A stretch of DNA of 64,000 bases. Origin: a virus. Position numbers and translations under genes: made by a program. Positions 1 through 64,000 of this stretch are shown one piece after another. Location: IMG/VR virus record IMGVR_UViG_3300021255_002737; one strand, given 5' to 3'. A model generated the notes under the pieces. The model did no database searches and was not told the origin of the DNA. It was given only the letters and a program-made list of their open reading frames with translations. Within the stretch, counting starts at the first letter, position 1. Every line of letters begins with the position of its first letter.

Positions 1-10
1 ACCTCCATAA

Positions 11-58
11 AAACCAGAAAACCCCTATAGCTACAAATCTAGTAACCATAGGGGTTTT
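11..58 (-). terminator. Probable rho-independent terminator downstream of the excisionase-like gene
   Basis: 9-bp stem AACCCCTAT (20-28) / ATAGGGGTT (48-56). It is flanked by an A-run and a T-run, so a U-rich tract follows on the minus transcript. Confidence 0.5.
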
Positions 59-174
59 GCGTTATTCTGATACAGTCATAAATGTTGCTAATTATCTAAA
101 AGCAACAACATAACAAACACCTCAATCCATTGTATTGCAAGGGTTGTAGATGATTCACGATTGCTTAAAAGTGC

Positions 175-336
175 TTACTTCATCAACCTCTCAATACACT
201 CGTCAAGGTCATCTTTACGAACCCGTACATGTTTCCCTATCTTGAACGACGGAATAACATGGTTACGAATGTACTCATACACGGTTGACTCAGGAATCTG
301 TAGTATCCTTGCAACATCTTTGACTGTATATACCAT
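175..336 (-). CDS. Excisionase/MerR-type HTH DNA-binding protein (53 aa, below the ORF-track cutoff)
   Basis: Own translation: MVYTVKDVARILQIPESTVYEYIRNHVIPSFKIGKHVRVRKDDLDECIERLMK. This is the typical excisionase-family HTH pattern. ATG at 336, TAA at 175-177. Confidence 0.6.
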   Translation of the reverse strand: MVYTVKDVARILQIPESTVYEYIRNHVIPSFKIGKHVRVRKDDLDECIERLMK

Positions 337-339
337 AGT

Positions 340-3300
340 CTAGCACACTTCCTTTACATCAACAATATCCATGTATTGTTTATTTTTCTTCATCATGAAC
401 TCATATGTCTTTCCCTGCTCAACAAAGAGCTTGTTACGTCCATACCGTGTTTTCCCATGCCCCCACAGGAATGGAGCAATAGAACCCTTGTAAGTGCCGT
501 AATCCTCTGTCTTGAACGTAACCAGTGCCATTTTGTTGCCGTTCTTCGTCGTGATCTCATGGACAGACGATGCTACACCACAGAGGACACCTGGAACCTT
601 AGAGAATGAGAACCCTAGTGTTGCAATCTCTCCTGCTGCTTTGTCGTAGTGTCCTTCCTTACATTCGACAAACTCTGCGTTGTTCCTTTTCTCTGTCCAT
701 TGGTTCGCCATCCGCAATGCCCGTGCCCTTTCCTTGTCGTTCACGGCTTTCTCATACCCATCTCGATAGAAGCCAATGCGCTCCCTGCATTGCTGTAACC
801 GTTTTACGTACTTCTTTGTATTCGACAGATTGCTCATCATCCATCCACGGGATTTATTGAGGAAGTCTAATGCTCCTGCCTGAATGAGTCCCTTAACGAC
901 ATCGCTGTTGTTGTGCTCGACAATGCTGTTCCAATCGGTTAAAGAGCAATAGTCGCAGTTCGTTTCCTCTTGAACAGATAAGGTTAATTCCTTGCCAACA
1001 CCCTTGATGTACGTAAGACCGACACGAATGGCTTCGCCCTCAATCTGCCATTCCTTGTTCCCCTTAGAGAAATCAGGAGGAAGAATCCTGATACCCATTT
1101 CCTTGCAATTCGCAAGATACGGAATGACCTTTTCCTGATTATCATTCTTCGTGTTCAGCAATGCACACATGAACTGAGCAGGGTAATGCGCCTTGAGATA
1201 CGCTGTCTTATACGAGAGCCGCCCATAGGCTACAGAGTGAGAATTACATACAATAATTCCATTGCCAGTTACGAAGTTATGGTATGGATTGTCCATTTCA
1301 ACGTCGTAGCACATCTCATCGCACTCATGGGTAATGGATGCTACGCTCTCGATATGTGTATCCAATACGTCAGACACATATACGCTGTCTCCTACGGATA
1401 ACTCTACCAATAGCCTTGTTCCATGTGGTGTCGGAATCTTATGGTTCAACGTACACCTCACTCGTTTGCCCAATTCAGTCTCAAGGATAAACACAGGCAT
1501 GACACCAGACTCTCTAACGTCAACGATATAATTCTCTACTATCTTGCCATCGTTATCCATTGAGCAAGCCTTAATGCCATGAACACCCCACGGGTCAAGT
1601 TGGTGCTTGTTGTACTCGTCATCGTGGAAGAATCTGTACAGCTCACAGATAGACCGCTTTGTTTTTGCCCCTGTATGTGTGACAATATATTCACGGCCAC
1701 TCAAACATTTGTTGAACAAATACCTTCCTGCTGCCTTGATTTGCATACCGACCTTCTCTGCAATCTCCTTGGAATAGCCATTTTCCATACAGCGTGTGAT
1801 GAACTCCTTGACCGCAGCATCAATCTTTGTCATCTCCTTGCGTCCAATGACCTTCCGTAGCATATCCGCTTCGCCCAATGAGTACCCTGCCATCTTCATA
1901 GCAAGTTTCATGCACTGCTCCTGATAGACAATGACACCGAAGGTATTCTTCGTGACCTCTTTATATACATTACAGAGATAGTCTATAGTAGCACCATTCT
2001 TTCCGTCGATATATTGCTGCATCATCCCTGAATCAAGAGGGCCTGGTCGGTACAAAGCGACCAATGCCGCAACGTCATCAAAGCATGATACGTGCAATTC
2101 CTTGGCCACCTTACGCATACCAGGAGACTCCATCTGGAACACGCCATCGAGGTTGCCGTTGGAATACATTGCATATGCCTTTTCATTATCCATTGGGATG
2201 TCATCGAGATTCATGTCATTGCCGATGTACTTCATGCATTTGTCAATGAGGTCTAACGTATTGAGTCCAAGCAAATCCAGTTTAAGATTGCCACGCTGCT
2301 CCAGTTCATGGAAGTCGTAGCAGGCAATACGGATATATTCACGCTCTCCCGTAGCCTTGTTCTTGGTATTACACCCCTCTACAGGTGTATAGTTTACGAT
2401 GTCATCTGGGGTAACAAGGACAGCCGATGCGTGTATACCAACTTTGTCAATACGTCCACAGAAATGCTTTGCTACATCAATGAGTTCTGCTTTCTGCTCG
2501 TCGTTGAGTGAAATATGAGCAGCCTGTAAATCATCAATAGAAGACTCGACAAACTTCGATGCTGCAATCTTGAACTTCGGATTGTATTCCCATGACGGGT
2601 CAATCATAAGGCCACCCTGCTCTTCACAAGGAACCATAGGGGCATTGTCTTTGTACTTGTTGAAGAGTGCCTGCCATGCCTTTAGTACAGCTTCCTTGCC
2701 TGCGCTTGGCTTATCAGGGTCTTTTGTGTACCCCAGTGTTTGTACCTTGCAGACGTTGCCATACATCTCTTTGACGTGTTCAATGACACGTCCACGGTTT
2801 AATGTAGAGAGATCACTATCAACGTCCGCAGGGGACCTTCTTTCTCTATTGCAGAACCGAAAGAACTCCGTGTGATACTTTATCGGGTCAATCTTGTGGA
2901 TGCCCATGAGATAGCCAACGAGACATCCGGCGCTCGATCCTCTACCTTCCCCGATCGGGATATGCTGTTCCTTGCACCAACTCAACACAGACCAGATAAT
3001 CAGTAGATACTCAAGGTAATTCGTTGCTTCGAGGTCTTTCATCTCCATCTCAAAGCGTTCAGCGTATTCCTTGTACTTCCCTTTCGGCACAAGTTTCTTC
3101 CAGTGACTCCTACAGATTTCCCTTACCTTTCCCTTTGGATTAGAACAAGGATACTTTGGATAGTGACTACCAGAGTCGGGGATTGTGACGTTACATCTCT
3201 CTGCAATGCGAGATGTATTCTCGATACATTCCTCAATGACATCCTGTGGAATCCACCTTGTGTTCCGTATCTCGTCCTCTGACCAGATATAGTTCTCGTC

Positions 3301-3954
3301 ATCGTGATACTGGTTGCCGTTGATGCGAATCCAATGACTATGATATGGTTTGTCTTCTGGGATAGAGTAGTGAGCATCTGTTGTTACAACAAGGGGAGCA
3401 TCGTATTTCCTTGCCAACTCAATGACTTTGTCGTTGTACTCCCATTGTTTTTCGATGTTGAGCGGCTGAATCTCTGCATAGAAGCGATCTCCAAATAGCT
3501 CTTTGTATTTCTTGAACCACTCTTCACCATTCTCTGTGTTGACAATAGATGCCATACATGCAGACAAACAAATGAGTCCATCGTTATGTTCCCGTAGGGC
3601 TTCCCAGTCAATTCTAGGCTTGTAGTAGTACGAATCCTCATTATACGCGAATGTATCGAGCTTCTTGAGGTTCATATATCCTTCATCGTTCATCGCAAGG
3701 ATGACTAAGTGATGCGTCAGTGACTTATCCCTAATGTTCACATCGGGACAGAAGTAGAACTCGCAGCCAACAATAGGCTTGATGTCGTTTTTCTGACACT
3801 CCTCGTAGAAGCGGATGGTATTCCGCATAGTACCATGGTCAGTTAGGGAGATTGCAGACATACCCAATGATTTTGCACGTGCTACCATTTCTTGTACAGT
3901 TTGATAACCATCAAGTAGACTACCATCGCTATGGTTATGTAGTGAGATATACAT
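340..3954 (-). CDS. dnaE: DNA polymerase III alpha subunit (DnaE-type replicase) carrying a mini-intein
   Basis: 1204-aa ORF. N-terminal PHP motifs (SLHNHSDGSLLDG, TDHGTM, GCEFY). Conserved FNK/SHSVAYG motif (E. coli GFNKSHSAAYA) interrupted by 155 aa. AAGGAG ribosome-binding site upstream of the ATG. Confidence 0.9.
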   Translation of the reverse strand: MYISLHNHSDGSLLDGYQTVQEMVARAKSLGMSAISLTDHGTMRNTIRFYEECQKNDIKPIVGCEFYFCPDVNIRDKSLTHHLVILAMNDEGYMNLKKLDTFAYNEDSYYYKPRIDWEALREHNDGLICLSACMASIVNTENGEEWFKKYKELFGDRFYAEIQPLNIEKQWEYNDKVIELARKYDAPLVVTTDAHYSIPEDKPYHSHWIRINGNQYHDDENYIWSEDEIRNTRWIPQDVIEECIENTSRIAERCNVTIPDSGSHYPKYPCSNPKGKVREICRSHWKKLVPKGKYKEYAERFEMEMKDLEATNYLEYLLIIWSVLSWCKEQHIPIGEGRGSSAGCLVGYLMGIHKIDPIKYHTEFFRFCNRERRSPADVDSDLSTLNRGRVIEHVKEMYGNVCKVQTLGYTKDPDKPSAGKEAVLKAWQALFNKYKDNAPMVPCEEQGGLMIDPSWEYNPKFKIAASKFVESSIDDLQAAHISLNDEQKAELIDVAKHFCGRIDKVGIHASAVLVTPDDIVNYTPVEGCNTKNKATGEREYIRIACYDFHELEQRGNLKLDLLGLNTLDLIDKCMKYIGNDMNLDDIPMDNEKAYAMYSNGNLDGVFQMESPGMRKVAKELHVSCFDDVAALVALYRPGPLDSGMMQQYIDGKNGATIDYLCNVYKEVTKNTFGVIVYQEQCMKLAMKMAGYSLGEADMLRKVIGRKEMTKIDAAVKEFITRCMENGYSKEIAEKVGMQIKAAGRYLFNKCLSGREYIVTHTGAKTKRSICELYRFFHDDEYNKHQLDPWGVHGIKACSMDNDGKIVENYIVDVRESGVMPVFILETELGKRVRCTLNHKIPTPHGTRLLVELSVGDSVYVSDVLDTHIESVASITHECDEMCYDVEMDNPYHNFVTGNGIIVCNSHSVAYGRLSYKTAYLKAHYPAQFMCALLNTKNDNQEKVIPYLANCKEMGIRILPPDFSKGNKEWQIEGEAIRVGLTYIKGVGKELTLSVQEETNCDYCSLTDWNSIVEHNNSDVVKGLIQAGALDFLNKSRGWMMSNLSNTKKYVKRLQQCRERIGFYRDGYEKAVNDKERARALRMANQWTEKRNNAEFVECKEGHYDKAAGEIATLGFSFSKVPGVLCGVASSVHEITTKNGNKMALVTFKTEDYGTYKGSIAPFLWGHGKTRYGRNKLFVEQGKTYEFMMKKNKQYMDIVDVKEVC
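1243..1707 (-). other. Mini-intein (155 aa, no homing-endonuclease domain) inside DnaE
   Basis: Begins CLSGREYIV (block A Cys1). Contains TLNH (block B TxxH). Ends YHNFVTGNGIIVCN followed by +1 Ser. Removing it restores FNK-SHSVAYG. Confidence 0.8.
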
Positions 3955-3958
3955 TGTT

Positions 3959-4078
3959 TTACTCCTTGTGAATCTTATGGACTACAACATGATATAGCGC
4001 ACCGCCAAGCTCAAAGCCAAAGCCAATAACGATTGCAAGCACAAACCAATCAATGTACGACTCAATGAGATGCATCAT
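3959..4078 (-). CDS. Small membrane protein (39 aa)
   Basis: Own translation: MMHLIESYIDWFVLAIVIGFGFELGGALYHVVVHKIHKE. ATGA start/stop overlap with the upstream gene. One hydrophobic helix. Confidence 0.45.
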   Translation of the reverse strand: MMHLIESYIDWFVLAIVIGFGFELGGALYHVVVHKIHKE

Positions 4079-4311
4079 TTGCCCCACTTCCTTCCATACA
4101 AATCATATCTACAACCAACGCAATACATATACAATGACTGTCCCATATGGTGTTCTTTTGCCCACTGTATCTTCTTGTCGATGACTCGTTGGATAGCCAT
4201 TGCCTTTCTCCTGTCATCCACACTGTCCCGCCACTTGATTAACTGAACAACTGCCCATGAAAATTCACCGGGAACCTTCATAATAGGCCGTTGATAACCA
4301 CCGTTACTCAT
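4075..4311 (-). CDS. Hypothetical protein (78 aa)
   Basis: ORF in the co-directional, tightly packed early gene array. Confidence 0.6.
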   Translation of the reverse strand: MSNGGYQRPIMKVPGEFSWAVVQLIKWRDSVDDRRKAMAIQRVIDKKIQWAKEHHMGQSLYMYCVGCRYDLYGRKWGK

Positions 4312-4618
4312 TGGTAATCAACCTCTCCCCTTTGAACTTGCAGAGGATAGCGCTCTCTGGAAGGCGAACATGTTTCTCGGCGTCCACATAATAGATGTTA
4401 TAAACAGGACCATCAATCAAATGGGGAACACTGCTTTCCCAGAATACACCATCAATCCTAGCCAACAATGGTCCTCCTATTGTCTTCACGTAGACATATT
4501 CATTGATCTCATACTTATTCTTCTTGACTCGACATGATGAAATGGTATCCCAAACGTTGAGAATAATGAGAATCGCGGCTACCACTGTTATTAAATTAAT
4601 CATTCCGTGTACCTCCAT
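4304..4618 (-). CDS. Hypothetical membrane-anchored protein; paralog of 6624..6932
   Basis: N-terminal TM helix. C-terminus ...ILCKFKGE matches ...ILCKFNGK of the paralog. Confidence 0.65.
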   Translation of the reverse strand: MEVHGMINLITVVAAILIILNVWDTISSCRVKKNKYEINEYVYVKTIGGPLLARIDGVFWESSVPHLIDGPVYNIYYVDAEKHVRLPESAILCKFKGERLITNE

Positions 4619-4684
4619 AGAATAACAATAGTATCAACAGAATCGTGATAGATGACCCTAGCCATCCAAAGATAAACCCTGTAA

Positions 4685-4891
4685 TCAAAACAGAACCAAC
4701 CTCCGCTTATCCTTCATAACACGGCATACATGTACCATGTCGCCATTTTCTGTGTACATATATACCATTTCATCCGATGGATATTTCTGTAGTTCCCATA
4801 CAAGATCGTGTACGGTCATCCCGCTGGGTTTCGTGTGGGTGAATTTACCACCGTGGATTCCTTGAATCTTATTGACATTCACAGCGTTCAT
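4685..4891 (-). CDS. Hypothetical protein (68 aa)
   Basis: Start refined to MNAVNVNK, which has an ATGA overlap with the upstream stop. Confidence 0.55.
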   Translation of the reverse strand: MNAVNVNKIQGIHGGKFTHTKPSGMTVHDLVWELQKYPSDEMVYMYTENGDMVHVCRVMKDKRRLVLF

Positions 4892-5394
4892 TTCTTCATT
4901 CCCTTTACAGCACACGCGTCCTGCAATGCCTTCAACGAAGCAAGTGCGGAACCGAGTCTACACTCTTTACCGTTGTAGAATGGACATTTCTGGCAATCAG
5001 TTAGCGTCGCGTATATATTACAGATGCTTCCGCCCTTCTTAGAGATGGTATCACGAGCCTCTGCGATGACACGGCCTAACTCTTTGAACTTATCGGCATT
5101 GTGAGTGGTTTCCTGAGTGCTGACAATTTCATCCCACATCTTCTGTACATTGCCAAAGCCCTCGGATGATGTATTGGTATTCTCGACATAATTAAGGAAC
5201 TCTGTAATGAGGTTAATGTCTACATCAGGGACGAGCTTATGAAGTTGGCCTTCAAGTGGAGCAAGCCTAGACACCTCTCCGTCGGTGCATGTTTCGGTCT
5301 CTGCGTATTCCTTGCCATCAATCATAAGTGTAAGGTCAAACCGATAATAATCATGGGCAATATATGAAATTTCTTTTCTGATATGTTCAAGCAT
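4888..5394 (-). CDS. Hypothetical protein; paralog of 7550..7846
   Basis: Start refined to MLEHIRKE. The upstream 'GGIEM' of the longer ORF is simply the translated GGAGGT ribosome-binding site. It shares MLExIxxEIxYI...IDGKEY...QLxKLVP with the paralog. Confidence 0.7.
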   Translation of the reverse strand: MLEHIRKEISYIAHDYYRFDLTLMIDGKEYAETETCTDGEVSRLAPLEGQLHKLVPDVDINLITEFLNYVENTNTSSEGFGNVQKMWDEIVSTQETTHNADKFKELGRVIAEARDTISKKGGSICNIYATLTDCQKCPFYNGKECRLGSALASLKALQDACAVKGMKK

Positions 5395-5502
5395 CTCAAT
5401 ACCTCCAAAACAATGTGTAGTACCCATAGTATATTGCGCCACTATATGGTGAACATGGGATAACCCATGCAACACCATAAGGGACACTGTAGTCACAGTT
5501 TG

Positions 5503-5772
5503 TCATTCTACTTCTACTACCTCAATAATATCCATGTTATCTTCGTCTTTCCACCTATCATATACAGCTTGTTTAGACAAGTCATGCTCATACATAATGA
5601 ATGTAATGTATTCTCCCATACACTTCTCTTTGTATGTCACCTTGTACAATCTACGTGTTTTCATGGCGCGATTCACAAGTCTCCAACGGTCATTCTTGTG
5701 TTTCACGCACCCAAATGCACCATAAGGAATGGAATGGTCTATAATATTAGCCTTGCGTTTTAGATTGTTCAT
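5503..5772 (-). CDS. Hypothetical protein; paralog of 7955..8200
   Basis: Start refined to MNNLKRK. Shares MNNLKRK...NDRWRL...TRRLY with the paralog. Confidence 0.65.
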   Translation of the reverse strand: MNNLKRKANIIDHSIPYGAFGCVKHKNDRWRLVNRAMKTRRLYKVTYKEKCMGEYITFIMYEHDLSKQAVYDRWKDEDNMDIIEVVEVE

Positions 5773-6034
5773 GTTTATACATATCCTCCATTGCTTCTTC
5801 CTTGGAATTGTATACCCTCCCATTAGCGGCAATATAAACTAGTCTTTTTGGGGTACTTAATCGGTAAATGACACTGGTTATCTTAGCCATCGCGTTATCT
5901 AAGAAACACCCCTGTGTGCCTCTCATTGGGCAGTCATGGCATTCATAGACATTACACAGCTTACTCTGGACTTCATCTACCTTGCTGCGAGCAGCCTTTA
6001 ATTCGTCCTGTCGATTCTCATAGAATTTATTCAT
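5747..6034 (-). CDS. Hypothetical Cys-containing small protein
   Basis: 95-aa ORF with an N-terminal coiled-coil-like segment and a CHDCP motif. Confidence 0.6.
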   Translation of the reverse strand: MNKFYENRQDELKAARSKVDEVQSKLCNVYECHDCPMRGTQGCFLDNAMAKITSVIYRLSTPKRLVYIAANGRVYNSKEEAMEDMYKHEQSKTQG

Positions 6035-6320
6035 TGAAATTCAACCTCTCAACATATTCCAGTATCTCCTGTACGTCATTCACTCCGAAATCATTGTTAC
6101 ATCTACGGACTGCATTGACAAGGGCGGTGATATGTGATGACTTGACACTAGGAAACAATCGGCTAAACACATCGTTAAAAGTGCACCCATCCACGAAATA
6201 CTCCGTTACCCTTCCATTGATTCTACGAATGCAATGCTCTGAGCATTCACGGCCATCAATAGAAATCTTAGTCTCGTAGTCATATGGCGTCATTCTCTTT
6301 TCAATATAATCAACAGTCAT
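6027..6320 (-). CDS. Hypothetical protein
   Basis: 97-aa ORF that overlaps its neighbours in operon fashion. Confidence 0.6.
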   Translation of the reverse strand: MTVDYIEKRMTPYDYETKISIDGRECSEHCIRRINGRVTEYFVDGCTFNDVFSRLFPSVKSSHITALVNAVRRCNNDFGVNDVQEILEYVERLNFNE

Positions 6321-6357
6321 TTTCGTTCTCCATTCTCTGTATTTTTTCTTCGATATG

Positions 6358-6627
6358 TTACTCGTCGTAATCTAATATATCAAGCTCTATATCTTCCTTG
6401 AAACAATCAATGCCCTTATCAAAGTCATGCTGAACATAATCCCAAGTGAAGTTCTTAGAGAATAACCACAACTTTTGCCAGAACACGCATCGCACAGCAG
6501 GATTTTTATTACAGTTTATCCGACGCGCCACATCTTCAAACATCTCCTTATAGGTATCTGCGTCTGTTTTGAATTGAGACTTATGTTCATCTAAATTATC
6601 ATTAATTTCCTTACCGGATAATTTCAT
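6358..6627 (-). CDS. Hypothetical protein
   Basis: 89-aa ORF. Confidence 0.6.
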   Translation of the reverse strand: MKLSGKEINDNLDEHKSQFKTDADTYKEMFEDVARRINCNKNPAVRCVFWQKLWLFSKNFTWDYVQHDFDKGIDCFKEDIELDILDYDE

Positions 6628-6932
6628 TGTTTCTTCTCGTCCTTTCCATTAAACTTGCACAGGATTTCAGACTGCTCAAAGTCCCAATACTGACCAACCT
6701 CATTGAGTAGTTTGACGTGATACTCAGGTTTAGCACCGTATTCATTGCGGTAGTGACACCGCCATGTAATGCTGATTACCTCTGCAATCTCCAAAACATC
6801 GTTTACTCTAATCCAAACAATATCACCCACCCTATACTTGTTTCTACCGACCATACGATAGAAAGTCCTATAGCAAATATCTCCTACGAATTCAATCGCT
6901 AGTAATGTTCCAAACAAAGCTGTGATGGTCAT
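6624..6932 (-). CDS. Hypothetical membrane-anchored protein; paralog of 4304..4618
   Basis: N-terminal TM helix, G-rich ribosome-binding site, shared C-terminal ILCKF motif. Confidence 0.65.
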   Translation of the reverse strand: MTITALFGTLLAIEFVGDICYRTFYRMVGRNKYRVGDIVWIRVNDVLEIAEVISITWRCHYRNEYGAKPEYHVKLLNEVGQYWDFEQSEILCKFNGKDEKKQ

Positions 6933-7215
6933 ATTTATACCCCCCCCTGAGTTCCTTGTACGCTTCCGTTAGCATTACTGCACCTTGTTTCCTGAGTTTT
7001 TCTTCTTCTGTCTTGGCGATACGTGTAGTGTACCAGTTGTATTTTTCGTACCAGTCAATGCGATTGGTAGAGATACGGCCACACCGCTGGCAAATACTCA
7101 CCTCATAGATTTCAACTTCGACAGACATAGGATACACGCTGATACTGTATGCTGTCACGGCATAAGGCTTTTTGTGGCCAAAGATACTACAGAGGATTTT
7201 CTTGATTAATCTCAT
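6892..7215 (-). CDS. Hypothetical Zn-ribbon-like protein (FGHK motif)
   Basis: Start refined to MRLIKKILCSIFGHKKP, which has a TAATG overlap with the upstream stop. CQRCG motif present. Confidence 0.55.
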   Translation of the reverse strand: MRLIKKILCSIFGHKKPYAVTAYSISVYPMSVEVEIYEVSICQRCGRISTNRIDWYEKYNWYTTRIAKTEEEKLRKQGAVMLTEAYKELRGGYKYDHHSFVWNITSD

Positions 7216-7553
7216 TAAGACAACCCCGCTTTCTCTTTCCATGACTCTAAGAATACGTCGCCACAATCAAAAAGGGTCATGTCATGCTTGTGTGCTTCAC
7301 AATAGGCTCGCTCTGGACAAACATCACACTCCTCAACGCATTCTTCGCTGTATTTCAGTATGTCAGCACTCGCTAACTCAAGTGCCATCTGGTACTTCTT
7401 AATTTGACTTTTCAGCTCATCAATGCTTTCGTTCGACGATTCGTCTTTTGCAGTTCTGCGGCGTTCAATATCTGCAAGCTGCTCTTGTGCATATGTTGGT
7501 GCATCATTATAAATCTCATTTCCGTTTAAGTCATAGCATATCCTTCTACTCAT
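7215..7553 (-). CDS. Hypothetical protein
   Basis: 112-aa ORF, acidic coiled-coil plus a Cys cluster (CVEECDVCPERAYC). Confidence 0.6.
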   Translation of the reverse strand: MSRRICYDLNGNEIYNDAPTYAQEQLADIERRRTAKDESSNESIDELKSQIKKYQMALELASADILKYSEECVEECDVCPERAYCEAHKHDMTLFDCGDVFLESWKEKAGLS

Positions 7554-7846
7554 TTTTTATCCTCCTGAATCCTTACAAACGCATCCCATGCATCCTGTAC
7601 GTTCTTAGTATCATCCGGTGTTACGGCATTCTTTGCGTTCTCAACAAGCTCCTCGATTAACTCAATATCTATGCAAGGGACAAGTTTTTGGAGCTGGTCT
7701 TCGAGTGACTCAGGATACACCGTGTACTCGCCATCGGCATATATTTCATTTTCAAGGTACTCTTTGCCATCAATGGTAATTGCCGTTTTGAATCCATATT
7801 GCCTTGCCCTGATATACGCTATCTCTCTTTTAATCTTTTCGAGCAT
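7550..7846 (-). CDS. Hypothetical protein; paralog of 4888..5394
   Basis: Start refined to MLEKIKRE, preceded by the same GGAGGT ribosome-binding site as the paralog. Confidence 0.7.
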   Translation of the reverse strand: MLEKIKREIAYIRARQYGFKTAITIDGKEYLENEIYADGEYTVYPESLEDQLQKLVPCIDIELIEELVENAKNAVTPDDTKNVQDAWDAFVRIQEDKK

Positions 7847-7954
7847 CTCAATACCTCCTGAACAGACTATAGCAGCCAATGTAAACACTACCACTACTGG
7901 GACTACATGGGATTGTCCACGTAATTTTATAGGGAACACTGAAATCACAATTAC

Positions 7955-8200
7955 TCATTTCTTGATCTCCTCTACTTTTGCAGTAGACAAGTGATCGTAC
8001 TCACGGTAGATAGCTTCTTTACTAAATGCATATTCATAGAAATGACATGGAACACCCCCTATGACAACCGACACGCGATATAATCTACGTGTTCTCTGTA
8101 GTCGCAGCAGTAGCCTCCATCGGTCATTCCTATGTGTTGCCAAGTCCATTCTAGGACAAGCACTACTATAGATATTGTATTTACGTTTCAGGTTATTCAT
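7955..8200 (-). CDS. Hypothetical protein; paralog of 5503..5772
   Basis: MNNLKRK...NDRWRLLLRLQRTRRLY. Confidence 0.65.
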   Translation of the reverse strand: MNNLKRKYNIYSSACPRMDLATHRNDRWRLLLRLQRTRRLYRVSVVIGGVPCHFYEYAFSKEAIYREYDHLSTAKVEEIKK

Positions 8201-8876
8201 TGTGATTCTCCATGTTTCTTATTTCCCTATCAAGATACCAACGAGCTTTCTTGAGGTCTTCGACTGGGTTATCCTTATGCTTCAAATGACACCTACTGAT
8301 ATACTTGATACAATTCCCAAGGTTGAATCCAAGGTGCTTGTCCTCGATGAAATCAATGACCTCAATCTTACCCTGATAGTAAGACGGATGGTTCACGGCA
8401 GAATCGTTCTCTTTCTTTGCAGACTCAGCAATGCCCTTCTTGATAGGCGTAGCTTGTGTGTCTATCTTTTGGCATGGTATAGAGAAATATAGTCTATGAA
8501 TCTCATCGTGAATAATATAGTTACCATCTACTATATCGTCTATCCTGTATACTTCGTTTTCAAAACGGATTTCATCGCCTATGTTGTACTTCATATTACT
8601 ACTCCCCTTATGCTTATCATATTTTCTTATAACAATGCCATTGCATTTCCATGCTAGCTCATTGATATCGGATTCGTTCTTGTTATACAGGTTACCATCA
8701 TTGGCATAGAGTACATAACACCTATCCAGCATCGTAGACTTCCAAACAAAGCCTAAGGTTGGTCTCTTTATGTATCTATCAACCACCTTGCATGTGAAGA
8801 CTCTACCTGTTGGCTTCCCATCAATCGTACTATTGATTCGTATCTCGTCACCAATATTGTATTTCCAGAAATCCAT
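8193..8876 (-). CDS. DUF3310-like protein (T7 gp1.7-related C-terminal domain) with two N-terminal SH3-like repeats
   Basis: C-terminus: VNHPSYYQGKIEVIDFIED...GNCIKYISRCHLKHK...DLKKARWYL. The YNIGDEIR motif occurs twice. Confidence 0.7.
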   Translation of the reverse strand: MDFWKYNIGDEIRINSTIDGKPTGRVFTCKVVDRYIKRPTLGFVWKSTMLDRCYVLYANDGNLYNKNESDINELAWKCNGIVIRKYDKHKGSSNMKYNIGDEIRFENEVYRIDDIVDGNYIIHDEIHRLYFSIPCQKIDTQATPIKKGIAESAKKENDSAVNHPSYYQGKIEVIDFIEDKHLGFNLGNCIKYISRCHLKHKDNPVEDLKKARWYLDREIRNMENHNE

Positions 8877-8980
8877 TAGTCATTACCCCTTTCAATTCGA
8901 TAGATGAAATACATGGAAAGTGCCGACAATACCGTAACACATCCAAAAACAAACATGAATGTAATTGATTCTTCTGTCAT
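8876..8980 (-). CDS. Small membrane protein (34 aa)
   Basis: Own translation: MTEESITFMFVFGCVTVLSALSMYFIYRIERGND. GAGGTG ribosome-binding site and TAATG overlap with the next gene. Confidence 0.45.
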   Translation of the reverse strand: MTEESITFMFVFGCVTVLSALSMYFIYRIERGND

Positions 8981-8990
8981 GAAATCACCT

Positions 8991-9194
8991 CTATATATGA
9001 TTGACTTTAACAAGAATATTCTCTAGCTTATTCATAGCGCGTTCATAAGAACATTCATTGTCTTTGTACGCCAAGCACTTATGGCACTCACGGTACTCAT
9101 AGCAACAGTTGAATTTCATCCCCGACAAGTAGCCATCTAGCTCTACTAACCCATTGTGTATATCTCTGAATTTATCTCGTAGGTCATTCATCAT
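8991..9194 (-). CDS. Hypothetical Cys-rich small protein
   Basis: 67-aa ORF. Confidence 0.55.
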   Translation of the reverse strand: MMNDLRDKFRDIHNGLVELDGYLSGMKFNCCYEYRECHKCLAYKDNECSYERAMNKLENILVKVNHI

Positions 9195-9400
9195 TTCACC
9201 TCCTGCAAGAACCGTGATATAACGTCGGTGTACTTGTTCTTTCCTCTACGCCAGATACAATACTTTTCTTTGTACGAACATTCAGATATTTTAATCTTAT
9301 GCTCACCGTATTGGAATACACCGACCTCTGGGGATGAGTCACTGTTCTTAAATGACTTCACATTCTCGATGCCATTAATAACGAACTTCAAGTAACGCAT
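9191..9400 (-). CDS. Hypothetical protein
   Basis: 69-aa ORF; first gene after the late-operon terminator. Confidence 0.55.
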   Translation of the reverse strand: MRYLKFVINGIENVKSFKNSDSSPEVGVFQYGEHKIKISECSYKEKYCIWRRGKNKYTDVISRFLQEVK

Positions 9401-9475
9401 CTCAAGATCACCTCCTTATGACAATACTCAGTATACATCGTATAACCATGATTGTCAATGGAAATTTTGTGTAGA

Positions 9476-9522
9476 CAACAAAAAAGCAGGGAGCCACCAG
9501 TATTTCTACTGATGAACTCCCT
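9476..9522 (-). terminator. Rho-independent terminator ending the structural/lysis operon
   Basis: Stem CAGGGAG (9486-9492) / CTCCCTG (9516-9522), followed on the minus strand by TTTTTTG. Confidence 0.7.
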
Positions 9523-9529
9523 GTATATA

Positions 9530-10093
9530 TTAGAAGAGAAGGACACCCAATGCGCCAACCCCTGCACCTGTAATGAATGCACCGATCTCGTGCTTGTGTC
9601 TCTTTTTCTTCTCGTCGGACTTAACCTTGGCAACCTCATTATCTTTTGCCTTGGTCAGTTCCTTGGTATTCTGGTCAACTGCCGTTTGTACTTCCTTTTG
9701 TACAATCGGTGTAACATCAAGAGTTACCTTAGATGTCTGGTCAACCTGTAGTTTCCCCTTGTCAAACTTCTGCGTCTCATTGTCTAATGTATCAAATTTT
9801 GTCTGCTGTCCATTGTAGTCCACGACAACCTGTGGCGGTTCCTTCGTGATCTGCACATCGGCATCCTGTGGCGTTTCCTTTTCGACATACTGAATCTGTG
9901 TCTTTGCTTCTGTCTCCACCGGAACCTTCACTTCTCGTACTTCGACCTTTGTCACAGGAACCTCTACGACATTCTTATTGAAATGAACACAAGCCTTCCA
10001 TCCACAGACAAAGGATACGACGATGACAAAAACAAACGTCACAATGAGCTTCCAGTGGTCAACAAGGAATCCCTTGACATTCTCCATAGTCAT
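9530..10093 (-). CDS. Membrane protein with N- and C-terminal TM helices (lysis-associated by position)
   Basis: 187-aa ORF whose start overlaps the amidase stop. Repetitive V/E/K-rich central region. Confidence 0.6.
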   Translation of the reverse strand: MTMENVKGFLVDHWKLIVTFVFVIVVSFVCGWKACVHFNKNVVEVPVTKVEVREVKVPVETEAKTQIQYVEKETPQDADVQITKEPPQVVVDYNGQQTKFDTLDNETQKFDKGKLQVDQTSKVTLDVTPIVQKEVQTAVDQNTKELTKAKDNEVAKVKSDEKKKRHKHEIGAFITGAGVGALGVLLF

Positions 10094-10680
10094 ACCTCCT
10101 GATTGCGATACCAGTTTGCTTTCCCCCTCAGTACATCTCCGCCACGGCTACCGTCAGTTGCATACGGATTGAACGAAGGGGATTCATTGGTTCCCAGGTA
10201 TTCCAAATCCCATCTTTGGCAATCTGCTTTCGGGCCATACGGATCATGCGGATAAATCCCATCTTCATTATCCGCGGCCTCACCGTGTGTTAACACGTGA
10301 TTCTTATCAATAGTCAACCAGAGTCCGTCTGCTACAGCGACAATGACCTGTGCCATCGCTTCAATCTGTGCATTCGTTGGTGGTTCACTGCCAAGATCGT
10401 CAGATGTAGCACCGACACAACATGCAAGTGTAATGCCAACCGCACCGCTATTCCGATGATATGTATGTGCAAGAACCTCGTCAAGGTCATGGTCTACATA
10501 GATAGAACCGTCAGCGTCAATGGCAATATGGTAGTCATTCAGGTAATACTGACCGTAATGCCCTGCTGTCCAGTGCAAGTAAATCTTCGGTTCTCTACCG
10601 TATGTCTGTGCCTGTCCCCAGATGGATTCACGGCAATTCTCTGCCATCTCTCTGATTTCCTCTACGGTAACTTGTCTCAT
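10090..10680 (-). CDS. N-acetylmuramoyl-L-alanine amidase (Amidase_2/PGRP-type endolysin)
   Basis: Motifs IYLHWTAGHYG, AHTYHRNSGAVGI and THGEAA. Sits immediately downstream of the holin genes. Confidence 0.75.
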   Translation of the reverse strand: MRQVTVEEIREMAENCRESIWGQAQTYGREPKIYLHWTAGHYGQYYLNDYHIAIDADGSIYVDHDLDEVLAHTYHRNSGAVGITLACCVGATSDDLGSEPPTNAQIEAMAQVIVAVADGLWLTIDKNHVLTHGEAADNEDGIYPHDPYGPKADCQRWDLEYLGTNESPSFNPYATDGSRGGDVLRGKANWYRNQEV

Positions 10681-10940
10681 TTACTATTACCTCCCCTGTA
10701 TGGCATGATACTCATTGGCGTATTCACGGTACTGTCGGTATTATACTTTGCCTGTGCAGCTCTAGCAATGCCATATACCGTAGCACCTGCCGTAGCAATC
10801 GTTGCAATGCCACTGATACCAACATTCAACTCAAAGTGATAGCCAAAGAGTCCATTAAGCCAAAAACACAATAAAATAGACAGACTCCACAATGACAATA
10901 GCGCCAATACCCATGCCCCTGCAAGGTATATCAACGTCAT
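10677..10940 (-). CDS. Holin (XhlB-like size, two TM helices); start uncertain
   Basis: From MTLIYLAGAWVLALLSLWSL it is 87 aa. The longer ORF reaching 11030 overlaps the upstream gene. Confidence 0.6.
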   Translation of the reverse strand: MTLIYLAGAWVLALLSLWSLSILLCFWLNGLFGYHFELNVGISGIATIATAGATVYGIARAAQAKYNTDSTVNTPMSIMPYRGGNSK

Positions 10941-10984
10941 GTGATTGGATTCTGCCCATCGCCCAAATTGCAAAACCTTGTCCT

Positions 10985-11230
10985 TCAACGGAATACCCCC
11001 CACAATGCAATGAGAGTAGCAATACCCCACACAAAGAGGTTCTTCGTGGTGAACATCTCGGTATCTGATTGTTCCAGATTACGGATACGCTCTTCGTGCT
11101 GCTCTAGTGTCTCCACGATCTCACTTGTTGCGCGTGACCGTTCACTGAGCATTACTTCGACTTTCGCTAGACGCTCAGAAATGTCACTGAGCTTCTCTAG
11201 CATCTTCACAACATCATTTGGTTCCATCAT
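10985..11230 (-). CDS. XhlA-like lysis protein (coiled coil plus C-terminal TM)
   Basis: 81 aa: N-terminal coiled coil then LFVWGIATLIALWGVF. Position matches PBSX xhlA-xhlB-xlyA. Confidence 0.65.
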   Translation of the reverse strand: MMEPNDVVKMLEKLSDISERLAKVEVMLSERSRATSEIVETLEQHEERIRNLEQSDTEMFTTKNLFVWGIATLIALWGVFR

Positions 11231-11382
11231 TTACTTTCCGTGTTTGGCGTTTCTTCTGTCTCCTCTTTTGTTTCCGGTACATATCCAATAACACACTCTG
11301 GATTCTGGCACGTACCATCCGCACGGAGCTTATGAGCGCAGTACGGACATCTCGGCGGTAATGTAAATTTCTTTCTAGCCAA
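11227..11382 (-). CDS. Possible zinc-ribbon protein, TTG start (51 aa)
   Basis: Own translation: (M)ARKKFTLPPRCPYCAHKLRADGTCQNPECVIGYVPETKEETEETPNTESK. GGAG lies 8 nt upstream of the TTG. The stop overlaps the next ATG. Confidence 0.4.
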   Translation of the reverse strand: MARKKFTLPPRCPYCAHKLRADGTCQNPECVIGYVPETKEETEETPNTESK

Positions 11383-11396
11383 TCAAATCACTCCAT

Positions 11397-11771
11397 TCAA
11401 TTCTCTCCATAGTATTCCTGCAAATCGGCATAGTCCTTCCGTACACTCGCAACGGCTTTATCGTCGTTTCTCAGCATAGCCACATTGAGGTTATCAATGC
11501 ATTCCTTCTGCATGGACTCATATTCCTCTTTCTCGATTTGCTCATCGGTCTTGAGCGGCTTTGGCGTGTACACACGGTATTGCCATGCACCATTCTTCCA
11601 TACCAGCTCATAGCCTTTCTTAGAGAGAGGAGGGACAACTGGTGTTGTGCGTGTCGGATAAATCCAATCACCGTTCTCTGCACGGTCTGTCGCATCGAGT
11701 ACAATGGCTTTCAGCAATACACCATCTGCATCGTACTGATAGACTACCTTGTTTTCTTTGATATTGAACAA
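11397..11771 (-). CDS. Hypothetical tail-fibre-associated protein (possible assembly chaperone, by position)
   Basis: 124-aa ORF with a TTG start after GGAGTG, directly downstream of the fibre genes. Confidence 0.55.
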   Translation of the reverse strand: MFNIKENKVVYQYDADGVLLKAIVLDATDRAENGDWIYPTRTTPVVPPLSKKGYELVWKNGAWQYRVYTPKPLKTDEQIEKEEYESMQKECIDNLNVAMLRNDDKAVASVRKDYADLQEYYGEN

Positions 11772-11900
11772 AATACATCACTCCTATTCAATTACTTCTC
11801 TCATTCGCATACGACATAGAAGTAGCCACGGTCATCTATTCATCAAAAGTAAAAAAATAACAGCTCGTCGATTGGGATAAACTGTAAAATATAGATTATG

Positions 11901-12686
11901 TTAAGGCACTACTTTGATAGCTAAATTACATTCTGTTTTGTTCGTTGAACATTCTATCAAGCATTTGCCAAGAGAAGAACTTTCGCTTAGTTCACCGGCC
12001 ACCACGTCAGCGCCCATGCCAATATCTCTGACATAAGAAAGCTGTACTGTTTCTGAAATCGTTTTAGTTCCTACCGTAACTGTAATAGAAACGTTGCAAT
12101 TGGAATAATGGTTTTTTACTCCAAGAAAGAGTTCTTTTCCATTAACTGTAACATAAGTTATTTCTGGCGTATCTGGAGACTGTGTTTTCACCTGGAAGCC
12201 ATAAAGGACAAACATAGGCATTTGACCGCTACCCCTCAAAGCCAGACTAACATCGGTAAAAGTAAGAGCAGGAATCAATGTAGCATCAGTGGCACTGATA
12301 ATCATCCTATTAGTTATTGTAACGTTATTTTTTATAAAACCTCCATTTGTAGTTTCTGAACCTTCTATTTCAGTTCCATTGATTGTAATTTTTCCTGTAT
12401 TATAGCCACTATCAGGGTTAAGTGAAATGTCTATGCTGTCTTGATATTCTGTTCTATAAACTGTATTGCCCGACGTATCTGCCGAAGAAGATAAACCTCT
12501 GCCGGATGACGTTATGGTCAATGTTTGATGTTCTTTCTGGATAACCGTGATGCTCTTCCGTGTATCAATATTTGTAATAGTATCAGCCATATCTGTTATT
12601 TTTATTTTGTCGGTAGAGCTGTTCTTAGCGCGTATAGCGTTAGCTATATCTGTCAGGTATTGTTCCGTTACTAATACTTTACTCAT
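11901..12686 (-). CDS. Tail fibre / receptor-binding protein candidate
   Basis: N-terminus VTEQYLTDIANAIRAKN is typical of Bacillota prophage fibre proteins. Distal position in the tail module. Confidence 0.6.
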   Translation of the reverse strand: MSKVLVTEQYLTDIANAIRAKNSSTDKIKITDMADTITNIDTRKSITVIQKEHQTLTITSSGRGLSSSADTSGNTVYRTEYQDSIDISLNPDSGYNTGKITINGTEIEGSETTNGGFIKNNVTITNRMIISATDATLIPALTFTDVSLALRGSGQMPMFVLYGFQVKTQSPDTPEITYVTVNGKELFLGVKNHYSNCNVSITVTVGTKTISETVQLSYVRDIGMGADVVAGELSESSSLGKCLIECSTNKTECNLAIKVVP

Positions 12687-12697
12687 ATCTTACCTCC

Positions 12698-14392
12698 TCA
12701 ATAACTCTTATCATCTGCATCGATGAGAGCGGCTAAGGCAGAATCTACATATTTCTTAACGCCATCGCTTGTCACTGGATTACTGGAATTAGCCGTAGGA
12801 GCTATATCAAAGGTTAGAGTATTTTGTTTCGCTGACAATTCTGCTTTAGTGGCATATGTGTTTACGATATTCGCACCATTACCGTCCTGCGTCGCTTTTG
12901 TTGCTGTGCCCTTCAAATCACCGGTAAGGGTAGTTGCAGTCACGCTGTTGAACCTGACGTCCTTACCAAGCTCTGCAAACAGACTCATATCTACGGAACC
13001 ACCAAGGTTATCCCAGCTCTCGCCGTTCCAGACAAGGTTATCTCCTGCATTTACACCATGTGCCTTATCAGCGTTCTTCACGTTATATGAATAACCTACT
13101 TGTGGATTTGTCGGCAAATCGGAGTAATTATCTACAGAACCTTGATAAGTAATTATCTTAGACAATGATTCTTTCGCTGCTTCTACATCGGCCAGAGATT
13201 TCTCTGCATTAGCCTTCGCTGTATCGACAATGGATTGAATTGCCTGTGCTGCTGCAAGTGCTTCTTGGGCTTTCTGCATGTATTCCTTTGCTGTATCCAT
13301 GTATGACTTAGCGTTAGATTCAGATACAGCTGCATTAGATTTCGATGCGCTTGCATTGGTCTCCGATGTCAACGCGCTAGATGCAGACTTAGCCGCATTG
13401 GTTTCAGAGGTTTTCGCCTTGTCCTCGGAAGCCTTTGCTGCAGTTGCTCTATCTTTAGAATATAATGCCCATGTTCTACTTGATTGAGTTTTACCAGTAG
13501 AGCTATTAGAGTCAGCTACATTATCAGGGGAAGTTATTGAAGCAGCCCATGCTTTTGATAAATTCATCGAATCGGAAGAAGATTTAGCTGATGTTGCCGA
13601 AGAAGTTGCAGAAGATGATGCATTCGTCTCAGATACTTTTGCATTGGCTTCACTTGTAGCGGCGTCCGATGCGCTCTTTGCACCTTTCGATGCGTTATCT
13701 GATGCTTCGTTCGCCTTATTTGTTGCTACGGTTAAATAGTCAGAAATAGACTGTTCCAGTTCCTTATTGGAGGCATTGAGTTTTTCTACTTTCTCGATAT
13801 AAGTCTTAATCTCTGCAATGGTATTATTGATTTCTGTACTCTTATTTGTAATATCATCATAATACGCTTTTGCATTTGTCTCAGAGCTTTTAGCGTTGGT
13901 CTCGCTTGTCTTGGCATTAGAAGCACTAGTAGATGCGCTATTGGCCCTATTAGTTGCCATAGTAACATTGTCAGCTGTTTGCTTTTGCAGTGCATCGATT
14001 TGTTTGAGATATTCCTGTATCTCACTAATAGTTGTACTAACGGCAATGGCCTTGTCGCTATATGTTTTTGCCTGTGATGCACTATCGGCAGCGGCCTGTG
14101 CTTGCTTCTTTGCTTCTTCTGCTTGAGCTTTGGCTGTTGCCTCACCAAAAGAAGAATCGTTCTTCATGGTGTTATACATATCAGTCACAGACTGTTTGAT
14201 GGCAATCAAATCGGAAGTATCTTTTACATCATCGATATTCTCTTTTAACCATCGTAAATCCTCAGCGATAATGTCATAGATACCGCTGTTATCTGATGTA
14301 GCAAAAGGGCTATTCTTGCCCACTACACCGTCTTTCGTTATTGTATCATTGGCATCACGCTGTTCTAAATATTGGAATCCCGCATTTAGCAT
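12698..14392 (-). CDS. Tail fibre protein with a long Ala/Ser-rich repetitive coiled coil
   Basis: 564 aa with many SETNAK/ASxSA repeats and a globular C-terminus. Confidence 0.7.
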   Translation of the reverse strand: MLNAGFQYLEQRDANDTITKDGVVGKNSPFATSDNSGIYDIIAEDLRWLKENIDDVKDTSDLIAIKQSVTDMYNTMKNDSSFGEATAKAQAEEAKKQAQAAADSASQAKTYSDKAIAVSTTISEIQEYLKQIDALQKQTADNVTMATNRANSASTSASNAKTSETNAKSSETNAKAYYDDITNKSTEINNTIAEIKTYIEKVEKLNASNKELEQSISDYLTVATNKANEASDNASKGAKSASDAATSEANAKVSETNASSSATSSATSAKSSSDSMNLSKAWAASITSPDNVADSNSSTGKTQSSRTWALYSKDRATAAKASEDKAKTSETNAAKSASSALTSETNASASKSNAAVSESNAKSYMDTAKEYMQKAQEALAAAQAIQSIVDTAKANAEKSLADVEAAKESLSKIITYQGSVDNYSDLPTNPQVGYSYNVKNADKAHGVNAGDNLVWNGESWDNLGGSVDMSLFAELGKDVRFNSVTATTLTGDLKGTATKATQDGNGANIVNTYATKAELSAKQNTLTFDIAPTANSSNPVTSDGVKKYVDSALAALIDADDKSY

Positions 14393-14413
14393 TTATATCA
14401 CATCCTTATTTTA

Positions 14414-17400
14414 TTAACTATTACTGATTGTGTATGGGCTGTTATGCTGGTCTGTACACAGGAAAAATGCATTACCAGAAGCAAGAGGTACGTCTGCTGT
14501 GGTATTGAAAGAATAAGAAGATAGGGATATTCTCGAACGAATAGAAGCACTGCTGGCAACATGATGGCCGTAACTATCTTTAGGATTAAGATGTGTCTCT
14601 ACTTGTAATTTAATCGTGCCACTTTGGTTAATCTTGACTGTTGTCGTGTACGAAGTGGACTGGTCACCACCCATGCTTGAAAGGTTAGCTAATGTTTGTT
14701 GTTTAATAACATTATTATCCTTGAATACAGATAATGACACTGTTAAATTACTGCCCCTTCTAAGGACATTATTCTCATTGTCGGTTGTTGTGCTTCCATA
14801 AGCTACAACATCTACTTTTATTACTATAGACGTTTCTGTCGCATCTTCTGGTACTTCTATTGTTTTACTCGATGTCTTTGTTCCATAATAATTCTCGCTA
14901 TCGCGAGAAGAACTCCAACCGGTAGTCAGATTGCCTTCCCGTAGCTCTACATTGCCATCTACGTTTTCTATATATGCATTTACAGGAACACTACTGCCAG
15001 ACCCTGCCTTAAGGACCGTGCGGCAAACCGCTTGGAACCCATTGTTTGTCACATTCTGCGCTCTGCAATCTAAATACAAATTTGTGCTATTATACCCCGG
15101 GATAGCTGTCTGTAGGCTAATTGGTGTAATAATGACATTCGGCGCATTTTTCCACGGTTTTGTAAATTTAATCCATTGTCCATCTTTTACCGTTCCCATG
15201 ACCATTGCGCCGACCATTGCAAAAGTATTGCCATTACCGTCGTGAAATTCCATACCATTTGAGCCGTGTACAACATACGAACCATCATTGCCACGTACAG
15301 TAAGGCCATTGGTATCAAGTGTTGCGCCGCCGCCTTTAATCCCCTGATTAGCAGTGAGTTCCATTGTACTAGCACTCAATTTATCAGCAGTAATAGCTCC
15401 TGCGGCTATCATGCCACGTACAACGACATTATTGTCAAAATGAGTATCGCCAGTGATATGTATCTTTTTGCCGTCGATGAGAATAGATTCTTTGCTAATA
15501 TTGATTTGATTGATAACATCATTTTTAGACACTCTTAGTGCAATATTGTTATCCAATTGAGCGATAGCACTGTAATTTTTCTTTGCTTTGGTCGAATCGG
15601 AGAGGTTTGTGACAACCGATGTAATACTATTGGCATTCTGCGTGATGCGCGACGACAGCCCAGAAATCTGATTGTTAGCATCGGTGTGATAGTTTTGCAC
15701 AGTAGAACTCAATGAATTTGCATTTTGTTTGATTTGGGAAATCTGAGTATCTGTAGCACTTTTATTGCTCTGTACTGTAGATGTCAATCCATTGATATCA
15801 ACCTTGAGCTGTGAAATAGACTTATACGCGCTCTTAGACGGGTCAGTGTTGTTAAGATTATTCTCGATAGTTACCTTTACGTTGTCAGCCTTTTGCGATA
15901 CTTGGGAAATGGCACTGTCTGAGTTTGTCTTGTTAGTCTGAACAGTAGACTTTATTTCGTTAGCGGTTTGAGATAACTGTGATATAGACTTGTATGCACT
16001 CTTAGATGGGTCGGTGTTGTTAAGGTTCAGTACAACGGATTTAATAGCACTGTCATTTTGCGAAATTAATGATGCGTGCTCTTGATTAACACCATCCTGT
16101 GTAGACTTATTGGTGGCAATTATTGATTCTAACTTTCCGTCTTTTTTGTTTAGCTCTTGAATTGACTTATATCCATTCGCGTCCGATGGAGACAGGTTTA
16201 ACTTGTTGTTGATATTTGCTATATCATTGTTTAAGTCAGATTTAGCCACGGATATATCATTGTTGATATCGGATATATCATTGTTGATATCGGCTATGTC
16301 ATTGTCTACTCCATCGAGCCTCGGAATAGCCTGTTGTGCATCTGATACGGCATCTTGGATTTCCTTATCGACTTTCTTGAGCGATATTGCTTCATCTTTA
16401 AGCCACTCAGGATTCATCTCTGGTTTTATCGTATAAGCATATTTTACCGATGTGTATCCTTCGCCCATCATGTCAACGTAAGAAGCCCAGAAATTGTAAA
16501 TATCAGGTTCGCCGTTGAATGTATACGATGCATTATTCAAATCGAACGACTTAGAAATGTTATGTCCTTCTACATAGAGACGCATGGATTTGACACGAGC
16601 AGGGAACGGAGCAACCAGAACATTAACACCGCGTAGTGCTTCGGTGAAGTGAATGTAGCTCGGTGCATCTGGCTTTGGATAATTGTATGTTACTTTCGCA
16701 GGATAGCTATATTTCTTTAGCGTATTCACACTATATACATAGACTGTTCCTTTGCGTTCCATCAGATTCACATCGATAGAAGTGGACTGTGTTTTACCAA
16801 GCAATCCTACAGGAGAGCCAACGTTTGTATCCGTGCGAACTTCATAGTACATTACATCAGAATCAGGGACATCCGACCACTTAAACGTAAAAGCGCTCGT
16901 GAAATCGTAGGTGAGATTGTATGGCTGCGAAGGTACAGTCTCTTTTGCCGTCACCTTAATAGTCACTGTTGGTGCAGATGCTTCCGATGAAATCAGACCG
17001 TCAGTTGTACGGCTTTGCACACGGAACTCATAGACATCGCCAACCTTTGCATTAGGGATAACGATTTTTGTAGGACTATCTCCTGCATATATCCATTCTC
17101 TCGATAAGCCAACAGAGTCAACAACTTCGCCTTGTTTGAATGTCCCAATTTGAGCAGCAGTCATATGATTGGTCTTATAGTAAACCAACCCTGTCTCTAC
17201 ATCGTATCTCTGGGGAAGCTCATAAGAACAGATAACGTCATAGCCCGTTGTACCATCTTCGTACCGTCTATACTGCGTATATGCTTTGAGGTTCACTGGA
17301 TTCGACGGAGTACGCTTCTCGACGGTCTGTGTCGTATCTGTGTAGTTATACCAATGTATGCCACCGCCTAACGCATCGCCATAGATAGTATCGTTGTACT

Positions 17401-19261
17401 GACGGCCAGTGATGTCGAATTTACCATCGTCATCCTGTTTGATCTCCGTGATTCTCACAGGAAGTTCCGTAAATACACCATGATAACTAATGGTTACAAC
17501 ATCGCCCGGTTCAAGGTGCATACCGTTGATACCTGTTTTCCACGAAAGAGTCAATGGACAAGCAAGGTTTTGGTCACGGTAAAAACGTGCTAATCGTAAT
17601 GCTTGATATTGAGATGTCGTGCCATTCAGGTTGACTTCCTTGGTGATTATCTTCTGGCGTTCCTTTTGGTCAGCATAATCTTCAACATTACAAGCAACCG
17701 TTGTCCAGTTGTTACGCGGGTCAATGATTTTCACAACGTATTTATTCGGGGTATCATTCAGACTCAATGGCGTAACACTCAGGTCAGAGCAGTTATCGTC
17801 ATTGAATTTGTACGAGATGTCCGTTTGGCTTTCAATGTGAAGTTTGAATTTGCCATTGGTAAGCGTAAGATAACCCTGAAAGTTTGCAAGGATTTCCTGT
17901 AACCAACCCAATGCGTTACTTTTTTGGTCAATGACCATGTTGAGTTCAAAACGCTTTGCCTTGACGATAGCACCGGATGCATCAAGGAAACTGATTTCTT
18001 CATCACAGTAATCTGCTGCTTTATTCCATGAATCCTCATCAAGATCGTCAGAGGAAATCCAACGGCCTAATCCGTAGCGTTTCGACAGCATAAAGTCACG
18101 CAGACACATGGCTGGGTTAGTGCTATATGCTGTTTTCTTTGTACGAGTATCGTATACCTTCTTGCCCATGACTACAGCAGACACGCTAGGATTACCGTTG
18201 AGTTCATTGGAAACAATGAAATTCATGTCGAGCCACGCCATCGCAGGATAACCGCCAACGGTATCATAGTTCTCTGGAGTGTCACCGTCGTGGAATGTGT
18301 AACTTGTACCGCCACGGACAGTACTTGCACAGAAATTGACGAAACCATGTGTTGCATCTAGTGCTACATAGTTCTTCTGTTGCCAACGATGGTTGTTCCC
18401 AAAGATTTTACTGAATGGCGTGTCCGTATAAACAACACCCTCAACGTCCCATAAGTCACCTGGGTAATTATTCGTGGCAGCACATGGAAACGCTTGCCAT
18501 CCTTCTGCATACAGCTGATTGATATACGAGATTAACGAGGAGACTGACACCTGGTATTCCCAGTACGTGTCATGGCTGTTCTCTACTTCACTCTTTGTAC
18601 ACAGATGGATATGATGATGGCTGTCTCCTGCCCACAAGTCAAAGTCAGAGCCATGTTTCCGTACACGAGCATCTGGATGCTTATTGTTCATCAAGGTGAA
18701 CACCGTGTTGCCAGTCTGAGAGCCTGTAGGGATAATCATATCGTTTGCAGTGACAGACACAACACCTTCAATACCACCCTCACAGAGCACTACATGTTTG
18801 TGCAATGTATTTGCGTCGGCATTCGTTTGGTGAAACGTCTGATTGCCACTGATCTGGCGTGTGCCATATACGATAGGAATCTGCCCATCTGAACTCATGG
18901 ACTCTTGTGCTCTATCAAAGCGGGAAACATCGGCAGAGCCATTGGAATCCACATTCTGTTGATGCGTTGCACTCCATACAGAGCCAAACAAAGATGCACC
19001 CATGACACCTGCTGCAAATGCCTTGGCACCAAACAGCCACGGAGTTGTAAAACCAACAATGAAACCTGCAATGCTTGCGAATATCTTGCCGCCGGACTTG
19101 CCATGATGGTGTCCAAAACGCTGTAGGTCGAACGTTGCGGTATGGTTCATGGCATGTTCATATAAGTACCTAAGATGACCATCGGACATGGCATTACGAG
19201 CCTTGTGGACGTTCGCCTTTTGTTCTTCTGTCATCAACCCTGTTAAATCAAATCTATCCAA
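14414..19261 (-). CDS. Host-specificity / central tail fibre protein (lambda gpJ-like)
   Basis: 1615 aa. FN3-like segment (PSQPYNLTYDF...WSDVPDSDVMYYEVRT). Internal duplicated NLNNTDPSKSAYKSISQL. Position follows the gpL/gpK-like genes. Confidence 0.75.
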   Translation of the reverse strand: MDRFDLTGLMTEEQKANVHKARNAMSDGHLRYLYEHAMNHTATFDLQRFGHHHGKSGGKIFASIAGFIVGFTTPWLFGAKAFAAGVMGASLFGSVWSATHQQNVDSNGSADVSRFDRAQESMSSDGQIPIVYGTRQISGNQTFHQTNADANTLHKHVVLCEGGIEGVVSVTANDMIIPTGSQTGNTVFTLMNNKHPDARVRKHGSDFDLWAGDSHHHIHLCTKSEVENSHDTYWEYQVSVSSLISYINQLYAEGWQAFPCAATNNYPGDLWDVEGVVYTDTPFSKIFGNNHRWQQKNYVALDATHGFVNFCASTVRGGTSYTFHDGDTPENYDTVGGYPAMAWLDMNFIVSNELNGNPSVSAVVMGKKVYDTRTKKTAYSTNPAMCLRDFMLSKRYGLGRWISSDDLDEDSWNKAADYCDEEISFLDASGAIVKAKRFELNMVIDQKSNALGWLQEILANFQGYLTLTNGKFKLHIESQTDISYKFNDDNCSDLSVTPLSLNDTPNKYVVKIIDPRNNWTTVACNVEDYADQKERQKIITKEVNLNGTTSQYQALRLARFYRDQNLACPLTLSWKTGINGMHLEPGDVVTISYHGVFTELPVRITEIKQDDDGKFDITGRQYNDTIYGDALGGGIHWYNYTDTTQTVEKRTPSNPVNLKAYTQYRRYEDGTTGYDVICSYELPQRYDVETGLVYYKTNHMTAAQIGTFKQGEVVDSVGLSREWIYAGDSPTKIVIPNAKVGDVYEFRVQSRTTDGLISSEASAPTVTIKVTAKETVPSQPYNLTYDFTSAFTFKWSDVPDSDVMYYEVRTDTNVGSPVGLLGKTQSTSIDVNLMERKGTVYVYSVNTLKKYSYPAKVTYNYPKPDAPSYIHFTEALRGVNVLVAPFPARVKSMRLYVEGHNISKSFDLNNASYTFNGEPDIYNFWASYVDMMGEGYTSVKYAYTIKPEMNPEWLKDEAISLKKVDKEIQDAVSDAQQAIPRLDGVDNDIADINNDISDINNDISVAKSDLNNDIANINNKLNLSPSDANGYKSIQELNKKDGKLESIIATNKSTQDGVNQEHASLISQNDSAIKSVVLNLNNTDPSKSAYKSISQLSQTANEIKSTVQTNKTNSDSAISQVSQKADNVKVTIENNLNNTDPSKSAYKSISQLKVDINGLTSTVQSNKSATDTQISQIKQNANSLSSTVQNYHTDANNQISGLSSRITQNANSITSVVTNLSDSTKAKKNYSAIAQLDNNIALRVSKNDVINQINISKESILIDGKKIHITGDTHFDNNVVVRGMIAAGAITADKLSASTMELTANQGIKGGGATLDTNGLTVRGNDGSYVVHGSNGMEFHDGNGNTFAMVGAMVMGTVKDGQWIKFTKPWKNAPNVIITPISLQTAIPGYNSTNLYLDCRAQNVTNNGFQAVCRTVLKAGSGSSVPVNAYIENVDGNVELREGNLTTGWSSSRDSENYYGTKTSSKTIEVPEDATETSIVIKVDVVAYGSTTTDNENNVLRRGSNLTVSLSVFKDNNVIKQQTLANLSSMGGDQSTSYTTTVKINQSGTIKLQVETHLNPKDSYGHHVASSASIRSRISLSSYSFNTTADVPLASGNAFFLCTDQHNSPYTISNS

Positions 19262-19273
19262 TTTCTCACCACC

Positions 19274-20065
19274 TTAATGATAATTGCTTTCAAACGGAAT
19301 TGCAGGGAAACCGCTGTAGTGCTTCATGTTGCCAAACGCACGGCACGCTTCAACGGTCTTATTGCAACCTCTACGGAGTGTCGCAGAATGTCCCGTGATG
19401 TCCTGCACAAAGTTGACATTGAGTGTCACGGTATTCCCTGAACTTTGCGTGATGATCCTAGATTCACCACCAACGGAAATCACACCGTCTTTCCAGTAGT
19501 TTTTGTCATGGCTCTTTTCCAGTGTCACATCATTGGACGCTGTAGATTGTACAAGCATCGTTTCCTCTGCAAGGCTCATGCCACATTCAGCATCGCCAAA
19601 CTCACTATTGCACGCCATACGGAAGTTACGGTTAGGACATTCAATCTCAGGGAGTCTGCTCTTGACCTTACACGTGAACTCACCATTGGTATACGATGGT
19701 TCATCAATGTATCCCGCAAAGACAGGCTGTGCAATCGTTGGGTCTTTGAGTGAATCTGGATATTGGATACGGAAAATCATGGCATTGCATCCACGGAAAT
19801 CAAAGCCCTCGATGACATACTTGAGTGCTTCATAGGTGCAATCACCGAGACTTACCTCGCAGGAGTCCGTGAGATTATCCATGCTTGTCGTGATTTCTCC
19901 ACGCTGAAATGGAACAGCGGTGTATTCTTCGTTGTTATACAAGATATTCTCATCGGTTGCCGCAATACGCATGACACCATCACGAAGTTGTAAGATATAC
20001 AACTCAATGAAAAATGGATTGCCAGATTCTTTTGCCTTTGCCATAGAAACTGGTAATGTAATCAA
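19274..20065 (-). CDS. Tail tip protein, DUF2163/BR0599-like
   Basis: C-terminus CNKTVEACRAFGNMKHYSGFPAIP. Start is either TTG at 20065 (GGAGGG 6 nt upstream, TTGA overlap) or ATG at 20044. Confidence 0.6.
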   Translation of the reverse strand: MITLPVSMAKAKESGNPFFIELYILQLRDGVMRIAATDENILYNNEEYTAVPFQRGEITTSMDNLTDSCEVSLGDCTYEALKYVIEGFDFRGCNAMIFRIQYPDSLKDPTIAQPVFAGYIDEPSYTNGEFTCKVKSRLPEIECPNRNFRMACNSEFGDAECGMSLAEETMLVQSTASNDVTLEKSHDKNYWKDGVISVGGESRIITQSSGNTVTLNVNFVQDITGHSATLRRGCNKTVEACRAFGNMKHYSGFPAIPFESNYH

Positions 20066-20478
20066 AACAATCCCTCCTTGCGAAATGCATATTTGAAAAA
20101 TGGTGTCCACCAGGCACGATGATAGATAGTAGAAATGGACTCACCGTATACCGTTGGAACCTGCATGGCTAACAAATCGCCATAGCCAAGGTAGATACCC
20201 GTGTGCAAATCACCGTCTATCTTGAAGATCACGAAGTCACCAAAGGACAGTTCATCGTAATACACCTGTGTCATATTGAGTAGACAATACTTGTACAATC
20301 TACGCCAAACAGAAGGTTCGGAAAAATGGTCTTTGTCTACGGGTTTTCCATCATCAATCGGATGACTCCACCCATGATTGCGATAGAATAGACGGCACAG
20401 TCCAATGCAATCACATTTTGAAAAAGAGGATTCGCCAAAATAATGTGGAATCCCAATGTATTTATTCACGTTTTCCAT
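20062..20478 (-). CDS. NlpC/P60-family tail-associated peptidase (gpK-like)
   Basis: CDCIGLCRLFY (catalytic Cys context) and a downstream GDLHTGIYLG His. Confidence 0.65.
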   Translation of the reverse strand: MENVNKYIGIPHYFGESSFSKCDCIGLCRLFYRNHGWSHPIDDGKPVDKDHFSEPSVWRRLYKYCLLNMTQVYYDELSFGDFVIFKIDGDLHTGIYLGYGDLLAMQVPTVYGESISTIYHRAWWTPFFKYAFRKEGLF

Positions 20479-21170
20479 TAAACAATTTCCACCTCCATTT
20501 GACAGCTATAGCCAACAATGTTTTTCCCTTCGCGATAGTCTGTAATCTCCATAGAATCCGGTAGAATAACAGAGATGAGTTTATGGTCGTACATGACCTT
20601 GAGCGGGACACGACAATGAGAATTAAAGAGTTGAATCATGGTATCTCGTTCGTCTTTCAGGCCACTCCATGTTGCACTCAGCTTCTCGTGTGGTTTATTG
20701 GACTTTGCGCGTCTCTGTGTAGCTCCCATTTCAAGCACCTGTACATTCCAATCGATGGATCGTGTGAACTCATTGTATGGCGATGGTAAAATATCATCGG
20801 TTGATGCGTCGGGATACGACACGCGCTGGGCATCTACTTCCAGTCCAATATCACAGGTGTACATTTGAATTTCCCCTGCTGCCACCTTCTGCTTCACGGA
20901 CAATGTATTGGTAAAATAGCATAAGTCCTTGATTCCATCGTATTCAAAGAAGAATGGATTGAGCTGACCATGATGTTTATTGTAAAAGGCAATGAGCTTA
21001 TCCATGTCTTCACGGATGCCTTGCACGGTAAAGCTATAGGTTTTCTTTGCATGGACACGTTTACGACAATAGAGTTTCGTGCCATTCTCTGATTCGTATT
21101 CATTGGATGACCATGCGAAACCCAATTTCACTTTTCCATAGGGAACGAATGAAAATGTATCAATAGCCAT
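20478..21170 (-). CDS. Distal tail / minor tail protein
   Basis: 230-aa ORF; the first tail-tip gene after the tape measure by synteny. Confidence 0.6.
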   Translation of the reverse strand: MAIDTFSFVPYGKVKLGFAWSSNEYESENGTKLYCRKRVHAKKTYSFTVQGIREDMDKLIAFYNKHHGQLNPFFFEYDGIKDLCYFTNTLSVKQKVAAGEIQMYTCDIGLEVDAQRVSYPDASTDDILPSPYNEFTRSIDWNVQVLEMGATQRRAKSNKPHEKLSATWSGLKDERDTMIQLFNSHCRVPLKVMYDHKLISVILPDSMEITDYREGKNIVGYSCQMEVEIV

Positions 21171-21215
21171 TGTCTACTTCCTTTCATTGTATATTCCATG
21201 AGATACATCGGAATC

Positions 21216-21257
21216 CAATGGAGGAACTATAGTTTTAAACATAAGGTTTTTCCATTG
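21216..21257. repeat. Hairpin family M3, copy 1
   Basis: Stem CAATGGA/TCCATTG around the conserved loop GGAGGAACTATAGTTTTAAACATAAGGTTT. Confidence 0.6.
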
Positions 21258-21319
21258 TCGTTCGATGGATTCATGGTTATCTGAATAGAGGGTTCAATAC
21301 TTCTGCTTGTTTAAATGAT

Positions 21320-21352
21320 TACTTACGTCAGTAAGTATTTGCGATAGCAAAT
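21320..21352. repeat. Tandem double hairpin, copy A1
   Basis: TACTTAC-GTCA-GTAAGTA followed by TTTGC-GATA-GCAAA. Inverted counterpart of 45720..45751. Confidence 0.6.
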
Positions 21353-21490
21353 CAAACACTGTATGAACTATTTGTCTTATTAAAACAAAATAAGCTATTG
21401 ATTTCATGTTGTGATTCCTATGATTTGTTTCTCATAGTTTATTCAACAATTCTTCAATAGCTTATTTTCAATTCAATAGTTTTTATAAAC

Positions 21491-21536
21491 AGACCTTTAG
21501 AAGATTTACTAACGTAAATCATTTGCTAAAGCAAAT
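21491..21536. repeat. Tandem double hairpin, copy A2, with conserved flank
   Basis: CAGACCTTTAGAA + GATTTAC-TAAC-GTAAATC + ATTTGC-TAAA-GCAAAT. Inverted counterpart of 45953..45997. Confidence 0.6.
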
Positions 21537-21601
21537 AATATTTAATCAAGGAGGAAACCACCCAAAGGTTATTCATTATTCTCATATTAGCTCGTGAATC
21601 T

Positions 21602-21644
21602 CAATGAAGGAACCAAAGTTTTAACTCTAAGGATTCATCCATTG
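21602..21644. repeat. Hairpin family M3, copy 2
   Basis: Stem CAATG/CATTG around the GAAGGAACCAAAGTTTTAACTCTAAGGATT loop. Confidence 0.55.
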
Positions 21645-21699
21645 TCATCCACGAAGTCTGTATGGAGATTCAATGTATACTCTATAGTACCCTCTTTAT

Positions 21700-21759
21700 T
21701 TACCCCTCTATATATAATGTCTTTTTTGGGGCATATTGTTCGGTCAAAATCAAAAGTTT
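21700..21759 (-). repeat. Conserved ~50-nt element, copy 1 of 3
   Basis: TTACCCCTCTATATATAATGTC-N6-GGGGCATATTGTTCGGTCAAAA. Confidence 0.6.
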
Positions 21760-21940
21760 AATCAAAGTTTTACTTAGCGTTCTAAAACATGTTCTATTTT
21801 TGCCATATTTAATGCGCCTATATGCCTTTTCTATGTGTTTTCTCAGCATATTTTGTGCAATACCAATGGACATTTATTTCAAGATACCATAGAAATATGC
21901 ACAGAAGGTTATGTCTCCTATGCATATTTGCTATAGTATC

Positions 21941-24900
21941 TTAACGGAAACCGTGTCGTTTTTGGTTATGGAGAATCGATTGGAACGCTCTTGGGTTCCT
22001 CTGGATCGCATTCATAACATCATCACTGGATGCGTGTGTATTCAGTACAACGACATTACCAGAGCCATCGGAATTACCCATGTTCTTAATGGTATCCGTC
22101 TGCTCCTGCATGAGCTGTTCCATGCGTGCATTCGGATTCGTCACACGGACTCCTTCGGCTCTCTTTGCTACACGTGGGGAAATCTGTGGAACATATGGTG
22201 TTGGATTCAACGCACCACCATCGGCAAATGCACCGTAATTCATGGCATCCAGATTGTCCTTACCAATGCGGCTCGTTGCTTCCGCTGTCATGACATATTC
22301 GCCATTAGAAAGAAAAACGAACCTGTCCTTGTCCGCTAGATATGCGAGGATACTATCAGATTTACCAGTGCCAGCACCACGAATCATACCGCCGTTAGCA
22401 TACGCTCTGCTCAGTAATCCGCCCATAGCATGACCACCCAGACTAATGGATGGCGTAGAACCTGCCATGAGCATTGCTTCGGTGAGTGCTTGCATCTGCA
22501 ATGTCTGTGCCTGAGTTGTCACTGTATTCGTCTGGACAGCCGTTGTATTCATTGTGTCTTTCAGGTTAGAGGTCTGTGTCAACGTATTGGAAACATTGGT
22601 GAGTGCCGTTGCTTTCTGTGTGACATTACTGAGTTGACTAGTTGCTTGTACAGACTTGTTCACGGAGGATGCGAGTTCTCCACCACTGGATTTCATGGGG
22701 AAGTAATTGCCATTCAGTACACCGTTGCTCATATCAAGATAACGATTACCCGTTGCAACCTGTGTCCATCTCCTTGGTGTAGCCGTGAATCTCGACGCAT
22801 TATTTGCAAGAAGTCCAACACCTGCATTGACAGCCGCGTTCTTCCCTGCATTACGATTACTGATTGCATCGTCAATCGTTGTTCTTGCATTGAACAGCCA
22901 ACGGTTGACCGTCATTCTCATGATCTGTTGCAATGCAATCTTAGCAACGTCATCCCAGAGCTTTTTCCATGACTCTTTGAAGGAACTACCTTGCTTGATA
23001 ATATCGAAGAACATATCATCAATATCACTCTCAATGGTGCTCCAGAGATTCTTTGTGACTTCATCGTCCTTCTCAGCAATCTCACGGATTTTCGCTTCTG
23101 TTTCTTCGACCTCTTTTTGTATTTTCTGGAAGTTCTCACTGCCATGCTTTGAAAGCTGGTCAATGTTTTCCTTGAGGTCTTTGGCCTTTGCCTTGAGTTC
23201 CGCAATCTTATCCTTGGCCTCATCCGTGTTGTCGCCCTTGTATTGAGCAAGTCCCTTCTCTACGAGTTCACCCTTCTCGTTGTGCTTACCATTCTGGATA
23301 TCATCAAGCTGTTCGTAGTATTCCTCAAGCTGTTCTTGGTCACGCCTACGAATATCCATGAGACTTTCCCTTTGTCTCTTTAGTCTCTCGTTGTAAATAT
23401 CAATTTGAGACTGATAGAGTTCATGGGTATCCATATACTTTTCCTCGTCAGTTTTATTGGAAGTTGTACGGTTATACCATTCCTCAAGGCGTTTCAGACG
23501 GAAGTCCTCATCCTGTTCAGGAGTCATATAGCCATTGCGAATCTTTTCATTTACACGTAACTCAGCGAGTTTGCTATCGGCGTTGCTTAACTGCTCACGA
23601 ACCTTAAAGAGGTTATCAACGAGTTTCTTGAACTCATTATCCTTCTTACTGGTTAAATCAGCGAGCTTTCTTAATTCGTCCTGTGGCATGTCATAAATGC
23701 TTTTGCCGTCGAGTTTATTTTTGATTTCTACGTGCTGATTAAGGTATTCGTCAATATCGTCCGTAAGATTATCATAGGTCTCAACCCATCCCTTACGGTT
23801 TTTCTCTACGGCTTCATAGTATGACTTTTCGCTTGCATCGTTTGCACGAAGTAATTCATAGGTATCGCCATGAATCTTCATCTGATACTCGATGTTTTTC
23901 TTCTTCGCTTCGTAGAGTTTTTGCTGACGGTCTTGGTCATAGATAGTTTCTGCAATTTGATCTCTTGTGAAATCTGCAAGGGTACTCTTGCGACCATCCC
24001 AGAAAGACGGTTTACGAATACTATTAGCATTGCCCTGCATCGGGCCATTGTGATAGCGATTCCATGCTTCGGTGCCTGTACCATCACCAACAAGAGGGCC
24101 TGATGCAGAGTCAACAGTTCTTCCGTCGTTACCCTGACCAAAGGACACATCGTAGTGAGTGCCACTTTCAACCGCGGCAGAAACACCATAATCTCCAAGA
24201 ATATCTTTAAGTACTGCCCCATTATTGTCTATGGACAAGTCTGCTTTATACCCCGCATAGTGTCCCCACGGAGAATTTGAGTGTCCCGAGCCACCAGTCA
24301 ACGATGTAATGGCTAATTTTTGACCAGTTGCGGCATAATAACGGTTTGCAATGATATTGATAAGCCTACGGACGTATGGCTGTAGATTCTCAATGTTATC
24401 CCAGCTGCCACTCATTGTGATATATCGAGAGTCAAGGCCATACATAGACTTATCATCAACATCGTAGCCGCCACTCTGGATACCATTGACATCACCAGAA
24501 GCTCCTTGTCCTTGACCAATGAGTCCTTCTGACATGATACCTCTCATGCTTGCGGCATAGTCATTAGGATTAGCCGTGAAATATCCATTGGCATACATGC
24601 CATTAGCAAGTTCCTCTGGACTAGACGGCTCAGAATCAAAGTCGTTGTCAATTGTATTGGCAAGTTTTGTTGTAAAGTTATCGTCACTACCTTCGTCTAC
24701 ATCTTCGCCACCATCCATACCAGCAAAGTTGTGATTCCGTTTTGCAGCATCGCGCTTGCCACGAGCTGACTCATGCATCATGATGAGCCAATACCAGAGA
24801 GGATTCTTGACCTTCCGTGCTTTACCAGCGGCATCTACGGCGAGTTCCCAAAGATGTGCTTCGTCTGAATCATTGCCAATGTATGCTTGACCATCGGCAG

Positions 24901-26848
24901 AAACAGAGCCACTATAGCCACCAAGGTCATAGAGTCCACCTGCTTGCTCATTTGGATCACTGAATCTTTGGTCATTCTTATTGTAATCATAGTGATTACG
25001 GAGGAACAATGCTTTATCGTTTAACCATGTTTTCCAGTCTTGATCCGTAATGCCAGGCGTAAGGTGTCCCAGTGCTTCTGGCACAGAGAGTCCCTGGGCA
25101 AGATATGGTGCCATCTTCTCATAAAACAAACGTCCAGATTCCCATGTATTGCGTCCACCAGTGCCAAATGGGTCAGACACACCATCGAACTCAAGAGTAT
25201 TAATACCAGTCAATTTCGTGACAATAGCAGACAATGTAGCGATGTCAAGGCCATTCCTTGTATCAAAGTTGGCCTCAAACTTTTTAGACAACTCTGCAAA
25301 CATCTGTGATGTCGTGTCGCCATACTGCCAATCCTCTTTTGGGTCTTTCTTTGTGCGTTCACCGCCACTACTACCGCGCTTTTGTCTTTCACTAGGTGTA
25401 CGATTATACACGTCGCCACCAGCACCTTCACCGGAACCCCATTTTTGCAAGAAGTCATTAGGGTCATTAACAACAGGGGCACTTGTATTAAGTCCACTGG
25501 CAAGATTCGATGCTTCCTGTGTGGCTTTATCAGCCGCCGCTATGATTTTATCGTATCCTGCATGGTATGCTTCCATATACCTGTCGCCCTTAACATCCTC
25601 TTGTGCATTTTCTGCATTTTTGCGCATTTCTGCAACTCTTTGTGTTAAATTACGATACTGTACAACCTCTGCGTTTGACATATGGTAGTCTGGGTCATTG
25701 TATCTGTCATTCATCTCGTCAATTTTGCTTTGCAGTTCATCTGCTTGCTTCGTATAGCTATTAGCCTGTGCTTGGTCGAACTGTTCTTTCATTTGATAAA
25801 AGGCAGTATATGCATTTGCCCAATCGCCGAGTGCCTTAATTCTATCACTAATACCATTGCAGAACTCATATGTCTCTTGTTTCCAGGTATTGAGGTTATC
25901 CTGTGCGTTCTGCCAGTTATTCAGAGCCTCTTGCTGTTTTGCCGAAATAAATTCAGCCAATGCCCTTTTCTTGTCATCCGTTGCTTTCTTATAGTTGTCC
26001 CGCACCTTCTTTGTAGAATCATCTGTCCAGTTATCCGCTTGCATCTGTTGTACAGCAGACCATCCGACAACCTGTGCCATTTGGTTCTCTGTTTCGATAC
26101 GATCCTCAAGGAGTTTCTTCTTCTTCTCGTCGCTGACCGTGGAACTCTCAATCTCTGCCGTGAGCTTCTGGTGAGCAGTAAAGAGTGCATCAAGAAACTC
26201 CTCCTGCTGTGTGTACATTTCAATCTCTTGGCGCTTCACTGCCACGCTATCCTGGATTGCTTCGGTCTGTTTCTGTACGGCATTTGTACTCTCATTGATG
26301 TTGCTTGTGAGTGCTTCAAGACCAAGGTCAAGTGCAAGAGAGACACCGAATGTTGCGGTGGCTTTCAGTAAACTAATACTGTTCTTTAGTGAAATGATAG
26401 CGGCTTTCAGTCCCCCTGCTGCTGTTGTTGCAGCAGCAAAGGCTGTTGACATGTTACTGATTGTCGCTGTTGCACCACTTGCTGTAATCATGTTTAACGA
26501 TGTACGAACCATTCTCATAGCTCTGTTTACAGCGTACATGATAGCAGCTAATTTCACCATGCTACCAAGGAAACTGTATGTGGATGTACTGACCGTAGAC
26601 AGGTAATGTGCCAGATTATCTAATTCCGTAACGCATTCCTTGAGCCATTCGGTAAGGCCACTGTTGCCACCTTGTGCAACCATACCAGTCAAGTCGGCCT
26701 TGAGTTTATTAATGCGACGAGACAGGGAATCCATCTGGTTTTTCACCTGGTTATCCGTGAATCCCATGGAATTGACAGCAAGGCCCCAGTTCTTGATGAT
26801 TTCCTGATAGTTACTGAACATTGCTGCTGCTTTTGCCCATTGAAACTT
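21941..26848 (-). CDS. Tail tape measure protein, exon 2 (contains two muralytic domains)
   Basis: Continues the TP901-type core (KFQWAKAAAMFSNYQ...NSMGFTDNQVKNQMDSL). Hydrophobic segment and long coiled coils. Glucosaminidase-like HESARG...NHNFAGM and LAS/M15-like SGHSNSPWGHYAGYKADL...THYD. Confidence 0.8.
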   Translation of the reverse strand, partial: KFQWAKAAAMFSNYQEIIKNWGLAVNSMGFTDNQVKNQMDSLSRRINKLKADLTGMVAQGGNSGLTEWLKECVTELDNLAHYLSTVSTSTYSFLGSMVKLAAIMYAVNRAMRMVRTSLNMITASGATATISNMSTAFAAATTAAGGLKAAIISLKNSISLLKATATFGVSLALDLGLEALTSNINESTNAVQKQTEAIQDSVAVKRQEIEMYTQQEEFLDALFTAHQKLTAEIESSTVSDEKKKKLLEDRIETENQMAQVVGWSAVQQMQADNWTDDSTKKVRDNYKKATDDKKRALAEFISAKQQEALNNWQNAQDNLNTWKQETYEFCNGISDRIKALGDWANAYTAFYQMKEQFDQAQANSYTKQADELQSKIDEMNDRYNDPDYHMSNAEVVQYRNLTQRVAEMRKNAENAQEDVKGDRYMEAYHAGYDKIIAAADKATQEASNLASGLNTSAPVVNDPNDFLQKWGSGEGAGGDVYNRTPSERQKRGSSGGERTKKDPKEDWQYGDTTSQMFAELSKKFEANFDTRNGLDIATLSAIVTKLTGINTLEFDGVSDPFGTGGRNTWESGRLFYEKMAPYLAQGLSVPEALGHLTPGITDQDWKTWLNDKALFLRNHYDYNKNDQRFSDPNEQAGGLYDLGGYSGSVSADGQAYIGNDSDEAHLWELAVDAAGKARKVKNPLWYWLIMMHESARGKRDAAKRNHNFAGMDGGEDVDEGSDDNFTTKLANTIDNDFDSEPSSPEELANGMYANGYFTANPNDYAASMRGIMSEGLIGQGQGASGDVNGIQSGGYDVDDKSMYGLDSRYITMSGSWDNIENLQPYVRRLINIIANRYYAATGQKLAITSLTGGSGHSNSPWGHYAGYKADLSIDNNGAVLKDILGDYGVSAAVESGTHYDVSFGQGNDGRTVDSASGPLVGDGTGTEAWNRYHNGPMQGNANSIRKPSFWDGRKSTLADFTRDQIAETIYDQDRQQKLYEAKKKNIEYQMKIHGDTYELLRANDASEKSYYEAVEKNRKGWVETYDNLTDDIDEYLNQHVEIKNKLDGKSIYDMPQDELRKLADLTSKKDNEFKKLVDNLFKVREQLSNADSKLAELRVNEKIRNGYMTPEQDEDFRLKRLEEWYNRTTSNKTDEEKYMDTHELYQSQIDIYNERLKRQRESLMDIRRRDQEQLEEYYEQLDDIQNGKHNEKGELVEKGLAQYKGDNTDEAKDKIAELKAKAKDLKENIDQLSKHGSENFQKIQKEVEETEAKIREIAEKDDEVTKNLWSTIESDIDDMFFDIIKQGSSFKESWKKLWDDVAKIALQQIMRMTVNRWLFNARTTIDDAISNRNAGKNAAVNAGVGLLANNASRFTATPRRWTQVATGNRYLDMSNGVLNGNYFPMKSSGGELASSVNKSVQATSQLSNVTQKATALTNVSNTLTQTSNLKDTMNTTAVQTNTVTTQAQTLQMQALTEAMLMAGSTPSISLGGHAMGGLLSRAYANGGMIRGAGTGKSDSILAYLADKDRFVFLSNGEYVMTAEATSRIGKDNLDAMNYGAFADGGALNPTPYVPQISPRVAKRAEGVRVTNPNARMEQLMQEQTDTIKNMGNSDGSGNVVVLNTHASSDDVMNAIQRNPRAFQSILHNQKRHGFR

Positions 26849-27110
26849 CAATTTGTTACTCATAAAAAATAAGCCATAGCTTATCATTACGGGTACGGTC
26901 ATTTCTGCCGTACTCTCACGTTTTATTTCATGACTATATCGTGAGTTCGGACTATACATTCATCCCTCGACTTTACGTTAGGGAGGCTATTTGTAGTCTC
27001 TACGGTTCCCTATATAGGTTTTACCACGGTCTTGTCCTGTCATTAGGAGTTTAACCGTTATTAAAGCATACTAATAATATATTTCTATATTATGCGGCAA
27101 GTTTAGGTCT
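26849..27110 (-). ncRNA. Candidate group I self-splicing intron (262 nt, no ORF) in the tape measure gene
   Basis: R-like GUAGAGACUACAAAU (26990-27003) and S-like AUGUAUAGUCCGAAC (26945-26959) form P7 GACUA/UAGUC. P1 is GCGGU|AG with UUGCCGC, with a U.G pair at the splice site. P10 is AAACUU with the exon-2 start AAGUUU. Terminal G. P2, P3, P8, P9 and two further 3' hairpins can be drawn. The junction is in frame. Confidence 0.7.
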
Positions 27111-29222
27111 ACCGCCACTCATTTGAATCCAGAGGTCTTTCAGGTTTTTGTTTGTCCCTTGGGCAGCAACAGCAACATCCATTAAGACAGCCTGTGCAGA
27201 GCGAACTTTGGTGACACCATTGACAACCTCTGTGGTTGCAATGCCGAGCTTATTGAGTTCCTTTACAGCCTTATCGCTATTGAACGATGCAAGCATTGTC
27301 TTGAGCATATTACCAATTTCCGAACCACTCAATGCCGTTGCACGAGTACCTTGAGCAATGAGTGCATTAAGGAACTCGAAGGAGATTCCTGCCTGTTTAG
27401 CGACCGAACCAGAGCGTTCTACGCCAGCTGCAAGGTCTTGAGCAGAGACACCTGCATTGTGAGATAACTTGGTATATACATCGACAATCTTATTGGAATA
27501 TGCCAATGCTTCTGCACTGTTCTTTGCAACAAGTCCGTACTGGAACATAGCTGCTTCTACGGCCTTTGTGGACTCTGCCATAGAGAAGTTATCGGCAACA
27601 GCCAGTTTTGCTGATTGAGAAACCAATGTATTGACCGTTGCTTGGTCTTTGTACATACGTCCCCAAAGTCTTGCAGATTCCATAACATCCTTTACAGACT
27701 CACCGTATGCGCTTGCCGTGTTAATGAGTGCTCGTTGCTCCTCTTGGTATTTCTCAATGGCTTCAGACGATTTACCTTCAAGCTGCGGCATGACCGTTGC
27801 CAAGTTATGCATTTCCTCATCGAGTTTAACAAGAGAATTGAATGTTTCCGTTGGAACTGCAAAAGCCGCACCAAGCAATGAACCTGCGGTAATCCAATAC
27901 AGATGACTACGCAATTTCTGTTCAAACGACGCAAACTTTTTTGAAGGTTCAGTGTTGTTCACGTCTTTCTGGAAAGCCTCATACTCTTTCCGTACAGCTG
28001 CAAGGCTCGCTTTAACGTTATCCAGTGCGGCCTTATTTGCAGCAGTAGGATCGCTTTTCCAGAGGGCATAGACTCTCTGTTGAACATCTTCAAGTCTACG
28101 AAGTTCCCTTGTATACGATTGGATACCCTCTGCCCATTTACCAGTTGGATCAACTGGCTGTACAGAAGGTGTAGTTGGTGCAGGATTCTTTGTTGTGTTC
28201 ATACTTCTCTGATAGGCTTCTTGTTCTGCCCTTACCTTTGCAATGGTAGTAGCAAGTTTATCAAGGTTTTGCCTTGCTTCCTGTGAGCCATCGTGTCTCC
28301 AGACGATATACATCTGCTCCTGCAATGCCATCAACCGTGATAATTCCTGGGAATACGTCCTGAGTCCAGTTGACCATGCTTCAAGGTTCTTCTGCATAAC
28401 AGCCTTGTTTTGTGCTTCGGAATTGTTGAATGAGCTGAATGGAGACGTGAATGTCTTTGCTCCGCCGATTTTCTGATATTCAGCAAGGAGTTGATTGAAC
28501 TGTTTCATTGATAACTCAAAGTCTGCTCTCTTGACCTGCTGTCCACGTTCCATAGCAAGAGTCTGTCTATCAATGATCCTTTCGATTTGTGTCTCAAGTT
28601 CTGCACGACGTTTTAACTCATCAATAGCAGCCTGAGTACTCCACTTATATGTCGAGTAGTTCTCACTATTGTAAACATTGTCACGAGCAATACCATATTC
28701 TCTGAGCTTTGTAATGACCTCATCCAACGCATTTCTGCGGTTATACCATGTAGATTCAGGAATGAGCTTATTGTTACTCTGGGCAATCGAAAGAGTGCGT
28801 GTTAACTGCTCGTACTTCTTGAGTAATTTATCAATAGCTTCATTGTCTTTAATAGCAGCTTCCTGCATCTTCGTCATGTCCTGAACAAGGTTATTGAAAG
28901 AGCTTGCCTTGATATTTTTCAGGGTATCTTCCAGAGTCTTTTCAAGGGAACGTAAAGACTGCTCTGTCTGCTCTACACCATTAACTTTAATGGATGCGCC
29001 CTTGTTCAGCAACTCAATGCCACGCTTAACCTCACGCAAATCCTCACTGATCGTGTGAAGGTTTGATTTGAAGTTATCATTAACACCAATATTTACATTG
29101 GAATTATTCAGTTTATCAACGAAATTCTTTGCACTTTCGAGGGATTTCTTGACACCCTCAATTTTATCCGTGCCATTGGCAATGATATTGATTTCATATA
29201 CCAACTGTTGTTTGTCTGCCAT
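27111..29222 (-). CDS. Tail tape measure protein, exon 1
   Basis: Start refined to MADKQQLVYE (GGAGGG ribosome-binding site). Coiled coils followed by the TP901-family core (SAYGESVKDVMESARLW...AQDLAAGVERSGSVAKQAGISFEF...). As a stand-alone ORF it would end RPKLAA* inside the proposed intron. Confidence 0.8.
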
Positions 29223-29294
29223 TTTATCCCTCCAATTTGACATAAAAAAATAAGGGATACCATGTTTTACCACGATACCCCTTTGTTATATCAG

Positions 29295-29651
29295 TTATTC
29301 ATCTTGGTGATTGATTCTCCAGACACGATTTAGTTTTTTAAGGTCAACGTCTGGGTCGCACGGGTCATATGCGTCGGTTTCTATGACATCCTGTAAACGC
29401 TTATCTCTGTAAAACATCATTTGCATGGATGTTCCACCGAGTTGGTTACGAAAAGATACAACGATAACATAGAGGTTTTCACCGAATGGCCCATTCACAG
29501 AACGGAAACGCACGCTATCTGGTTCATTAAAAATGACTTGATCCACGCAATCATATGCGTATTGTTCTTTTGCGTTTAGGGTGTTGTCCTCTGCAAAACA
29601 AACAGATGACATGAGCAACATTGACAATAAGACAATGAGAATCCTTTTCAT
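29295..29651 (-). CDS. Secreted protein with a signal peptide (moron candidate)
   Basis: Start refined to MKRILIVLLSMLLMSSVCFA|EDN after AAAGGAG. Sits between the tail chaperone and tape measure genes. Confidence 0.65.
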   Translation of the reverse strand: MKRILIVLLSMLLMSSVCFAEDNTLNAKEQYAYDCVDQVIFNEPDSVRFRSVNGPFGENLYVIVVSFRNQLGGTSMQMMFYRDKRLQDVIETDAYDPCDPDVDLKKLNRVWRINHQDE

Positions 29652-29693
29652 ATAAACCACTCCTTTCATAATAATAGTATATCATAATTATCA

Positions 29694-30298
29694 TTATTTT
29701 CCAAGGAGTGCGCGGATTGCATCATCACCCTCTAGCTGCTCTGTTGTGCCACCACCTTCGTATTGCTTACGAAGGGACTCACTGTTCTCGTTAATACCTT
29801 CCAGTAAATCTTCCATTTCATTTATCCGAAGATTTTCAATGTCACTGATGGTAAGACTCGTGTTCTGTACAAGACTTGCGATTAGATTTCTCCAGTGAGT
29901 TTCTTCGCCAGATTTAACGGACTGTTTTTTTTAAATTGAGAGACACGAAGATATACCATGATGATATTCCTTGCGACCTCAATATCGAGCCATTCTTCAA
30001 TCTGTTCGCGAGTTTCACGATGGTCTAATGCCATCTCAATCATTTCCATGAGATCATCATAGAATCCATTGTCATAATTGATGTTACCTTCTGCATCCAT
30101 GTCTACTTCGCCATCCTTGTCGATGACAGGGGCAAGCATGTATAAACCAAAGGAATCAGGGCTATAGTGCTGCGTGAAGTTCATAATCGTATGTAAATCC
30201 TTGAATCGAGCACTGTATACCTTATGTTTCTTTCCGTATCTATCACGAACAATCTCATAGAGTCCAATTACATTATCGTCATTTTTATTGTTGTCCAT
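29694..30298 (-). CDS. Tail assembly chaperone frameshift product (gpGT-like, -1 programmed frameshift)
   Basis: The -1 frame stays open for about 73 codons after UUUAAAAAAAAC (KQSVKSGEETHWRNLIASLVQNTS...ALLGK*). The +1 frame closes within a few codons. Confidence 0.65.
29882..30298 (-). CDS. Tail assembly chaperone (gpG-like)
   Basis: 138-aa acidic protein between the major tail and tape measure genes. Contains the slippery run near its 3' end. Confidence 0.75.
   Translation of the reverse strand: MDNNKNDDNVIGLYEIVRDRYGKKHKVYSARFKDLHTIMNFTQHYSPDSFGLYMLAPVIDKDGEVDMDAEGNINYDNGFYDDLMEMIEMALDHRETREQIEEWLDIEVARNIIMVYLRVSQFKKNSPLNLAKKLTGEI
29925..29932 (-). promoter_or_regulatory. Slippery A8 run for -1 programmed ribosomal frameshifting
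   Basis: T8 on the plus strand equals A8 in the mRNA, in the context CAA UUU AAA AAA AAC. Confidence 0.6.
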
Positions 30299-30376
30299 AA
30301 ATATACCTCCTTGGTATTTGATAGCTTAAACAAAGAGCTAACCGAAGCTAGCTCCAAGGTTAAACCGTCAAATCAA

Positions 30377-31117
30377 TCAGGCTGCAAGCGGTGTTACCGT
30401 TACAACAGCGAAATCGTCATGACCATCGCCCGGGTCAAGAATCTTAATCTTGAGCGACGGTGCCGTTGCCTTGTCACGCTCCGTCTCAATCTTGAGTTCG
30501 CCATCAGCACGGACACGGCGAGCATAAATATCAATCTGATACTTGTTGCCCTCGGAATCCTCCGTGGTAAACATCCAGTTGAACGTTGCGACTTCCGGCA
30601 TTGCATTCTTGAGCATCTCAGCACGAACACTGTTGGCATCCGTTGCCTTGAACCATACAGCATACTCGCCCTCTGCGGCACCTTCACCAAACGTTACACC
30701 ACCAGTCTCCGTGACAGTGACATTCTTAGATGCATCGTTGCCATCAGGGTCGATAACTGCAATGGTCTCAACGCCAGTCAGCGATGCACCATCAATGAGG
30801 TTCTTAGAAGCCTTTGTGAGGAGAACACGGTAGTTACGCTTGCCACCCGTCGTAATCTTCGTACCCTGTGCGATCTGTACCTGGGAGAGCTTGAACTCCG
30901 CATTCGTAATCTCTACGTTACCTTCCTTCTTGGAAATGTACGTATAGAGCGGGAACAGACCGTCACCACCATAGACATCCTCTGTCGTAGCCGTAATGTC
31001 CATCTTCATGCTCTGCGAAGTAGTCATCTCAGCAATCTTATTCGTGACACTTTTCAGTACACCTGCACCAATACCATGCAGGAGCAGTCCCTTATTCAAA
31101 AGGTCTTTAGCTGCCAT
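30377..31117 (-). CDS. Major tail protein
   Basis: 246-aa ORF immediately upstream of the G/GT chaperone pair. The antisense 354-aa ORF is spurious. Confidence 0.75.
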   Translation of the reverse strand: MAAKDLLNKGLLLHGIGAGVLKSVTNKIAEMTTSQSMKMDITATTEDVYGGDGLFPLYTYISKKEGNVEITNAEFKLSQVQIAQGTKITTGGKRNYRVLLTKASKNLIDGASLTGVETIAVIDPDGNDASKNVTVTETGGVTFGEGAAEGEYAVWFKATDANSVRAEMLKNAMPEVATFNWMFTTEDSEGNKYQIDIYARRVRADGELKIETERDKATAPSLKIKILDPGDGHDDFAVVTVTPLAA

Positions 31118-31134
31118 TTACACATCATCCTTTC

Positions 31135-31536
31135 TCATGTGAAAATCAATGGAGTAAACTCCAGTCTATATTTATATACATTCGTAATCCCTGAACTTCT
31201 TTGTCCTTCTGCGCGGATACGTTCATCAAAATTCTCATGGACGATTTCTACGATTCGTTTACGGATTGGCTCTACGTCATCTCTATAAGATGTGTAGATG
31301 TCAATACGAAGAAGTCCAAGGTTCAAATAATCGTTCACTGTAGAAGTTGCGTCTGCAAAATAAAACGCAATAAACGGTAGATTTTCTACAGAAAATAACT
31401 CTGGTGCAACATCGTCTTGTCGATAGTGTTTAGAATAAGAAGATTCATCATTCACATCGACATTCAGTGCTTGAACCAGAGTTTCATCGTTCGTAAATAG
31501 ATTCCAAAGCTCATTACCGTATTCAAAGGCGTTCAT
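31135..31536 (-). CDS. Tail completion / tail terminator protein (by position)
   Basis: 133-aa ORF between the head-tail joining genes and the major tail gene. Confidence 0.6.
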   Translation of the reverse strand: MNAFEYGNELWNLFTNDETLVQALNVDVNDESSYSKHYRQDDVAPELFSVENLPFIAFYFADATSTVNDYLNLGLLRIDIYTSYRDDVEPIRKRIVEIVHENFDERIRAEGQRSSGITNVYKYRLEFTPLIFT

Positions 31537-32093
31537 TTCTCATGCACCACCTTTGCAATGGATTCTTTTACAGTCGCTCCAAAGGAACTCAGTAAATCCT
31601 GTCTGAATTGTTCGTTGTATGCGGTGTTTCCCGTAAGAGTTTCCTGTATTGTATGCTTTGGCTCGTGAGCATCCACAGCAAGATTCCCGAAGGTGCTCTT
31701 ACTTTCCAGTCTGAGTCCATGCGGCATACCAATGCCAGAACCACGGTGGTTATTTCCATCTAAGTCCTGGTAAAAGTGACCACTTGGCCTTGTACGGATC
31801 GCATATTTGAAATCACCAGTTTCATTCAGTCGTTCTTTATTGAATACCGAAGAACTTGTGTATTGTGATAAAAATGGATTGCTTCGGTCAAGTTTCGAGC
31901 CAGAACCGTACTCATTCATCCACATTTTCTGTCCACTGGCAGTGAATCGTCCAGTAATTTCATTGGGGCTGTCATCTACAATTTCAAATTTAATCTCTGC
32001 TTCGCCATCAATGGTCGATTTTCCCCATTCCCGTTCAATATCTGCCATGTTCTTCTTTGCCCATGTCTCCACGGACTTTGCCATGTTACTCAT
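31533..32093 (-). CDS. Head-tail joining protein (by position)
   Basis: 186-aa ORF, translationally coupled to its neighbours. Confidence 0.6.
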   Translation of the reverse strand: MSNMAKSVETWAKKNMADIEREWGKSTIDGEAEIKFEIVDDSPNEITGRFTASGQKMWMNEYGSGSKLDRSNPFLSQYTSSSVFNKERLNETGDFKYAIRTRPSGHFYQDLDGNNHRGSGIGMPHGLRLESKSTFGNLAVDAHEPKHTIQETLTGNTAYNEQFRQDLLSSFGATVKESIAKVVHEK

Positions 32094-32650
32094 TGTCTCG
32101 TATCCTCTGATAACTGTAGTTCATACAGTCCGACATACTTTGCCGTATCAATATTGTCAATTTGATAATCCCGTTCACCAAAAGAAACACGGTCAAGCAA
32201 TTTCACAGGCACGGAATTGTGAATGATAATTTTCTTTACAGTCTTTGGGAGGAGTCCTGCGTCATACGTGTGCATTGCTGCCGACACATCTTGGTAATAC
32301 GTTGGGCAATTCTCTGCAATAGTCTTTTCTTCTGTCCCAACTTTTTTATGGTTTACATATTTGTCCGCCAATGTACGAATCGTAATATACGCATTGACTC
32401 GTTTTCCTTGCATCTGTACACAGTCTGAACTTTGCTGTTTCGAGATAATAAAGTATTGCTCACCATTCTGACGTTTCAGAATGTCACCGCCAACGAATTG
32501 AGTTCCAAGGTCTACAAGCATTACTCTACCATCTGCAATTGTCCGTGGACTCATTGTCTTACCTCTACGCAATACCAGTGCTTGTTCCGTTATCCCTTTT
32601 TCCGATGTCAATGGTTCCATTCGGTCAGTATAGTAAGCTAATACATTCAT
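32090..32650 (-). CDS. Head closure / head-tail adaptor protein (by position)
   Basis: 186-aa ORF. Confidence 0.6.
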   Translation of the reverse strand: MNVLAYYTDRMEPLTSEKGITEQALVLRRGKTMSPRTIADGRVMLVDLGTQFVGGDILKRQNGEQYFIISKQQSSDCVQMQGKRVNAYITIRTLADKYVNHKKVGTEEKTIAENCPTYYQDVSAAMHTYDAGLLPKTVKKIIIHNSVPVKLLDRVSFGERDYQIDNIDTAKYVGLYELQLSEDTRQ

Positions 32651-33216
32651 TGAATCTCTACACCTCGCAATATATCCTCAATCTCAGGAGAAAAGACACC
32701 GCTGTCACTGAGTGTTACTTTAACATCATAGTCATCACGGCTTTTCCATCGTAATGTGCCACCCATCTGCTTGATATTACAAGCAAGGATTCCACACGCT
32801 CTCTTGACAGACTCAGGAATTTCACTATATCCGCTTGTATATGTCACCTTGATAGTCTTTGGAGGTTTACGGAACATAAACGACTGAGGAAATTCAAAGG
32901 TGAAATACAAGGATTCATCATCGTCAAAGTCAAGTGTGCTTGCATCGAGTGTTAATACGTCATTACCAAAGTAACTATGTGTCTTTGCCGTGATTTTTTC
33001 AATGGAAACACGCGGGAAATGCTTGAGCTTTCCCCGAAACTCATGGTCTACACGATTATGCTTCAATTCAACACGTTCGGTATGCTCCATTGGGAAAAAC
33101 GAACGTCCCTTGTACGCATCAATGAGTGTTGTAGCCGCTTCAATGTGTTCCATTTTGACGCCACTGATAAGCCCACAATAAGCAGGAATCTCGTCCTCAG
33201 TCAAGTATGTTCTCAT
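32647..33216 (-). CDS. Head-tail connector protein (gp6-like)
   Basis: 189-aa ORF. The N-terminus LTEDEIPAYCGL...IEAATTLIDAYKG is typical of connector proteins. Confidence 0.6.
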   Translation of the reverse strand: MRTYLTEDEIPAYCGLISGVKMEHIEAATTLIDAYKGRSFFPMEHTERVELKHNRVDHEFRGKLKHFPRVSIEKITAKTHSYFGNDVLTLDASTLDFDDDESLYFTFEFPQSFMFRKPPKTIKVTYTSGYSEIPESVKRACGILACNIKQMGGTLRWKSRDDYDVKVTLSDSGVFSPEIEDILRGVEIQ

Positions 33217-33413
33217 TTCAGGAACCCGCTCTTCTCGAAGATTTCCTTCGTCTTGGCACTGATTTTAACCTTGCCATCAACAATCGGGATAAAGTGCGTA
33301 CCAAGCATGATAGAACCATGAGATTTCATGGCGTCACATACTTCGTACTCCACTGGTTTCTCTACTGCTTCCGCTGGTTTCGCCGTTGTTACTGTTTTTG
33401 CTGTTCTTGCCAT
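33213..33413 (-). CDS. Small head-associated protein
   Basis: 66-aa ORF directly after the capsid gene. Confidence 0.55.
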   Translation of the reverse strand: MARTAKTVTTAKPAEAVEKPVEYEVCDAMKSHGSIMLGTHFIPIVDGKVKISAKTKEIFEKSGFLK

Positions 33414-33490
33414 TTAACTACCTCCTCGATAAAAGCCGCTTATTTGTTTATTTGTTGGGTAATACCAAGCGACTATTTTACTTAGTTATC

Positions 33491-34567
33491 TCAGTTCTTC
33501 ACCGTTTTCGTGAGGATGAAGTGCATACCCGTGTCAACACCATGAACAATGTAGTTGGCGAAGTCAAGTACGAACTTATCTGTGAGGAGACGGTCATTTG
33601 CAAGCGGCGTGTCAGGGTTTGCAATCTCATAGACCTTCGGGCCATCATTGAAGAGCCATACGCGGTCAATCATTGCAGTGTTAAGAGCAACAATCTGATG
33701 TACAGTCGTGCCCGCTTCGGAGTTGACCGTCGGCTTGATGAACGGCGTAAGGACAATCGGGAGCTTGCCCATCGGCGTGAAGAAGGCAGGAACCTTGACG
33801 CCCGGAACAATTTCCGTCGTGATGTCACGCTGGTACAGGGAACGCTCTGCTTCCTCCTTGATGAGGATGTCATACGTTGCAGGGTTCATTGCAATGACAT
33901 TCGGGTAACCTGCATAATCAAGGCGTGCCATGAGATTTGCAATCTTCGTGTTGAGTGCATCGGCAATCTTCGTGCCATCAGCAATGGCCGTTACATTGTC
34001 CTTGTTTGCAGAAACCTGAGCGATAACACCGTAGTACGTGAACGCATCCGTTGCATCAAACTTCGTTGCGCCATTCCAGAAGTCGTTGCACGTAGTCTTC
34101 GTAAAGTCAACGAACATGTCGTCGTAGTCCTTCTCGGTCAGATTCTCGAACGTACCGTAGTTGTTCTCCATGTTGCGCGTGAAGAAATCATAGCGGATAC
34201 CCGTAGCATAGCAACGAGCAAATGCCGTCTTCCAGTTATCGCGCTTGTACTCCGCGGAGAGCGTCTTCGGACGATAAGACGGAGCATCTGTCGTGCCAAA
34301 GCCAACTTTCGGGTCAACAGCCTTGGTATTTGCAGGGAGACCCTTCTGCTCATTCCATACATGCGGATAGCCAGATGCACGGACACTGTTAACCTTGACG
34401 GCGAGAGCAAAGTCACGCTTCAGATAGTCATGGAGAACCTTGTCGTAGTCCCCAACGACCAGCATATGGTCTTCATTGTAAACACTAATCGGGTTCGATG
34501 CAGCCTTAATCGGCTGACCTTTGTCTGTAGTTGCGATAGACGCACTATAAAGTACACCATTACTCAT
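33491..34567 (-). CDS. Major capsid protein
   Basis: 358-aa ORF after the protease/scaffold gene. The antisense 401-aa ORF is spurious. Confidence 0.8.
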   Translation of the reverse strand: MSNGVLYSASIATTDKGQPIKAASNPISVYNEDHMLVVGDYDKVLHDYLKRDFALAVKVNSVRASGYPHVWNEQKGLPANTKAVDPKVGFGTTDAPSYRPKTLSAEYKRDNWKTAFARCYATGIRYDFFTRNMENNYGTFENLTEKDYDDMFVDFTKTTCNDFWNGATKFDATDAFTYYGVIAQVSANKDNVTAIADGTKIADALNTKIANLMARLDYAGYPNVIAMNPATYDILIKEEAERSLYQRDITTEIVPGVKVPAFFTPMGKLPIVLTPFIKPTVNSEAGTTVHQIVALNTAMIDRVWLFNDGPKVYEIANPDTPLANDRLLTDKFVLDFANYIVHGVDTGMHFILTKTVKN

Positions 34568-34637
34568 TATTCACATCATCCTTTCCAATAAAAAAAAGAC
34601 CATTGCAAATGCAACAGTCTTATCTGTTAGTCAAAAA

Positions 34638-35561
34638 TCACTTACCGTAACGAACCTTGGTAATCTCACGAAGCTTCTCAGCGAGAGACATGTCAGAAGC
34701 ATTGATCTTCTCAATCTTTTCTTCCTTTGTCTCCTCTTTGTTTGCTTCAAACGGATTCGGTGCAATCTTCTGCGTCTCAGGAGCAGGAACTTCCTTAGAA
34801 GCCTCAACCGTATCCTTTGCCTTTTCTACATCTGCCTTAATCTCCTCAATGGATGCCTTGATAGACTCCTCAACTTCACCCTTAACATTGTCAACAGATG
34901 CCTTGATTTCTTCAATCTTCTTCTCATAGTCTTTCAGTTTCTCGTCAAGACCTGCCATAATGCTATCGATGATTTCTTTCTTTTCCTGTTCATTCATCTT
35001 CTTATCACTCCTATTCTTTTTCTCCATGCTTGCTGCAAGGGTTTCAATAAATGTATCACTAAATGCTGCACAGTTCTTCCAAAGGATTGCACATCCTGCG
35101 CCCTGGAACTCATCCATGAAAATCGTAGTGTCATCTTCATGTGTATTCGTCGGATACCACTCAGCACTAAAACCAAGCGAATCTGCACCATTTACAATCA
35201 TGAATGCTTCTTCTGGGAACTTGTCCTTCCAAATGACCATTTCTGCCATCAGGTTGTCATCTTTTGCTTCAACACTACGGATATAACCAATGTTTGTCTC
35301 GCCATGTCCCGTAAATAAATCAGTGCCATCTGCAAAGAAACCTTCTGGATACGTACAATTCAACGGCATACCAACAAACGAATCCGCGCATTTCTTAATA
35401 GATTCCGACGTAAACACTACGAGCTTCCCATCTGAACCGCACGGCGCACCCGTCGATGCCTTATCAATTTTTGCAATGCATCCTTTAATAACCATCTTAC
35501 CGAGTTCCGAGGACATTGTGATGTTTGTCATGGAACTCCTCATCAATTCTTTCTTGTTCAA
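34638..35561 (-). CDS. Prohead protease / scaffolding fusion protein
   Basis: 307 aa: a globular N-terminal domain then a long acidic coiled coil (EKKIEEIKASVDNVKGEVEESIKASIEEIKADVEKAKD). Located between the portal and capsid genes. Confidence 0.65.
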   Translation of the reverse strand: MNKKELMRSSMTNITMSSELGKMVIKGCIAKIDKASTGAPCGSDGKLVVFTSESIKKCADSFVGMPLNCTYPEGFFADGTDLFTGHGETNIGYIRSVEAKDDNLMAEMVIWKDKFPEEAFMIVNGADSLGFSAEWYPTNTHEDDTTIFMDEFQGAGCAILWKNCAAFSDTFIETLAASMEKKNRSDKKMNEQEKKEIIDSIMAGLDEKLKDYEKKIEEIKASVDNVKGEVEESIKASIEEIKADVEKAKDTVEASKEVPAPETQKIAPNPFEANKEETKEEKIEKINASDMSLAEKLREITKVRYGK

Positions 35562-36880
35562 CCACTATCACCGTCCTTATCTGAACCAGTATCATCCTTT
35601 GTATTATCCTTCAAATCGCCAACGCCATTGAAGCCGCCGCCATTTGCCAAGCCAAGGTCAACATTGATATTCGCTGTCTTTTCAACGTGCGTCATATTGG
35701 CGTACTTAGAAGTGCTTTCCTCATATCCAGAGAGAGCGCGGAACTCATTCTCTGTAATAAGATCAGCCTTGTATTCATTGACAAGACGTGTACTCTTTGC
35801 TGTCTTTTGGTTCTCGCTATCCTCATGGATAAAACGGAAACGCAATATGCCACCAAGTCCCATCTTTGCAATGACATAGTTATTATACAAATCTTCAAGA
35901 AGATAAGCGTATGGTTTAATCGCACCTTCGGTCATGGAATTATCACGATCATCTTCTGTGCTTCTATCGTTCTGAATCGTGATACCAAGTTCTTCTGGTG
36001 GAATACTGAATGACATAGCAATAATCTTCGTGAGTCTGTCAATCCAGTCAATACCAAGGTTATCCTTGTTGATACTACGAATCTGACGAGAGTCAATCTC
36101 TGTGCTGCCAACAATCGGGATATGTCCAGTTCCTTCAATCTCATTGTTCATGTAGTCACGGAACTTATCGATTTCCTCTGGCTTTGCATTGCGAAGTCCA
36201 ATGAGGAACGATGAAGTTGTATTTGTTGCAATGTCATTGGCTCTTGCACACGCTTCAATATAGTCACTGATATATTTGTATGCATATCGCACAGGAGAAC
36301 AGCCATAGTGCGTGTCTGTGAAGTTCTGTCGTGTTCCGTAGAAGATATTGTCTGCCGTGAACTTCTTTACGCCATCTCCCTGACTCTGTACATAGCGGAA
36401 TCCATGCGGATTTGTGTAATCCCAAGGCTCAAGCAGCTTGATCGTTCCTGCGTCAACAGGATACAGATATACTGGATGATTCCCATCAGATGACTTGACA
36501 GATTCAACGACCATCGCATCTAATACCAGTGCATCATCCATGATTCTCTTTGTAAAACTGCGCCGACTATCAATGATATTCGGATGTTCAATCACATTCT
36601 GAATCACGGCAATCTCTTTGGTGTATTTCCTACGTCCAGGAGCAATGACATCAATCGTGTACGGCATAGATGACACGGCATCGCTGATGATATTCATGGC
36701 TTTCCGTACAACAGGTTCACGAGAAAGATTACGAAGTCTACGCTTATCAGGAGGTGGAAGCACCATTTTCCTTGTCTGCTTCCCGTTCGGGATATTCATG
36801 CCATAACGGTCAGTCCAAAGAAGTTTCATGGCAGGAATCTTGGATGCTAAGAATTTCTGTAGTTTATTCGTTAGTTTCAC
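35558..36880 (-). CDS. Portal protein
   Basis: 440-aa ORF directly downstream of and overlapping the large terminase gene. Confidence 0.8.
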   Translation of the reverse strand: MKLTNKLQKFLASKIPAMKLLWTDRYGMNIPNGKQTRKMVLPPPDKRRLRNLSREPVVRKAMNIISDAVSSMPYTIDVIAPGRRKYTKEIAVIQNVIEHPNIIDSRRSFTKRIMDDALVLDAMVVESVKSSDGNHPVYLYPVDAGTIKLLEPWDYTNPHGFRYVQSQGDGVKKFTADNIFYGTRQNFTDTHYGCSPVRYAYKYISDYIEACARANDIATNTTSSFLIGLRNAKPEEIDKFRDYMNNEIEGTGHIPIVGSTEIDSRQIRSINKDNLGIDWIDRLTKIIAMSFSIPPEELGITIQNDRSTEDDRDNSMTEGAIKPYAYLLEDLYNNYVIAKMGLGGILRFRFIHEDSENQKTAKSTRLVNEYKADLITENEFRALSGYEESTSKYANMTHVEKTANINVDLGLANGGGFNGVGDLKDNTKDDTGSDKDGDSG

Positions 36881-38519
36881 CCCCTAACTTCTGTAAAGTT
36901 TCACCTAGTTGTTTCATAGTAAATCTTGAACCATTATTATGCGTTACATTGCCTCCAAAGCTGCCAAACGAGAATTTAGCAACAGATGACTCAAGCATAG
37001 GCTGTAGTGCCATATGTAATGCGTCAGGGCAATCATCGTGTGTTCTAGGATACATACGAAGCTGATATAGTAATAACGTTTGGTCTTTCTTGAATTTGAT
37101 ATGACCTTGACGAATATGCGGTGAAAGACTTTCGATTCTCGTTGCTTTCCTGTCTTTACCCATGTGCATAACATCAATCCATTCAAGGTAAATACCAGAG
37201 TCTATCAGGTCTTTCTGCAATGTCGTTGAGAAGAACGCCTGGAACTGGTTGGTTTCACATACGATCTTCGGACGATACTTATAGTATTCAGCAATGATGT
37301 TCTTTGCATCCTCTATGAGTTTATCGCCGCTTCTCTTTTTCGCGTCACATTCAAGGACATAGAAGTAATTGTCCATGCCACGAGCAAGTACAAGGATAAC
37401 AGAGTAATCCGCACTGCGTTTCGTACTGATAGCAGGGTCTAATGCAATGTTGATTTCCTTGATGTCAGGCGGTTTTTCATAGAAGTTATTCTCTAGCCAT
37501 TCTGTTTTGAAAATACGAAGGTTTTCGGTCATTGGGTCGTTCTGATATTCGCTTGCAAACGACTCCTCGGATTCCAGACGTTTTTCCATGAGATACAAGT
37601 ATTGGTCTTTTCGTTGGTCAGGCCATAGTACCTTTGTGTCTTTCAGCATTTCTTCCTTATGGTCATAGTAGAATTGCTTTGCGTCTCGATAAGAGTTATC
37701 TCCACGAGACAGGTCTGTCATAATGCTTTCCCATGTTGCCCAAAGCTCACTTGGCGAAAACTCAATGACTGCCTGGAATCTCTTGCGCTCCCACGATGCA
37801 AACCGTGCTTCTGTCAATAAACGCCACAGAACAGAATTATAACTGAGCACTGTTCCGATGAAAATCGCATCACCATCAACGGAAAGCATTGGAATAACAT
37901 CTGCTGTCAACCAGTGCTCTAATGCATCAACCTGAGTTGGACTATCAACTTCCTCTTGAGATTCCATATCATCAAGCAGTGCTAAATCAGGCCTTGTTCC
38001 GCCGAATTGAAGTCCGCGTAACTGTGCATTGGCACCTTTACAGATGATATAGACACCAGTACGAAGAAGTAACTCTTGTGAGTTCCACAGAGAGTCATTC
38101 TTAATCATACCGAAGTCACGTTTAATCAATGGGTTAAATTCAATCGCATCACGGATATTCAAGATGAACTGTTTGGCAACAATGGCTGTCGCAGAGATGA
38201 TGACAATGAATTTCTTGTAGCCATACAATGCACACCAAAGGACAAACGCAAAGGAAGTCAAGGTTGACTTTGCATGTCCACGAGGAGATGAAACGCAGAC
38301 CTTGTTCTGTTCATCTCGATGGTTGAAGATAATGTCTTCGTATTTATGGATGAGCCATTTATGAAAGGCTTCACTCCACGGGGAGCTAAAGTAATCACTC
38401 AGGTAATATTCACAGAAGAACTGGAAGTCATGTGCTGCTCTATCCTTGGGCGACTCTTTTTCCCCTTTGCGTCTAAGGGATTCGCCAAAGATTTCCTTCA
38501 TGATGTCATTCTTAGGCAA
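36864..38519 (-). CDS. terL: Terminase large subunit
   Basis: 551 aa. Walker A-like SSPRGHAKST. A C-terminal nuclease-type region with acidic motifs. Confidence 0.85.
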   Translation of the reverse strand: MPKNDIMKEIFGESLRRKGEKESPKDRAAHDFQFFCEYYLSDYFSSPWSEAFHKWLIHKYEDIIFNHRDEQNKVCVSSPRGHAKSTLTSFAFVLWCALYGYKKFIVIISATAIVAKQFILNIRDAIEFNPLIKRDFGMIKNDSLWNSQELLLRTGVYIICKGANAQLRGLQFGGTRPDLALLDDMESQEEVDSPTQVDALEHWLTADVIPMLSVDGDAIFIGTVLSYNSVLWRLLTEARFASWERKRFQAVIEFSPSELWATWESIMTDLSRGDNSYRDAKQFYYDHKEEMLKDTKVLWPDQRKDQYLYLMEKRLESEESFASEYQNDPMTENLRIFKTEWLENNFYEKPPDIKEINIALDPAISTKRSADYSVILVLARGMDNYFYVLECDAKKRSGDKLIEDAKNIIAEYYKYRPKIVCETNQFQAFFSTTLQKDLIDSGIYLEWIDVMHMGKDRKATRIESLSPHIRQGHIKFKKDQTLLLYQLRMYPRTHDDCPDALHMALQPMLESSVAKFSFGSFGGNVTHNNGSRFTMKQLGETLQKLGGETNE

Positions 38520-38535
38520 TCTCTAGCACCTCCCT

Positions 38536-39447
38536 TTATAACTTATACTTATTAATATGTCTTTTGATTGCAGAGTATCTTGTATCTGTATAGAAATCCT
38601 GTGCCCTGTACCATTCTTCCCAGTCATGCCGTAGTTTGCTATGATTACAATCAGAGCAGCTAGGGACGATATTTTGAATCCTATCGACAAGCTCTGGGTG
38701 TTCTTTACTAAGAATCGTTTGAGGAATGAGATGTTCTGGAAGCAACGGCTTTTCCTTGCCACAATATGCACATTTTCCATGAAATTCCTTGACGATCTTA
38801 TTCCACTCTACGGTGTTGCTGTCGAATCCACCCAAGTGAACCCAGGAACCTCTTTCGCTCCTAACAATGGTATGTGACTGAACACCAAGGATAAACTCCT
38901 TGATTTTCTTCATTGGGATGTTCTGTAAAATCCAATCACGGACTGTAATGTTGATTCGACTGCTGTATGGAATGGCGACGCCAATCCAATTGCCAATGGA
39001 ATCATAGAATCCTCTCGGTGTATCGTCACCAGTCACGTCCTTGTAGATTGACTTGAGATTATCAAGCTGATACCTTGGATTTACCCAAGGACGAATCACA
39101 CCGGCTTCATTGAGATCATGACGAAGTGCCGTGAACTCCTTATCGATACAGGTAATGGATTTTGCTATGTCGTAGCGGTGAAGAACACGTAGGCATTCAT
39201 TGGACTTATTGCGTATACTTGTCATCATCAGGACAAATCCATCACGAGAGACAAGATATGAGGTTCGTTTTTTACCTTGTGTATCCTTATAGCAAGACTC
39301 AATCGAGTCCATTGTGTATTTACGTACTTTTTCAAGGATGTCTTTATGACGAAGATGTAAATCCCATGCTAATACACGGCTATCCATGTAGATGTTGCCA
39401 TGAACGATTACCGTGTCTTGTACTGCATAATTTCCTTCTTCGCCCAT
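38536..39447 (-). CDS. Rha-like N-terminal domain fused to an HNH endonuclease
   Basis: N-terminus YMDSRVLAWDLHLRHKDILEKVRKY (Rha-like). C-terminus CAYCGKE...HLIP...CSDCNHSK (HNH). Adjacent to the terminase genes. Confidence 0.7.
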   Translation of the reverse strand: MGEEGNYAVQDTVIVHGNIYMDSRVLAWDLHLRHKDILEKVRKYTMDSIESCYKDTQGKKRTSYLVSRDGFVLMMTSIRNKSNECLRVLHRYDIAKSITCIDKEFTALRHDLNEAGVIRPWVNPRYQLDNLKSIYKDVTGDDTPRGFYDSIGNWIGVAIPYSSRINITVRDWILQNIPMKKIKEFILGVQSHTIVRSERGSWVHLGGFDSNTVEWNKIVKEFHGKCAYCGKEKPLLPEHLIPQTILSKEHPELVDRIQNIVPSCSDCNHSKLRHDWEEWYRAQDFYTDTRYSAIKRHINKYKL

Positions 39448-39548
39448 TTCTTATCCTCTCTGTTTTTTACTGTACGTCTAACGTCTTTCCCTTTTTTTAC
39501 ATGGTTCAGACGCCTATTTTTCTCCTCCATCGACATAACGTTCACTCC

Positions 39549-40196
39549 TTAAATGTTTGATGGTGCAACTTCACGTAATGCTTCGCAGAGAATCGGGTCT
39601 TGTCGAAGCATATCTTTGAGTTCTTCATACTGATCTGGTGTAATCCATACAGATACCTTTGCCATTACCGTGCCAATAATACGAGATACCGTCTCATACT
39701 TATATACCTTCTCTTGTATCTCACCAATGGATGCCGTGAGGGTTTGACGGCGAAGCGTGAGTTTATCCAATGAGTTAATCATGGTACTCAAGTCTTTTAC
39801 ATTGACAGAACCTTTGCCAACCTGTTTGTTCATCTCGTCAAGCTGTACAGAGATAATATCAAGAGCCGTATTGATGTCATGGAGAGATTTACAATTCTCT
39901 CTATAGACATTCACAGCTTCATCCGTGGACTCCTCGGAGACATCGCCGCCAAGACCGTGGTCTCTACAGTAACGCGCAATAGAATTGTGTGAAATCTTAT
40001 AGTTATTCGGGATGAGTCCAGGCGTGTTATTGATATAGTCCGTCAATTCACGGTAACTCATGCCCTGCATACGCTTTTCACGGACAATATTTGTCAGATT
40101 GTACTGTTCAACCAATGTCATGCCCGCAGCTTCAAAATGAGGATGATCTGCCCGATTGATTCTTGGTGGCGGTGGCGTTGGATGCTTATTTGACAT
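39549..40196 (-). CDS. terS: Terminase small subunit
   Basis: 215 aa. HTH segment MSYRELTDYINN...ISHNSIARYCRDHGL. Upstream of the HNH and terL genes. Confidence 0.65.
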   Translation of the reverse strand: MSNKHPTPPPPRINRADHPHFEAAGMTLVEQYNLTNIVREKRMQGMSYRELTDYINNTPGLIPNNYKISHNSIARYCRDHGLGGDVSEESTDEAVNVYRENCKSLHDINTALDIISVQLDEMNKQVGKGSVNVKDLSTMINSLDKLTLRRQTLTASIGEIQEKVYKYETVSRIIGTVMAKVSVWITPDQYEELKDMLRQDPILCEALREVAPSNI

Positions 40197-40292
40197 AAAA
40201 TTTCCCCCTTGTTTTTCCTGTAGGATAAACTATATGCGTCAACGGAGAAACAATGAGTGTATCGTCTAGCTAGACGACACAGATGGAAATAA

Positions 40293-40589
40293 TCAAGTCT
40301 TTTTGATTTTCCTATTGTAGTTTTTCATTCTGTCAGATGCTTTTTTTCGTTCATCCTCGGTATACTTCCTACTTACTCGTTTAGTTCGGAACGACAATAG
40401 CTTCTTATCAAACTCATAGTACGCCGCAATAGGTTTTCCGTTGACGTAGTCCTGCTTAACTCTCTTGTGAATCTTGTCCAATTTTGTCATCACCGTAGAG
40501 TCTGTTGTGTAGACATGGCATACCGTGCCATTACGGTCAAACTGAATTACCGTCTCTTGTTCGTCCGTTGGTACAAAATAGTCATCCAT
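40293..40589 (-). CDS. Hypothetical protein
   Basis: 98-aa ORF with a basic C-terminus. Confidence 0.6.
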   Translation of the reverse strand: MDDYFVPTDEQETVIQFDRNGTVCHVYTTDSTVMTKLDKIHKRVKQDYVNGKPIAAYYEFDKKLLSFRTKRVSRKYTEDERKKASDRMKNYNRKIKKT

Positions 40590-40724
40590 ATATTGATACC
40601 TTTCAATGTGTTATTCTAAAAAATGGAAAAGCCTGAGTGTCGTGAATCGCGGCTATTCAGCCAAGTCCAGTGTACTCTATTATAGGGCATCTGGAGTTCA
40701 CGGTGACTCAAGCAAAAAATCAAA

Positions 40725-40799
40725 TGGAGCTACCAGCAGGAATTGCACCCGCGTCCATGGTGTACAAGGCCATTGTTCTGCTTATTGAACTATGGTAGC
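40725..40799 (-). tRNA. tRNA-Thr (anticodon UGU), slightly non-canonical
   Basis: Manual cloverleaf: acceptor GCTACCA/TGGTAGC, D arm GTTC-AATAAGCA-GAAC, anticodon loop CTTGTAC, T arm GCGGG-TGCAATT-CCTGC, encoded CCA. Deviations: a 31-39 C/A mismatch and G at position 55. Confidence 0.6.
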
Positions 40800-40806
40800 A
40801 TGATGA

Positions 40807-40943
40807 AACCGTAGGATGGATTTGAACCACCATAAAGGAACAAGATGCGCTAGAAACACCTCGGTATGTACTTTCCTTGCTCTAGCCGTTGTGAAGGTCT
40901 TTACGTCATGGCATAATACCTTAACACATTGAGCTACTACGGT
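40807..40943 (-). ncRNA. Aberrant 137-nt tRNA-like gene with two helix insertions; distal 7-nt loop UUCUAGC (CUA)
   Basis: Acceptor ACCGTAG/CTACGGT. D stem GCTC/GAGC with a ~40-nt hairpin inserted in an otherwise AATGGCTA D loop. Stem AGGAA/TTCCT enclosing 32 nt that form CGAGGTGT-TTCTAGC-GCATCTTG. T arm GGTGG-TTCAAAT-CCATC. No encoded CCA. Confidence 0.5.
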
Positions 40944-41016
40944 ATGAAAACAGGAGCCGCCAACAAACGACTCCAGAGACTCGATTCCGCATTGTCGCGG
41001 ACGAGCTAAAAAGACA

Positions 41017-41046
41017 TGAAAAAGGAGTCGGCATTTTACCGACCCC
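41017..41046 (-). terminator. Rho-independent terminator after the Bro-N gene
   Basis: Minus strand: GGGTCGG-taaaatg-CCGACTC followed by CTTTTTC. Confidence 0.6.
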
Positions 41047-41057
41047 ATGTGTGTCAA

Positions 41058-41747
41058 TCAAAGTTCCAGTTCAGGATAAGCGACTTCCCATGCCTTAACA
41101 TGGTATGTATTGACTTCTCCATAGTTTGCATCGAAGATTTTCTTTACACCAATCCCAATGTCAGCCGATGCCTGTTTGAGTTTGCGCCACGAAATGCTTT
41201 TCCATGAAATATCATTGAGTTTTGCAACGCGCTTAATGGAATACCATTCTTTGCTGTAGTCCAGCTCTGCCTGTAAGCGTTCTTTCTCCTGCTTTTCTTT
41301 CTTGTACTCCGTGAGTAATTTGATGCAGGAATCAGGATCATTAAGCATCATGTCAATGACACTCTGCTTTGCATACAGGCCATGTTTACGAATGTCAGGA
41401 AGAACTTCATGTGTAACCCAATGTTTGAACTTCTTGGCTGTAGGGAGTTTACTGCCAAAAATCAGGGCATATACACCGGACTCACTGATAAACCAATTAT
41501 CCTGACGCCCAAGTTTATTCTGCATTTCCTTTACCGAACTAAAGAGTTTTAGCATTTCGCTACCACGCTCCGACCTAAGGAATTTATCCTCGCAATCAAC
41601 ATGGTCATGAACAGCTTCATTTGGGTTCTTGTATCCGAGAATATCCGCTACATCTTTCCCAACGAACCAAGGCTCATTGTTGATAATAACAGTGCGAACC
41701 TTGCCGAACTCTGGATTGTTAAAAACCTGTAATACATTGTTTTCCAT
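41058..41747 (-). CDS. Bro-N domain antirepressor
   Basis: FGKVRTVIINNEPWFVGKDVADILGY...GVYALIFGSKLPTAKKFKHWVTHEVLPDIRKHG. Confidence 0.8.
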   Translation of the reverse strand: MENNVLQVFNNPEFGKVRTVIINNEPWFVGKDVADILGYKNPNEAVHDHVDCEDKFLRSERGSEMLKLFSSVKEMQNKLGRQDNWFISESGVYALIFGSKLPTAKKFKHWVTHEVLPDIRKHGLYAKQSVIDMMLNDPDSCIKLLTEYKKEKQEKERLQAELDYSKEWYSIKRVAKLNDISWKSISWRKLKQASADIGIGVKKIFDANYGEVNTYHVKAWEVAYPELEL

Positions 41748-42523
41748 ATAACACCATACCTTTCAAAGAAACATTCCTTATTCTCGACAACAATCACAAG
41801 ACGTTAACCTTGCTTTTGCTATAAAATAACGGCGAGCGACAGGGAAGGAATGGTAAAACCTGTCAATGGGGAGCTACCCCGACTCGCCGGTATAAACAAA
41901 TAAACATAAAACTACACTGGAAAATAAGGTTTCCCTTTATGTCCTCATGTTCTGTGTTATTGTGTTACGAGCAATACAAGTCTGAGCAACGACTAGCAAC
42001 TTTCGCGCTTCTTGCACTAGGAGCTAACTCCCCTATGACTCGACAGGACTATGACCTGCATCTTTCATTCATCATTCAGAAATGATATGCTTTTTCTAAC
42101 CAATATTATGCAGATTGAACTACTCTACCTATCTACTTCCGTTATAGCTGCGGTTAAACAGCGTCACTGCAATACCTGTTTGATTGGGTTTATACCTATG
42201 GTTAGACCATGTGAACCCAGACACATGATTTCATAGGCGACCGTATTGGTGCTTGCACAGGCCGGAAGGGACGGACACTACACTCGACATGATTCACACA
42301 TATCCCAACAAGATAAGCTCTTTGAACTCTCATCGGCATAATCGCTTACGTCAACTAATGAATGGTACAGGCTATCGTCTATATCATCCATTTCTCTTAA
42401 CAGGGATATTCTCAGCGGACTGACAATCCTCTGCACTGAGTTATCTTCCAGTACAGTTTTATGTCTATTTATAATGGTGGGGATGGTTTAATTGGACACA
42501 TCCCCATAAAAATAAAATATTAC
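41748..42523. ncRNA. Candidate large structured non-coding RNA region (776 nt, no ORF) next to the tRNA genes
   Basis: Dense local hairpins, including a three-way junction at 41830-41889 (CGGCGAG/CTCGCCG enclosing ACAGG/CCTGT and GGGG/CCCC). Confidence 0.35.
41790..41818 (-). promoter_or_regulatory. Shared operator/promoter box upstream of an antirepressor gene, copy 1
   Basis: CAATCACAAGACGTTAACCTTGCTTTTGC; 28 of 29 positions identical to 43139..43167. Confidence 0.5.
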
Positions 42524-43108
42524 TCAATGACGTTCCAGAAGATTTACAATATATTCTTTGCCTTTGTACGTGACTTCCGTATAGCTCCTGTCGTTATTCT
42601 TTGGATGAACAAGGAACCATCCTTTGTCAATGTACCGTTGATATGGCATGTACTTATTCTCAGGCGTGCGATAGATATACCCATGATTAACTAACCATCG
42701 TGACAGCTTGTTCTGTCCCATGCTGAAACGATTCCATACAATGTCTGCAAGGTCATTCATGGAATACGTTACATCCTTATCCTCGACATCATTGTTTTCA
42801 ATCATGTCACGATCTTGGATACGCCCAATGTGTTTCAGGATGGCGTCCATGAATCGTCTACCGTTTCCTCTAGGGAAGTATGGTGCAACAAGTTTAAACG
42901 CATCTACAATTGTAATGTAAGGTTCGTTTTCAATGCGCAACGGAATGATTCCCGTCTTTTCAAGCATGACTTCACTACGACCAAGACGATGGTCAATCCA
43001 GTCTGCAACATCCCTTGCATTCACATAGATATAACCAATCGTTCCATAGAGTGTTACCGTGACACCGTAGGATTCTACATGGGCAACCACGCCAAAATTC
43101 TCATTCAT
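42524..43108 (-). CDS. KilAC-domain antirepressor
   Basis: Start refined to MNENFGVV. C-terminus YSMNDLADIVWNRFSMGQNKLSRWLVNHGYIYR...YQRYIDKGWF...TYKGKEYI is KilAC-like. Confidence 0.65.
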   Translation of the reverse strand: MNENFGVVAHVESYGVTVTLYGTIGYIYVNARDVADWIDHRLGRSEVMLEKTGIIPLRIENEPYITIVDAFKLVAPYFPRGNGRRFMDAILKHIGRIQDRDMIENNDVEDKDVTYSMNDLADIVWNRFSMGQNKLSRWLVNHGYIYRTPENKYMPYQRYIDKGWFLVHPKNNDRSYTEVTYKGKEYIVNLLERH

Positions 43109-43138
43109 TTCAATTTCCTTTCTGTGTGTCCAATGTTG

Positions 43139-43167
43139 CAATCACAAGACGTTAACCTTGCTCTTGC
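43139..43167 (-). promoter_or_regulatory. Shared operator/promoter box upstream of an antirepressor gene, copy 2
   Basis: CAATCACAAGACGTTAACCTTGCTCTTGC. Confidence 0.5.
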
Positions 43168-43213
43168 CGTTAGGTGGTGGGAGAAAGTAACGCCCACCTA
43201 TGCCCCTCTTTGG

Positions 43214-43252
43214 ACATAATAAAAGGACACGGCAAGGGGGCAAACCGTGTCC
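43214..43252 (-). terminator. Rho-independent terminator
   Basis: Minus strand: GGACACGG-tttgcccccttg-CCGTGTCC followed by TTTTATTAT. Confidence 0.7.
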
Positions 43253-43266
43253 AGAGTGTAATTAAA

Positions 43267-43316
43267 TTACCCCTCTATATATAATGTCGAAAAATGGGGG
43301 TAATTGTTCGGTAAAA
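43267..43316 (-). repeat. Conserved ~50-nt element, copy 2 of 3
   Basis: TTACCCCTCTATATATAATGTCGAAAAATGGGGGTAATTGTTCGGTAAAA. Confidence 0.6.
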
Positions 43317-43329
43317 CGCAAAATTTTTT

Positions 43330-43569
43330 TTATTTTTTCTTGATTTTTTTATCAAGAGCGGATTTTAATAGCTTTGAACGCCTAGATGCTATCATTGCAC
43401 GTTGAATAAGCTCGTCTTTAGAGTCAGAATCGGGCATATTTTCTATCATTGTAGCTGCTATGTCATACGGTACGCGCATCACAAGGCACTCGCTGCCACA
43501 ATCTGCAAAACAACTAATGTTGTCATACATAGAGCTTTTCACATCCTGTATGTTCTTGAATCGTATCAA
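43330..43569 (-). CDS. Hypothetical protein
   Basis: 79-aa ORF. Confidence 0.6.
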   Translation of the reverse strand: MIRFKNIQDVKSSMYDNISCFADCGSECLVMRVPYDIAATMIENMPDSDSKDELIQRAMIASRRSKLLKSALDKKIKKK

Positions 43570-44476
43570 GCAATTCCTTCATTCCCAGCTTGTCCATGCA
43601 ATACTTGTACAACATAGGATGTGTTTTAGACAATCGGACAAACCTACGTCTATCACCCTTTTCTAAGTGGCAACCAATCGGGCAAAACACACATCCCGTC
43701 CTGTCCTCTCCTGTTGTGGCATATTTCCCGTTCTTATCCTTTACAATGTCGCCATAAACACTAGGAATCTTCACATGACGAGTAACAATGTATTCCAATA
43801 CATCTTGTTCTGTCCAAAAGCTCATGGGCTTAGACGATGGGTCTTTAGCGTCAAACGCATTGCAGCCATGTCGAATCCATGCGTTATGCCTAAGTCTAGA
43901 TTCACACGCCATAGTTGCTAACATTGGCTTTGTCCCTGTTTGTTTCATGTATTTATGACCGGGCTTCTTTTTCATAACAGTGCAACAATATGGACTGATT
44001 TTAATTGGCGAATCTACCAGCCATGCCCATTTCATCTTATTCTTACACCAAGGGTTGCTGTGTCCCTCTTTATCGAGCCCATGAAATACATTGATTGCCC
44101 ATTGGGAACCCTTGCGCCCATAGTAAATAGTCATTGCAACCTCTTTTGAAGGATATACCCATCCTTCGTCTTGAATTACCTGAAGAAAAGATTTCTCTGG
44201 ACGAATGATAACAATATTGTCAAATGACTTCACATGATCTTTAACCTCGGGGAACTCCAAACCAGTGTCTACGAATACCCCTTTGATGTCAGGAAACATC
44301 TCGCGCGCAATATCCATCAGTACAGAGGAGTCCTTGCCACCGCTGAATGACACGTAGACATTGCCATTGTAATGATTGTACCATTCAGTGATTCTCAGCT
44401 TTGTCAGTGTAATTTTGTCATCAAGGGGAAGTGCCTGTAATTCCCTTAGCTCATCACTTGAGTGTTTCATCGTCAT
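43523..44476 (-). CDS. PAPS-reductase-family / PP-loop ATP pyrophosphatase protein
   Basis: VSFSGGKDSSVLMDIA PP-loop motif and a C-terminal Cys cluster CVFCPIGC. Confidence 0.75.
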   Translation of the reverse strand: MTMKHSSDELRELQALPLDDKITLTKLRITEWYNHYNGNVYVSFSGGKDSSVLMDIAREMFPDIKGVFVDTGLEFPEVKDHVKSFDNIVIIRPEKSFLQVIQDEGWVYPSKEVAMTIYYGRKGSQWAINVFHGLDKEGHSNPWCKNKMKWAWLVDSPIKISPYCCTVMKKKPGHKYMKQTGTKPMLATMACESRLRHNAWIRHGCNAFDAKDPSSKPMSFWTEQDVLEYIVTRHVKIPSVYGDIVKDKNGKYATTGEDRTGCVFCPIGCHLEKGDRRRFVRLSKTHPMLYKYCMDKLGMKELLDTIQEHTGCEKLYV

Positions 44477-44648
44477 CGTCTACCTCAATTCCGATTTTTA
44501 CAATGGCAGAAACGAAGAAAATCAGGAGCATGTTAATGAGAATCAGGGAAACACATACGGTTGCACGGAACATCTCTACACTATTCGCGCAAACCATAGC
44601 AACGACCATCATGATCGCACCAATTAACAATACCATTACGTTATTCAT
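44454..44648 (-). CDS. Small membrane protein
   Basis: 64 aa, two hydrophobic helices and an acidic tail. Confidence 0.5.
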   Translation of the reverse strand: MNNVMVLLIGAIMMVVAMVCANSVEMFRATVCVSLILINMLLIFFVSAIVKIGIEVDDDDETLK

Positions 44649-44814
44649 CCGGCATTACCTCCATACGTTTTATATTCCAACTTGTGAATAGCTCATTCGC
44701 TTTCTCTTGTACGCGATGAGAAACAGCTGCGGCATCTCCGTCCTCCTCTACGCACACCGTCATGTCTTTCAGCGTACCTTCAATACTATCATCATGTATC
44801 GTAATATAAATCAA
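44641..44814 (-). CDS. Possible small protein, TTG start (57 aa)
   Basis: Own translation: (M)IYITIHDDSIEGTLKDMTVCVEEDGDAAAVSHRVQEKANELFTSWNIKRMEVMPDE. AAGGTG upstream. The stop overlaps the next start. Confidence 0.35.
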   Translation of the reverse strand: MIYITIHDDSIEGTLKDMTVCVEEDGDAAAVSHRVQEKANELFTSWNIKRMEVMPDE

Positions 44815-44826
44815 ATAAACACCTTC

Positions 44827-45483
44827 TTATGGTTCATATTCTTCTGCAATCCTCGACAACCTTCCACGGAAGTTCCGTGTCAGCTCAACCTTACGTCCAA
44901 TGTGTTCAACCATGTAATTGCCATAGTCGACAAAGCAATGTTCCTTGTCGCCTGGATTGTCACTCTGACGGGAATCACCTAATAACACACATTTAGAATC
45001 ATCATGAATGCGCGTCAGGACAAGACGCAGGTCACTCACGCCCATATTCTGTCCTTCGTCGATGATAACAAGGCAATCCATGAGGTTTACGCCGCGAAGG
45101 TTATTGTCTGTAATAAGCATGACCTGTTCTGTATTGACGAGTGCCTGAATATCTCTCTGTGAAAAGCCAAGGACTTCCAGTGCATCGTATGCAGCATAAT
45201 ATAACTGCGCTGTTTTCTGCTCAAGGTCTCCCGGTAAATATCCGTTGGCATAGCTGCGTTTTGATGGTTTGATGATATAGATGATTTTACTGATAACTCC
45301 ATTGGCGAGCATATCAACCCCCGCAGCAAATGCAACGGTTGTTTTACCAGAACCAGCCTTGGCTTCCACAAACGTAAATGGAACCTCAAGGATGCTATCG
45401 AACATCACATGTTGTTCATTGGACATCCTTTTGTAAAACCTGTCACGATCCTTGTTGAACAGCGGAATTTCTTTGTCATTCAT
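44827..45483 (-). CDS. phoH: PhoH-like ATPase
   Basis: Walker A AKAGSGKTT, Walker B VIIDEGQN, and LLGDSRQSD. Confidence 0.8.
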   Translation of the reverse strand: MNDKEIPLFNKDRDRFYKRMSNEQHVMFDSILEVPFTFVEAKAGSGKTTVAFAAGVDMLANGVISKIIYIIKPSKRSYANGYLPGDLEQKTAQLYYAAYDALEVLGFSQRDIQALVNTEQVMLITDNNLRGVNLMDCLVIIDEGQNMGVSDLRLVLTRIHDDSKCVLLGDSRQSDNPGDKEHCFVDYGNYMVEHIGRKVELTRNFRGRLSRIAEEYEP

Positions 45484-45719
45484 GTCTTGTCCTCCTGCAA
45501 ATAAAAAAGACCATAGTATCCCATTTCAGAGACATCCTATGGTCTTACCTTGGTACATCTATAGTATATACATTGTATATACTATGTGTATCAATGGATA
45601 TTATTGTATTCTATTGTTAAAACCTATGAAATACATCCATAGTTCTTCTAACGTCATTCAATGATTTGATTGAAAGAGTATAGTCTTATCAATGGACACA
45701 TGGTTTATACAGTGTTCTG

Positions 45720-45751
45720 ATTTGCTATCGCAAATACTTGCTAAAGCAAGT
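45720..45751. repeat. Tandem double hairpin, copy B1
   Basis: ATTTGC-TATC-GCAAAT followed by ACTTGC-TAAA-GCAAGT. Confidence 0.6.
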
Positions 45752-45834
45752 GAATCTATTTAATCAAGGGAAGGTTTGGAACCATCATTGCACTCACATT
45801 GCTTACTCATTAACCCTATGTCTATCATTGTTAT

Positions 45835-45875
45835 CAACGGAGGAACTATGGTTACTATCTAAGGTTCTATCGTTG
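45835..45875. repeat. Hairpin family M3, copy 3
   Basis: Stem CAACG/CGTTG around the GAGGAACTATGGTTACTATCTAAGGTTC loop. Confidence 0.55.
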
Positions 45876-45952
45876 GTATCAATGTATTCTATAGACACTC
45901 AATGGATACTCAATGTATTACTATGTACTCTCATTGTCTGTCTGTTTATATT

Positions 45953-45997
45953 ATTTGCGAAGCAAATGATTCACGAAGTGAATCTTCTAAAGGTCTG
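45953..45997. repeat. Tandem double hairpin, copy B2, with conserved flank
   Basis: ATTTGC-GAA-GCAAAT + GATTCAC-GAA-GTGAATC + TTCTAAAGGTCTG. Confidence 0.6.
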
Positions 45998-46076
45998 TTT
46001 ACAGAGATTCAATGTATTCTATAGTATCTCTATGGTCTCCCCTATAACCCCAAAAGGGTATATTTTCCCCCACGAC

Positions 46077-46095
46077 TTCCCTTTCTTTTCTCTTT
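46077..46095 (+). repeat. 19-nt polypyrimidine tract, partner of 46221..46239
   Basis: TTCCCTTTCTTTTCTCTTT. Confidence 0.7.
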
Positions 46096-46220
46096 ACCCT
46101 GTCACTGCCGCCGTGAAGGTTCCAATGCATGACTCTGATTTGCACCATGCAGGTAAAGAGGAAATAGCCCGACTTCCTACAGTCAGGCAAGGAATATTCT
46201 GGGAGATGTCAACATCTTCC

Positions 46221-46239
46221 AAGGGAAAGAAAAGAGAAA
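46221..46239 (+). repeat. 19-nt polypurine tract; same-direction complement of 46077..46095
   Basis: AAGGGAAAGAAAAGAGAAA. Confidence 0.7.
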
Positions 46240-46346
46240 AGACAAGGCTCATTCCTGTGTACCTGATACCAGTGTACGGCGGTTCCACCCTGTCCAGATT
46301 GAGAGAACAGTCACGCTGTCAACGAGTGACAATGAGGTCAATAAAA

Positions 46347-46395
46347 TTACCCCTCTATATATAATGTCGAAAAATGGGGGTATTTGTTCGGTAAA
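46347..46395 (-). repeat. Conserved ~50-nt element, copy 3 of 3
   Basis: TTACCCCTCTATATATAATGTCGAAAAATGGGGGTATTTGTTCGGTAAA. Confidence 0.6.
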
Positions 46396-47062
46396 TCTCA
46401 AAAAAAATACAAAAAATTTTTTCAAACCTCTACAATGCCGTGTATGCTCATTTAGGTATCACCTGTATCACCATGCTCAAACCGTTGATTTACAAGGCTT
46501 TACGGCGATTCTACGGTGTTATGGCAATGGATTCCCTTGTTTCACCCTCGATAAACCCTTGTGGCGTAAGGGTTTGCGGTGTATTTCACTGAAATCATGG
46601 GATTTCCGCAGAGATGCGTAAAATTTCCACTGAGGTGCGCGGTTTGTGCTGTGACTATGCGGGCGATTTTACTGAGAACGTTTCCCATATTGGTACACGC
46701 AAAAGCACCCACCATGTCCGCGTCTAGTGTACAATTCAATGTGATTCTCGCGAATCCCTTATATATAGCCATTCTTAACATCATATTACTATATGTTATC
46801 ACATGTATATTCTGATGACAACATAATATGATAACGTATCTCATTGAATGACATTGATATACATTGTAATTCCGATGACTACAACAATGCGCTGCTGTTC
46901 GAGTTAATGGCTGTCCGTTGATAACATATGAATAACCATTCATATATCAGTGGTATAGAACGCGCGTCAATCAGAATGCATTCTTATACATTCAATGTAT
47001 ATCTATACAATCTCATTGCAATCTCATTGCCCTACACTAGATATTCATTGTAATCCAGTGCC

Positions 47063-47133
47063 TTACATTGGAATTTCATTGCCCTGCACTAGAGTCTTAT
47101 TGTAAACTAATTACTTACATTGGAATTTCATTG
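47063..47133. repeat. Iteron-like direct repeats
   Basis: TTACATTGGAATTTCATTG occurs at 47063-47081 and 47115-47133, with many additional CATTG motifs across 46980-47200. Confidence 0.6.
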
Positions 47134-47196
47134 GCTGCCATTGATCCATTCCGCTGCATAAATCCATTTAATCAAATTGAATTTAGAAAAACAAAT

Positions 47197-47427
47197 TCAT
47201 TGATCCACATCGCGCTTGCGTCGGAAAACAATCTCATATCCTAGAATATCCAGGATATTGTCAATCTCATTAGCTCTTATACTACCTTCATTAATTTTTC
47301 GATTAAATGACTGCTGATTGTACCTAGTGTTATATTGTCTGTTATATTCTTCTCCAAAAGATTTTAATGAATAACCATTATCTGTTATTAAGTGTTTTAT
47401 TCTTGTACTTAACATTGTATTATACAT
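47197..47427 (-). CDS. XRE/Cro-CI-type HTH transcriptional regulator
   Basis: LSTRIKHLITDNGYSLKSFGEEYN...QQSFNRKINEGSIRANEIDNILDILGYEI. Divergent from the plus-strand arm. Confidence 0.7.
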   Translation of the reverse strand: MYNTMLSTRIKHLITDNGYSLKSFGEEYNRQYNTRYNQQSFNRKINEGSIRANEIDNILDILGYEIVFRRKRDVDQ

Positions 47428-47561
47428 CCCCTATTACATACTATACATGTATGTATTGTATACTTATTGATATGTTATGTGTCTATTCATACTGTACATC
47501 TGTTTTGAAGCCTTTTTGAAATACTGCGATATAAAGAGCATTTGCGAGATATTTGAAGTAT

Positions 47562-47623
47562 AACAACGATTTTCGTAGTAAATACAACATTTTACGATGT
47601 GCAGTACAACGTTTTTTGTAGTA
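47562..47623. promoter_or_regulatory. Three operator-like repeats in the divergent control region
   Basis: ACAACGATTTTCGTAGT, ACAACATTTTACGATGT and ACAACGTTTTTTGTAGT, spaced about 21-22 bp apart. Confidence 0.5.
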
Positions 47624-47716
47624 TACTTTAGTTAAAGATAAAGAGAGAGACAAAGAAGTAAGACAAACAAATAATATAATACTAACTCTATTATATCAAA
47701 TTAGGAGTGATTTGTC

Positions 47717-48097
47717 ATGAAGAAAGAGCTGGATCTTTACACAGAATTAAACAACAACCGTCTCTGGCTGACAGAAGGCAAGATCACGAGCCGTGAAGCT
47801 CGTGAAGTCGTTGAAAAAGCCATGTTCTTCATCAGTACTATGCCAGATGACGAGAAAAAAGACGTTCTCGTCGATATGGCTGAAAGCGTCAAGGCGATGC
47901 TTGATGTTACGTATGTGTTTTGGTGCAAGAATGGTAGTTACTTTGAAGAAGACAGAAAAGCCCTTGTCGCTGAGTGCCGTGCTAGTGATGTTACCTATGA
48001 GGTTGGTATGGATCCATTGGCAGCCGTGCAGGCCGCTTGGAAGAAAAAGGGACTCAAGGATGACCCATTCTTTCCCGTCGATTACTTTGTTGCTTAA
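47717..48097 (+). CDS. Hypothetical protein
   Basis: 126-aa ORF with an AGGAGTG ribosome-binding site. Confidence 0.7.
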   Translation: MKKELDLYTELNNNRLWLTEGKITSREAREVVEKAMFFISTMPDDEKKDVLVDMAESVKAMLDVTYVFWCKNGSYFEEDRKALVAECRASDVTYEVGMDPLAAVQAAWKKKGLKDDPFFPVDYFVA

Positions 48098-48144
48098 TTG
48101 ACAGCTAGAATCTACAAGCGCAAAACCTTGTAGATTCCATGGTG
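48096..48144 (+). promoter_or_regulatory. Conserved stop-codon-linked RNA hairpin, copy 1
   Basis: TAATTGACAGCTA + stem GAATCTACAAG/CTTGTAGATTC + CATGGTG. Confidence 0.5.
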
Positions 48145-48175
48145 CTAATTAAGTTATCTGAAAGGGGTTTTCAAA

Positions 48176-48634
48176 ATGAAGGGATTTACAGAAGTTACCA
48201 TTCAAAACCGTCCGTGTACCATTGTTTACAAGGGCGAGCACTATGCCGTCCGTTGGTTGTCTGGTCGTACCGTTCGCATGTCGAAGGAACGTATTATCAA
48301 GAAATTCCATCTGCATCACGACGCATTGGACAGGTACGTTGCAGGCGGGTTCAAGAAGCCCCATTGCAATGCCAATGAGGATATCATGCGCGTCAACCGT
48401 TCCCTCTGGTACGTTGAGAACGTTGCATTCTTTATTACAACGCTTGTCACAATGCTTCCTCAGGTTGCTATTGTCCTTGCCATTGTTATCGGATACATTG
48501 ACGGCGCGGTTTTCCGTCCGTATGTCGCGCCAATGGTGTTCGGATCAATGTCGTTGATTCTTGCAAGTGTTATGCTTCCAGAGGTTTTGGCAAAGAAGTT
48601 TGATTTTGTGTTAGGTGTAGAACGTGAAGCGTGA
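48176..48634 (+). CDS. Membrane protein
   Basis: 152 aa with C-terminal TM helices. Confidence 0.65.
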   Translation: MKGFTEVTIQNRPCTIVYKGEHYAVRWLSGRTVRMSKERIIKKFHLHHDALDRYVAGGFKKPHCNANEDIMRVNRSLWYVENVAFFITTLVTMLPQVAIVLAIVIGYIDGAVFRPYVAPMVFGSMSLILASVMLPEVLAKKFDFVLGVEREA

Positions 48635-48654
48635 ATAGAGAGGAAGCAATTGCG

Positions 48655-48963
48655 ATGAAAAAGTTTACCATCACGAAAACAAAATCCATGATTTGCCTTG
48701 ATATAGAAGTCCGCTGTAAGCGAATGTCGACGGCATATCGCCACTTCTACCAGGCAATCGAACAGGCACAGAAAGATGGCGCGTTTGGTTCCTATGACTT
48801 AACTAGTGACGTTCTGGTTAAGCCAGAGGAATGTGACTGGCGATACAATACGCCAATTCACGACGACATAGAAAACACTGGCTATTGTGTTGGTTTGTAT
48901 CCAATAAATAACGGCTGGTATTTGTGGGCGAACGTAACCTACAAAAGAATGACAATGGATTGA
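48655..48963 (+). CDS. Hypothetical protein
   Basis: Start refined to MKKFTITK after GAGAGGAAG. Confidence 0.6.
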   Translation: MKKFTITKTKSMICLDIEVRCKRMSTAYRHFYQAIEQAQKDGAFGSYDLTSDVLVKPEECDWRYNTPIHDDIENTGYCVGLYPINNGWYLWANVTYKRMTMD

Positions 48964-48976
48964 AAGGAGTTTCACC

Positions 48977-49243
48977 ATGAAAAAGAACGTAAATGTCCCC
49001 ATGAACAAGGTTTTGCCTGTCACTGATGATTTTATTGTGTCCCTTCTCAAGGCAGACACGGTAAACAACCGTATTTTCTACTACATGTCAGAGGAAGGCG
49101 GTGAAGGTTACAGTACTGACATGTGGCTGGACTACTACAAGCGCTATGCGGACGTAGTGAAGCCAGCAGCCGACGTGTATGGCGGTATCATGTTGCGCCC
49201 ACTAGGGGACAATGGCGTTGAAGCGGTTTTGTATGAGAAGTAA
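48977..49243 (+). CDS. Hypothetical protein
   Basis: 88-aa ORF with an AAGGAG ribosome-binding site. Confidence 0.65.
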   Translation: MKKNVNVPMNKVLPVTDDFIVSLLKADTVNNRIFYYMSEEGGEGYSTDMWLDYYKRYADVVKPAADVYGGIMLRPLGDNGVEAVLYEK

Positions 49244-49258
49244 GGAGCGTGATCCAGT

Positions 49259-49513
49259 ATGAAACGGTTTGTCTATGAGTCGTGCACGGAATGGCACGGC
49301 AGCGGCTATACAACAACGACGAAAATCTATGCCGTTATCCCTAAAGTGGCACGGGACGCCATTGCAAAGGCAGAGAATTGGCATGGCTGCCATTGGGACG
49401 CGCCCGACGTGATTTTCAGCGAATCCGTAGAGGGCACATTTATGAGTAGAGAAGCGTTTACTATTATCAACGCATTGGGTGCCGTTGAGTATAACGACGA
49501 TGAAGAAGAATAA
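49259..49513 (+). CDS. Hypothetical protein
   Basis: 84-aa ORF with an acidic C-terminus. Confidence 0.65.
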   Translation: MKRFVYESCTEWHGSGYTTTTKIYAVIPKVARDAIAKAENWHGCHWDAPDVIFSESVEGTFMSREAFTIINALGAVEYNDDEEE

Positions 49514-49530
49514 GGAAGGAAGTATTCACC

Positions 49531-50202
49531 ATGACAAAGATTTTGTATATCCCCCGCTCTAGTAATAAAAAGACGGGAGATATCAGTCAGACGTATAGCG
49601 CGTGCAATACGTGTCCCGTATCCTGTCCGTTTAAAGGCCATGGATGTTACGGCGAAAACTTCACGACAAAAATCCATTGGAAAAAGGCGAATTGCACGGA
49701 AAAAACATTGGCAGATTCTATGGCTGAAAAAGGGCATTCGAAGGTTGTTCGCCATAATGTCGCCGGCGACATGTGCAAGCCTGGAACAAGTGAATTGGAT
49801 ACCGCATTGATCCATGACTTGATTAAAGCATGGAAAACGATGAAGGTTACGGCGTATACCTATACCCATGCTGACAAAACGTCTCGTAATTTCGCCGTAG
49901 TCAAGCACGCGATTAAAAACGGGTTTATCGTGAATGTTTCTTGCGAATCCCTTGAGCAGGTTGAAGCATGTCATGAGAACAACATTCCGTCTGTTCTCGC
50001 CGTCTACGAGTGGGCAGAAAAAGACAAGGTAACGTGCCGGATCAACGGTATTACCTATCGCCTTTGCCCTGCATGTCATGACAAAAACGTAACTTGCCGT
50101 GATTGTGGCAAGTGTTGGAAAAAAGACAGAAAGGAAGTCATTGTTTTTCCTGCCCATGGTTACGGCAAGAAAAAGACGCGCAGCTTTCTGATGGATTTAT
50201 AA
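49531..50202 (+). CDS. Cys-rich protein (possible metal/Fe-S binding), function unknown
   Basis: CNTCPVSCPFKGHGCY and CPACHDKNVTCRDCGKC clusters. The antisense 276-aa ORF is spurious. Confidence 0.65.
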   Translation: MTKILYIPRSSNKKTGDISQTYSACNTCPVSCPFKGHGCYGENFTTKIHWKKANCTEKTLADSMAEKGHSKVVRHNVAGDMCKPGTSELDTALIHDLIKAWKTMKVTAYTYTHADKTSRNFAVVKHAIKNGFIVNVSCESLEQVEACHENNIPSVLAVYEWAEKDKVTCRINGITYRLCPACHDKNVTCRDCGKCWKKDRKEVIVFPAHGYGKKKTRSFLMDL

Positions 50203-50214
50203 GGGGGGGTTACC

Positions 50215-50679
50215 ATGAAAACGATTGTCAAAAAATACAGTGTAGCACTCGTGAAAGAGTCCGCCCATAAATATGCCGATATTCCTACTCGCCTTGATGA
50301 TCCTTGGAAAATCATTTCGTATGCCGATTCAATTTTGAATTTCGATGGAATGACAAAGGAAAACTTTGTACTCGTTCCCGTCGATACAAAGTTGAAGCCG
50401 TTGGGCGTGTTTGTTCTCACAACGGGAACAATCAACGCTAGTCTCGTTTCGACTAGGGACGTATTCCAGGCGGCGTTGTTATACAATGCGGCAAGCATTT
50501 TTGTCCTGCACAACCATCCTAGCGGGGATCCATCGCCCTCTAGGCAGGACAAGGGAATTACCAAAAAGCTGATTGATGCAGGAAAGCTGATGGAAATTCC
50601 GTTGGTGGATCACGTTATTGTCGGTGAGAACAAATACTACTCATTCAAAGTAGACGGAAAGGATGAAATTGAATGGTAA
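50215..50679 (+). CDS. radC: RadC-like JAB/MPN domain protein
   Basis: VLHNHPSGDPSPSRQD...LIDAGKLMEIPLVDHVIVG. Confidence 0.85.
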   Translation: MKTIVKKYSVALVKESAHKYADIPTRLDDPWKIISYADSILNFDGMTKENFVLVPVDTKLKPLGVFVLTTGTINASLVSTRDVFQAALLYNAASIFVLHNHPSGDPSPSRQDKGITKKLIDAGKLMEIPLVDHVIVGENKYYSFKVDGKDEIEW

Positions 50680-50687
50680 GGGAAATA

Positions 50688-50846
50688 ATGCTTCTCGTGA
50701 TCCTGCTGTTTCTCTCTATGGTGGCGGGATGGTTCTCCCCTCTCGCTCCCTGGTTTGATCTAGGCGGGTTCGTACACTCACATACAGTTTTAGGACTGTA
50801 CGCGATTACACTAGGTGTATACATGTATCATAGAAAGGCGGAATGA
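50688..50846 (+). CDS. Possible small membrane protein (52 aa)
   Basis: Own translation: MLLVILLFLSMVAGWFSPLAPWFDLGGFVHSHTVLGLYAITLGVYMYHRKAE. Confidence 0.4.
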   Translation: MLLVILLFLSMVAGWFSPLAPWFDLGGFVHSHTVLGLYAITLGVYMYHRKAE

Positions 50847-50849
50847 CTT

Positions 50850-51338
50850 ATGTACAAACGTGTTTCTATTCGTGCTGCTGAGATTCGCAAGAAGTTGAAG
50901 GGAATTGGCTATAATAGCCGCATGGTTAGTGTCCGTTCATCACAATTCTCTGGCGGGGATGACATCGTTATCCGTATGAAGTCCGTAGACGTAGACGAAC
51001 ACAAAGTCAGAGAGATTGCAAAGGAATATGAAGACATTGCCCGTGATAAATGCAATGGTGAAATTCTAATGGGTTCTAACTCGTTCGTATTCGTTGAATG
51101 GGACTGGCAATTTATTGAGAAAGCAAAAGAGAAATGGTATAGCCTAGCGAAAACCATCTATAAAAAGCCGTGCATTTCCCTTGATAATTTCCATTGGATC
51201 AAGGATAGCTGTGTTCTGAGTGTATATGACAAGTATGGTATCCGTCATCAGTTTAGGGCAGGAATTGACGGAATTGCAGACGCCCTATTGTATGCCATTG
51301 AGATTTACAAAACAGTCAAGGAGAGTGATTTAAAATGA
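50850..51338 (+). CDS. Hypothetical protein (resembles plasmid/ICE polyvalent-protein-associated domains)
   Basis: 162-aa ORF. The family assignment is from memory only. Confidence 0.6.
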   Translation: MYKRVSIRAAEIRKKLKGIGYNSRMVSVRSSQFSGGDDIVIRMKSVDVDEHKVREIAKEYEDIARDKCNGEILMGSNSFVFVEWDWQFIEKAKEKWYSLAKTIYKKPCISLDNFHWIKDSCVLSVYDKYGIRHQFRAGIDGIADALLYAIEIYKTVKESDLK

Positions 51339-51775
51339 AAACAATCAAACTGTATTCTTACAACGAGCTGAACAGGTCTGCCAAGGCGTCCGCATATAAG
51401 ACAATGGCAGCGGATCACAATTTCATGATTAAACAGGAGCTTGCAGGATGTGCAAAAGTCATCTGCAAGGCTTTTAGCGGTATCGAATGGGATGGCACGG
51501 CGTTTTATGGGTTCCAGGATGATAACTTTAGTATGACTAGTGCAATCATCGCCCTTGACGATATGCACAACGTAGAGTTGAAGAACATTATCATGTCTGA
51601 GTTACTCATCGACATGTCATGGAATACCTATGGTTATTCCCCTGCAGAATGGTTTAACAGCGCGTACAAGAAATTCTTCTACAAGTACAAGGCCACTCCT
51701 GAGTGCATTGCAAAGTACTGTAAGGATTGTCATAAATGGTTTTATGTGAATGGTGCTATCTATTATGACGAATAA
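51335..51775 (+). CDS. Hypothetical protein
   Basis: 146-aa ORF. Confidence 0.65.
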   Translation: MKTIKLYSYNELNRSAKASAYKTMAADHNFMIKQELAGCAKVICKAFSGIEWDGTAFYGFQDDNFSMTSAIIALDDMHNVELKNIIMSELLIDMSWNTYGYSPAEWFNSAYKKFFYKYKATPECIAKYCKDCHKWFYVNGAIYYDE

Positions 51776-51821
51776 TTGGCAGCTAGAGTTTACAAGGATA
51801 ATCCTTGTAGGCTCTATGGTG
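51774..51821 (+). promoter_or_regulatory. Conserved stop-codon-linked RNA hairpin, copy 2
   Basis: TAATTGGCAGCT + stem AGAGTTTACAAGG/CCTTGTAGGCTCT (two G.U pairs, valid only in plus-sense RNA) + ATGGTG. Confidence 0.5.
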
Positions 51822-51857
51822 TTAACTATCAGTCAACTTATAGGAAGGATGATTAAA

Positions 51858-52160
51858 ATGAAGAGAATGTACTATGCTGAACATTGCAGATGGGGCGTAA
51901 ATGTGTCCTACGAGTCCATGAACGGGAATGCCTTTAGCTTCTATGCATTTGACAGCAAGGCTGCTCGCGATGAATGGGTTGAATCCCATGAGTGGGATGG
52001 CTATCCAAACAGGACGGCAGGAGAATCCACTAGAAAAGCCGTAGAGCATTGTTGCGGGAAAGACTTTAGTCTCGTGAAAGCCGATGAAGGTGTATGGGTT
52101 TGTTGCCGTAAAGGTTTAGAGTATATCGTAGAAATGGAATTAATTTCTCAGGATAGATAA
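51858..52160 (+). CDS. Hypothetical protein
   Basis: Start refined to MKRMYYAEH after AGGAAGGA. Confidence 0.6.
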   Translation: MKRMYYAEHCRWGVNVSYESMNGNAFSFYAFDSKAARDEWVESHEWDGYPNRTAGESTRKAVEHCCGKDFSLVKADEGVWVCCRKGLEYIVEMELISQDR

Positions 52161-52173
52161 GGAGTGAAACAGC

Positions 52174-52596
52174 ATGTTGTATACAGGCGGAAGTTTTTCT
52201 GATAAATCAAAAGAGGACAATGTTATGAGCGGAACAGTCAAAAATGGCGTAATGGTTATTTGGCGCAAGGGTAACAAGAACGACTCGCCCATTATCACTG
52301 TTTCTATTAATGAAGTGGATCAGGCATTAGAAAAAGGCAGTGCTAATAGTGAGTATACACTTCGCCAACTAGCAAAACAAAAGGACTATGCCGCCGTAGA
52401 GATATGGATTGATGGGACTAAAAAACCGGTGTTGCGCCAGTGGCGCCGCTATTTTTGGGAAAGAGACAAGTCTTTGCCATATGAAGAACATGCTATTGAT
52501 TCGGCGGTACGTGTTATCAAGAATCTTTATAAAATAGCAACGGGCGAATTACCTAGAAGCCCATGGGAAAAGCATTGGGAAGAAAAGGAGATATAA
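52174..52596 (+). CDS. Hypothetical protein
   Basis: 140-aa ORF with an AAGGAGTG ribosome-binding site. Confidence 0.65.
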   Translation: MLYTGGSFSDKSKEDNVMSGTVKNGVMVIWRKGNKNDSPIITVSINEVDQALEKGSANSEYTLRQLAKQKDYAAVEIWIDGTKKPVLRQWRRYFWERDKSLPYEEHAIDSAVRVIKNLYKIATGELPRSPWEKHWEEKEI

Positions 52597-52598
52597 CA

Positions 52599-52874
52599 AT
52601 GGAAGAACGTATTAAGGAGCAGAAAATGAAAGAATTAGGAGAAGAATTGATCGCTAAAAATAGAATTATGTGTCGTACACATGACAATAACTTGCGTATG
52701 GTGGCGGCGCAACATGCTTATGCGAGATTAGGTATGTTGTTGGGATTAGCTGATTTAGACTATAATAATCCAATCGTTGCAGAAATTAGAAGAAAACAGG
52801 TAGCCATGTTTGGTAAACAGGCGGTTGTAAACATTCATACATTTTTCGCCCCAGGGGATCAACACAATAACTAA
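52599..52874 (+). CDS. Hypothetical protein
   Basis: Start refined to MEERIKEQ after AAGGAG. Confidence 0.6.
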   Translation: MEERIKEQKMKELGEELIAKNRIMCRTHDNNLRMVAAQHAYARLGMLLGLADLDYNNPIVAEIRRKQVAMFGKQAVVNIHTFFAPGDQHNN

Positions 52875-52952
52875 TGGACAGCAATACAAGGGACAAGGTT
52901 AATCTCCTTGTCCTCTGCATGGTATTCATTAGGTTAGAAAGGTAGGTATATC

Positions 52953-53600
52953 ATGGACATTAAGGCAAAGATTGAGAAATTACTGGCGAAAACGGTTGAG
53001 AATGGTTGCACGATGGAAGAAGCTGCGGCAGCTGCAAAGATGGTACAGAAACTCATTGGAAAGCACCATATTGAATTAGCAGAGGTAGGCAATGAGACAG
53101 AAACGGCAGACGGAGAGATTCTTGATGCAAAGAGTGTAAGGAAATGGGAAATTCGTTTAATTTCTACGATTGCTAGGAATATGCGTTGTGAAGCCATTGT
53201 TTCACATCGTTATACCGCTGGAAATATCAATAGGAAGTCATTCGTCTATATCATTGGTATGGATGCAGACCGTAAAGCTGTCATCTTACTCTATGAGAAA
53301 TTACGGAAAATCTGTAAAATTGGAATGAGAAAAGAACAGAATTACCATAAATCCATGTATGGAAATGCAAAAGGGATAGCCGATAGTTACGGCTTTGGCT
53401 TTACGATGGCAATTAAAGAGGAAATGACAAAACAGGCAAAAGCACTAGTTCTTGTCAAACCAAAAGAGGTAGACGATAAAGTCCAGGAGCTTTTCCCGAA
53501 CGTTAAAACGAGACGTGTCAATGTATCTTGTAATGCCCATGCCTATGACAGCGGTATGAGTGACGGGCATAGTGCTATGAGTGTTTCAGCGATTGAATAA
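52953..53600 (+). CDS. DUF2786-like protein
   Basis: N-terminus KIEKLLAKTVENGCTMEEAAAAAKMVQKLIGKHHIE. Confidence 0.7.
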   Translation: MDIKAKIEKLLAKTVENGCTMEEAAAAAKMVQKLIGKHHIELAEVGNETETADGEILDAKSVRKWEIRLISTIARNMRCEAIVSHRYTAGNINRKSFVYIIGMDADRKAVILLYEKLRKICKIGMRKEQNYHKSMYGNAKGIADSYGFGFTMAIKEEMTKQAKALVLVKPKEVDDKVQELFPNVKTRRVNVSCNAHAYDSGMSDGHSAMSVSAIE

Positions 53601-53612
53601 GGAGGTATAACC

Positions 53613-53783
53613 ATGAAAGAGTTTAACACTTTCATCCATGAGTTTACAGAAGACGTAAAGAAGGAATACAGGGAATTAGCAAGGGGAACGCCATGCGATG
53701 ACTTGTATGCACTAGGGAAAATCCAGAGAATTGCCCTGGAACACGTTGCAAATCGGTACAGGACACGTAGAAAGGCAGGGTAA
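53613..53783 (+). CDS. Hypothetical small protein (56 aa)
   Basis: Strong AAGGAGG ribosome-binding site. Own translation: MKEFNTFIHEFTEDVKKEYRELARGTPCDDLYALGKIQRIALEHVANRYRTRRKAG. Confidence 0.55.
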   Translation: MKEFNTFIHEFTEDVKKEYRELARGTPCDDLYALGKIQRIALEHVANRYRTRRKAG

Positions 53784-53787
53784 TGAC

Positions 53788-53967
53788 ATGGAGAGAATCA
53801 TTTTGGAAGCACATTCCAGAAGGGAAATGTTAGAGGGAATTAAACGATTCTATATTGATGGTATCTGGGAAATTAGAGAGGATGGCACGGTATATAACGA
53901 GATTGGCGGCACTGTTTCGCATTTTCATGTAGAGGTATGCAATGACGTTTGGAGGTTTGGCAAATGA
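53788..53967 (+). CDS. Hypothetical small protein
   Basis: Start refined to MERIILEAH. Confidence 0.5.
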   Translation: MERIILEAHSRREMLEGIKRFYIDGIWEIREDGTVYNEIGGTVSHFHVEVCNDVWRFGK

Positions 53968-54188
53968 AACATATATTGACATATAGAATTATTGGAGAAC
54001 CTGAGTATGATTCTAAAAGGCAAAGAAAATGGCGTTCAGAGGGTTATTGCCTTGAAACAGATCACAGGGTATGGGTGCTGTATAACCTTGGGGAACGTCC
54101 ATTGATACGAACAATGAAGGACAAGGTTATTAGGTCTGCAGCGGAAAGGAGATGGGAACACTATGGGAAGCACGAGTTTATGGCATGA
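53964..54188 (+). CDS. Hypothetical small protein
   Basis: Start refined to MKHILTYR after GGAGG. Confidence 0.55.
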   Translation: MKHILTYRIIGEPEYDSKRQRKWRSEGYCLETDHRVWVLYNLGERPLIRTMKDKVIRSAAERRWEHYGKHEFMA

Positions 54189-54957
54189 CTTCCTGGACGA
54201 TGTCCATGCAACAAAGTCAGAGAACACATACAAAAGCTATCAGAATGCCCTGCGGTATTTCAAGGATGGTTCACTAGAGGAAATTAGGGCGTTTCTAGGC
54301 AATGACCTTGCGGATAGTACTAAAAAACAAACGCTTAGAATCCTTTGTATTGCCCTTGAATACAATGACATGTATGATAATGCTCGTAGAAAACTCATCA
54401 AATCATATAGGCCGAACATTGTTATACAGGAGTGTCCTACGGATAAGGACATAGAGCTTGTATGGGACAATCTATTGACACACAGGGACCGGGCCATGTT
54501 CGCCCTGATGGCTTACAATGGGTTGCGCGTTGGTGAAGTCGCTGGATTCAACGTGGATGATTTACTGAGTGGGGATAGATTGATGCTGCGGAATACCAAA
54601 GGAAAACACGATGCTATCATCCCATTGGTTCATCCGCGTGTCCTGTCTAGTCTCAGGGCATATATTAAGGAAAGAAAAAGTACATCCCCTGCCCTGTTCT
54701 TGAATCACAGAGGGGCACGCATAAGCTCTAATGGGCTTACTCAGCTGATTCGTAACGAGTTTCATGACAATGGTTTGCCATTCCATGCACATAGCCTGAG
54801 AAGGTACTTTGCTAACACATTGTCAAGGAATGGGATTCCAGTGCAGGATATACAGGTAGCCATGCGTCACGCCAACATTGTAACGACAATGGGATACTTG
54901 AATATTGATGAAGATAGGACGAAAAGTGTATTACAGGAGGTTTATCATGCAATATAA
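54163..54957 (+). CDS. Tyrosine recombinase (small XerC/D-like integrase/resolvase)
   Basis: GLRVGEVAG (Arg I), HAHSLRRYFA (HxxR), MRHANIVTTMGYL (His/Tyr). Confidence 0.85.
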   Translation: MGSTSLWHDFLDDVHATKSENTYKSYQNALRYFKDGSLEEIRAFLGNDLADSTKKQTLRILCIALEYNDMYDNARRKLIKSYRPNIVIQECPTDKDIELVWDNLLTHRDRAMFALMAYNGLRVGEVAGFNVDDLLSGDRLMLRNTKGKHDAIIPLVHPRVLSSLRAYIKERKSTSPALFLNHRGARISSNGLTQLIRNEFHDNGLPFHAHSLRRYFANTLSRNGIPVQDIQVAMRHANIVTTMGYLNIDEDRTKSVLQEVYHAI

Positions 54958-55837
54958 GGGCAATCGTGTATTCACAACAGATGACTTCATGAAAATCATT
55001 GGAGTTAAATCATGGTGCGGTATGAAAGGTTTTTGCAAAAGGAACGGCATTACGCCTATGAAATTATCACGGGATGAAAGTCTCTCTTTCTGTGATGAGA
55101 ATGGATTCTATAAAAACTATCCAAACGGTTTATTGTTGTTCACTATTTCTGATATGGATAAGGCATTGCATGTCCAGGGAATCAGCAAGAGTCTGACACA
55201 GGCAAATCCAGATGGAAATGTTATAGCATTTTCCTGTCCGGAATTTCAGCAGCTACGGGTGATTGAGGATACCAATGGGAATCCATGGTTCATTGGTAAG
55301 GATGTTGCTGAAAATCTGGGGTACGAATACACGGCAAATGCCATGCAGGATCATGTGTATTCCGATGACAAGGCAACGTTAAAGCGTAAGAATGGACAAG
55401 GGGTTGTTATCCTAAATGAGAATGGTTCTAAAGTGGACAAATCGCCCACTTTGGAAAACCGTAGTATAAATGAGAATGGTTCTAAAGGTTCCATTTCACA
55501 CCCTTTAGAGAATCCATTCCCCTCTCCTATCAATATCACGGGACTCAATGTGCCGCCGCGGGGACTCACGATAATCAATGAGTCGGGCATGTACAGCCTT
55601 ATCTTTGGCAGCAAACTGGAGTCGGCAAAACGGTTCAAACATTGGGTGACTAGTGAGGTGCTACCGTCTATCCGTAAAACTGGCAGGTATTCTATGAAGG
55701 AATCTAATGATGGTACGACGAATACTATTGATGAGAAACTGGATGAGATCATGCAGCAGATTCAGAGTATCAAAGCATACCTTGTAACAAGGGACACGGC
55801 GCAGGTATTGGTGAGCAGGGAGATGATGAAGATATGA
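54947..55837 (+). CDS. Bro-N domain antirepressor
   Basis: Start refined to MQYKGNR after AGGAGG. GNPWFIGKDVAENLGY...GMYSLIFGSKLESAKRFKHWVTSEVLPSIRKTG. Confidence 0.8.
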   Translation: MQYKGNRVFTTDDFMKIIGVKSWCGMKGFCKRNGITPMKLSRDESLSFCDENGFYKNYPNGLLLFTISDMDKALHVQGISKSLTQANPDGNVIAFSCPEFQQLRVIEDTNGNPWFIGKDVAENLGYEYTANAMQDHVYSDDKATLKRKNGQGVVILNENGSKVDKSPTLENRSINENGSKGSISHPLENPFPSPINITGLNVPPRGLTIINESGMYSLIFGSKLESAKRFKHWVTSEVLPSIRKTGRYSMKESNDGTTNTIDEKLDEIMQQIQSIKAYLVTRDTAQVLVSREMMKI

Positions 55838-55907
55838 TTACGGCAGGGATTTTCTTCTTTGTATTACTATCGCTTGCAACAAAGGATTAATGGGGAGGCA
55901 CATTAAA

Positions 55908-56108
55908 ATGAAACTGGTTGATACATACACGGGAAAAGAAATAGCGACTATTATAACGAATCATGGACTGACAATGGACGAAGCAATTAACTTATCTGGT
56001 ATGGAGGAGATTGTGATTGATCCTAGTACAGAAGAAATTGGATACCGTGATGCCGATGGGGACGAGCATTGGTATGACAGTTTGGGATTACTGGATGATG
56101 AGGAGTGA
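55908..56108 (+). CDS. Hypothetical small acidic protein
   Basis: Start refined to MKLVDTY after GGGGAGG. Confidence 0.55.
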   Translation: MKLVDTYTGKEIATIITNHGLTMDEAINLSGMEEIVIDPSTEEIGYRDADGDEHWYDSLGLLDDEE

Positions 56109-56113
56109 TTGCA

Positions 56114-56329
56114 ATGAGGGCGACGATTGAAATTAACATTAATACAAAAAGGAAATATGGATACGTAAACTTGACAATGGGATACGGTAAATCTGTATGT
56201 GCTAGTATTGAAAAAGATGAATTTGATAGTGTTGCTACTATTGATAATGCATTAAGGGAAATTGTATTGGACTACATCAAGAAAGACATTAGTGATAAAC
56301 TGGAAGATGAAATTTGGGACAATGAATAA
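56114..56329 (+). CDS. Hypothetical small protein
   Basis: Start refined to MRATIEI after GGAGTG. Confidence 0.55.
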   Translation: MRATIEININTKRKYGYVNLTMGYGKSVCASIEKDEFDSVATIDNALREIVLDYIKKDISDKLEDEIWDNE

Positions 56330-56344
56330 GGAGCGTGAATAACA

Positions 56345-56608
56345 ATGCTTTGGACAGACGGCAATGGGCATTGGACGAACAGCGTTAGAACAGCAAGGGA
56401 TGGTAATTATTACAACCCATCTGCAAGGGAATTGTATGACTATATCGATGAGGAAACAGACAAGACTCAGTCCTGGGATGCAGTTGATGACGATGCATAT
56501 GACCAGTTGGTTTATTATTGTGGTCTTGATATTGGCGACTATGATAACAGGGATGACCTTATGGATGATTGCCTTGTAGAAATTGAGAAGGAGGAAAAGG
56601 AGCGATAA
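56345..56608 (+). CDS. Hypothetical acidic protein
   Basis: 87-aa ORF; the last gene of the plus-strand arm. Confidence 0.6.
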   Translation: MLWTDGNGHWTNSVRTARDGNYYNPSARELYDYIDEETDKTQSWDAVDDDAYDQLVYYCGLDIGDYDNRDDLMDDCLVEIEKEEKER

Positions 56609-56644
56609 GATGAATCTAAAGACGGGCAAAAGGATACGATAATA

Positions 56645-56688
56645 CAAAAAACAAGGACTACCATTAAGATAGCCCTTGTTTTTTTTAT
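56645..56688. terminator. Bidirectional rho-independent terminator at the convergence of the plus and minus arms
   Basis: AAAAAACAAGG-...-CCTTGTTTTTTTT. Confidence 0.7.
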
Positions 56689-57236
56689 TGCTTGCGTTTG
56701 CAGTTTTGACAATAGGTACAAAAGGATTCACAATTCTGGGACTTGAGATATTCAGGAAGGTGGCAACGGACTTTCCCATCTGGATCAGTGACATTTCTTG
56801 CAACGTCCATTGGATACCGTAGCTTATCCTTTGGCGTCGTAGCGAATAACATAGGTGAGTCCTTTTTCAGCAAGGTGCGTAACTCAGGTTTTACCTTGGA
56901 AATACGCTGCATATGCCGTATAACAGAGCTGCGTGTGTAATGAAGTTCTCTTGCAATCTGCTCTTGGGTAAATCCCCTAGCTGTCATTAAAAACATCTGC
57001 CAGTCATCGTCTGAGAGGTTTGCTTTTAGGTCACAGAGGGTTTTCATGAGTTCCGCTTTCTTCTCTTGGTTCACCAATACGCTACATGGTTCCTCTCCAG
57101 ACTCAACGTAATCCATTGGCATAACATTGGACTTATTCTGGCTCCAATCCATGTAATTGATTCGACGTTGGAGATCATTGACATCAATGCGCCCCGCATT
57201 GTAGTCGTCAAGGAATTGCTCGATTGCATCCTTCAT
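56685..57236 (-). CDS. Sigma-70 region-4-like HTH regulator with a C-terminal Cys cluster (possible phage sigma or late activator)
   Basis: FLMTARGFTQEQIARELHYTRSSVIRHMQRI and C-terminal CHLPEYLKSQNCESFCTYCQNC. Confidence 0.6.
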   Translation of the reverse strand: MKDAIEQFLDDYNAGRIDVNDLQRRINYMDWSQNKSNVMPMDYVESGEEPCSVLVNQEKKAELMKTLCDLKANLSDDDWQMFLMTARGFTQEQIARELHYTRSSVIRHMQRISKVKPELRTLLKKDSPMLFATTPKDKLRYPMDVARNVTDPDGKVRCHLPEYLKSQNCESFCTYCQNCKRKQ

Positions 57237-57550
57237 ACAATCACCGCCTTACGAATGAGGTTCATGCGGTTCTCTGACTTGTTAAAGGCTGTATTGGCTG
57301 ATACTTTATCCCCAAAAGCAGTTGCACCGATGATAATGGAACCATCTGGGAGCACTCTATTCCCCTTGTCATTCTTCCCTGCTTTCTTCTTGACATCCAG
57401 ATAACGAACGTCATGGGAATAGCCCTTCATGCAATTCAGCAGTGAGTCTACATCCTTTGTGGCAATGGTCATGCAGTACAGAAACCCTGTGTCTCCATAG
57501 TCAATCAGGATTCTGATAATAGTCATCCCGTTAAGGTTCTTTTGTCTCAT
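57233..57550 (-). CDS. Hypothetical protein
   Basis: 105-aa ORF. Confidence 0.6.
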   Translation of the reverse strand: MRQKNLNGMTIIRILIDYGDTGFLYCMTIATKDVDSLLNCMKGYSHDVRYLDVKKKAGKNDKGNRVLPDGSIIIGATAFGDKVSANTAFNKSENRMNLIRKAVIV

Positions 57551-57963
57551 TTTCCTGTACTCCCAAAACCGCCACGATTTTCATCATCAAGATGGTCAAC
57601 GGACTCAATAGAGACTTCTGGCATCTTCTTGACGATACGGAACTGAGCAATGCGATCTCCAACGGAAATCTTGCCAGCCCTCAAGGAATAAGCAGGGAAT
57701 CCCCAAATATCGTTTTGGCCAGAGTACGCGCCGTCGATTACGCCGAGGGAATTGGTCATGATAATGCCATAGTGTTTGAATGTGGACGAACGCGGTAAAA
57801 GATGTGCTTCATAGTCATCTGGGAGCTTGCACGAGAATCCCAATGGAATGAGAAAAGAGATACCTGCGGGATACGTGATATTTACAGAGGATTTAACGTC
57901 AATCCAGTCGCCGTGTTTTTCAAATTCACATTTTGGGTTATGGTATTTTACTTTAATATTCAA
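57547..57963 (-). CDS. dut: dUTP diphosphatase
   Basis: Motifs LLPRSS, GVIDGAYSG, VGDRIAQ and RGGFGSTG. Confidence 0.9.
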   Translation of the reverse strand: MNIKVKYHNPKCEFEKHGDWIDVKSSVNITYPAGISFLIPLGFSCKLPDDYEAHLLPRSSTFKHYGIIMTNSLGVIDGAYSGQNDIWGFPAYSLRAGKISVGDRIAQFRIVKKMPEVSIESVDHLDDENRGGFGSTGK

Positions 57964-58154
57964 TGGAAAGCCTCCTGTTCTACAATTTGAGTCTTGGTTA
58001 CTTCATGGATTTTATATCGGACTAAAGGGTGTTTGCCGTGTAATTCCGACGCCTTTTCCATTGCAGCGGCAACGGTAGAGCGCATTGCCCACACGTTGCC
58101 ATGACTGTCTGCAATGAGATATGCCTTAATCGACAACACCGAAGTCCTTTGCAT
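57960..58154 (-). CDS. Hypothetical small protein
   Basis: 64-aa ORF. Confidence 0.5.
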   Translation of the reverse strand: MQRTSVLSIKAYLIADSHGNVWAMRSTVAAAMEKASELHGKHPLVRYKIHEVTKTQIVEQEAFH

Positions 58155-58746
58155 ATGGCAGGGTTTTCACCATGTCACAGAATACATGCCAATGAGGGAG
58201 TCTATGGTTCTTGCGCTGTCTGTAAATGGTTTTCAGCTGCAAGTAATTTGTGGAAACCCTTGCGGTCAGATTGAGTCCAACAGGACAAGACAAAAGAAGT
58301 TTAAGATATGCTTTCTTGGCTGCTTTTGTTGTCTTTTCGTTCCCTGTCTGTTTTGCAATCTCTTGTTTGACAAGGTAATCATTCTGTAATTCCATCATGA
58401 TGTCAACCATTCGATTGTCTACGGATTCATCCATACATGTTCTAATGTCCATTTTGGAGAGTCTATGCATAGTGGACTGGGAAGATACAATGTCGAACCA
58501 ATGGTATCGTTCTGCTTCCGTCCAGACTTTAACAGGAGCTTTCAGATCAAACTGCACAATGATTCCTTTTAATGCACAGTCATGCCCTGAACCAGCAGGT
58601 GAAGAACCGAGTCTTGTCATGCGGAGAATATCCTTGTCTGTACATTCATTGGACCTTGGCTCATTGGACTTCATAGGAAATCCCGATGCAGCACAGGATT
58701 CATTCAGACCATATACGTGTATATTCTTGACTTCTAACAATGTCAT
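58126..58746 (-). CDS. Hypothetical protein with weak ThyX-like features
   Basis: 206 aa. ERYHWFDIVSSQSTMHRL aligns loosely with the ThyX RHRxxSxxxxSxRY box, but the Arg/His residues are not conserved. Confidence 0.3.
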   Translation of the reverse strand: MTLLEVKNIHVYGLNESCAASGFPMKSNEPRSNECTDKDILRMTRLGSSPAGSGHDCALKGIIVQFDLKAPVKVWTEAERYHWFDIVSSQSTMHRLSKMDIRTCMDESVDNRMVDIMMELQNDYLVKQEIAKQTGNEKTTKAAKKAYLKLLLSCPVGLNLTARVSTNYLQLKTIYRQRKNHRLPHWHVFCDMVKTLPYAKDFGVVD

Positions 58747-59705
58747 TCCCCTTTCTTCATCTGATACTCTGGGTTGATAACCTTGAAGGAAAAGCGATTG
58801 CCTGGGAAACCTTGCAGCCCTTCAATGGGTTCAATCGGACGGATTACAATGCCCTCTCTAGGGAAATTGCCAAAGGTACTATTGCCGATTGCCATCTTCA
58901 CTAATTCGTCAATATTGTCAGTCAGGGCAAACTCATTGACAATCGGAACCGTGTCAACGTTGTGGAAACCAAGGAATACATCCATAGTATCCTGGTCGAA
59001 ATATCCATGCTTGGCGATGTCATACACTGAGAAAACATAGATATGATGCTCAGGTAAATGCAGGTGGTTGCCCTGTTGTTTTGGCCCGACAAATTCACCC
59101 TGAATAGCAATGTCTTTATCCAGATTGGAAATGAAATCAAGGAGCCCCTGTTTCTCTGCTGTTCTGAACATGGGAGACGTATTGTCTACTTCACGTTTCC
59201 TTGTACAGACACCAATATGGCCTTTGCTGCGGAAAATCGTACAGGATGAACCGTCGAGCTTTTCAGTAGCATAACAGGGAACGCCTTTGTACTTCGTGAG
59301 CAGTTCTGGAATATTCTGTGCTCGTACTTCGTCTGTCTTAGGAATGTACCAAGGGAAAGCACCGACGGTATCCATTGGCTGTTCTGGGGGTTCATATTTT
59401 ACAATGCCAAGTTCCTTTGTCATATCCGTGCCAACAGGTGCACCTCCGTGATATTCCAGTGCAATGCCCTGAGAATATACACCGCGAATCTTCTGGAGTT
59501 TGATATGGGATTTACCTTTGAGAAAAGCAAAGGTCTCATTCTTCGGACAAATACTGTCTGTCTCAATGTAGATAACCTTGTCCCCAACATGGTATCCTTT
59601 GGGAACAACACATTGAAAACCTTCGATATGTGCCAATTCAATACGGTCTGCATTTTCAATCGGTGTAAGGTTACGGATTACCTGTACAGATGCCAATTTT
59701 CTCAA
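58743..59705 (-). CDS. RNA ligase (nucleotidyltransferase with N-terminal OB-like domain)
   Basis: Motif I ATEKLDGSS. N-terminus KLASVQVIRNLTPIENADRIELAHIEGF is typical of the DRB0094-type family. Confidence 0.7.
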   Translation of the reverse strand: MRKLASVQVIRNLTPIENADRIELAHIEGFQCVVPKGYHVGDKVIYIETDSICPKNETFAFLKGKSHIKLQKIRGVYSQGIALEYHGGAPVGTDMTKELGIVKYEPPEQPMDTVGAFPWYIPKTDEVRAQNIPELLTKYKGVPCYATEKLDGSSCTIFRSKGHIGVCTRKREVDNTSPMFRTAEKQGLLDFISNLDKDIAIQGEFVGPKQQGNHLHLPEHHIYVFSVYDIAKHGYFDQDTMDVFLGFHNVDTVPIVNEFALTDNIDELVKMAIGNSTFGNFPREGIVIRPIEPIEGLQGFPGNRFSFKVINPEYQMKKGE

Positions 59706-59953
59706 TGGAAATCACTCTCTTTCTTTACAAGACTCTTTGCGTTGAACCATGACTTACGTACATCACAATATCCATTCTTGTCAGTCCCAATAGTTTCAAC
59801 TTGGGCTTTCTGTGTGATTTTACCCGTGTCAGGATCAAGAAGCTCCTTGAGTCCAATGACAATCCCTTCTGATTCTAACGGCTTATACATGCGACCAATG
59901 ATGATAACCTTGTCTCCAAGGGTCAACATGTGATTTGCAATGTCTTTAATCAT
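59702..59953 (-). CDS. Small SH3-like protein
   Basis: Start refined to MIKDIANH. LGDKVIIIG motif. Confidence 0.55.
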   Translation of the reverse strand: MIKDIANHMLTLGDKVIIIGRMYKPLESEGIVIGLKELLDPDTGKITQKAQVETIGTDKNGYCDVRKSWFNAKSLVKKESDFH

Positions 59954-60182
59954 TAGATTCACCACTTTCTAAGACAATGACATTCTTTGGTTTTACCCAT
60001 GAATACTGAAACCGTCCATTGTAATGCTCTATACATAATCGTCCTTCTGGGTTAAAGTTACGGAATTTCAGGCCAAGTTTGTTGTAGTATTCCTTGATGG
60101 AAACAACCATACCCGCTACACCAACATTAATGGCGTAAACCTCGTCGCCAAGGTGTATCGTTGAACCAAGTTTATCAATCAT
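59946..60182 (-). CDS. Small SH3-like protein
   Basis: HLGDEVYAINVG motif. Confidence 0.55.
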   Translation of the reverse strand: MIDKLGSTIHLGDEVYAINVGVAGMVVSIKEYYNKLGLKFRNFNPEGRLCIEHYNGRFQYSWVKPKNVIVLESGESND

Positions 60183-60261
60183 ACTGTCCCTCCTTTGAAA
60201 TCATTAAGATAATGGGATTCCCCACAGCGGGGGAGCATTAGCATTCTGTAACGTCACCATG

Positions 60262-60723
60262 TCATTCCTCCATATACCAATGGTTGTCCTTGTCTTTCTT
60301 CCAGATATGCTGATTGGATGAACCACGGAAAGGAATATCTGTCCCATGATATTTCTCAACGTATTTGCCATCAATCAGACAATCAATATCTTGAAGATCG
60401 TCTTTATCAAAGGATAGGAAGGAAAATCCAGTGTACATTGTCGTATGCAATCCATTTTGTTTTGCCCATCTTGCAATTTCTTTTACTTGCCACATTTGAT
60501 ATGCAGGGTCGCCGCCAGAAAATGTAACGCCATCAATAAATCCGATATAGGATTTGATTTGTTTCATAATCACATCTACTGGAATTTCATCGCCGTCGTT
60601 GAAATCCCATGTGGATGGATTTTGACAGCCTTTACAGTGATGTTGACAGCCCTGAGTAAAAATGACATAGTTAATACCTTTTCCATCAAAAAGACTCGTA
60701 GGTCTTAATCCTGCAATTCTCAA
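60262..60723 (-). CDS. nrdG: Anaerobic ribonucleotide reductase activating protein (radical SAM)
   Basis: GCQHHCKGCQNP (CxxxCxxC) and TFSGGDP. Confidence 0.9.
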   Translation of the reverse strand: MRIAGLRPTSLFDGKGINYVIFTQGCQHHCKGCQNPSTWDFNDGDEIPVDVIMKQIKSYIGFIDGVTFSGGDPAYQMWQVKEIARWAKQNGLHTTMYTGFSFLSFDKDDLQDIDCLIDGKYVEKYHGTDIPFRGSSNQHIWKKDKDNHWYMEE

Positions 60724-62849
60724 AGAGCATCACCACCTGCATGAGAAATACGGTCACGGGACTCTGCAACTTTACCTGCATTGAAGTGATCCTCTGTAGA
60801 AAGGTATCCCGTAATGATTTTGGTCTCCTTGTAATTCGTACTGCCACACTTTGGGCATTTACCATCGGAAAAAGTACCCTGATAATGGCAGCCATTGCAG
60901 AAATCCATTACCCAGTTCACGCCACCATATACGATGCCACTGTCGGCGATGTAATTCAGGAGCTTCAACAATCCCTCTTTGTTGTATTTCGGTGAACGTC
61001 CTACTTCAATGTAGAAAATATCACCTGCATTGCAAAGGAGATGATATGGAGCTTCAATGTCAACTTTCTGCTTCATATCGACATGACACGAAACAGGAAC
61101 ATGATTGCCATTAGTAAAGTACTCCTTGTCTGTCACTCCATTTACAATGCCAAATTCATTACGACATTTCTTGAGCAGCGTATAGCAAGCACTCTCGGCA
61201 GGACTAGCGAACGTTGCGAAGTTCAAATGGTATTTTTCCGTGGCTGCATCTGTCTCGTGACGGATATAGCCAATAATTTTCAGGCCAAGTTCCTGAGCTT
61301 CCTTGCTTTCACCATGGTGTTTTCCCGTAAGAGCAGTAAGGCACTCTGCAAGACCAAGGAATCCAACGGAAAGACTACCGTTCTTTACCATCTGCTCAAC
61401 GGTATCATCGGGTTTGAGTCCTTCATGTCCCTGCCACCACTGTCCAACAAATGGAATGTCCTTAACCTTGAGATTCTTCACGACATCATAGCGTTCCAGA
61501 AGTTCGTTGATTGCATCGGAAACGACTTCATGGAAATAGGACGTGAACTCATCCATGACATCCGTGCCGTTTTCCTTTGCTCTATGCTTTGCTTCCAGTG
61601 CGACATACGGTAAGGAAATCGTATTGAAGAACAGATTACCTCTTGCGTTTGTATCGGCACTGCCATTGACATTGCCACGGACAGCCGTGCGGCATCCCAT
61701 CGTTCCAATGTTATCCAGTGACATTCCCTTGTATGCAGGAGAATCAGCAAAGACAAAACGCGGCTGGATACGCTTACCAATGCAATCCAGTGCTAAATCT
61801 GTGATGCCAAAATTGGGTTCGCCTGGCTTAGAATTGATACCCTTTTTGAATCTATAGCAAAGGTTCGGGAAAATCGGGTTCTCGCCATTGCCAAGACCTG
61901 CGATATATGCTTTGAAAAGGTTCTTAGAAATCATTCTTGCCCACTCGGATTCATCCGTACCGAAGTTTACAGAGCTAAATGTGACCTGTGCGCCACTACG
62001 GGAACGCATGGTATTCATGTTATACACAAAGGCTTCCATTGCCTGATAAACGGCTTTTTCCGTGTGCTGCAATGCAAGTTTCTCTGCTCTCTCGTGATTG
62101 ACATAGCCGCCACTGACAACCCTCATGTCATCTTCAATGCGTTTCTTCTGCCATTCGTATTCCTTTTCGACATACGTCGCAAGGTCAGTGTCAAAACGAA
62201 GGAATCCCTGACCGCCGAACATATCGTTCTGGGAACTCTGGAGGATGATACAAGACAAGGCAACTGCACTAGAAATGCGTTTCGGGGAACGGATACTGCC
62301 GACACCATTGTCAAATCCATGAGAAAGCATGTCGCCCAACGGATTAAAGAAGCAATTCCATGTCAGGCCATAGTATCCAAGATCGTGGATATACACAATG
62401 CCTTTCTTGTGATTCTCTGCGAACTTCGGTGTCATGCGAGAGAGGAAATACGGTTTAGATACAGACTCAGCAATGCCATACATCTTGGAAGCAGCAGAGT
62501 TCTGTGTATTGGCGTTGTCGTGGTTCATTTCTGCAACAAGAGTACCAACGTTTTTCATGAGGTTGCTCTTTGCCATGCGAACCTCATTGCGTTTCTGTCT
62601 GTAAAGGATATATTCTTTAGCACATTTTTTATCGTGCTTCATCAAGGACTTCTCTACGCTGTCATGAATGGTATCAACAGACACATCCTTGTTAGCCGTA
62701 CTGAATTTCTTGTCCATTTCCTCTGCGACTTTTGTAGCGAGCTGTTCATTGAACTTCCCGTAAACACTCATTGTTGTTTTCAGTACAGCATCGTGTACTT
62801 TCTTCGCCTTGAACTCCTCTACCCTTCCGTCGTGCTTGATTACTACCAT
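60720..62849 (-). CDS. nrdD: Anaerobic ribonucleoside-triphosphate reductase
   Basis: N-terminal ATP-cone (VIKHDGRVEEF). C-terminal Zn site CNGC...CPKCG. Glycyl-radical tail ITGYLS...FNAGK. Confidence 0.9.
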   Translation of the reverse strand: MVVIKHDGRVEEFKAKKVHDAVLKTTMSVYGKFNEQLATKVAEEMDKKFSTANKDVSVDTIHDSVEKSLMKHDKKCAKEYILYRQKRNEVRMAKSNLMKNVGTLVAEMNHDNANTQNSAASKMYGIAESVSKPYFLSRMTPKFAENHKKGIVYIHDLGYYGLTWNCFFNPLGDMLSHGFDNGVGSIRSPKRISSAVALSCIILQSSQNDMFGGQGFLRFDTDLATYVEKEYEWQKKRIEDDMRVVSGGYVNHERAEKLALQHTEKAVYQAMEAFVYNMNTMRSRSGAQVTFSSVNFGTDESEWARMISKNLFKAYIAGLGNGENPIFPNLCYRFKKGINSKPGEPNFGITDLALDCIGKRIQPRFVFADSPAYKGMSLDNIGTMGCRTAVRGNVNGSADTNARGNLFFNTISLPYVALEAKHRAKENGTDVMDEFTSYFHEVVSDAINELLERYDVVKNLKVKDIPFVGQWWQGHEGLKPDDTVEQMVKNGSLSVGFLGLAECLTALTGKHHGESKEAQELGLKIIGYIRHETDAATEKYHLNFATFASPAESACYTLLKKCRNEFGIVNGVTDKEYFTNGNHVPVSCHVDMKQKVDIEAPYHLLCNAGDIFYIEVGRSPKYNKEGLLKLLNYIADSGIVYGGVNWVMDFCNGCHYQGTFSDGKCPKCGSTNYKETKIITGYLSTEDHFNAGKVAESRDRISHAGGDAL

Positions 62850-62860
62850 CTACACATCAC

Positions 62861-63259
62861 TCACTTTCTGTTGTTTAACATTGCCTTGATTTTATTTCTA
62901 TATTTCTTGGCTTCATTCCGGTCGCGGAATACGTTGCCAAAAATACCAATGTGTTTGCAGCTGTATGCCCAATCCTTCTGCTTGATTTCCCCATCAATAT
63001 CGATGTAACAAAATGTCTCCCCGATATGCATCGGTTCCCATTTATCAGGACATGGCGTAATATCCGTTGTCCCTGAAAACATTGCACCGAGCTGATTCAG
63101 TTGGGCAACATTGCCACCTCTATCGTAAATACCATGGTCAGTGATTCTGTATGGACATCCATAGATGTACCCTGTAGCTACCCTGACGTAGAATGGCTGG
63201 TTCATTTCTACACCGAGATACTCAGCCATCTTCTTATATTTCTCACACCGATCCATCAT
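62861..63259 (-). CDS. Hypothetical protein
   Basis: 132-aa ORF. Confidence 0.6.
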   Translation of the reverse strand: MMDRCEKYKKMAEYLGVEMNQPFYVRVATGYIYGCPYRITDHGIYDRGGNVAQLNQLGAMFSGTTDITPCPDKWEPMHIGETFCYIDIDGEIKQKDWAYSCKHIGIFGNVFRDRNEAKKYRNKIKAMLNNRK

Positions 63260-63626
63260 TGAACCTCCTGATTCTCATTTCTAACCGAGGATTTTCACGG
63301 TCAACACTGAAATCCTGTTGTCGACACAATAGCCATCGGTCGTTATTGACAATCCCTGCATTCTGAATGGAATCACAAAGAAGTTTCAACGAGTTGGAAC
63401 AGTCACGTATCCGTCTATCAGGCCAATAGTGCCATAGGTCAACAATGACTTTCTCGTTCCCAACCGTTTGCCATCCCTGTTCTTCCATTGCAGATCGCAT
63501 GGAATCCTCTGCGTTTTTCATCCACTCTTTCCCGCGCTTATTCAGGATTTTCATGCCCTTACGATAGAAGAACGCATGATTTTCCGTGATAGGCACGGGA
63601 ATGGTGATGAGCAGCTCCCTAGTCAA
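63243..63626 (-). CDS. rusA: RusA-family Holliday junction resolvase
   Basis: RRIRDCSNSLKLLCDSIQNAGIVNNDRW. Confidence 0.75.
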   Translation of the reverse strand: MTRELLITIPVPITENHAFFYRKGMKILNKRGKEWMKNAEDSMRSAMEEQGWQTVGNEKVIVDLWHYWPDRRIRDCSNSLKLLCDSIQNAGIVNNDRWLLCRQQDFSVDRENPRLEMRIRRFNDGSV

Positions 63627-63853
63627 TACTGAATGCTTCCTTTAGATATTTCGTTCATTTCACTACCTCTAATTACTACATCCAATTGCTCGCCATCAAG
63701 TACATATTCATCGCCGCTATTCAACGCTACACGGTAAACGTTATTACCGAAGTCATAGGTAATCACGCCAATGGGATATGTGTATTCGATACATCCCTTC
63801 ATGTAGAGTGGTGGGTTATACTTGATAGCCACCTTGTCACCAACGTGAAACAT
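63623..63853 (-). CDS. Small SH3-like protein
   Basis: MFHVGDKVAIKYN motif. Confidence 0.55.
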   Translation of the reverse strand: MFHVGDKVAIKYNPPLYMKGCIEYTYPIGVITYDFGNNVYRVALNSGDEYVLDGEQLDVVIRGSEMNEISKGSIQY

Positions 63854-64000
63854 ATTGAAACCTCCTTATTGTCAATGACAACTATAATTGTCAATCGAGA
63901 CATAGTTAGTCGATTTCCCAACAATCCGGTGTGTCATGCAATGCACAACCATAGTGGGTGATATTGTTATCATACGGATACTCAATGGATAATGGACAAT

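What the first reader, a model, noticed from the sequence alone, without database searches (positions are those of the whole stretch)
45720..45997. Hairpin families shared between two distant non-coding regions show compensatory base changes
Three hairpin families occur in both 21.2-21.7 kb and 45.7-46.0 kb, and their stems differ by paired substitutions that keep base pairing intact:
- GATTCAC...GTGAATC (45968-45984) versus GATTTAC...GTAAATC (21503-21520), with the same flank CAGACCTTTAGAA in inverted orientation.
- ACTTGC...GCAAGT (45736-45751) versus ACTTAC...GTAAGT (21321-21336).
- M3 stems CAACG/CGTTG (45835-45875) versus CAATG/CATTG (21602-21644) and CAATGGA/TCCATTG (21216-21257), around a conserved ~30-nt loop.

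Three independent compensatory events indicate selection on structure, either RNA or extruded/ssDNA hairpins, rather than on sequence alone. I do not recognise these as a named element.
Basis: seen in the sequence. Interest (0 to 1): 0.65.

Follow-up and report, generated by a model that had tools for sequence, protein, structure and literature searches.

The report
Paired DNA mini-hairpins in phage control regions
A temperate phage of the gut bacterium Mitsuokella carries four copies of a 45-nt module made of two back-to-back perfect hairpins. Their stems change only by matched substitutions, and their loops have the form that makes DNA mini-hairpins unusually stable, so they look like structure-dependent control signals, although what they do is untested.

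Summary

**What is there**
- The window holds four modules, each made of two abutting perfect hairpins: 21320-21352, 21503-21536, 45720-45751 and 45953-45984.
- Dinucleotide shuffles of the window give 0.11 such pairs on average.
- Each module pairs a near-invariant ATTTGC-N3/4-GCAAAT hairpin with a variable partner (ACTTRC or GATTYAC).

**Comparative evidence** (from about 15 related phage or prophage sequences, including a Mitsuokella multacida prophage)
- Every copy stays perfectly paired.
- Four of the six stem positions change on both sides. There are no one-sided changes and no G·U pairs.
- Loops vary freely in sequence and in length (3 or 4 nt).
- Loops nearly always keep 5'G…A3' on one flank-defined strand, closed by a C:G pair. 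This is the GCGNAGC/GCGNNAGC "mini-hairpin DNA" signature.

**Context**
- At 45.7-46.0 kb the modules sit in a stretch that gut metatranscriptome contigs never cover, between two covered stretches.
- At 21 kb they sit 34 nt on either side of an AT-rich dyad that looks like a bidirectional terminator.
- The 21-kb cassette is an insertion found only in this narrow clade.

**Reading**
- Best reading: promoter-proximal, strand-specific DNA hairpin signals, resembling N4 promoter hairpins or ssi priming signals.
- RNA hairpins and duplex operators are not excluded.

The parts
21320..21365 (+). Module A: [T]ACTTAC-GTCA-GTAAGT[A] abutting ATTTGC-GATA-GCAAAT, then the conserved 3' flank CAAACACTGTATG. 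The G..A loops lie on the + strand.
21490..21536 (-). Module B, read on the - strand: ATTTGC-TTTA-GCAAAT abutting GATTTAC-GTTA-GTAAATC, then the 3' flank TTCTAAAGGTCTG.
45707..45751 (-). Module A', read on the - strand: ACTTGC-TTTA-GCAAGT abutting ATTTGC-GATA-GCAAAT, then CAGAACACTGTAT. The T-hairpin contains a candidate -35 (TTGCGA), with TATAAA 18 nt downstream.
   Evidence: RNA contig boundary at 45686
45953..45997 (+). Module B': ATTTGC-GAA-GCAAAT (core GCGAAGC) abutting GATTCAC-GAA-GTGAATC, then TTCTAAAGGTCTG. Absent from the L005 relative because of an 81-nt indel.
21216..21257 (+). M3-1 dyad (CAATGGAGGAAC...GGTTTTTCCATTG), 63 nt 5' of module A. It folds better on the + strand, through G·U pairs.
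21602..21644 (+). M3-2 dyad, 66 nt 5' of module B, measured in B's own reading direction.
45835..45875 (+). M3-45 dyad (CAACG...CGTTG), lying between A' (84 nt away) and B' (78 nt away).
21387..21468 (.). AT-rich long dyad (AAAATAAGCTATTGA...CTATGA-loop-TCATAG...TCAATAGCTTATTTT), exactly 34 nt from A and 34 nt from B. It looks like a bidirectional intrinsic terminator or an unwinding element.
   Evidence: (-27/-29 kcal/mol, z about -7)
45998..46025 (+). Sigma-70-like promoter match TTTACA-16-TATAGT (the D17 motif), immediately 3' of B'. A related motif lies at 21665-21688.
   Evidence: RNA contigs begin at 46039-46075
45503..45547 (-). Intrinsic terminator-like hairpin (AGACCATAG...CTATGGTCT followed by TTTTTTATT) in the leader, just before the PhoH start codon at 45483.
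   Evidence: sequence; conserved 8-bp stem in L005; RNA contig 45483-45686

Best explanation
The four modules are cis-acting DNA signals that work by folding, not by duplex sequence alone.

**Anatomy.** Each module is two abutting 6-7-bp hairpins plus a conserved flank of about 13 nt. On one particular strand, defined by the flanks, every hairpin has a C:G closing pair and a G(N)NA loop. This is the form that makes 'mini-hairpin DNA' (GCGNAGC/GCGNNAGC) extraordinarily stable, SSB-resistant and able to extrude from supercoiled duplex.

**Placement.** The folding strand always runs 5'->3' away from the nearest M3 dyad.
- At 45.7-46.0 kb the modules lie in a stretch that gut metatranscriptome contigs never cover. 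It sits between a covered leader that runs into the PhoH gene and a covered stretch starting near 46.04 kb.
- A-type hairpins overlap a candidate -35.
- B-type hairpins lie at about -80 to -49 of a candidate promoter.

**Proposed mechanism (inferred).** Negative supercoiling, for example between divergent promoters, or strand opening extrudes the hairpins. The stable G(N)NA strand persists and either masks promoter elements or is read by a phage factor. That factor could be a regulator, or the phage's own DnaG-DnaB primase-helicase working with its T7-type SSB. The result would be initiation of transcription, and possibly of priming, at four sites.

**Shown:** the anatomy, conservation, covariation, strand-specific loop signature, narrow clade distribution and RNA coverage pattern.
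**Inferred:** DNA-level folding in vivo, promoter positions, and the reader protein.
For: **Pairing constraint**
- 100% of cells are paired; 4 of 6 stem pairs change on both sides; there are no one-sided changes.
- There is a symmetric arm shortening in L119 and an A-T to G-C swap in L005.
- Loop length varies between 3 and 4 nt at orthologous sites in phages whose flanking proteins are 98-99% identical.

**Strand-specific loops**
- With orientation fixed by the flanks, every loop state is G..A on the same strand: GAA, GATA, GTAA, GTGA, GTCA, GTTA, GCTA, GACA. The only exception is TTTA.
- The closing pair is always C:G.
- Only GTAA and GTGA fit the RNA GNRA rule.

**Literature match**
- GCGNAGC/GCGNNAGC mini-hairpins occur at the G4, St-1 and alpha3 complementary-strand origins, in RSF1010 ssiA and in N4 early promoters (PMC13037366).
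- In N4, the C:G closing pair and the loop 5'G and 3'A are exactly what small-hairpin extrusion at physiological supercoiling requires. An inserted hairpin also makes a sigma-70 promoter gyrase-dependent (PMC4496689).

**Transcription pattern**
- Gut metatranscriptome contigs cover 45483-45686 and 46039/46065-46500, but never 45687-46038.
- Promoter-like hexamers adjoin the modules (sequence).

**Phage replisome**
- The phage encodes DnaE.
- Relatives encode a fused primase-helicase and a T7-type SSB just beyond the window.
Against: - There is no direct evidence of folding in vivo.
- Nearest-neighbour folding shows no strand difference. The review notes that such parameters do not capture mini-hairpin stability.
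- Stems are AT-rich and short.
- The loop statistics rest on about 12 loop changes in a narrow clade whose paralogues exchange sequence.
- An RNA contig does cover module B at 21 kb.
- Wastewater 'RNA' libraries cover the whole 45-kb region.
- Candidate -10 elements next to A are missing in L003, L119 and L005.
- B' is dispensable in the M. multacida-type relative.
- No N4-type virion RNA polymerase was found in the ORFs scanned against PHROGs or Pfam, in the window or in the relative's end region (L157).
Confidence: 0.42

Rival explanations
1. RNA hairpins. The modules would be transcribed in their G..A sense and act in leaders or small RNAs. Possible roles are nut/put-like antitermination or attenuation signals, or RNA stabilisers, placed upstream of terminators.
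For: - In its sense direction, each of three modules is followed by a terminator-like hairpin. A and B lie 34 nt from the bidirectional dyad. A' lies about 160 nt before the PhoH leader terminator.
- An RNA contig at 21461-21697 covers B.
- G..A loops with sheared G·A pairs also stabilise RNA loops.
- The M3 dyad folds much better on one strand through G·U pairs, so some of the cassette may act as RNA.
Against: - No G·U pair occurs in any stem cell.
- 6 of the 8 tetraloop types are not GNRA, and triloops are common.
- Loops vary between near-identical phages, unlike protein-recognised boxB loops.
- A', M3-45 and B' are never covered in the gut metatranscriptome runs, although both flanks are.
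- Module A at 21 kb is antisense to the tail operon, with no consensus promoter upstream of it on the + strand.
- No boxA lies next to the modules, and Rfam gives no hit.
Confidence: 0.22
2. Duplex operators. The palindromes would be tandem binding sites for dimeric phage regulators, either a repressor or a late activator such as the Cro/CI-type HTH protein or the GerE/sigma-4-like protein. These would control four promoters of one regulatory class.
For: - The sites are 15-17-bp palindromes in tandem. They overlap or lie just upstream of promoter-like hexamers, in DNA that the gut metatranscriptome contigs do not cover.
- Stem sequence, and not only pairing, is strongly conserved: ATTTGC is nearly invariant.
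- Candidate regulators exist: HTH_3 in relatives, a weak GerE match in the ORF at 56685-57236, and antirepressors.
Against: - Half-site spacing changes by 1 bp (3- versus 4-nt centres) at orthologous sites.
- All of the half-site variants (ATTTGC, GTTTGC, ATTGC, ACTTAC, ACTTGC, ATTTAC, ATTCAC) occur only as perfectly symmetric pairs, which binding by a dimer does not require.
- The central bases keep a strand-specific G..A, which has no meaning for a symmetric duplex site.
Confidence: 0.18
3. No dedicated function. The modules would be quasi-palindromes kept perfect by template-switch self-correction and by gene conversion among four paralogous copies, carried along in a duplicated regulatory cassette or as a remnant of a mobile element.
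For: - The modules are mosaic and exchange parts. In the window and the L123 group, module B at 21 kb carries an A-type 5' flank. Identical hairpins turn up at non-orthologous sites.
- The 21-kb cassette is an insertion absent from all relatives with 56% identity or less.
- B' is lost in one lineage.
Against: - The modules persist in every member down to the relative with 63% protein identity, while the surrounding non-coding sequence diverges.
- The G..A end bases are kept through about 10 of 12 loop changes.
- Placement is fixed relative to M3 and symmetric at 34 nt around the dyad.
- There are only four copies per genome, and none elsewhere in IMG/VR.
Confidence: 0.1
4. Recombination sites. 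The inverted copies 24 kb apart would be targets of the small tyrosine recombinase encoded at 54163-54957, inverting the 21.4-45.7 kb segment.
For: - Inverted repeats of 34 nt (88%) and 25 nt (96%) lie 24 kb apart.
- A 264-aa Phage_integrase-family protein is encoded in the window.
Against: - All relatives sampled show the same flank arrangement at both loci.
- Inversion would break the single-direction structural operon.
- No opposite-strand joints were seen at the modules in the contigs laid on the regions.
Confidence: 0.03

Closest known systems
Bacteriophage N4 early-promoter hairpins (read by the virion RNA polymerase)
   Same: - Stems are short (5-7 bp) with small loops carrying 5'G and 3'A, closed by a C:G pair.
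- The core is of the mini-hairpin type (N4: GCGGAGC; here GCGAAGC or GCGNNAGC).
- Stem bases that are not recognised may vary as long as pairing is kept.
- The structure forms on one specific strand of double-stranded phage DNA.
- There are several copies per genome.
(PMC4496689, PMC13037366.)
   Different: - Here the hairpins come in abutting pairs and loops may be 3 or 4 nt.
- The phage is a temperate, tape-measure-bearing tailed phage of a Negativicute.
- No giant virion RNA polymerase was found among the ORFs examined.
- N4's conserved heptamer and +1 context are absent.
- The stable strand here is the non-template strand of the adjacent candidate promoters, whereas in N4 it is the template strand.
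Single-strand initiation signals (G4-type origin hairpins; RSF1010 ssiA/ssiB read by RepB')
   Same: - Modules are about 40-50 nt: a 5' flank, a hairpin containing a mini-hairpin motif, and a 3' flank.
- They occur as inverted copies on complementary strands.
- A cognate replisome is present: DnaE in the window, and a DnaG-DnaB fusion and SSB in relatives.
- The 45-kb copies lie next to iteron-like repeats.
- The 21-kb copies flank an AT-rich dyad.
(PMC8567376, PMC13037366.)
   Different: - No origin has been mapped.
- The hairpins are tandem and much shorter than ssiA (nt 7-27).
- Flanks show no conserved primase trinucleotide across relatives.
- One cassette sits inside the late tail operon.
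- One relative lacks B'.
Lambda nut (boxA/boxB) and HK022 put antitermination sites
   Same: - Copies are in opposite orientation, associated with divergent transcription units.
- Small hairpins carry G..A loops.
- put consists of two adjacent stem-loops.
- Terminators lie downstream.
(This comparison rests on my own knowledge of these systems.)
   Different: - Loops here are 3-4 nt and hypervariable.
- There is no boxA and there are no G·U pairs.
- The 45-kb copies are never covered in the gut metatranscriptome runs that cover their flanks.
Tandem palindromic operators of temperate-phage repressors (lambda OR/OL, TP901-1 OR/OL/OD)
   Same: - The sites are 15-17-bp dyads in tandem at promoters.
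- Additional sites lie far from the immunity region.
(This comparison rests on my own knowledge of these systems.)
   Different: - Natural operators are imperfect dyads with fixed half-site spacing.
- These are perfect dyads with covarying half-sites, variable spacing and strand-specific central bases.

Membership tests
N4-type hairpin promoter | 5-7-bp stem, 3-nt loop with 5'G and 3'A, and a C:G closing pair on one strand | tested here: met
   Stems are 6-7 bp (5 bp in L119). Loops are GNA or GNNA. The closing pair is always C:G. The loop may be 4 nt, which N4 does not show.
N4-type hairpin promoter | A cognate single-subunit virion RNA polymerase of about 3500 aa is encoded by the phage | tested here: not met
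   The large ORFs are DnaE, a tail fibre, a split tape measure, TerL, the portal and NrdD. About 60 further ORFs scanned, in the window and in the relative's end region (L157), gave no RNA polymerase. Small unannotated ORFs cannot encode one.
N4-type hairpin promoter | Supercoil- and SSB-dependent extrusion, and transcription starting a fixed distance 3' of the hairpin on the template strand | not testable with these tools
   This needs structure probing and mapping of transcription start sites.
ssi / G4-type priming signal | A stable hairpin, often with a mini-hairpin motif, on the strand used as template, with copies on complementary strands | tested here: met
   with the literature.
ssi / G4-type priming signal | Location within a functional replication origin and primer synthesis at the 3' flank | not testable with these tools
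   There are only indirect hints: iteron-like 52-nt repeats at 47014-47117, a change of GC-skew sign at 46-48 kb that coincides with the switch in gene orientation, and a 74-77% AT dyad at 21 kb.
ssi / G4-type priming signal | A cognate primase is present | tested here: met
   A fused Zn-ribbon/DnaG/Toprim/DnaB_C protein of 675 aa is encoded in a relative, just beyond the window end (L157). It was not seen inside the window itself.
nut/put RNA antitermination site | Transcribed in the sense orientation downstream of an early promoter | tested here: inconclusive
   B at 21 kb lies within an RNA contig of unknown strand. A' and B' are never covered in the gut metatranscriptome runs.
nut/put RNA antitermination site | A conserved loop (boxB GNRA-like pentaloop) and boxA, or long bulged put stems | tested here: not met
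   Loops are 3-4 nt and hypervariable. No boxA is adjacent.
Dimeric HTH operator | Fixed half-site spacing, with half-sites that deviate independently | tested here: not met
   Spacing varies between 3 and 4 bp, and all variants are perfectly symmetric.
REP/MITE-like mobile palindromic element | Many dispersed copies, target-site duplications, and presence in unrelated genomes | tested here: not met
   There are four copies per genome. The IMG/VR pattern scan found true pairs only in 5 contigs of this clade. The B' indel is explained by deletion between D17-like direct repeats.
Intrinsic transcription terminator | A G+C-rich stem followed by a U tract | tested here: not met
   Stems have 1-3 G:C pairs and no T tract follows in the sense direction. 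The scan flags two hairpins only marginally.
Known RNA family (Rfam 15) | A covariance-model match | tested here: not met
   Nothing reaches gathering score, and nothing credible reaches E<=1, in either region.

The most novel reading that the evidence does not exclude
A temperate, sigma-70-dependent tailed phage of a Gram-negative Firmicute uses extruded, strand-specific DNA mini-hairpins in tandem as a general initiation signal. They would form a supercoil-sensing switch at four promoters or origins, read by a phage protein such as its primase-helicase or an unknown hairpin-binding regulator. This would extend the N4/ssi principle to ordinary double-stranded prophages.
Probability: 0.2. Interest if true: 0.8.

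Novelty: new variant of a known kind. Interest (0 to 1): 0.55.

Why it matters
Regulatory DNA hairpins that extrude from duplex DNA are documented in very few systems: N4 early promoters and a handful of ssi or origin signals. If these tandem modules act in the same way, three things follow.
- Selection can maintain c[GNA]g and c[GNNA]g mini-hairpins in an ordinary temperate phage of a human and ruminant gut bacterium.
- The module gives a compact, testable cis-element of about 45 nt for supercoiling-dependent control.
- It offers a handle on the unknown transcription and replication programme of Selenomonadaceae prophages.

Even if the elements prove to be RNA hairpins or operators, the data set is an unusually clean natural example of matched stem substitutions combined with free loop turnover.

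Tried and rejected
**Searches that found nothing**
- blastn of 44-48 kb against 50,697 phage records: no match.
- Rfam at gathering score and at E<=1: only the ROOL RNA and a tRNA elsewhere in the window, and nothing in the two regions.
- IMG/VR pattern scan for the hairpin pair: 103 stretches, but only the 5 contigs of this clade hold true tandem pairs.
- Distant relatives found through the tail protein (56% identity or less) and through PhoH (about 50-55%): no cassette and no tandem hairpins. Comparative depth could therefore not be extended.

**Tests that did not discriminate**
- Nearest-neighbour DNA and RNA folding of each module on both strands: identical structures and no strand difference.
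- Wastewater 'RNA-Seq' libraries cover coding and non-coding DNA alike, probably from DNA carry-over.
- RNA contig ends at 46347, 46351 and 46391 coincide with the edges of the 64-nt D1 repeat, so I took them as probable assembly breaks, not RNA ends.

**Readings considered and set aside**
- Modules as terminators: rejected, because the stems are AT-rich and no U tract follows.
- M3 as an ECF-type promoter (GGAAC-N17-GTT): the spacing and the GTT are not conserved.
- M3 as a sigma-70 promoter on the - strand: this holds only for M3-1 in the window.
- A conserved primase trinucleotide (CTG or GTC) in the 3' flanks: not conserved in L003, L119 or L005.
- Segment inversion: no evidence.
- Genome-wide CAATG enrichment as a binding motif: it is largely locked to codon phase.

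Full report
**1. What the window is**

The 64-kb window is most of a tailed-phage genome. It encodes:
- a DnaE-type DNA polymerase (340-3954, - strand);
- a J-like tail protein;
- a tape-measure protein split into two ORFs;
- the large terminase subunit, the portal and NrdD;
- PhoH, a PAPS-reductase-like protein, antirepressors, RadC and a small tyrosine recombinase.

blastn against deposited phages finds nothing. Close relatives are five IMG/VR contigs, several gut-metagenome contigs, and a prophage in the Mitsuokella multacida DSM 20544 chromosome. A more distant homologue of the tail protein is in Selenomonas ruminantium. The element is therefore a temperate phage of Selenomonadaceae. In a relative, the DNA beyond the window end encodes a fused DnaG-primase/DnaB-helicase, a T7-type SSB and a Cro/CI-type HTH protein.

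**2. Checking the observation**

Each named hairpin directly abuts an ATTTGC-N3/4-GCAAAT hairpin, which gives four tandem pairs:
- 21320-21337 with 21337-21352;
- 21503-21520 with 21521-21536;
- 45720-45735 with 45736-45751;
- 45953-45967 with 45968-45984.

Four abutting pairs with stems of at least 6 bp each compare with a mean of 0.11 (maximum 2) in 100 dinucleotide shuffles. Hairpins overall are not enriched (66 against 55). Each module folds as two abutting hairpins, with z-scores of -2.8 to -6.6 under DNA or RNA parameters. The two regions share the modules in inverted orientation (I1 and I5). They share three other elements in direct orientation: M3, a 20-nt motif (D17) and a 64-nt repeat (D1, also present at 43260).

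**3. Comparative evidence**

The modules are present at both loci in every relative down to one whose neighbouring tail protein is 63% identical (L119).

Stems are always perfect. The variants seen are:
- GTTTGC/GCAAAC in L005;
- ATTGC/GCAAT in L119, where both arms have lost one base;
- ACTTAC/GTAAGT against ACTTGC/GCAAGT;
- (G)ATTTAC/GTAAAT(C) against GATTCAC/GTGAATC.

On 15 distinct units, 100% of cells pair. Four of six stem pairs show changes on both sides, and none shows a one-sided change such as G·U. No shuffle out of 500 reaches the observed covariation score. A fuzzy search found no degenerate copies at orthologous sites.

Loops turn over quickly, even between phages whose flanking proteins are 98-99% identical, and they switch between 3 and 4 nt.

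I fixed the orientation by the conserved flanks: A-type ...[partner][ATTTGC hairpin]CARAACACTGTAT, and B-type [ATTTGC hairpin][partner]TTCTAAAGGTCTG. With that orientation, every loop state is G..A on the same strand: GAA, GATA, GTAA, GTGA, GTCA, GTTA, GCTA and GACA. The single exception is TTTA. The closing pair is always C:G. In L119 the order of the two hairpins in the B module is swapped, yet the G..A loops stay on the same strand.

**4. The DNA signature**

On the G..A strand the core of the ATTTGC hairpin reads GCGNAGC or GCGNNAGC. This is the 'mini-hairpin DNA' motif of Hirao and co-workers. They describe it as extraordinarily thermostable and SSB-resistant. They report it at the G4, St-1 and alpha3 complementary-strand origins, in RSF1010 ssiA and in N4 early promoters (PMC13037366). 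d(GNA) loops depend strongly on a C:G closing pair (PMC3201870).

For N4, the closing C:G pair and the loop 5'G and 3'A are the features required for a 5-7-bp hairpin to extrude at physiological superhelicity. SSB melts the complementary-strand hairpin but not the G..A one. Such a hairpin placed inside a sigma-70 promoter makes that promoter gyrase-dependent (PMC4496689).

Only two of the eight tetraloop types here obey the RNA GNRA rule. Together with the complete absence of G·U pairs, this leans towards a DNA-level structure.

**5. Context**

*The 45-kb region.* In the gut metatranscriptome runs, contigs cover 45483-45686 (the leader up to the PhoH start) and 46039/46065-46500. They never cover 45687-46038, which holds A', M3-45 and B'. 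Some of these runs may be duplicate deposits. Contig coverage is a weak measure, but the pattern repeats, and the 45686 boundary recurs in runs X5 and X56.
- B' lies just upstream of a TTTACA-16-TATAGT match.
- The ATTTGC hairpin of A' contains TTGCGA, 18 nt before TATAAA. That predicts a start near 45697 on the - strand, 11 nt from the RNA boundary.
- The PhoH leader ends in a strong terminator-like hairpin with a T run (45547-45503).

*The 21-kb region.* A and B converge on a long dyad (21387-21468) that is 74-77% AT, with -27 to -29 kcal/mol and z about -7. Its flanking A and T tracts make it look like a bidirectional terminator. It lies exactly 34 nt from each module. One RNA contig (21461-21697) covers B, M3-2 and D17.

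*Relation to M3.* In every case the G..A strand runs 5'->3' away from the nearest M3 dyad, which lies 63-84 nt away.

*Origin of the 21-kb cassette.* It is an insertion. In all relatives with 56% identity or less, the tape-measure gene abuts the next tail gene.

**6. M3**

M3 is a conserved dyad, but the consensus fold is weak (-2.9 kcal/mol). The CAATG to CAACG double change is one event between paralogues. CAATG and CATTG are the most over-represented pentamers genome-wide, largely in codon phase. M3 does fold much better on the + strand, through G·U pairs: -15.4 and -18.7 against -10.4 and -6.5 kcal/mol. If M3 is structural at all, it behaves differently from the A and B hairpins.

**7. Interpretation**

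*Best reading (about 0.4).* The modules are promoter-proximal, strand-specific DNA hairpin signals. They would extrude under negative supercoiling or strand opening, and then mask promoter elements or be read by a phage protein. They work like N4 promoter hairpins or ssi priming signals.

They are not members of either family. No virion RNA polymerase was found, no origin has been mapped, the hairpins are tandem, and the loops may be 4 nt.

*Rivals.*
- RNA hairpins acting before terminators (about 0.2).
- Duplex operators for dimeric regulators (about 0.2). Variable half-site spacing, perfect symmetry of every variant and the strand-specific centres argue against this.
- Functionless self-correcting palindromes in a duplicated cassette (about 0.1).
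- Recombinase sites (about 0.03).

*Shown:* the anatomy, the conservation, the matched substitutions, the loop and closing-pair signature, the clade restriction and the RNA coverage pattern.
*Inferred:* folding in vivo, promoter assignments and the reading protein.

**8. Novelty**

No named element matches. I place it as a new variant of a known kind, namely regulatory DNA mini-hairpins. It is confined to a narrow clade of Mitsuokella-type prophages.

Noticed in passing
window 41907-42464 (-): A full-length ROOL RNA (Rfam RF03087, 214.8 bits against a gathering score of 99.1) lies next to a tRNA-Thr at 40725-40799 (-).
   Followed up: no
window 46040-46339: A G+C-richer (48%) non-coding stretch gives the deepest contigs of the laid 44.8-47.8 kb region in the gut metatranscriptome runs. 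Its long-range pyrimidine/purine stem shows matched changes among relatives. RNAalifold favours the - strand (-76.8 against -68.5 kcal/mol). It is probably an unannotated structured RNA and has no Rfam match.
   Followed up: partly
window 21693-21756, 43260-43323, 46340-46403: A 64-nt direct repeat (TTACCCCTCTATATATAATGTC...GGGG..TTGTTCGGT) occurs three times, each in an intergenic region among - strand genes. It could be a promoter on the - strand or a terminator-like hairpin on the + strand. The direction is unresolved.
   Followed up: partly
whole window: CAATG (233 sites) and CATTG (230 sites) are 3.2-3.7 times over-represented relative to base composition, on both strands. In genes they sit mainly in the phase NNC-AAT-GNN or NNC-ATT-GNN. 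Close relatives share the bias and distant relatives do not.
   Followed up: partly
window 21941-26959 and 27090-29273 (-): The tape-measure protein is split into two ORFs (727 and 1672 aa) that match successive parts of one PHROG tape-measure profile, with a 130-nt gap between them.
   Followed up: no
window 21171-21940: The whole 770-nt non-coding cassette between the tape-measure gene and the next tail gene is a clade-specific insertion. In relatives with 56% identity or less the two genes abut or overlap. In S. ruminantium the same position holds 2.5 kb of small genes.
   Followed up: yes
window 340-3954 (-), residues 816-903: The DnaE-type polymerase has a sub-threshold Intein_splicing match (24.7 bits against a cut-off of 35.8) between the finger domain and the HhH domain. 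This may be a mini-intein or an intein remnant.
   Followed up: no
window 47014-47117: Two tandem 52-nt repeats (77% identical), rich in CATTG, lie within a 2.2-kb region without long ORFs, at the switch in gene orientation and in GC-skew sign. They resemble origin iterons.
   Followed up: no
window 45357-45398: RNA contigs in runs X15 and X21 join 45357 to 45392 on opposite strands and fold back by 166 nt inside the PhoH gene. This is probably a cDNA or assembly snap-back artefact. The identical contig appears in both runs, which suggests the same library was deposited twice.
   Followed up: no
window 56685-57236 (-): A 183-aa ORF has a weak GerE/LuxR-type (sigma region 4-like) HTH match (E 4.5e-4, below the cut-off). 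It is a candidate phage transcription factor.
   Followed up: no
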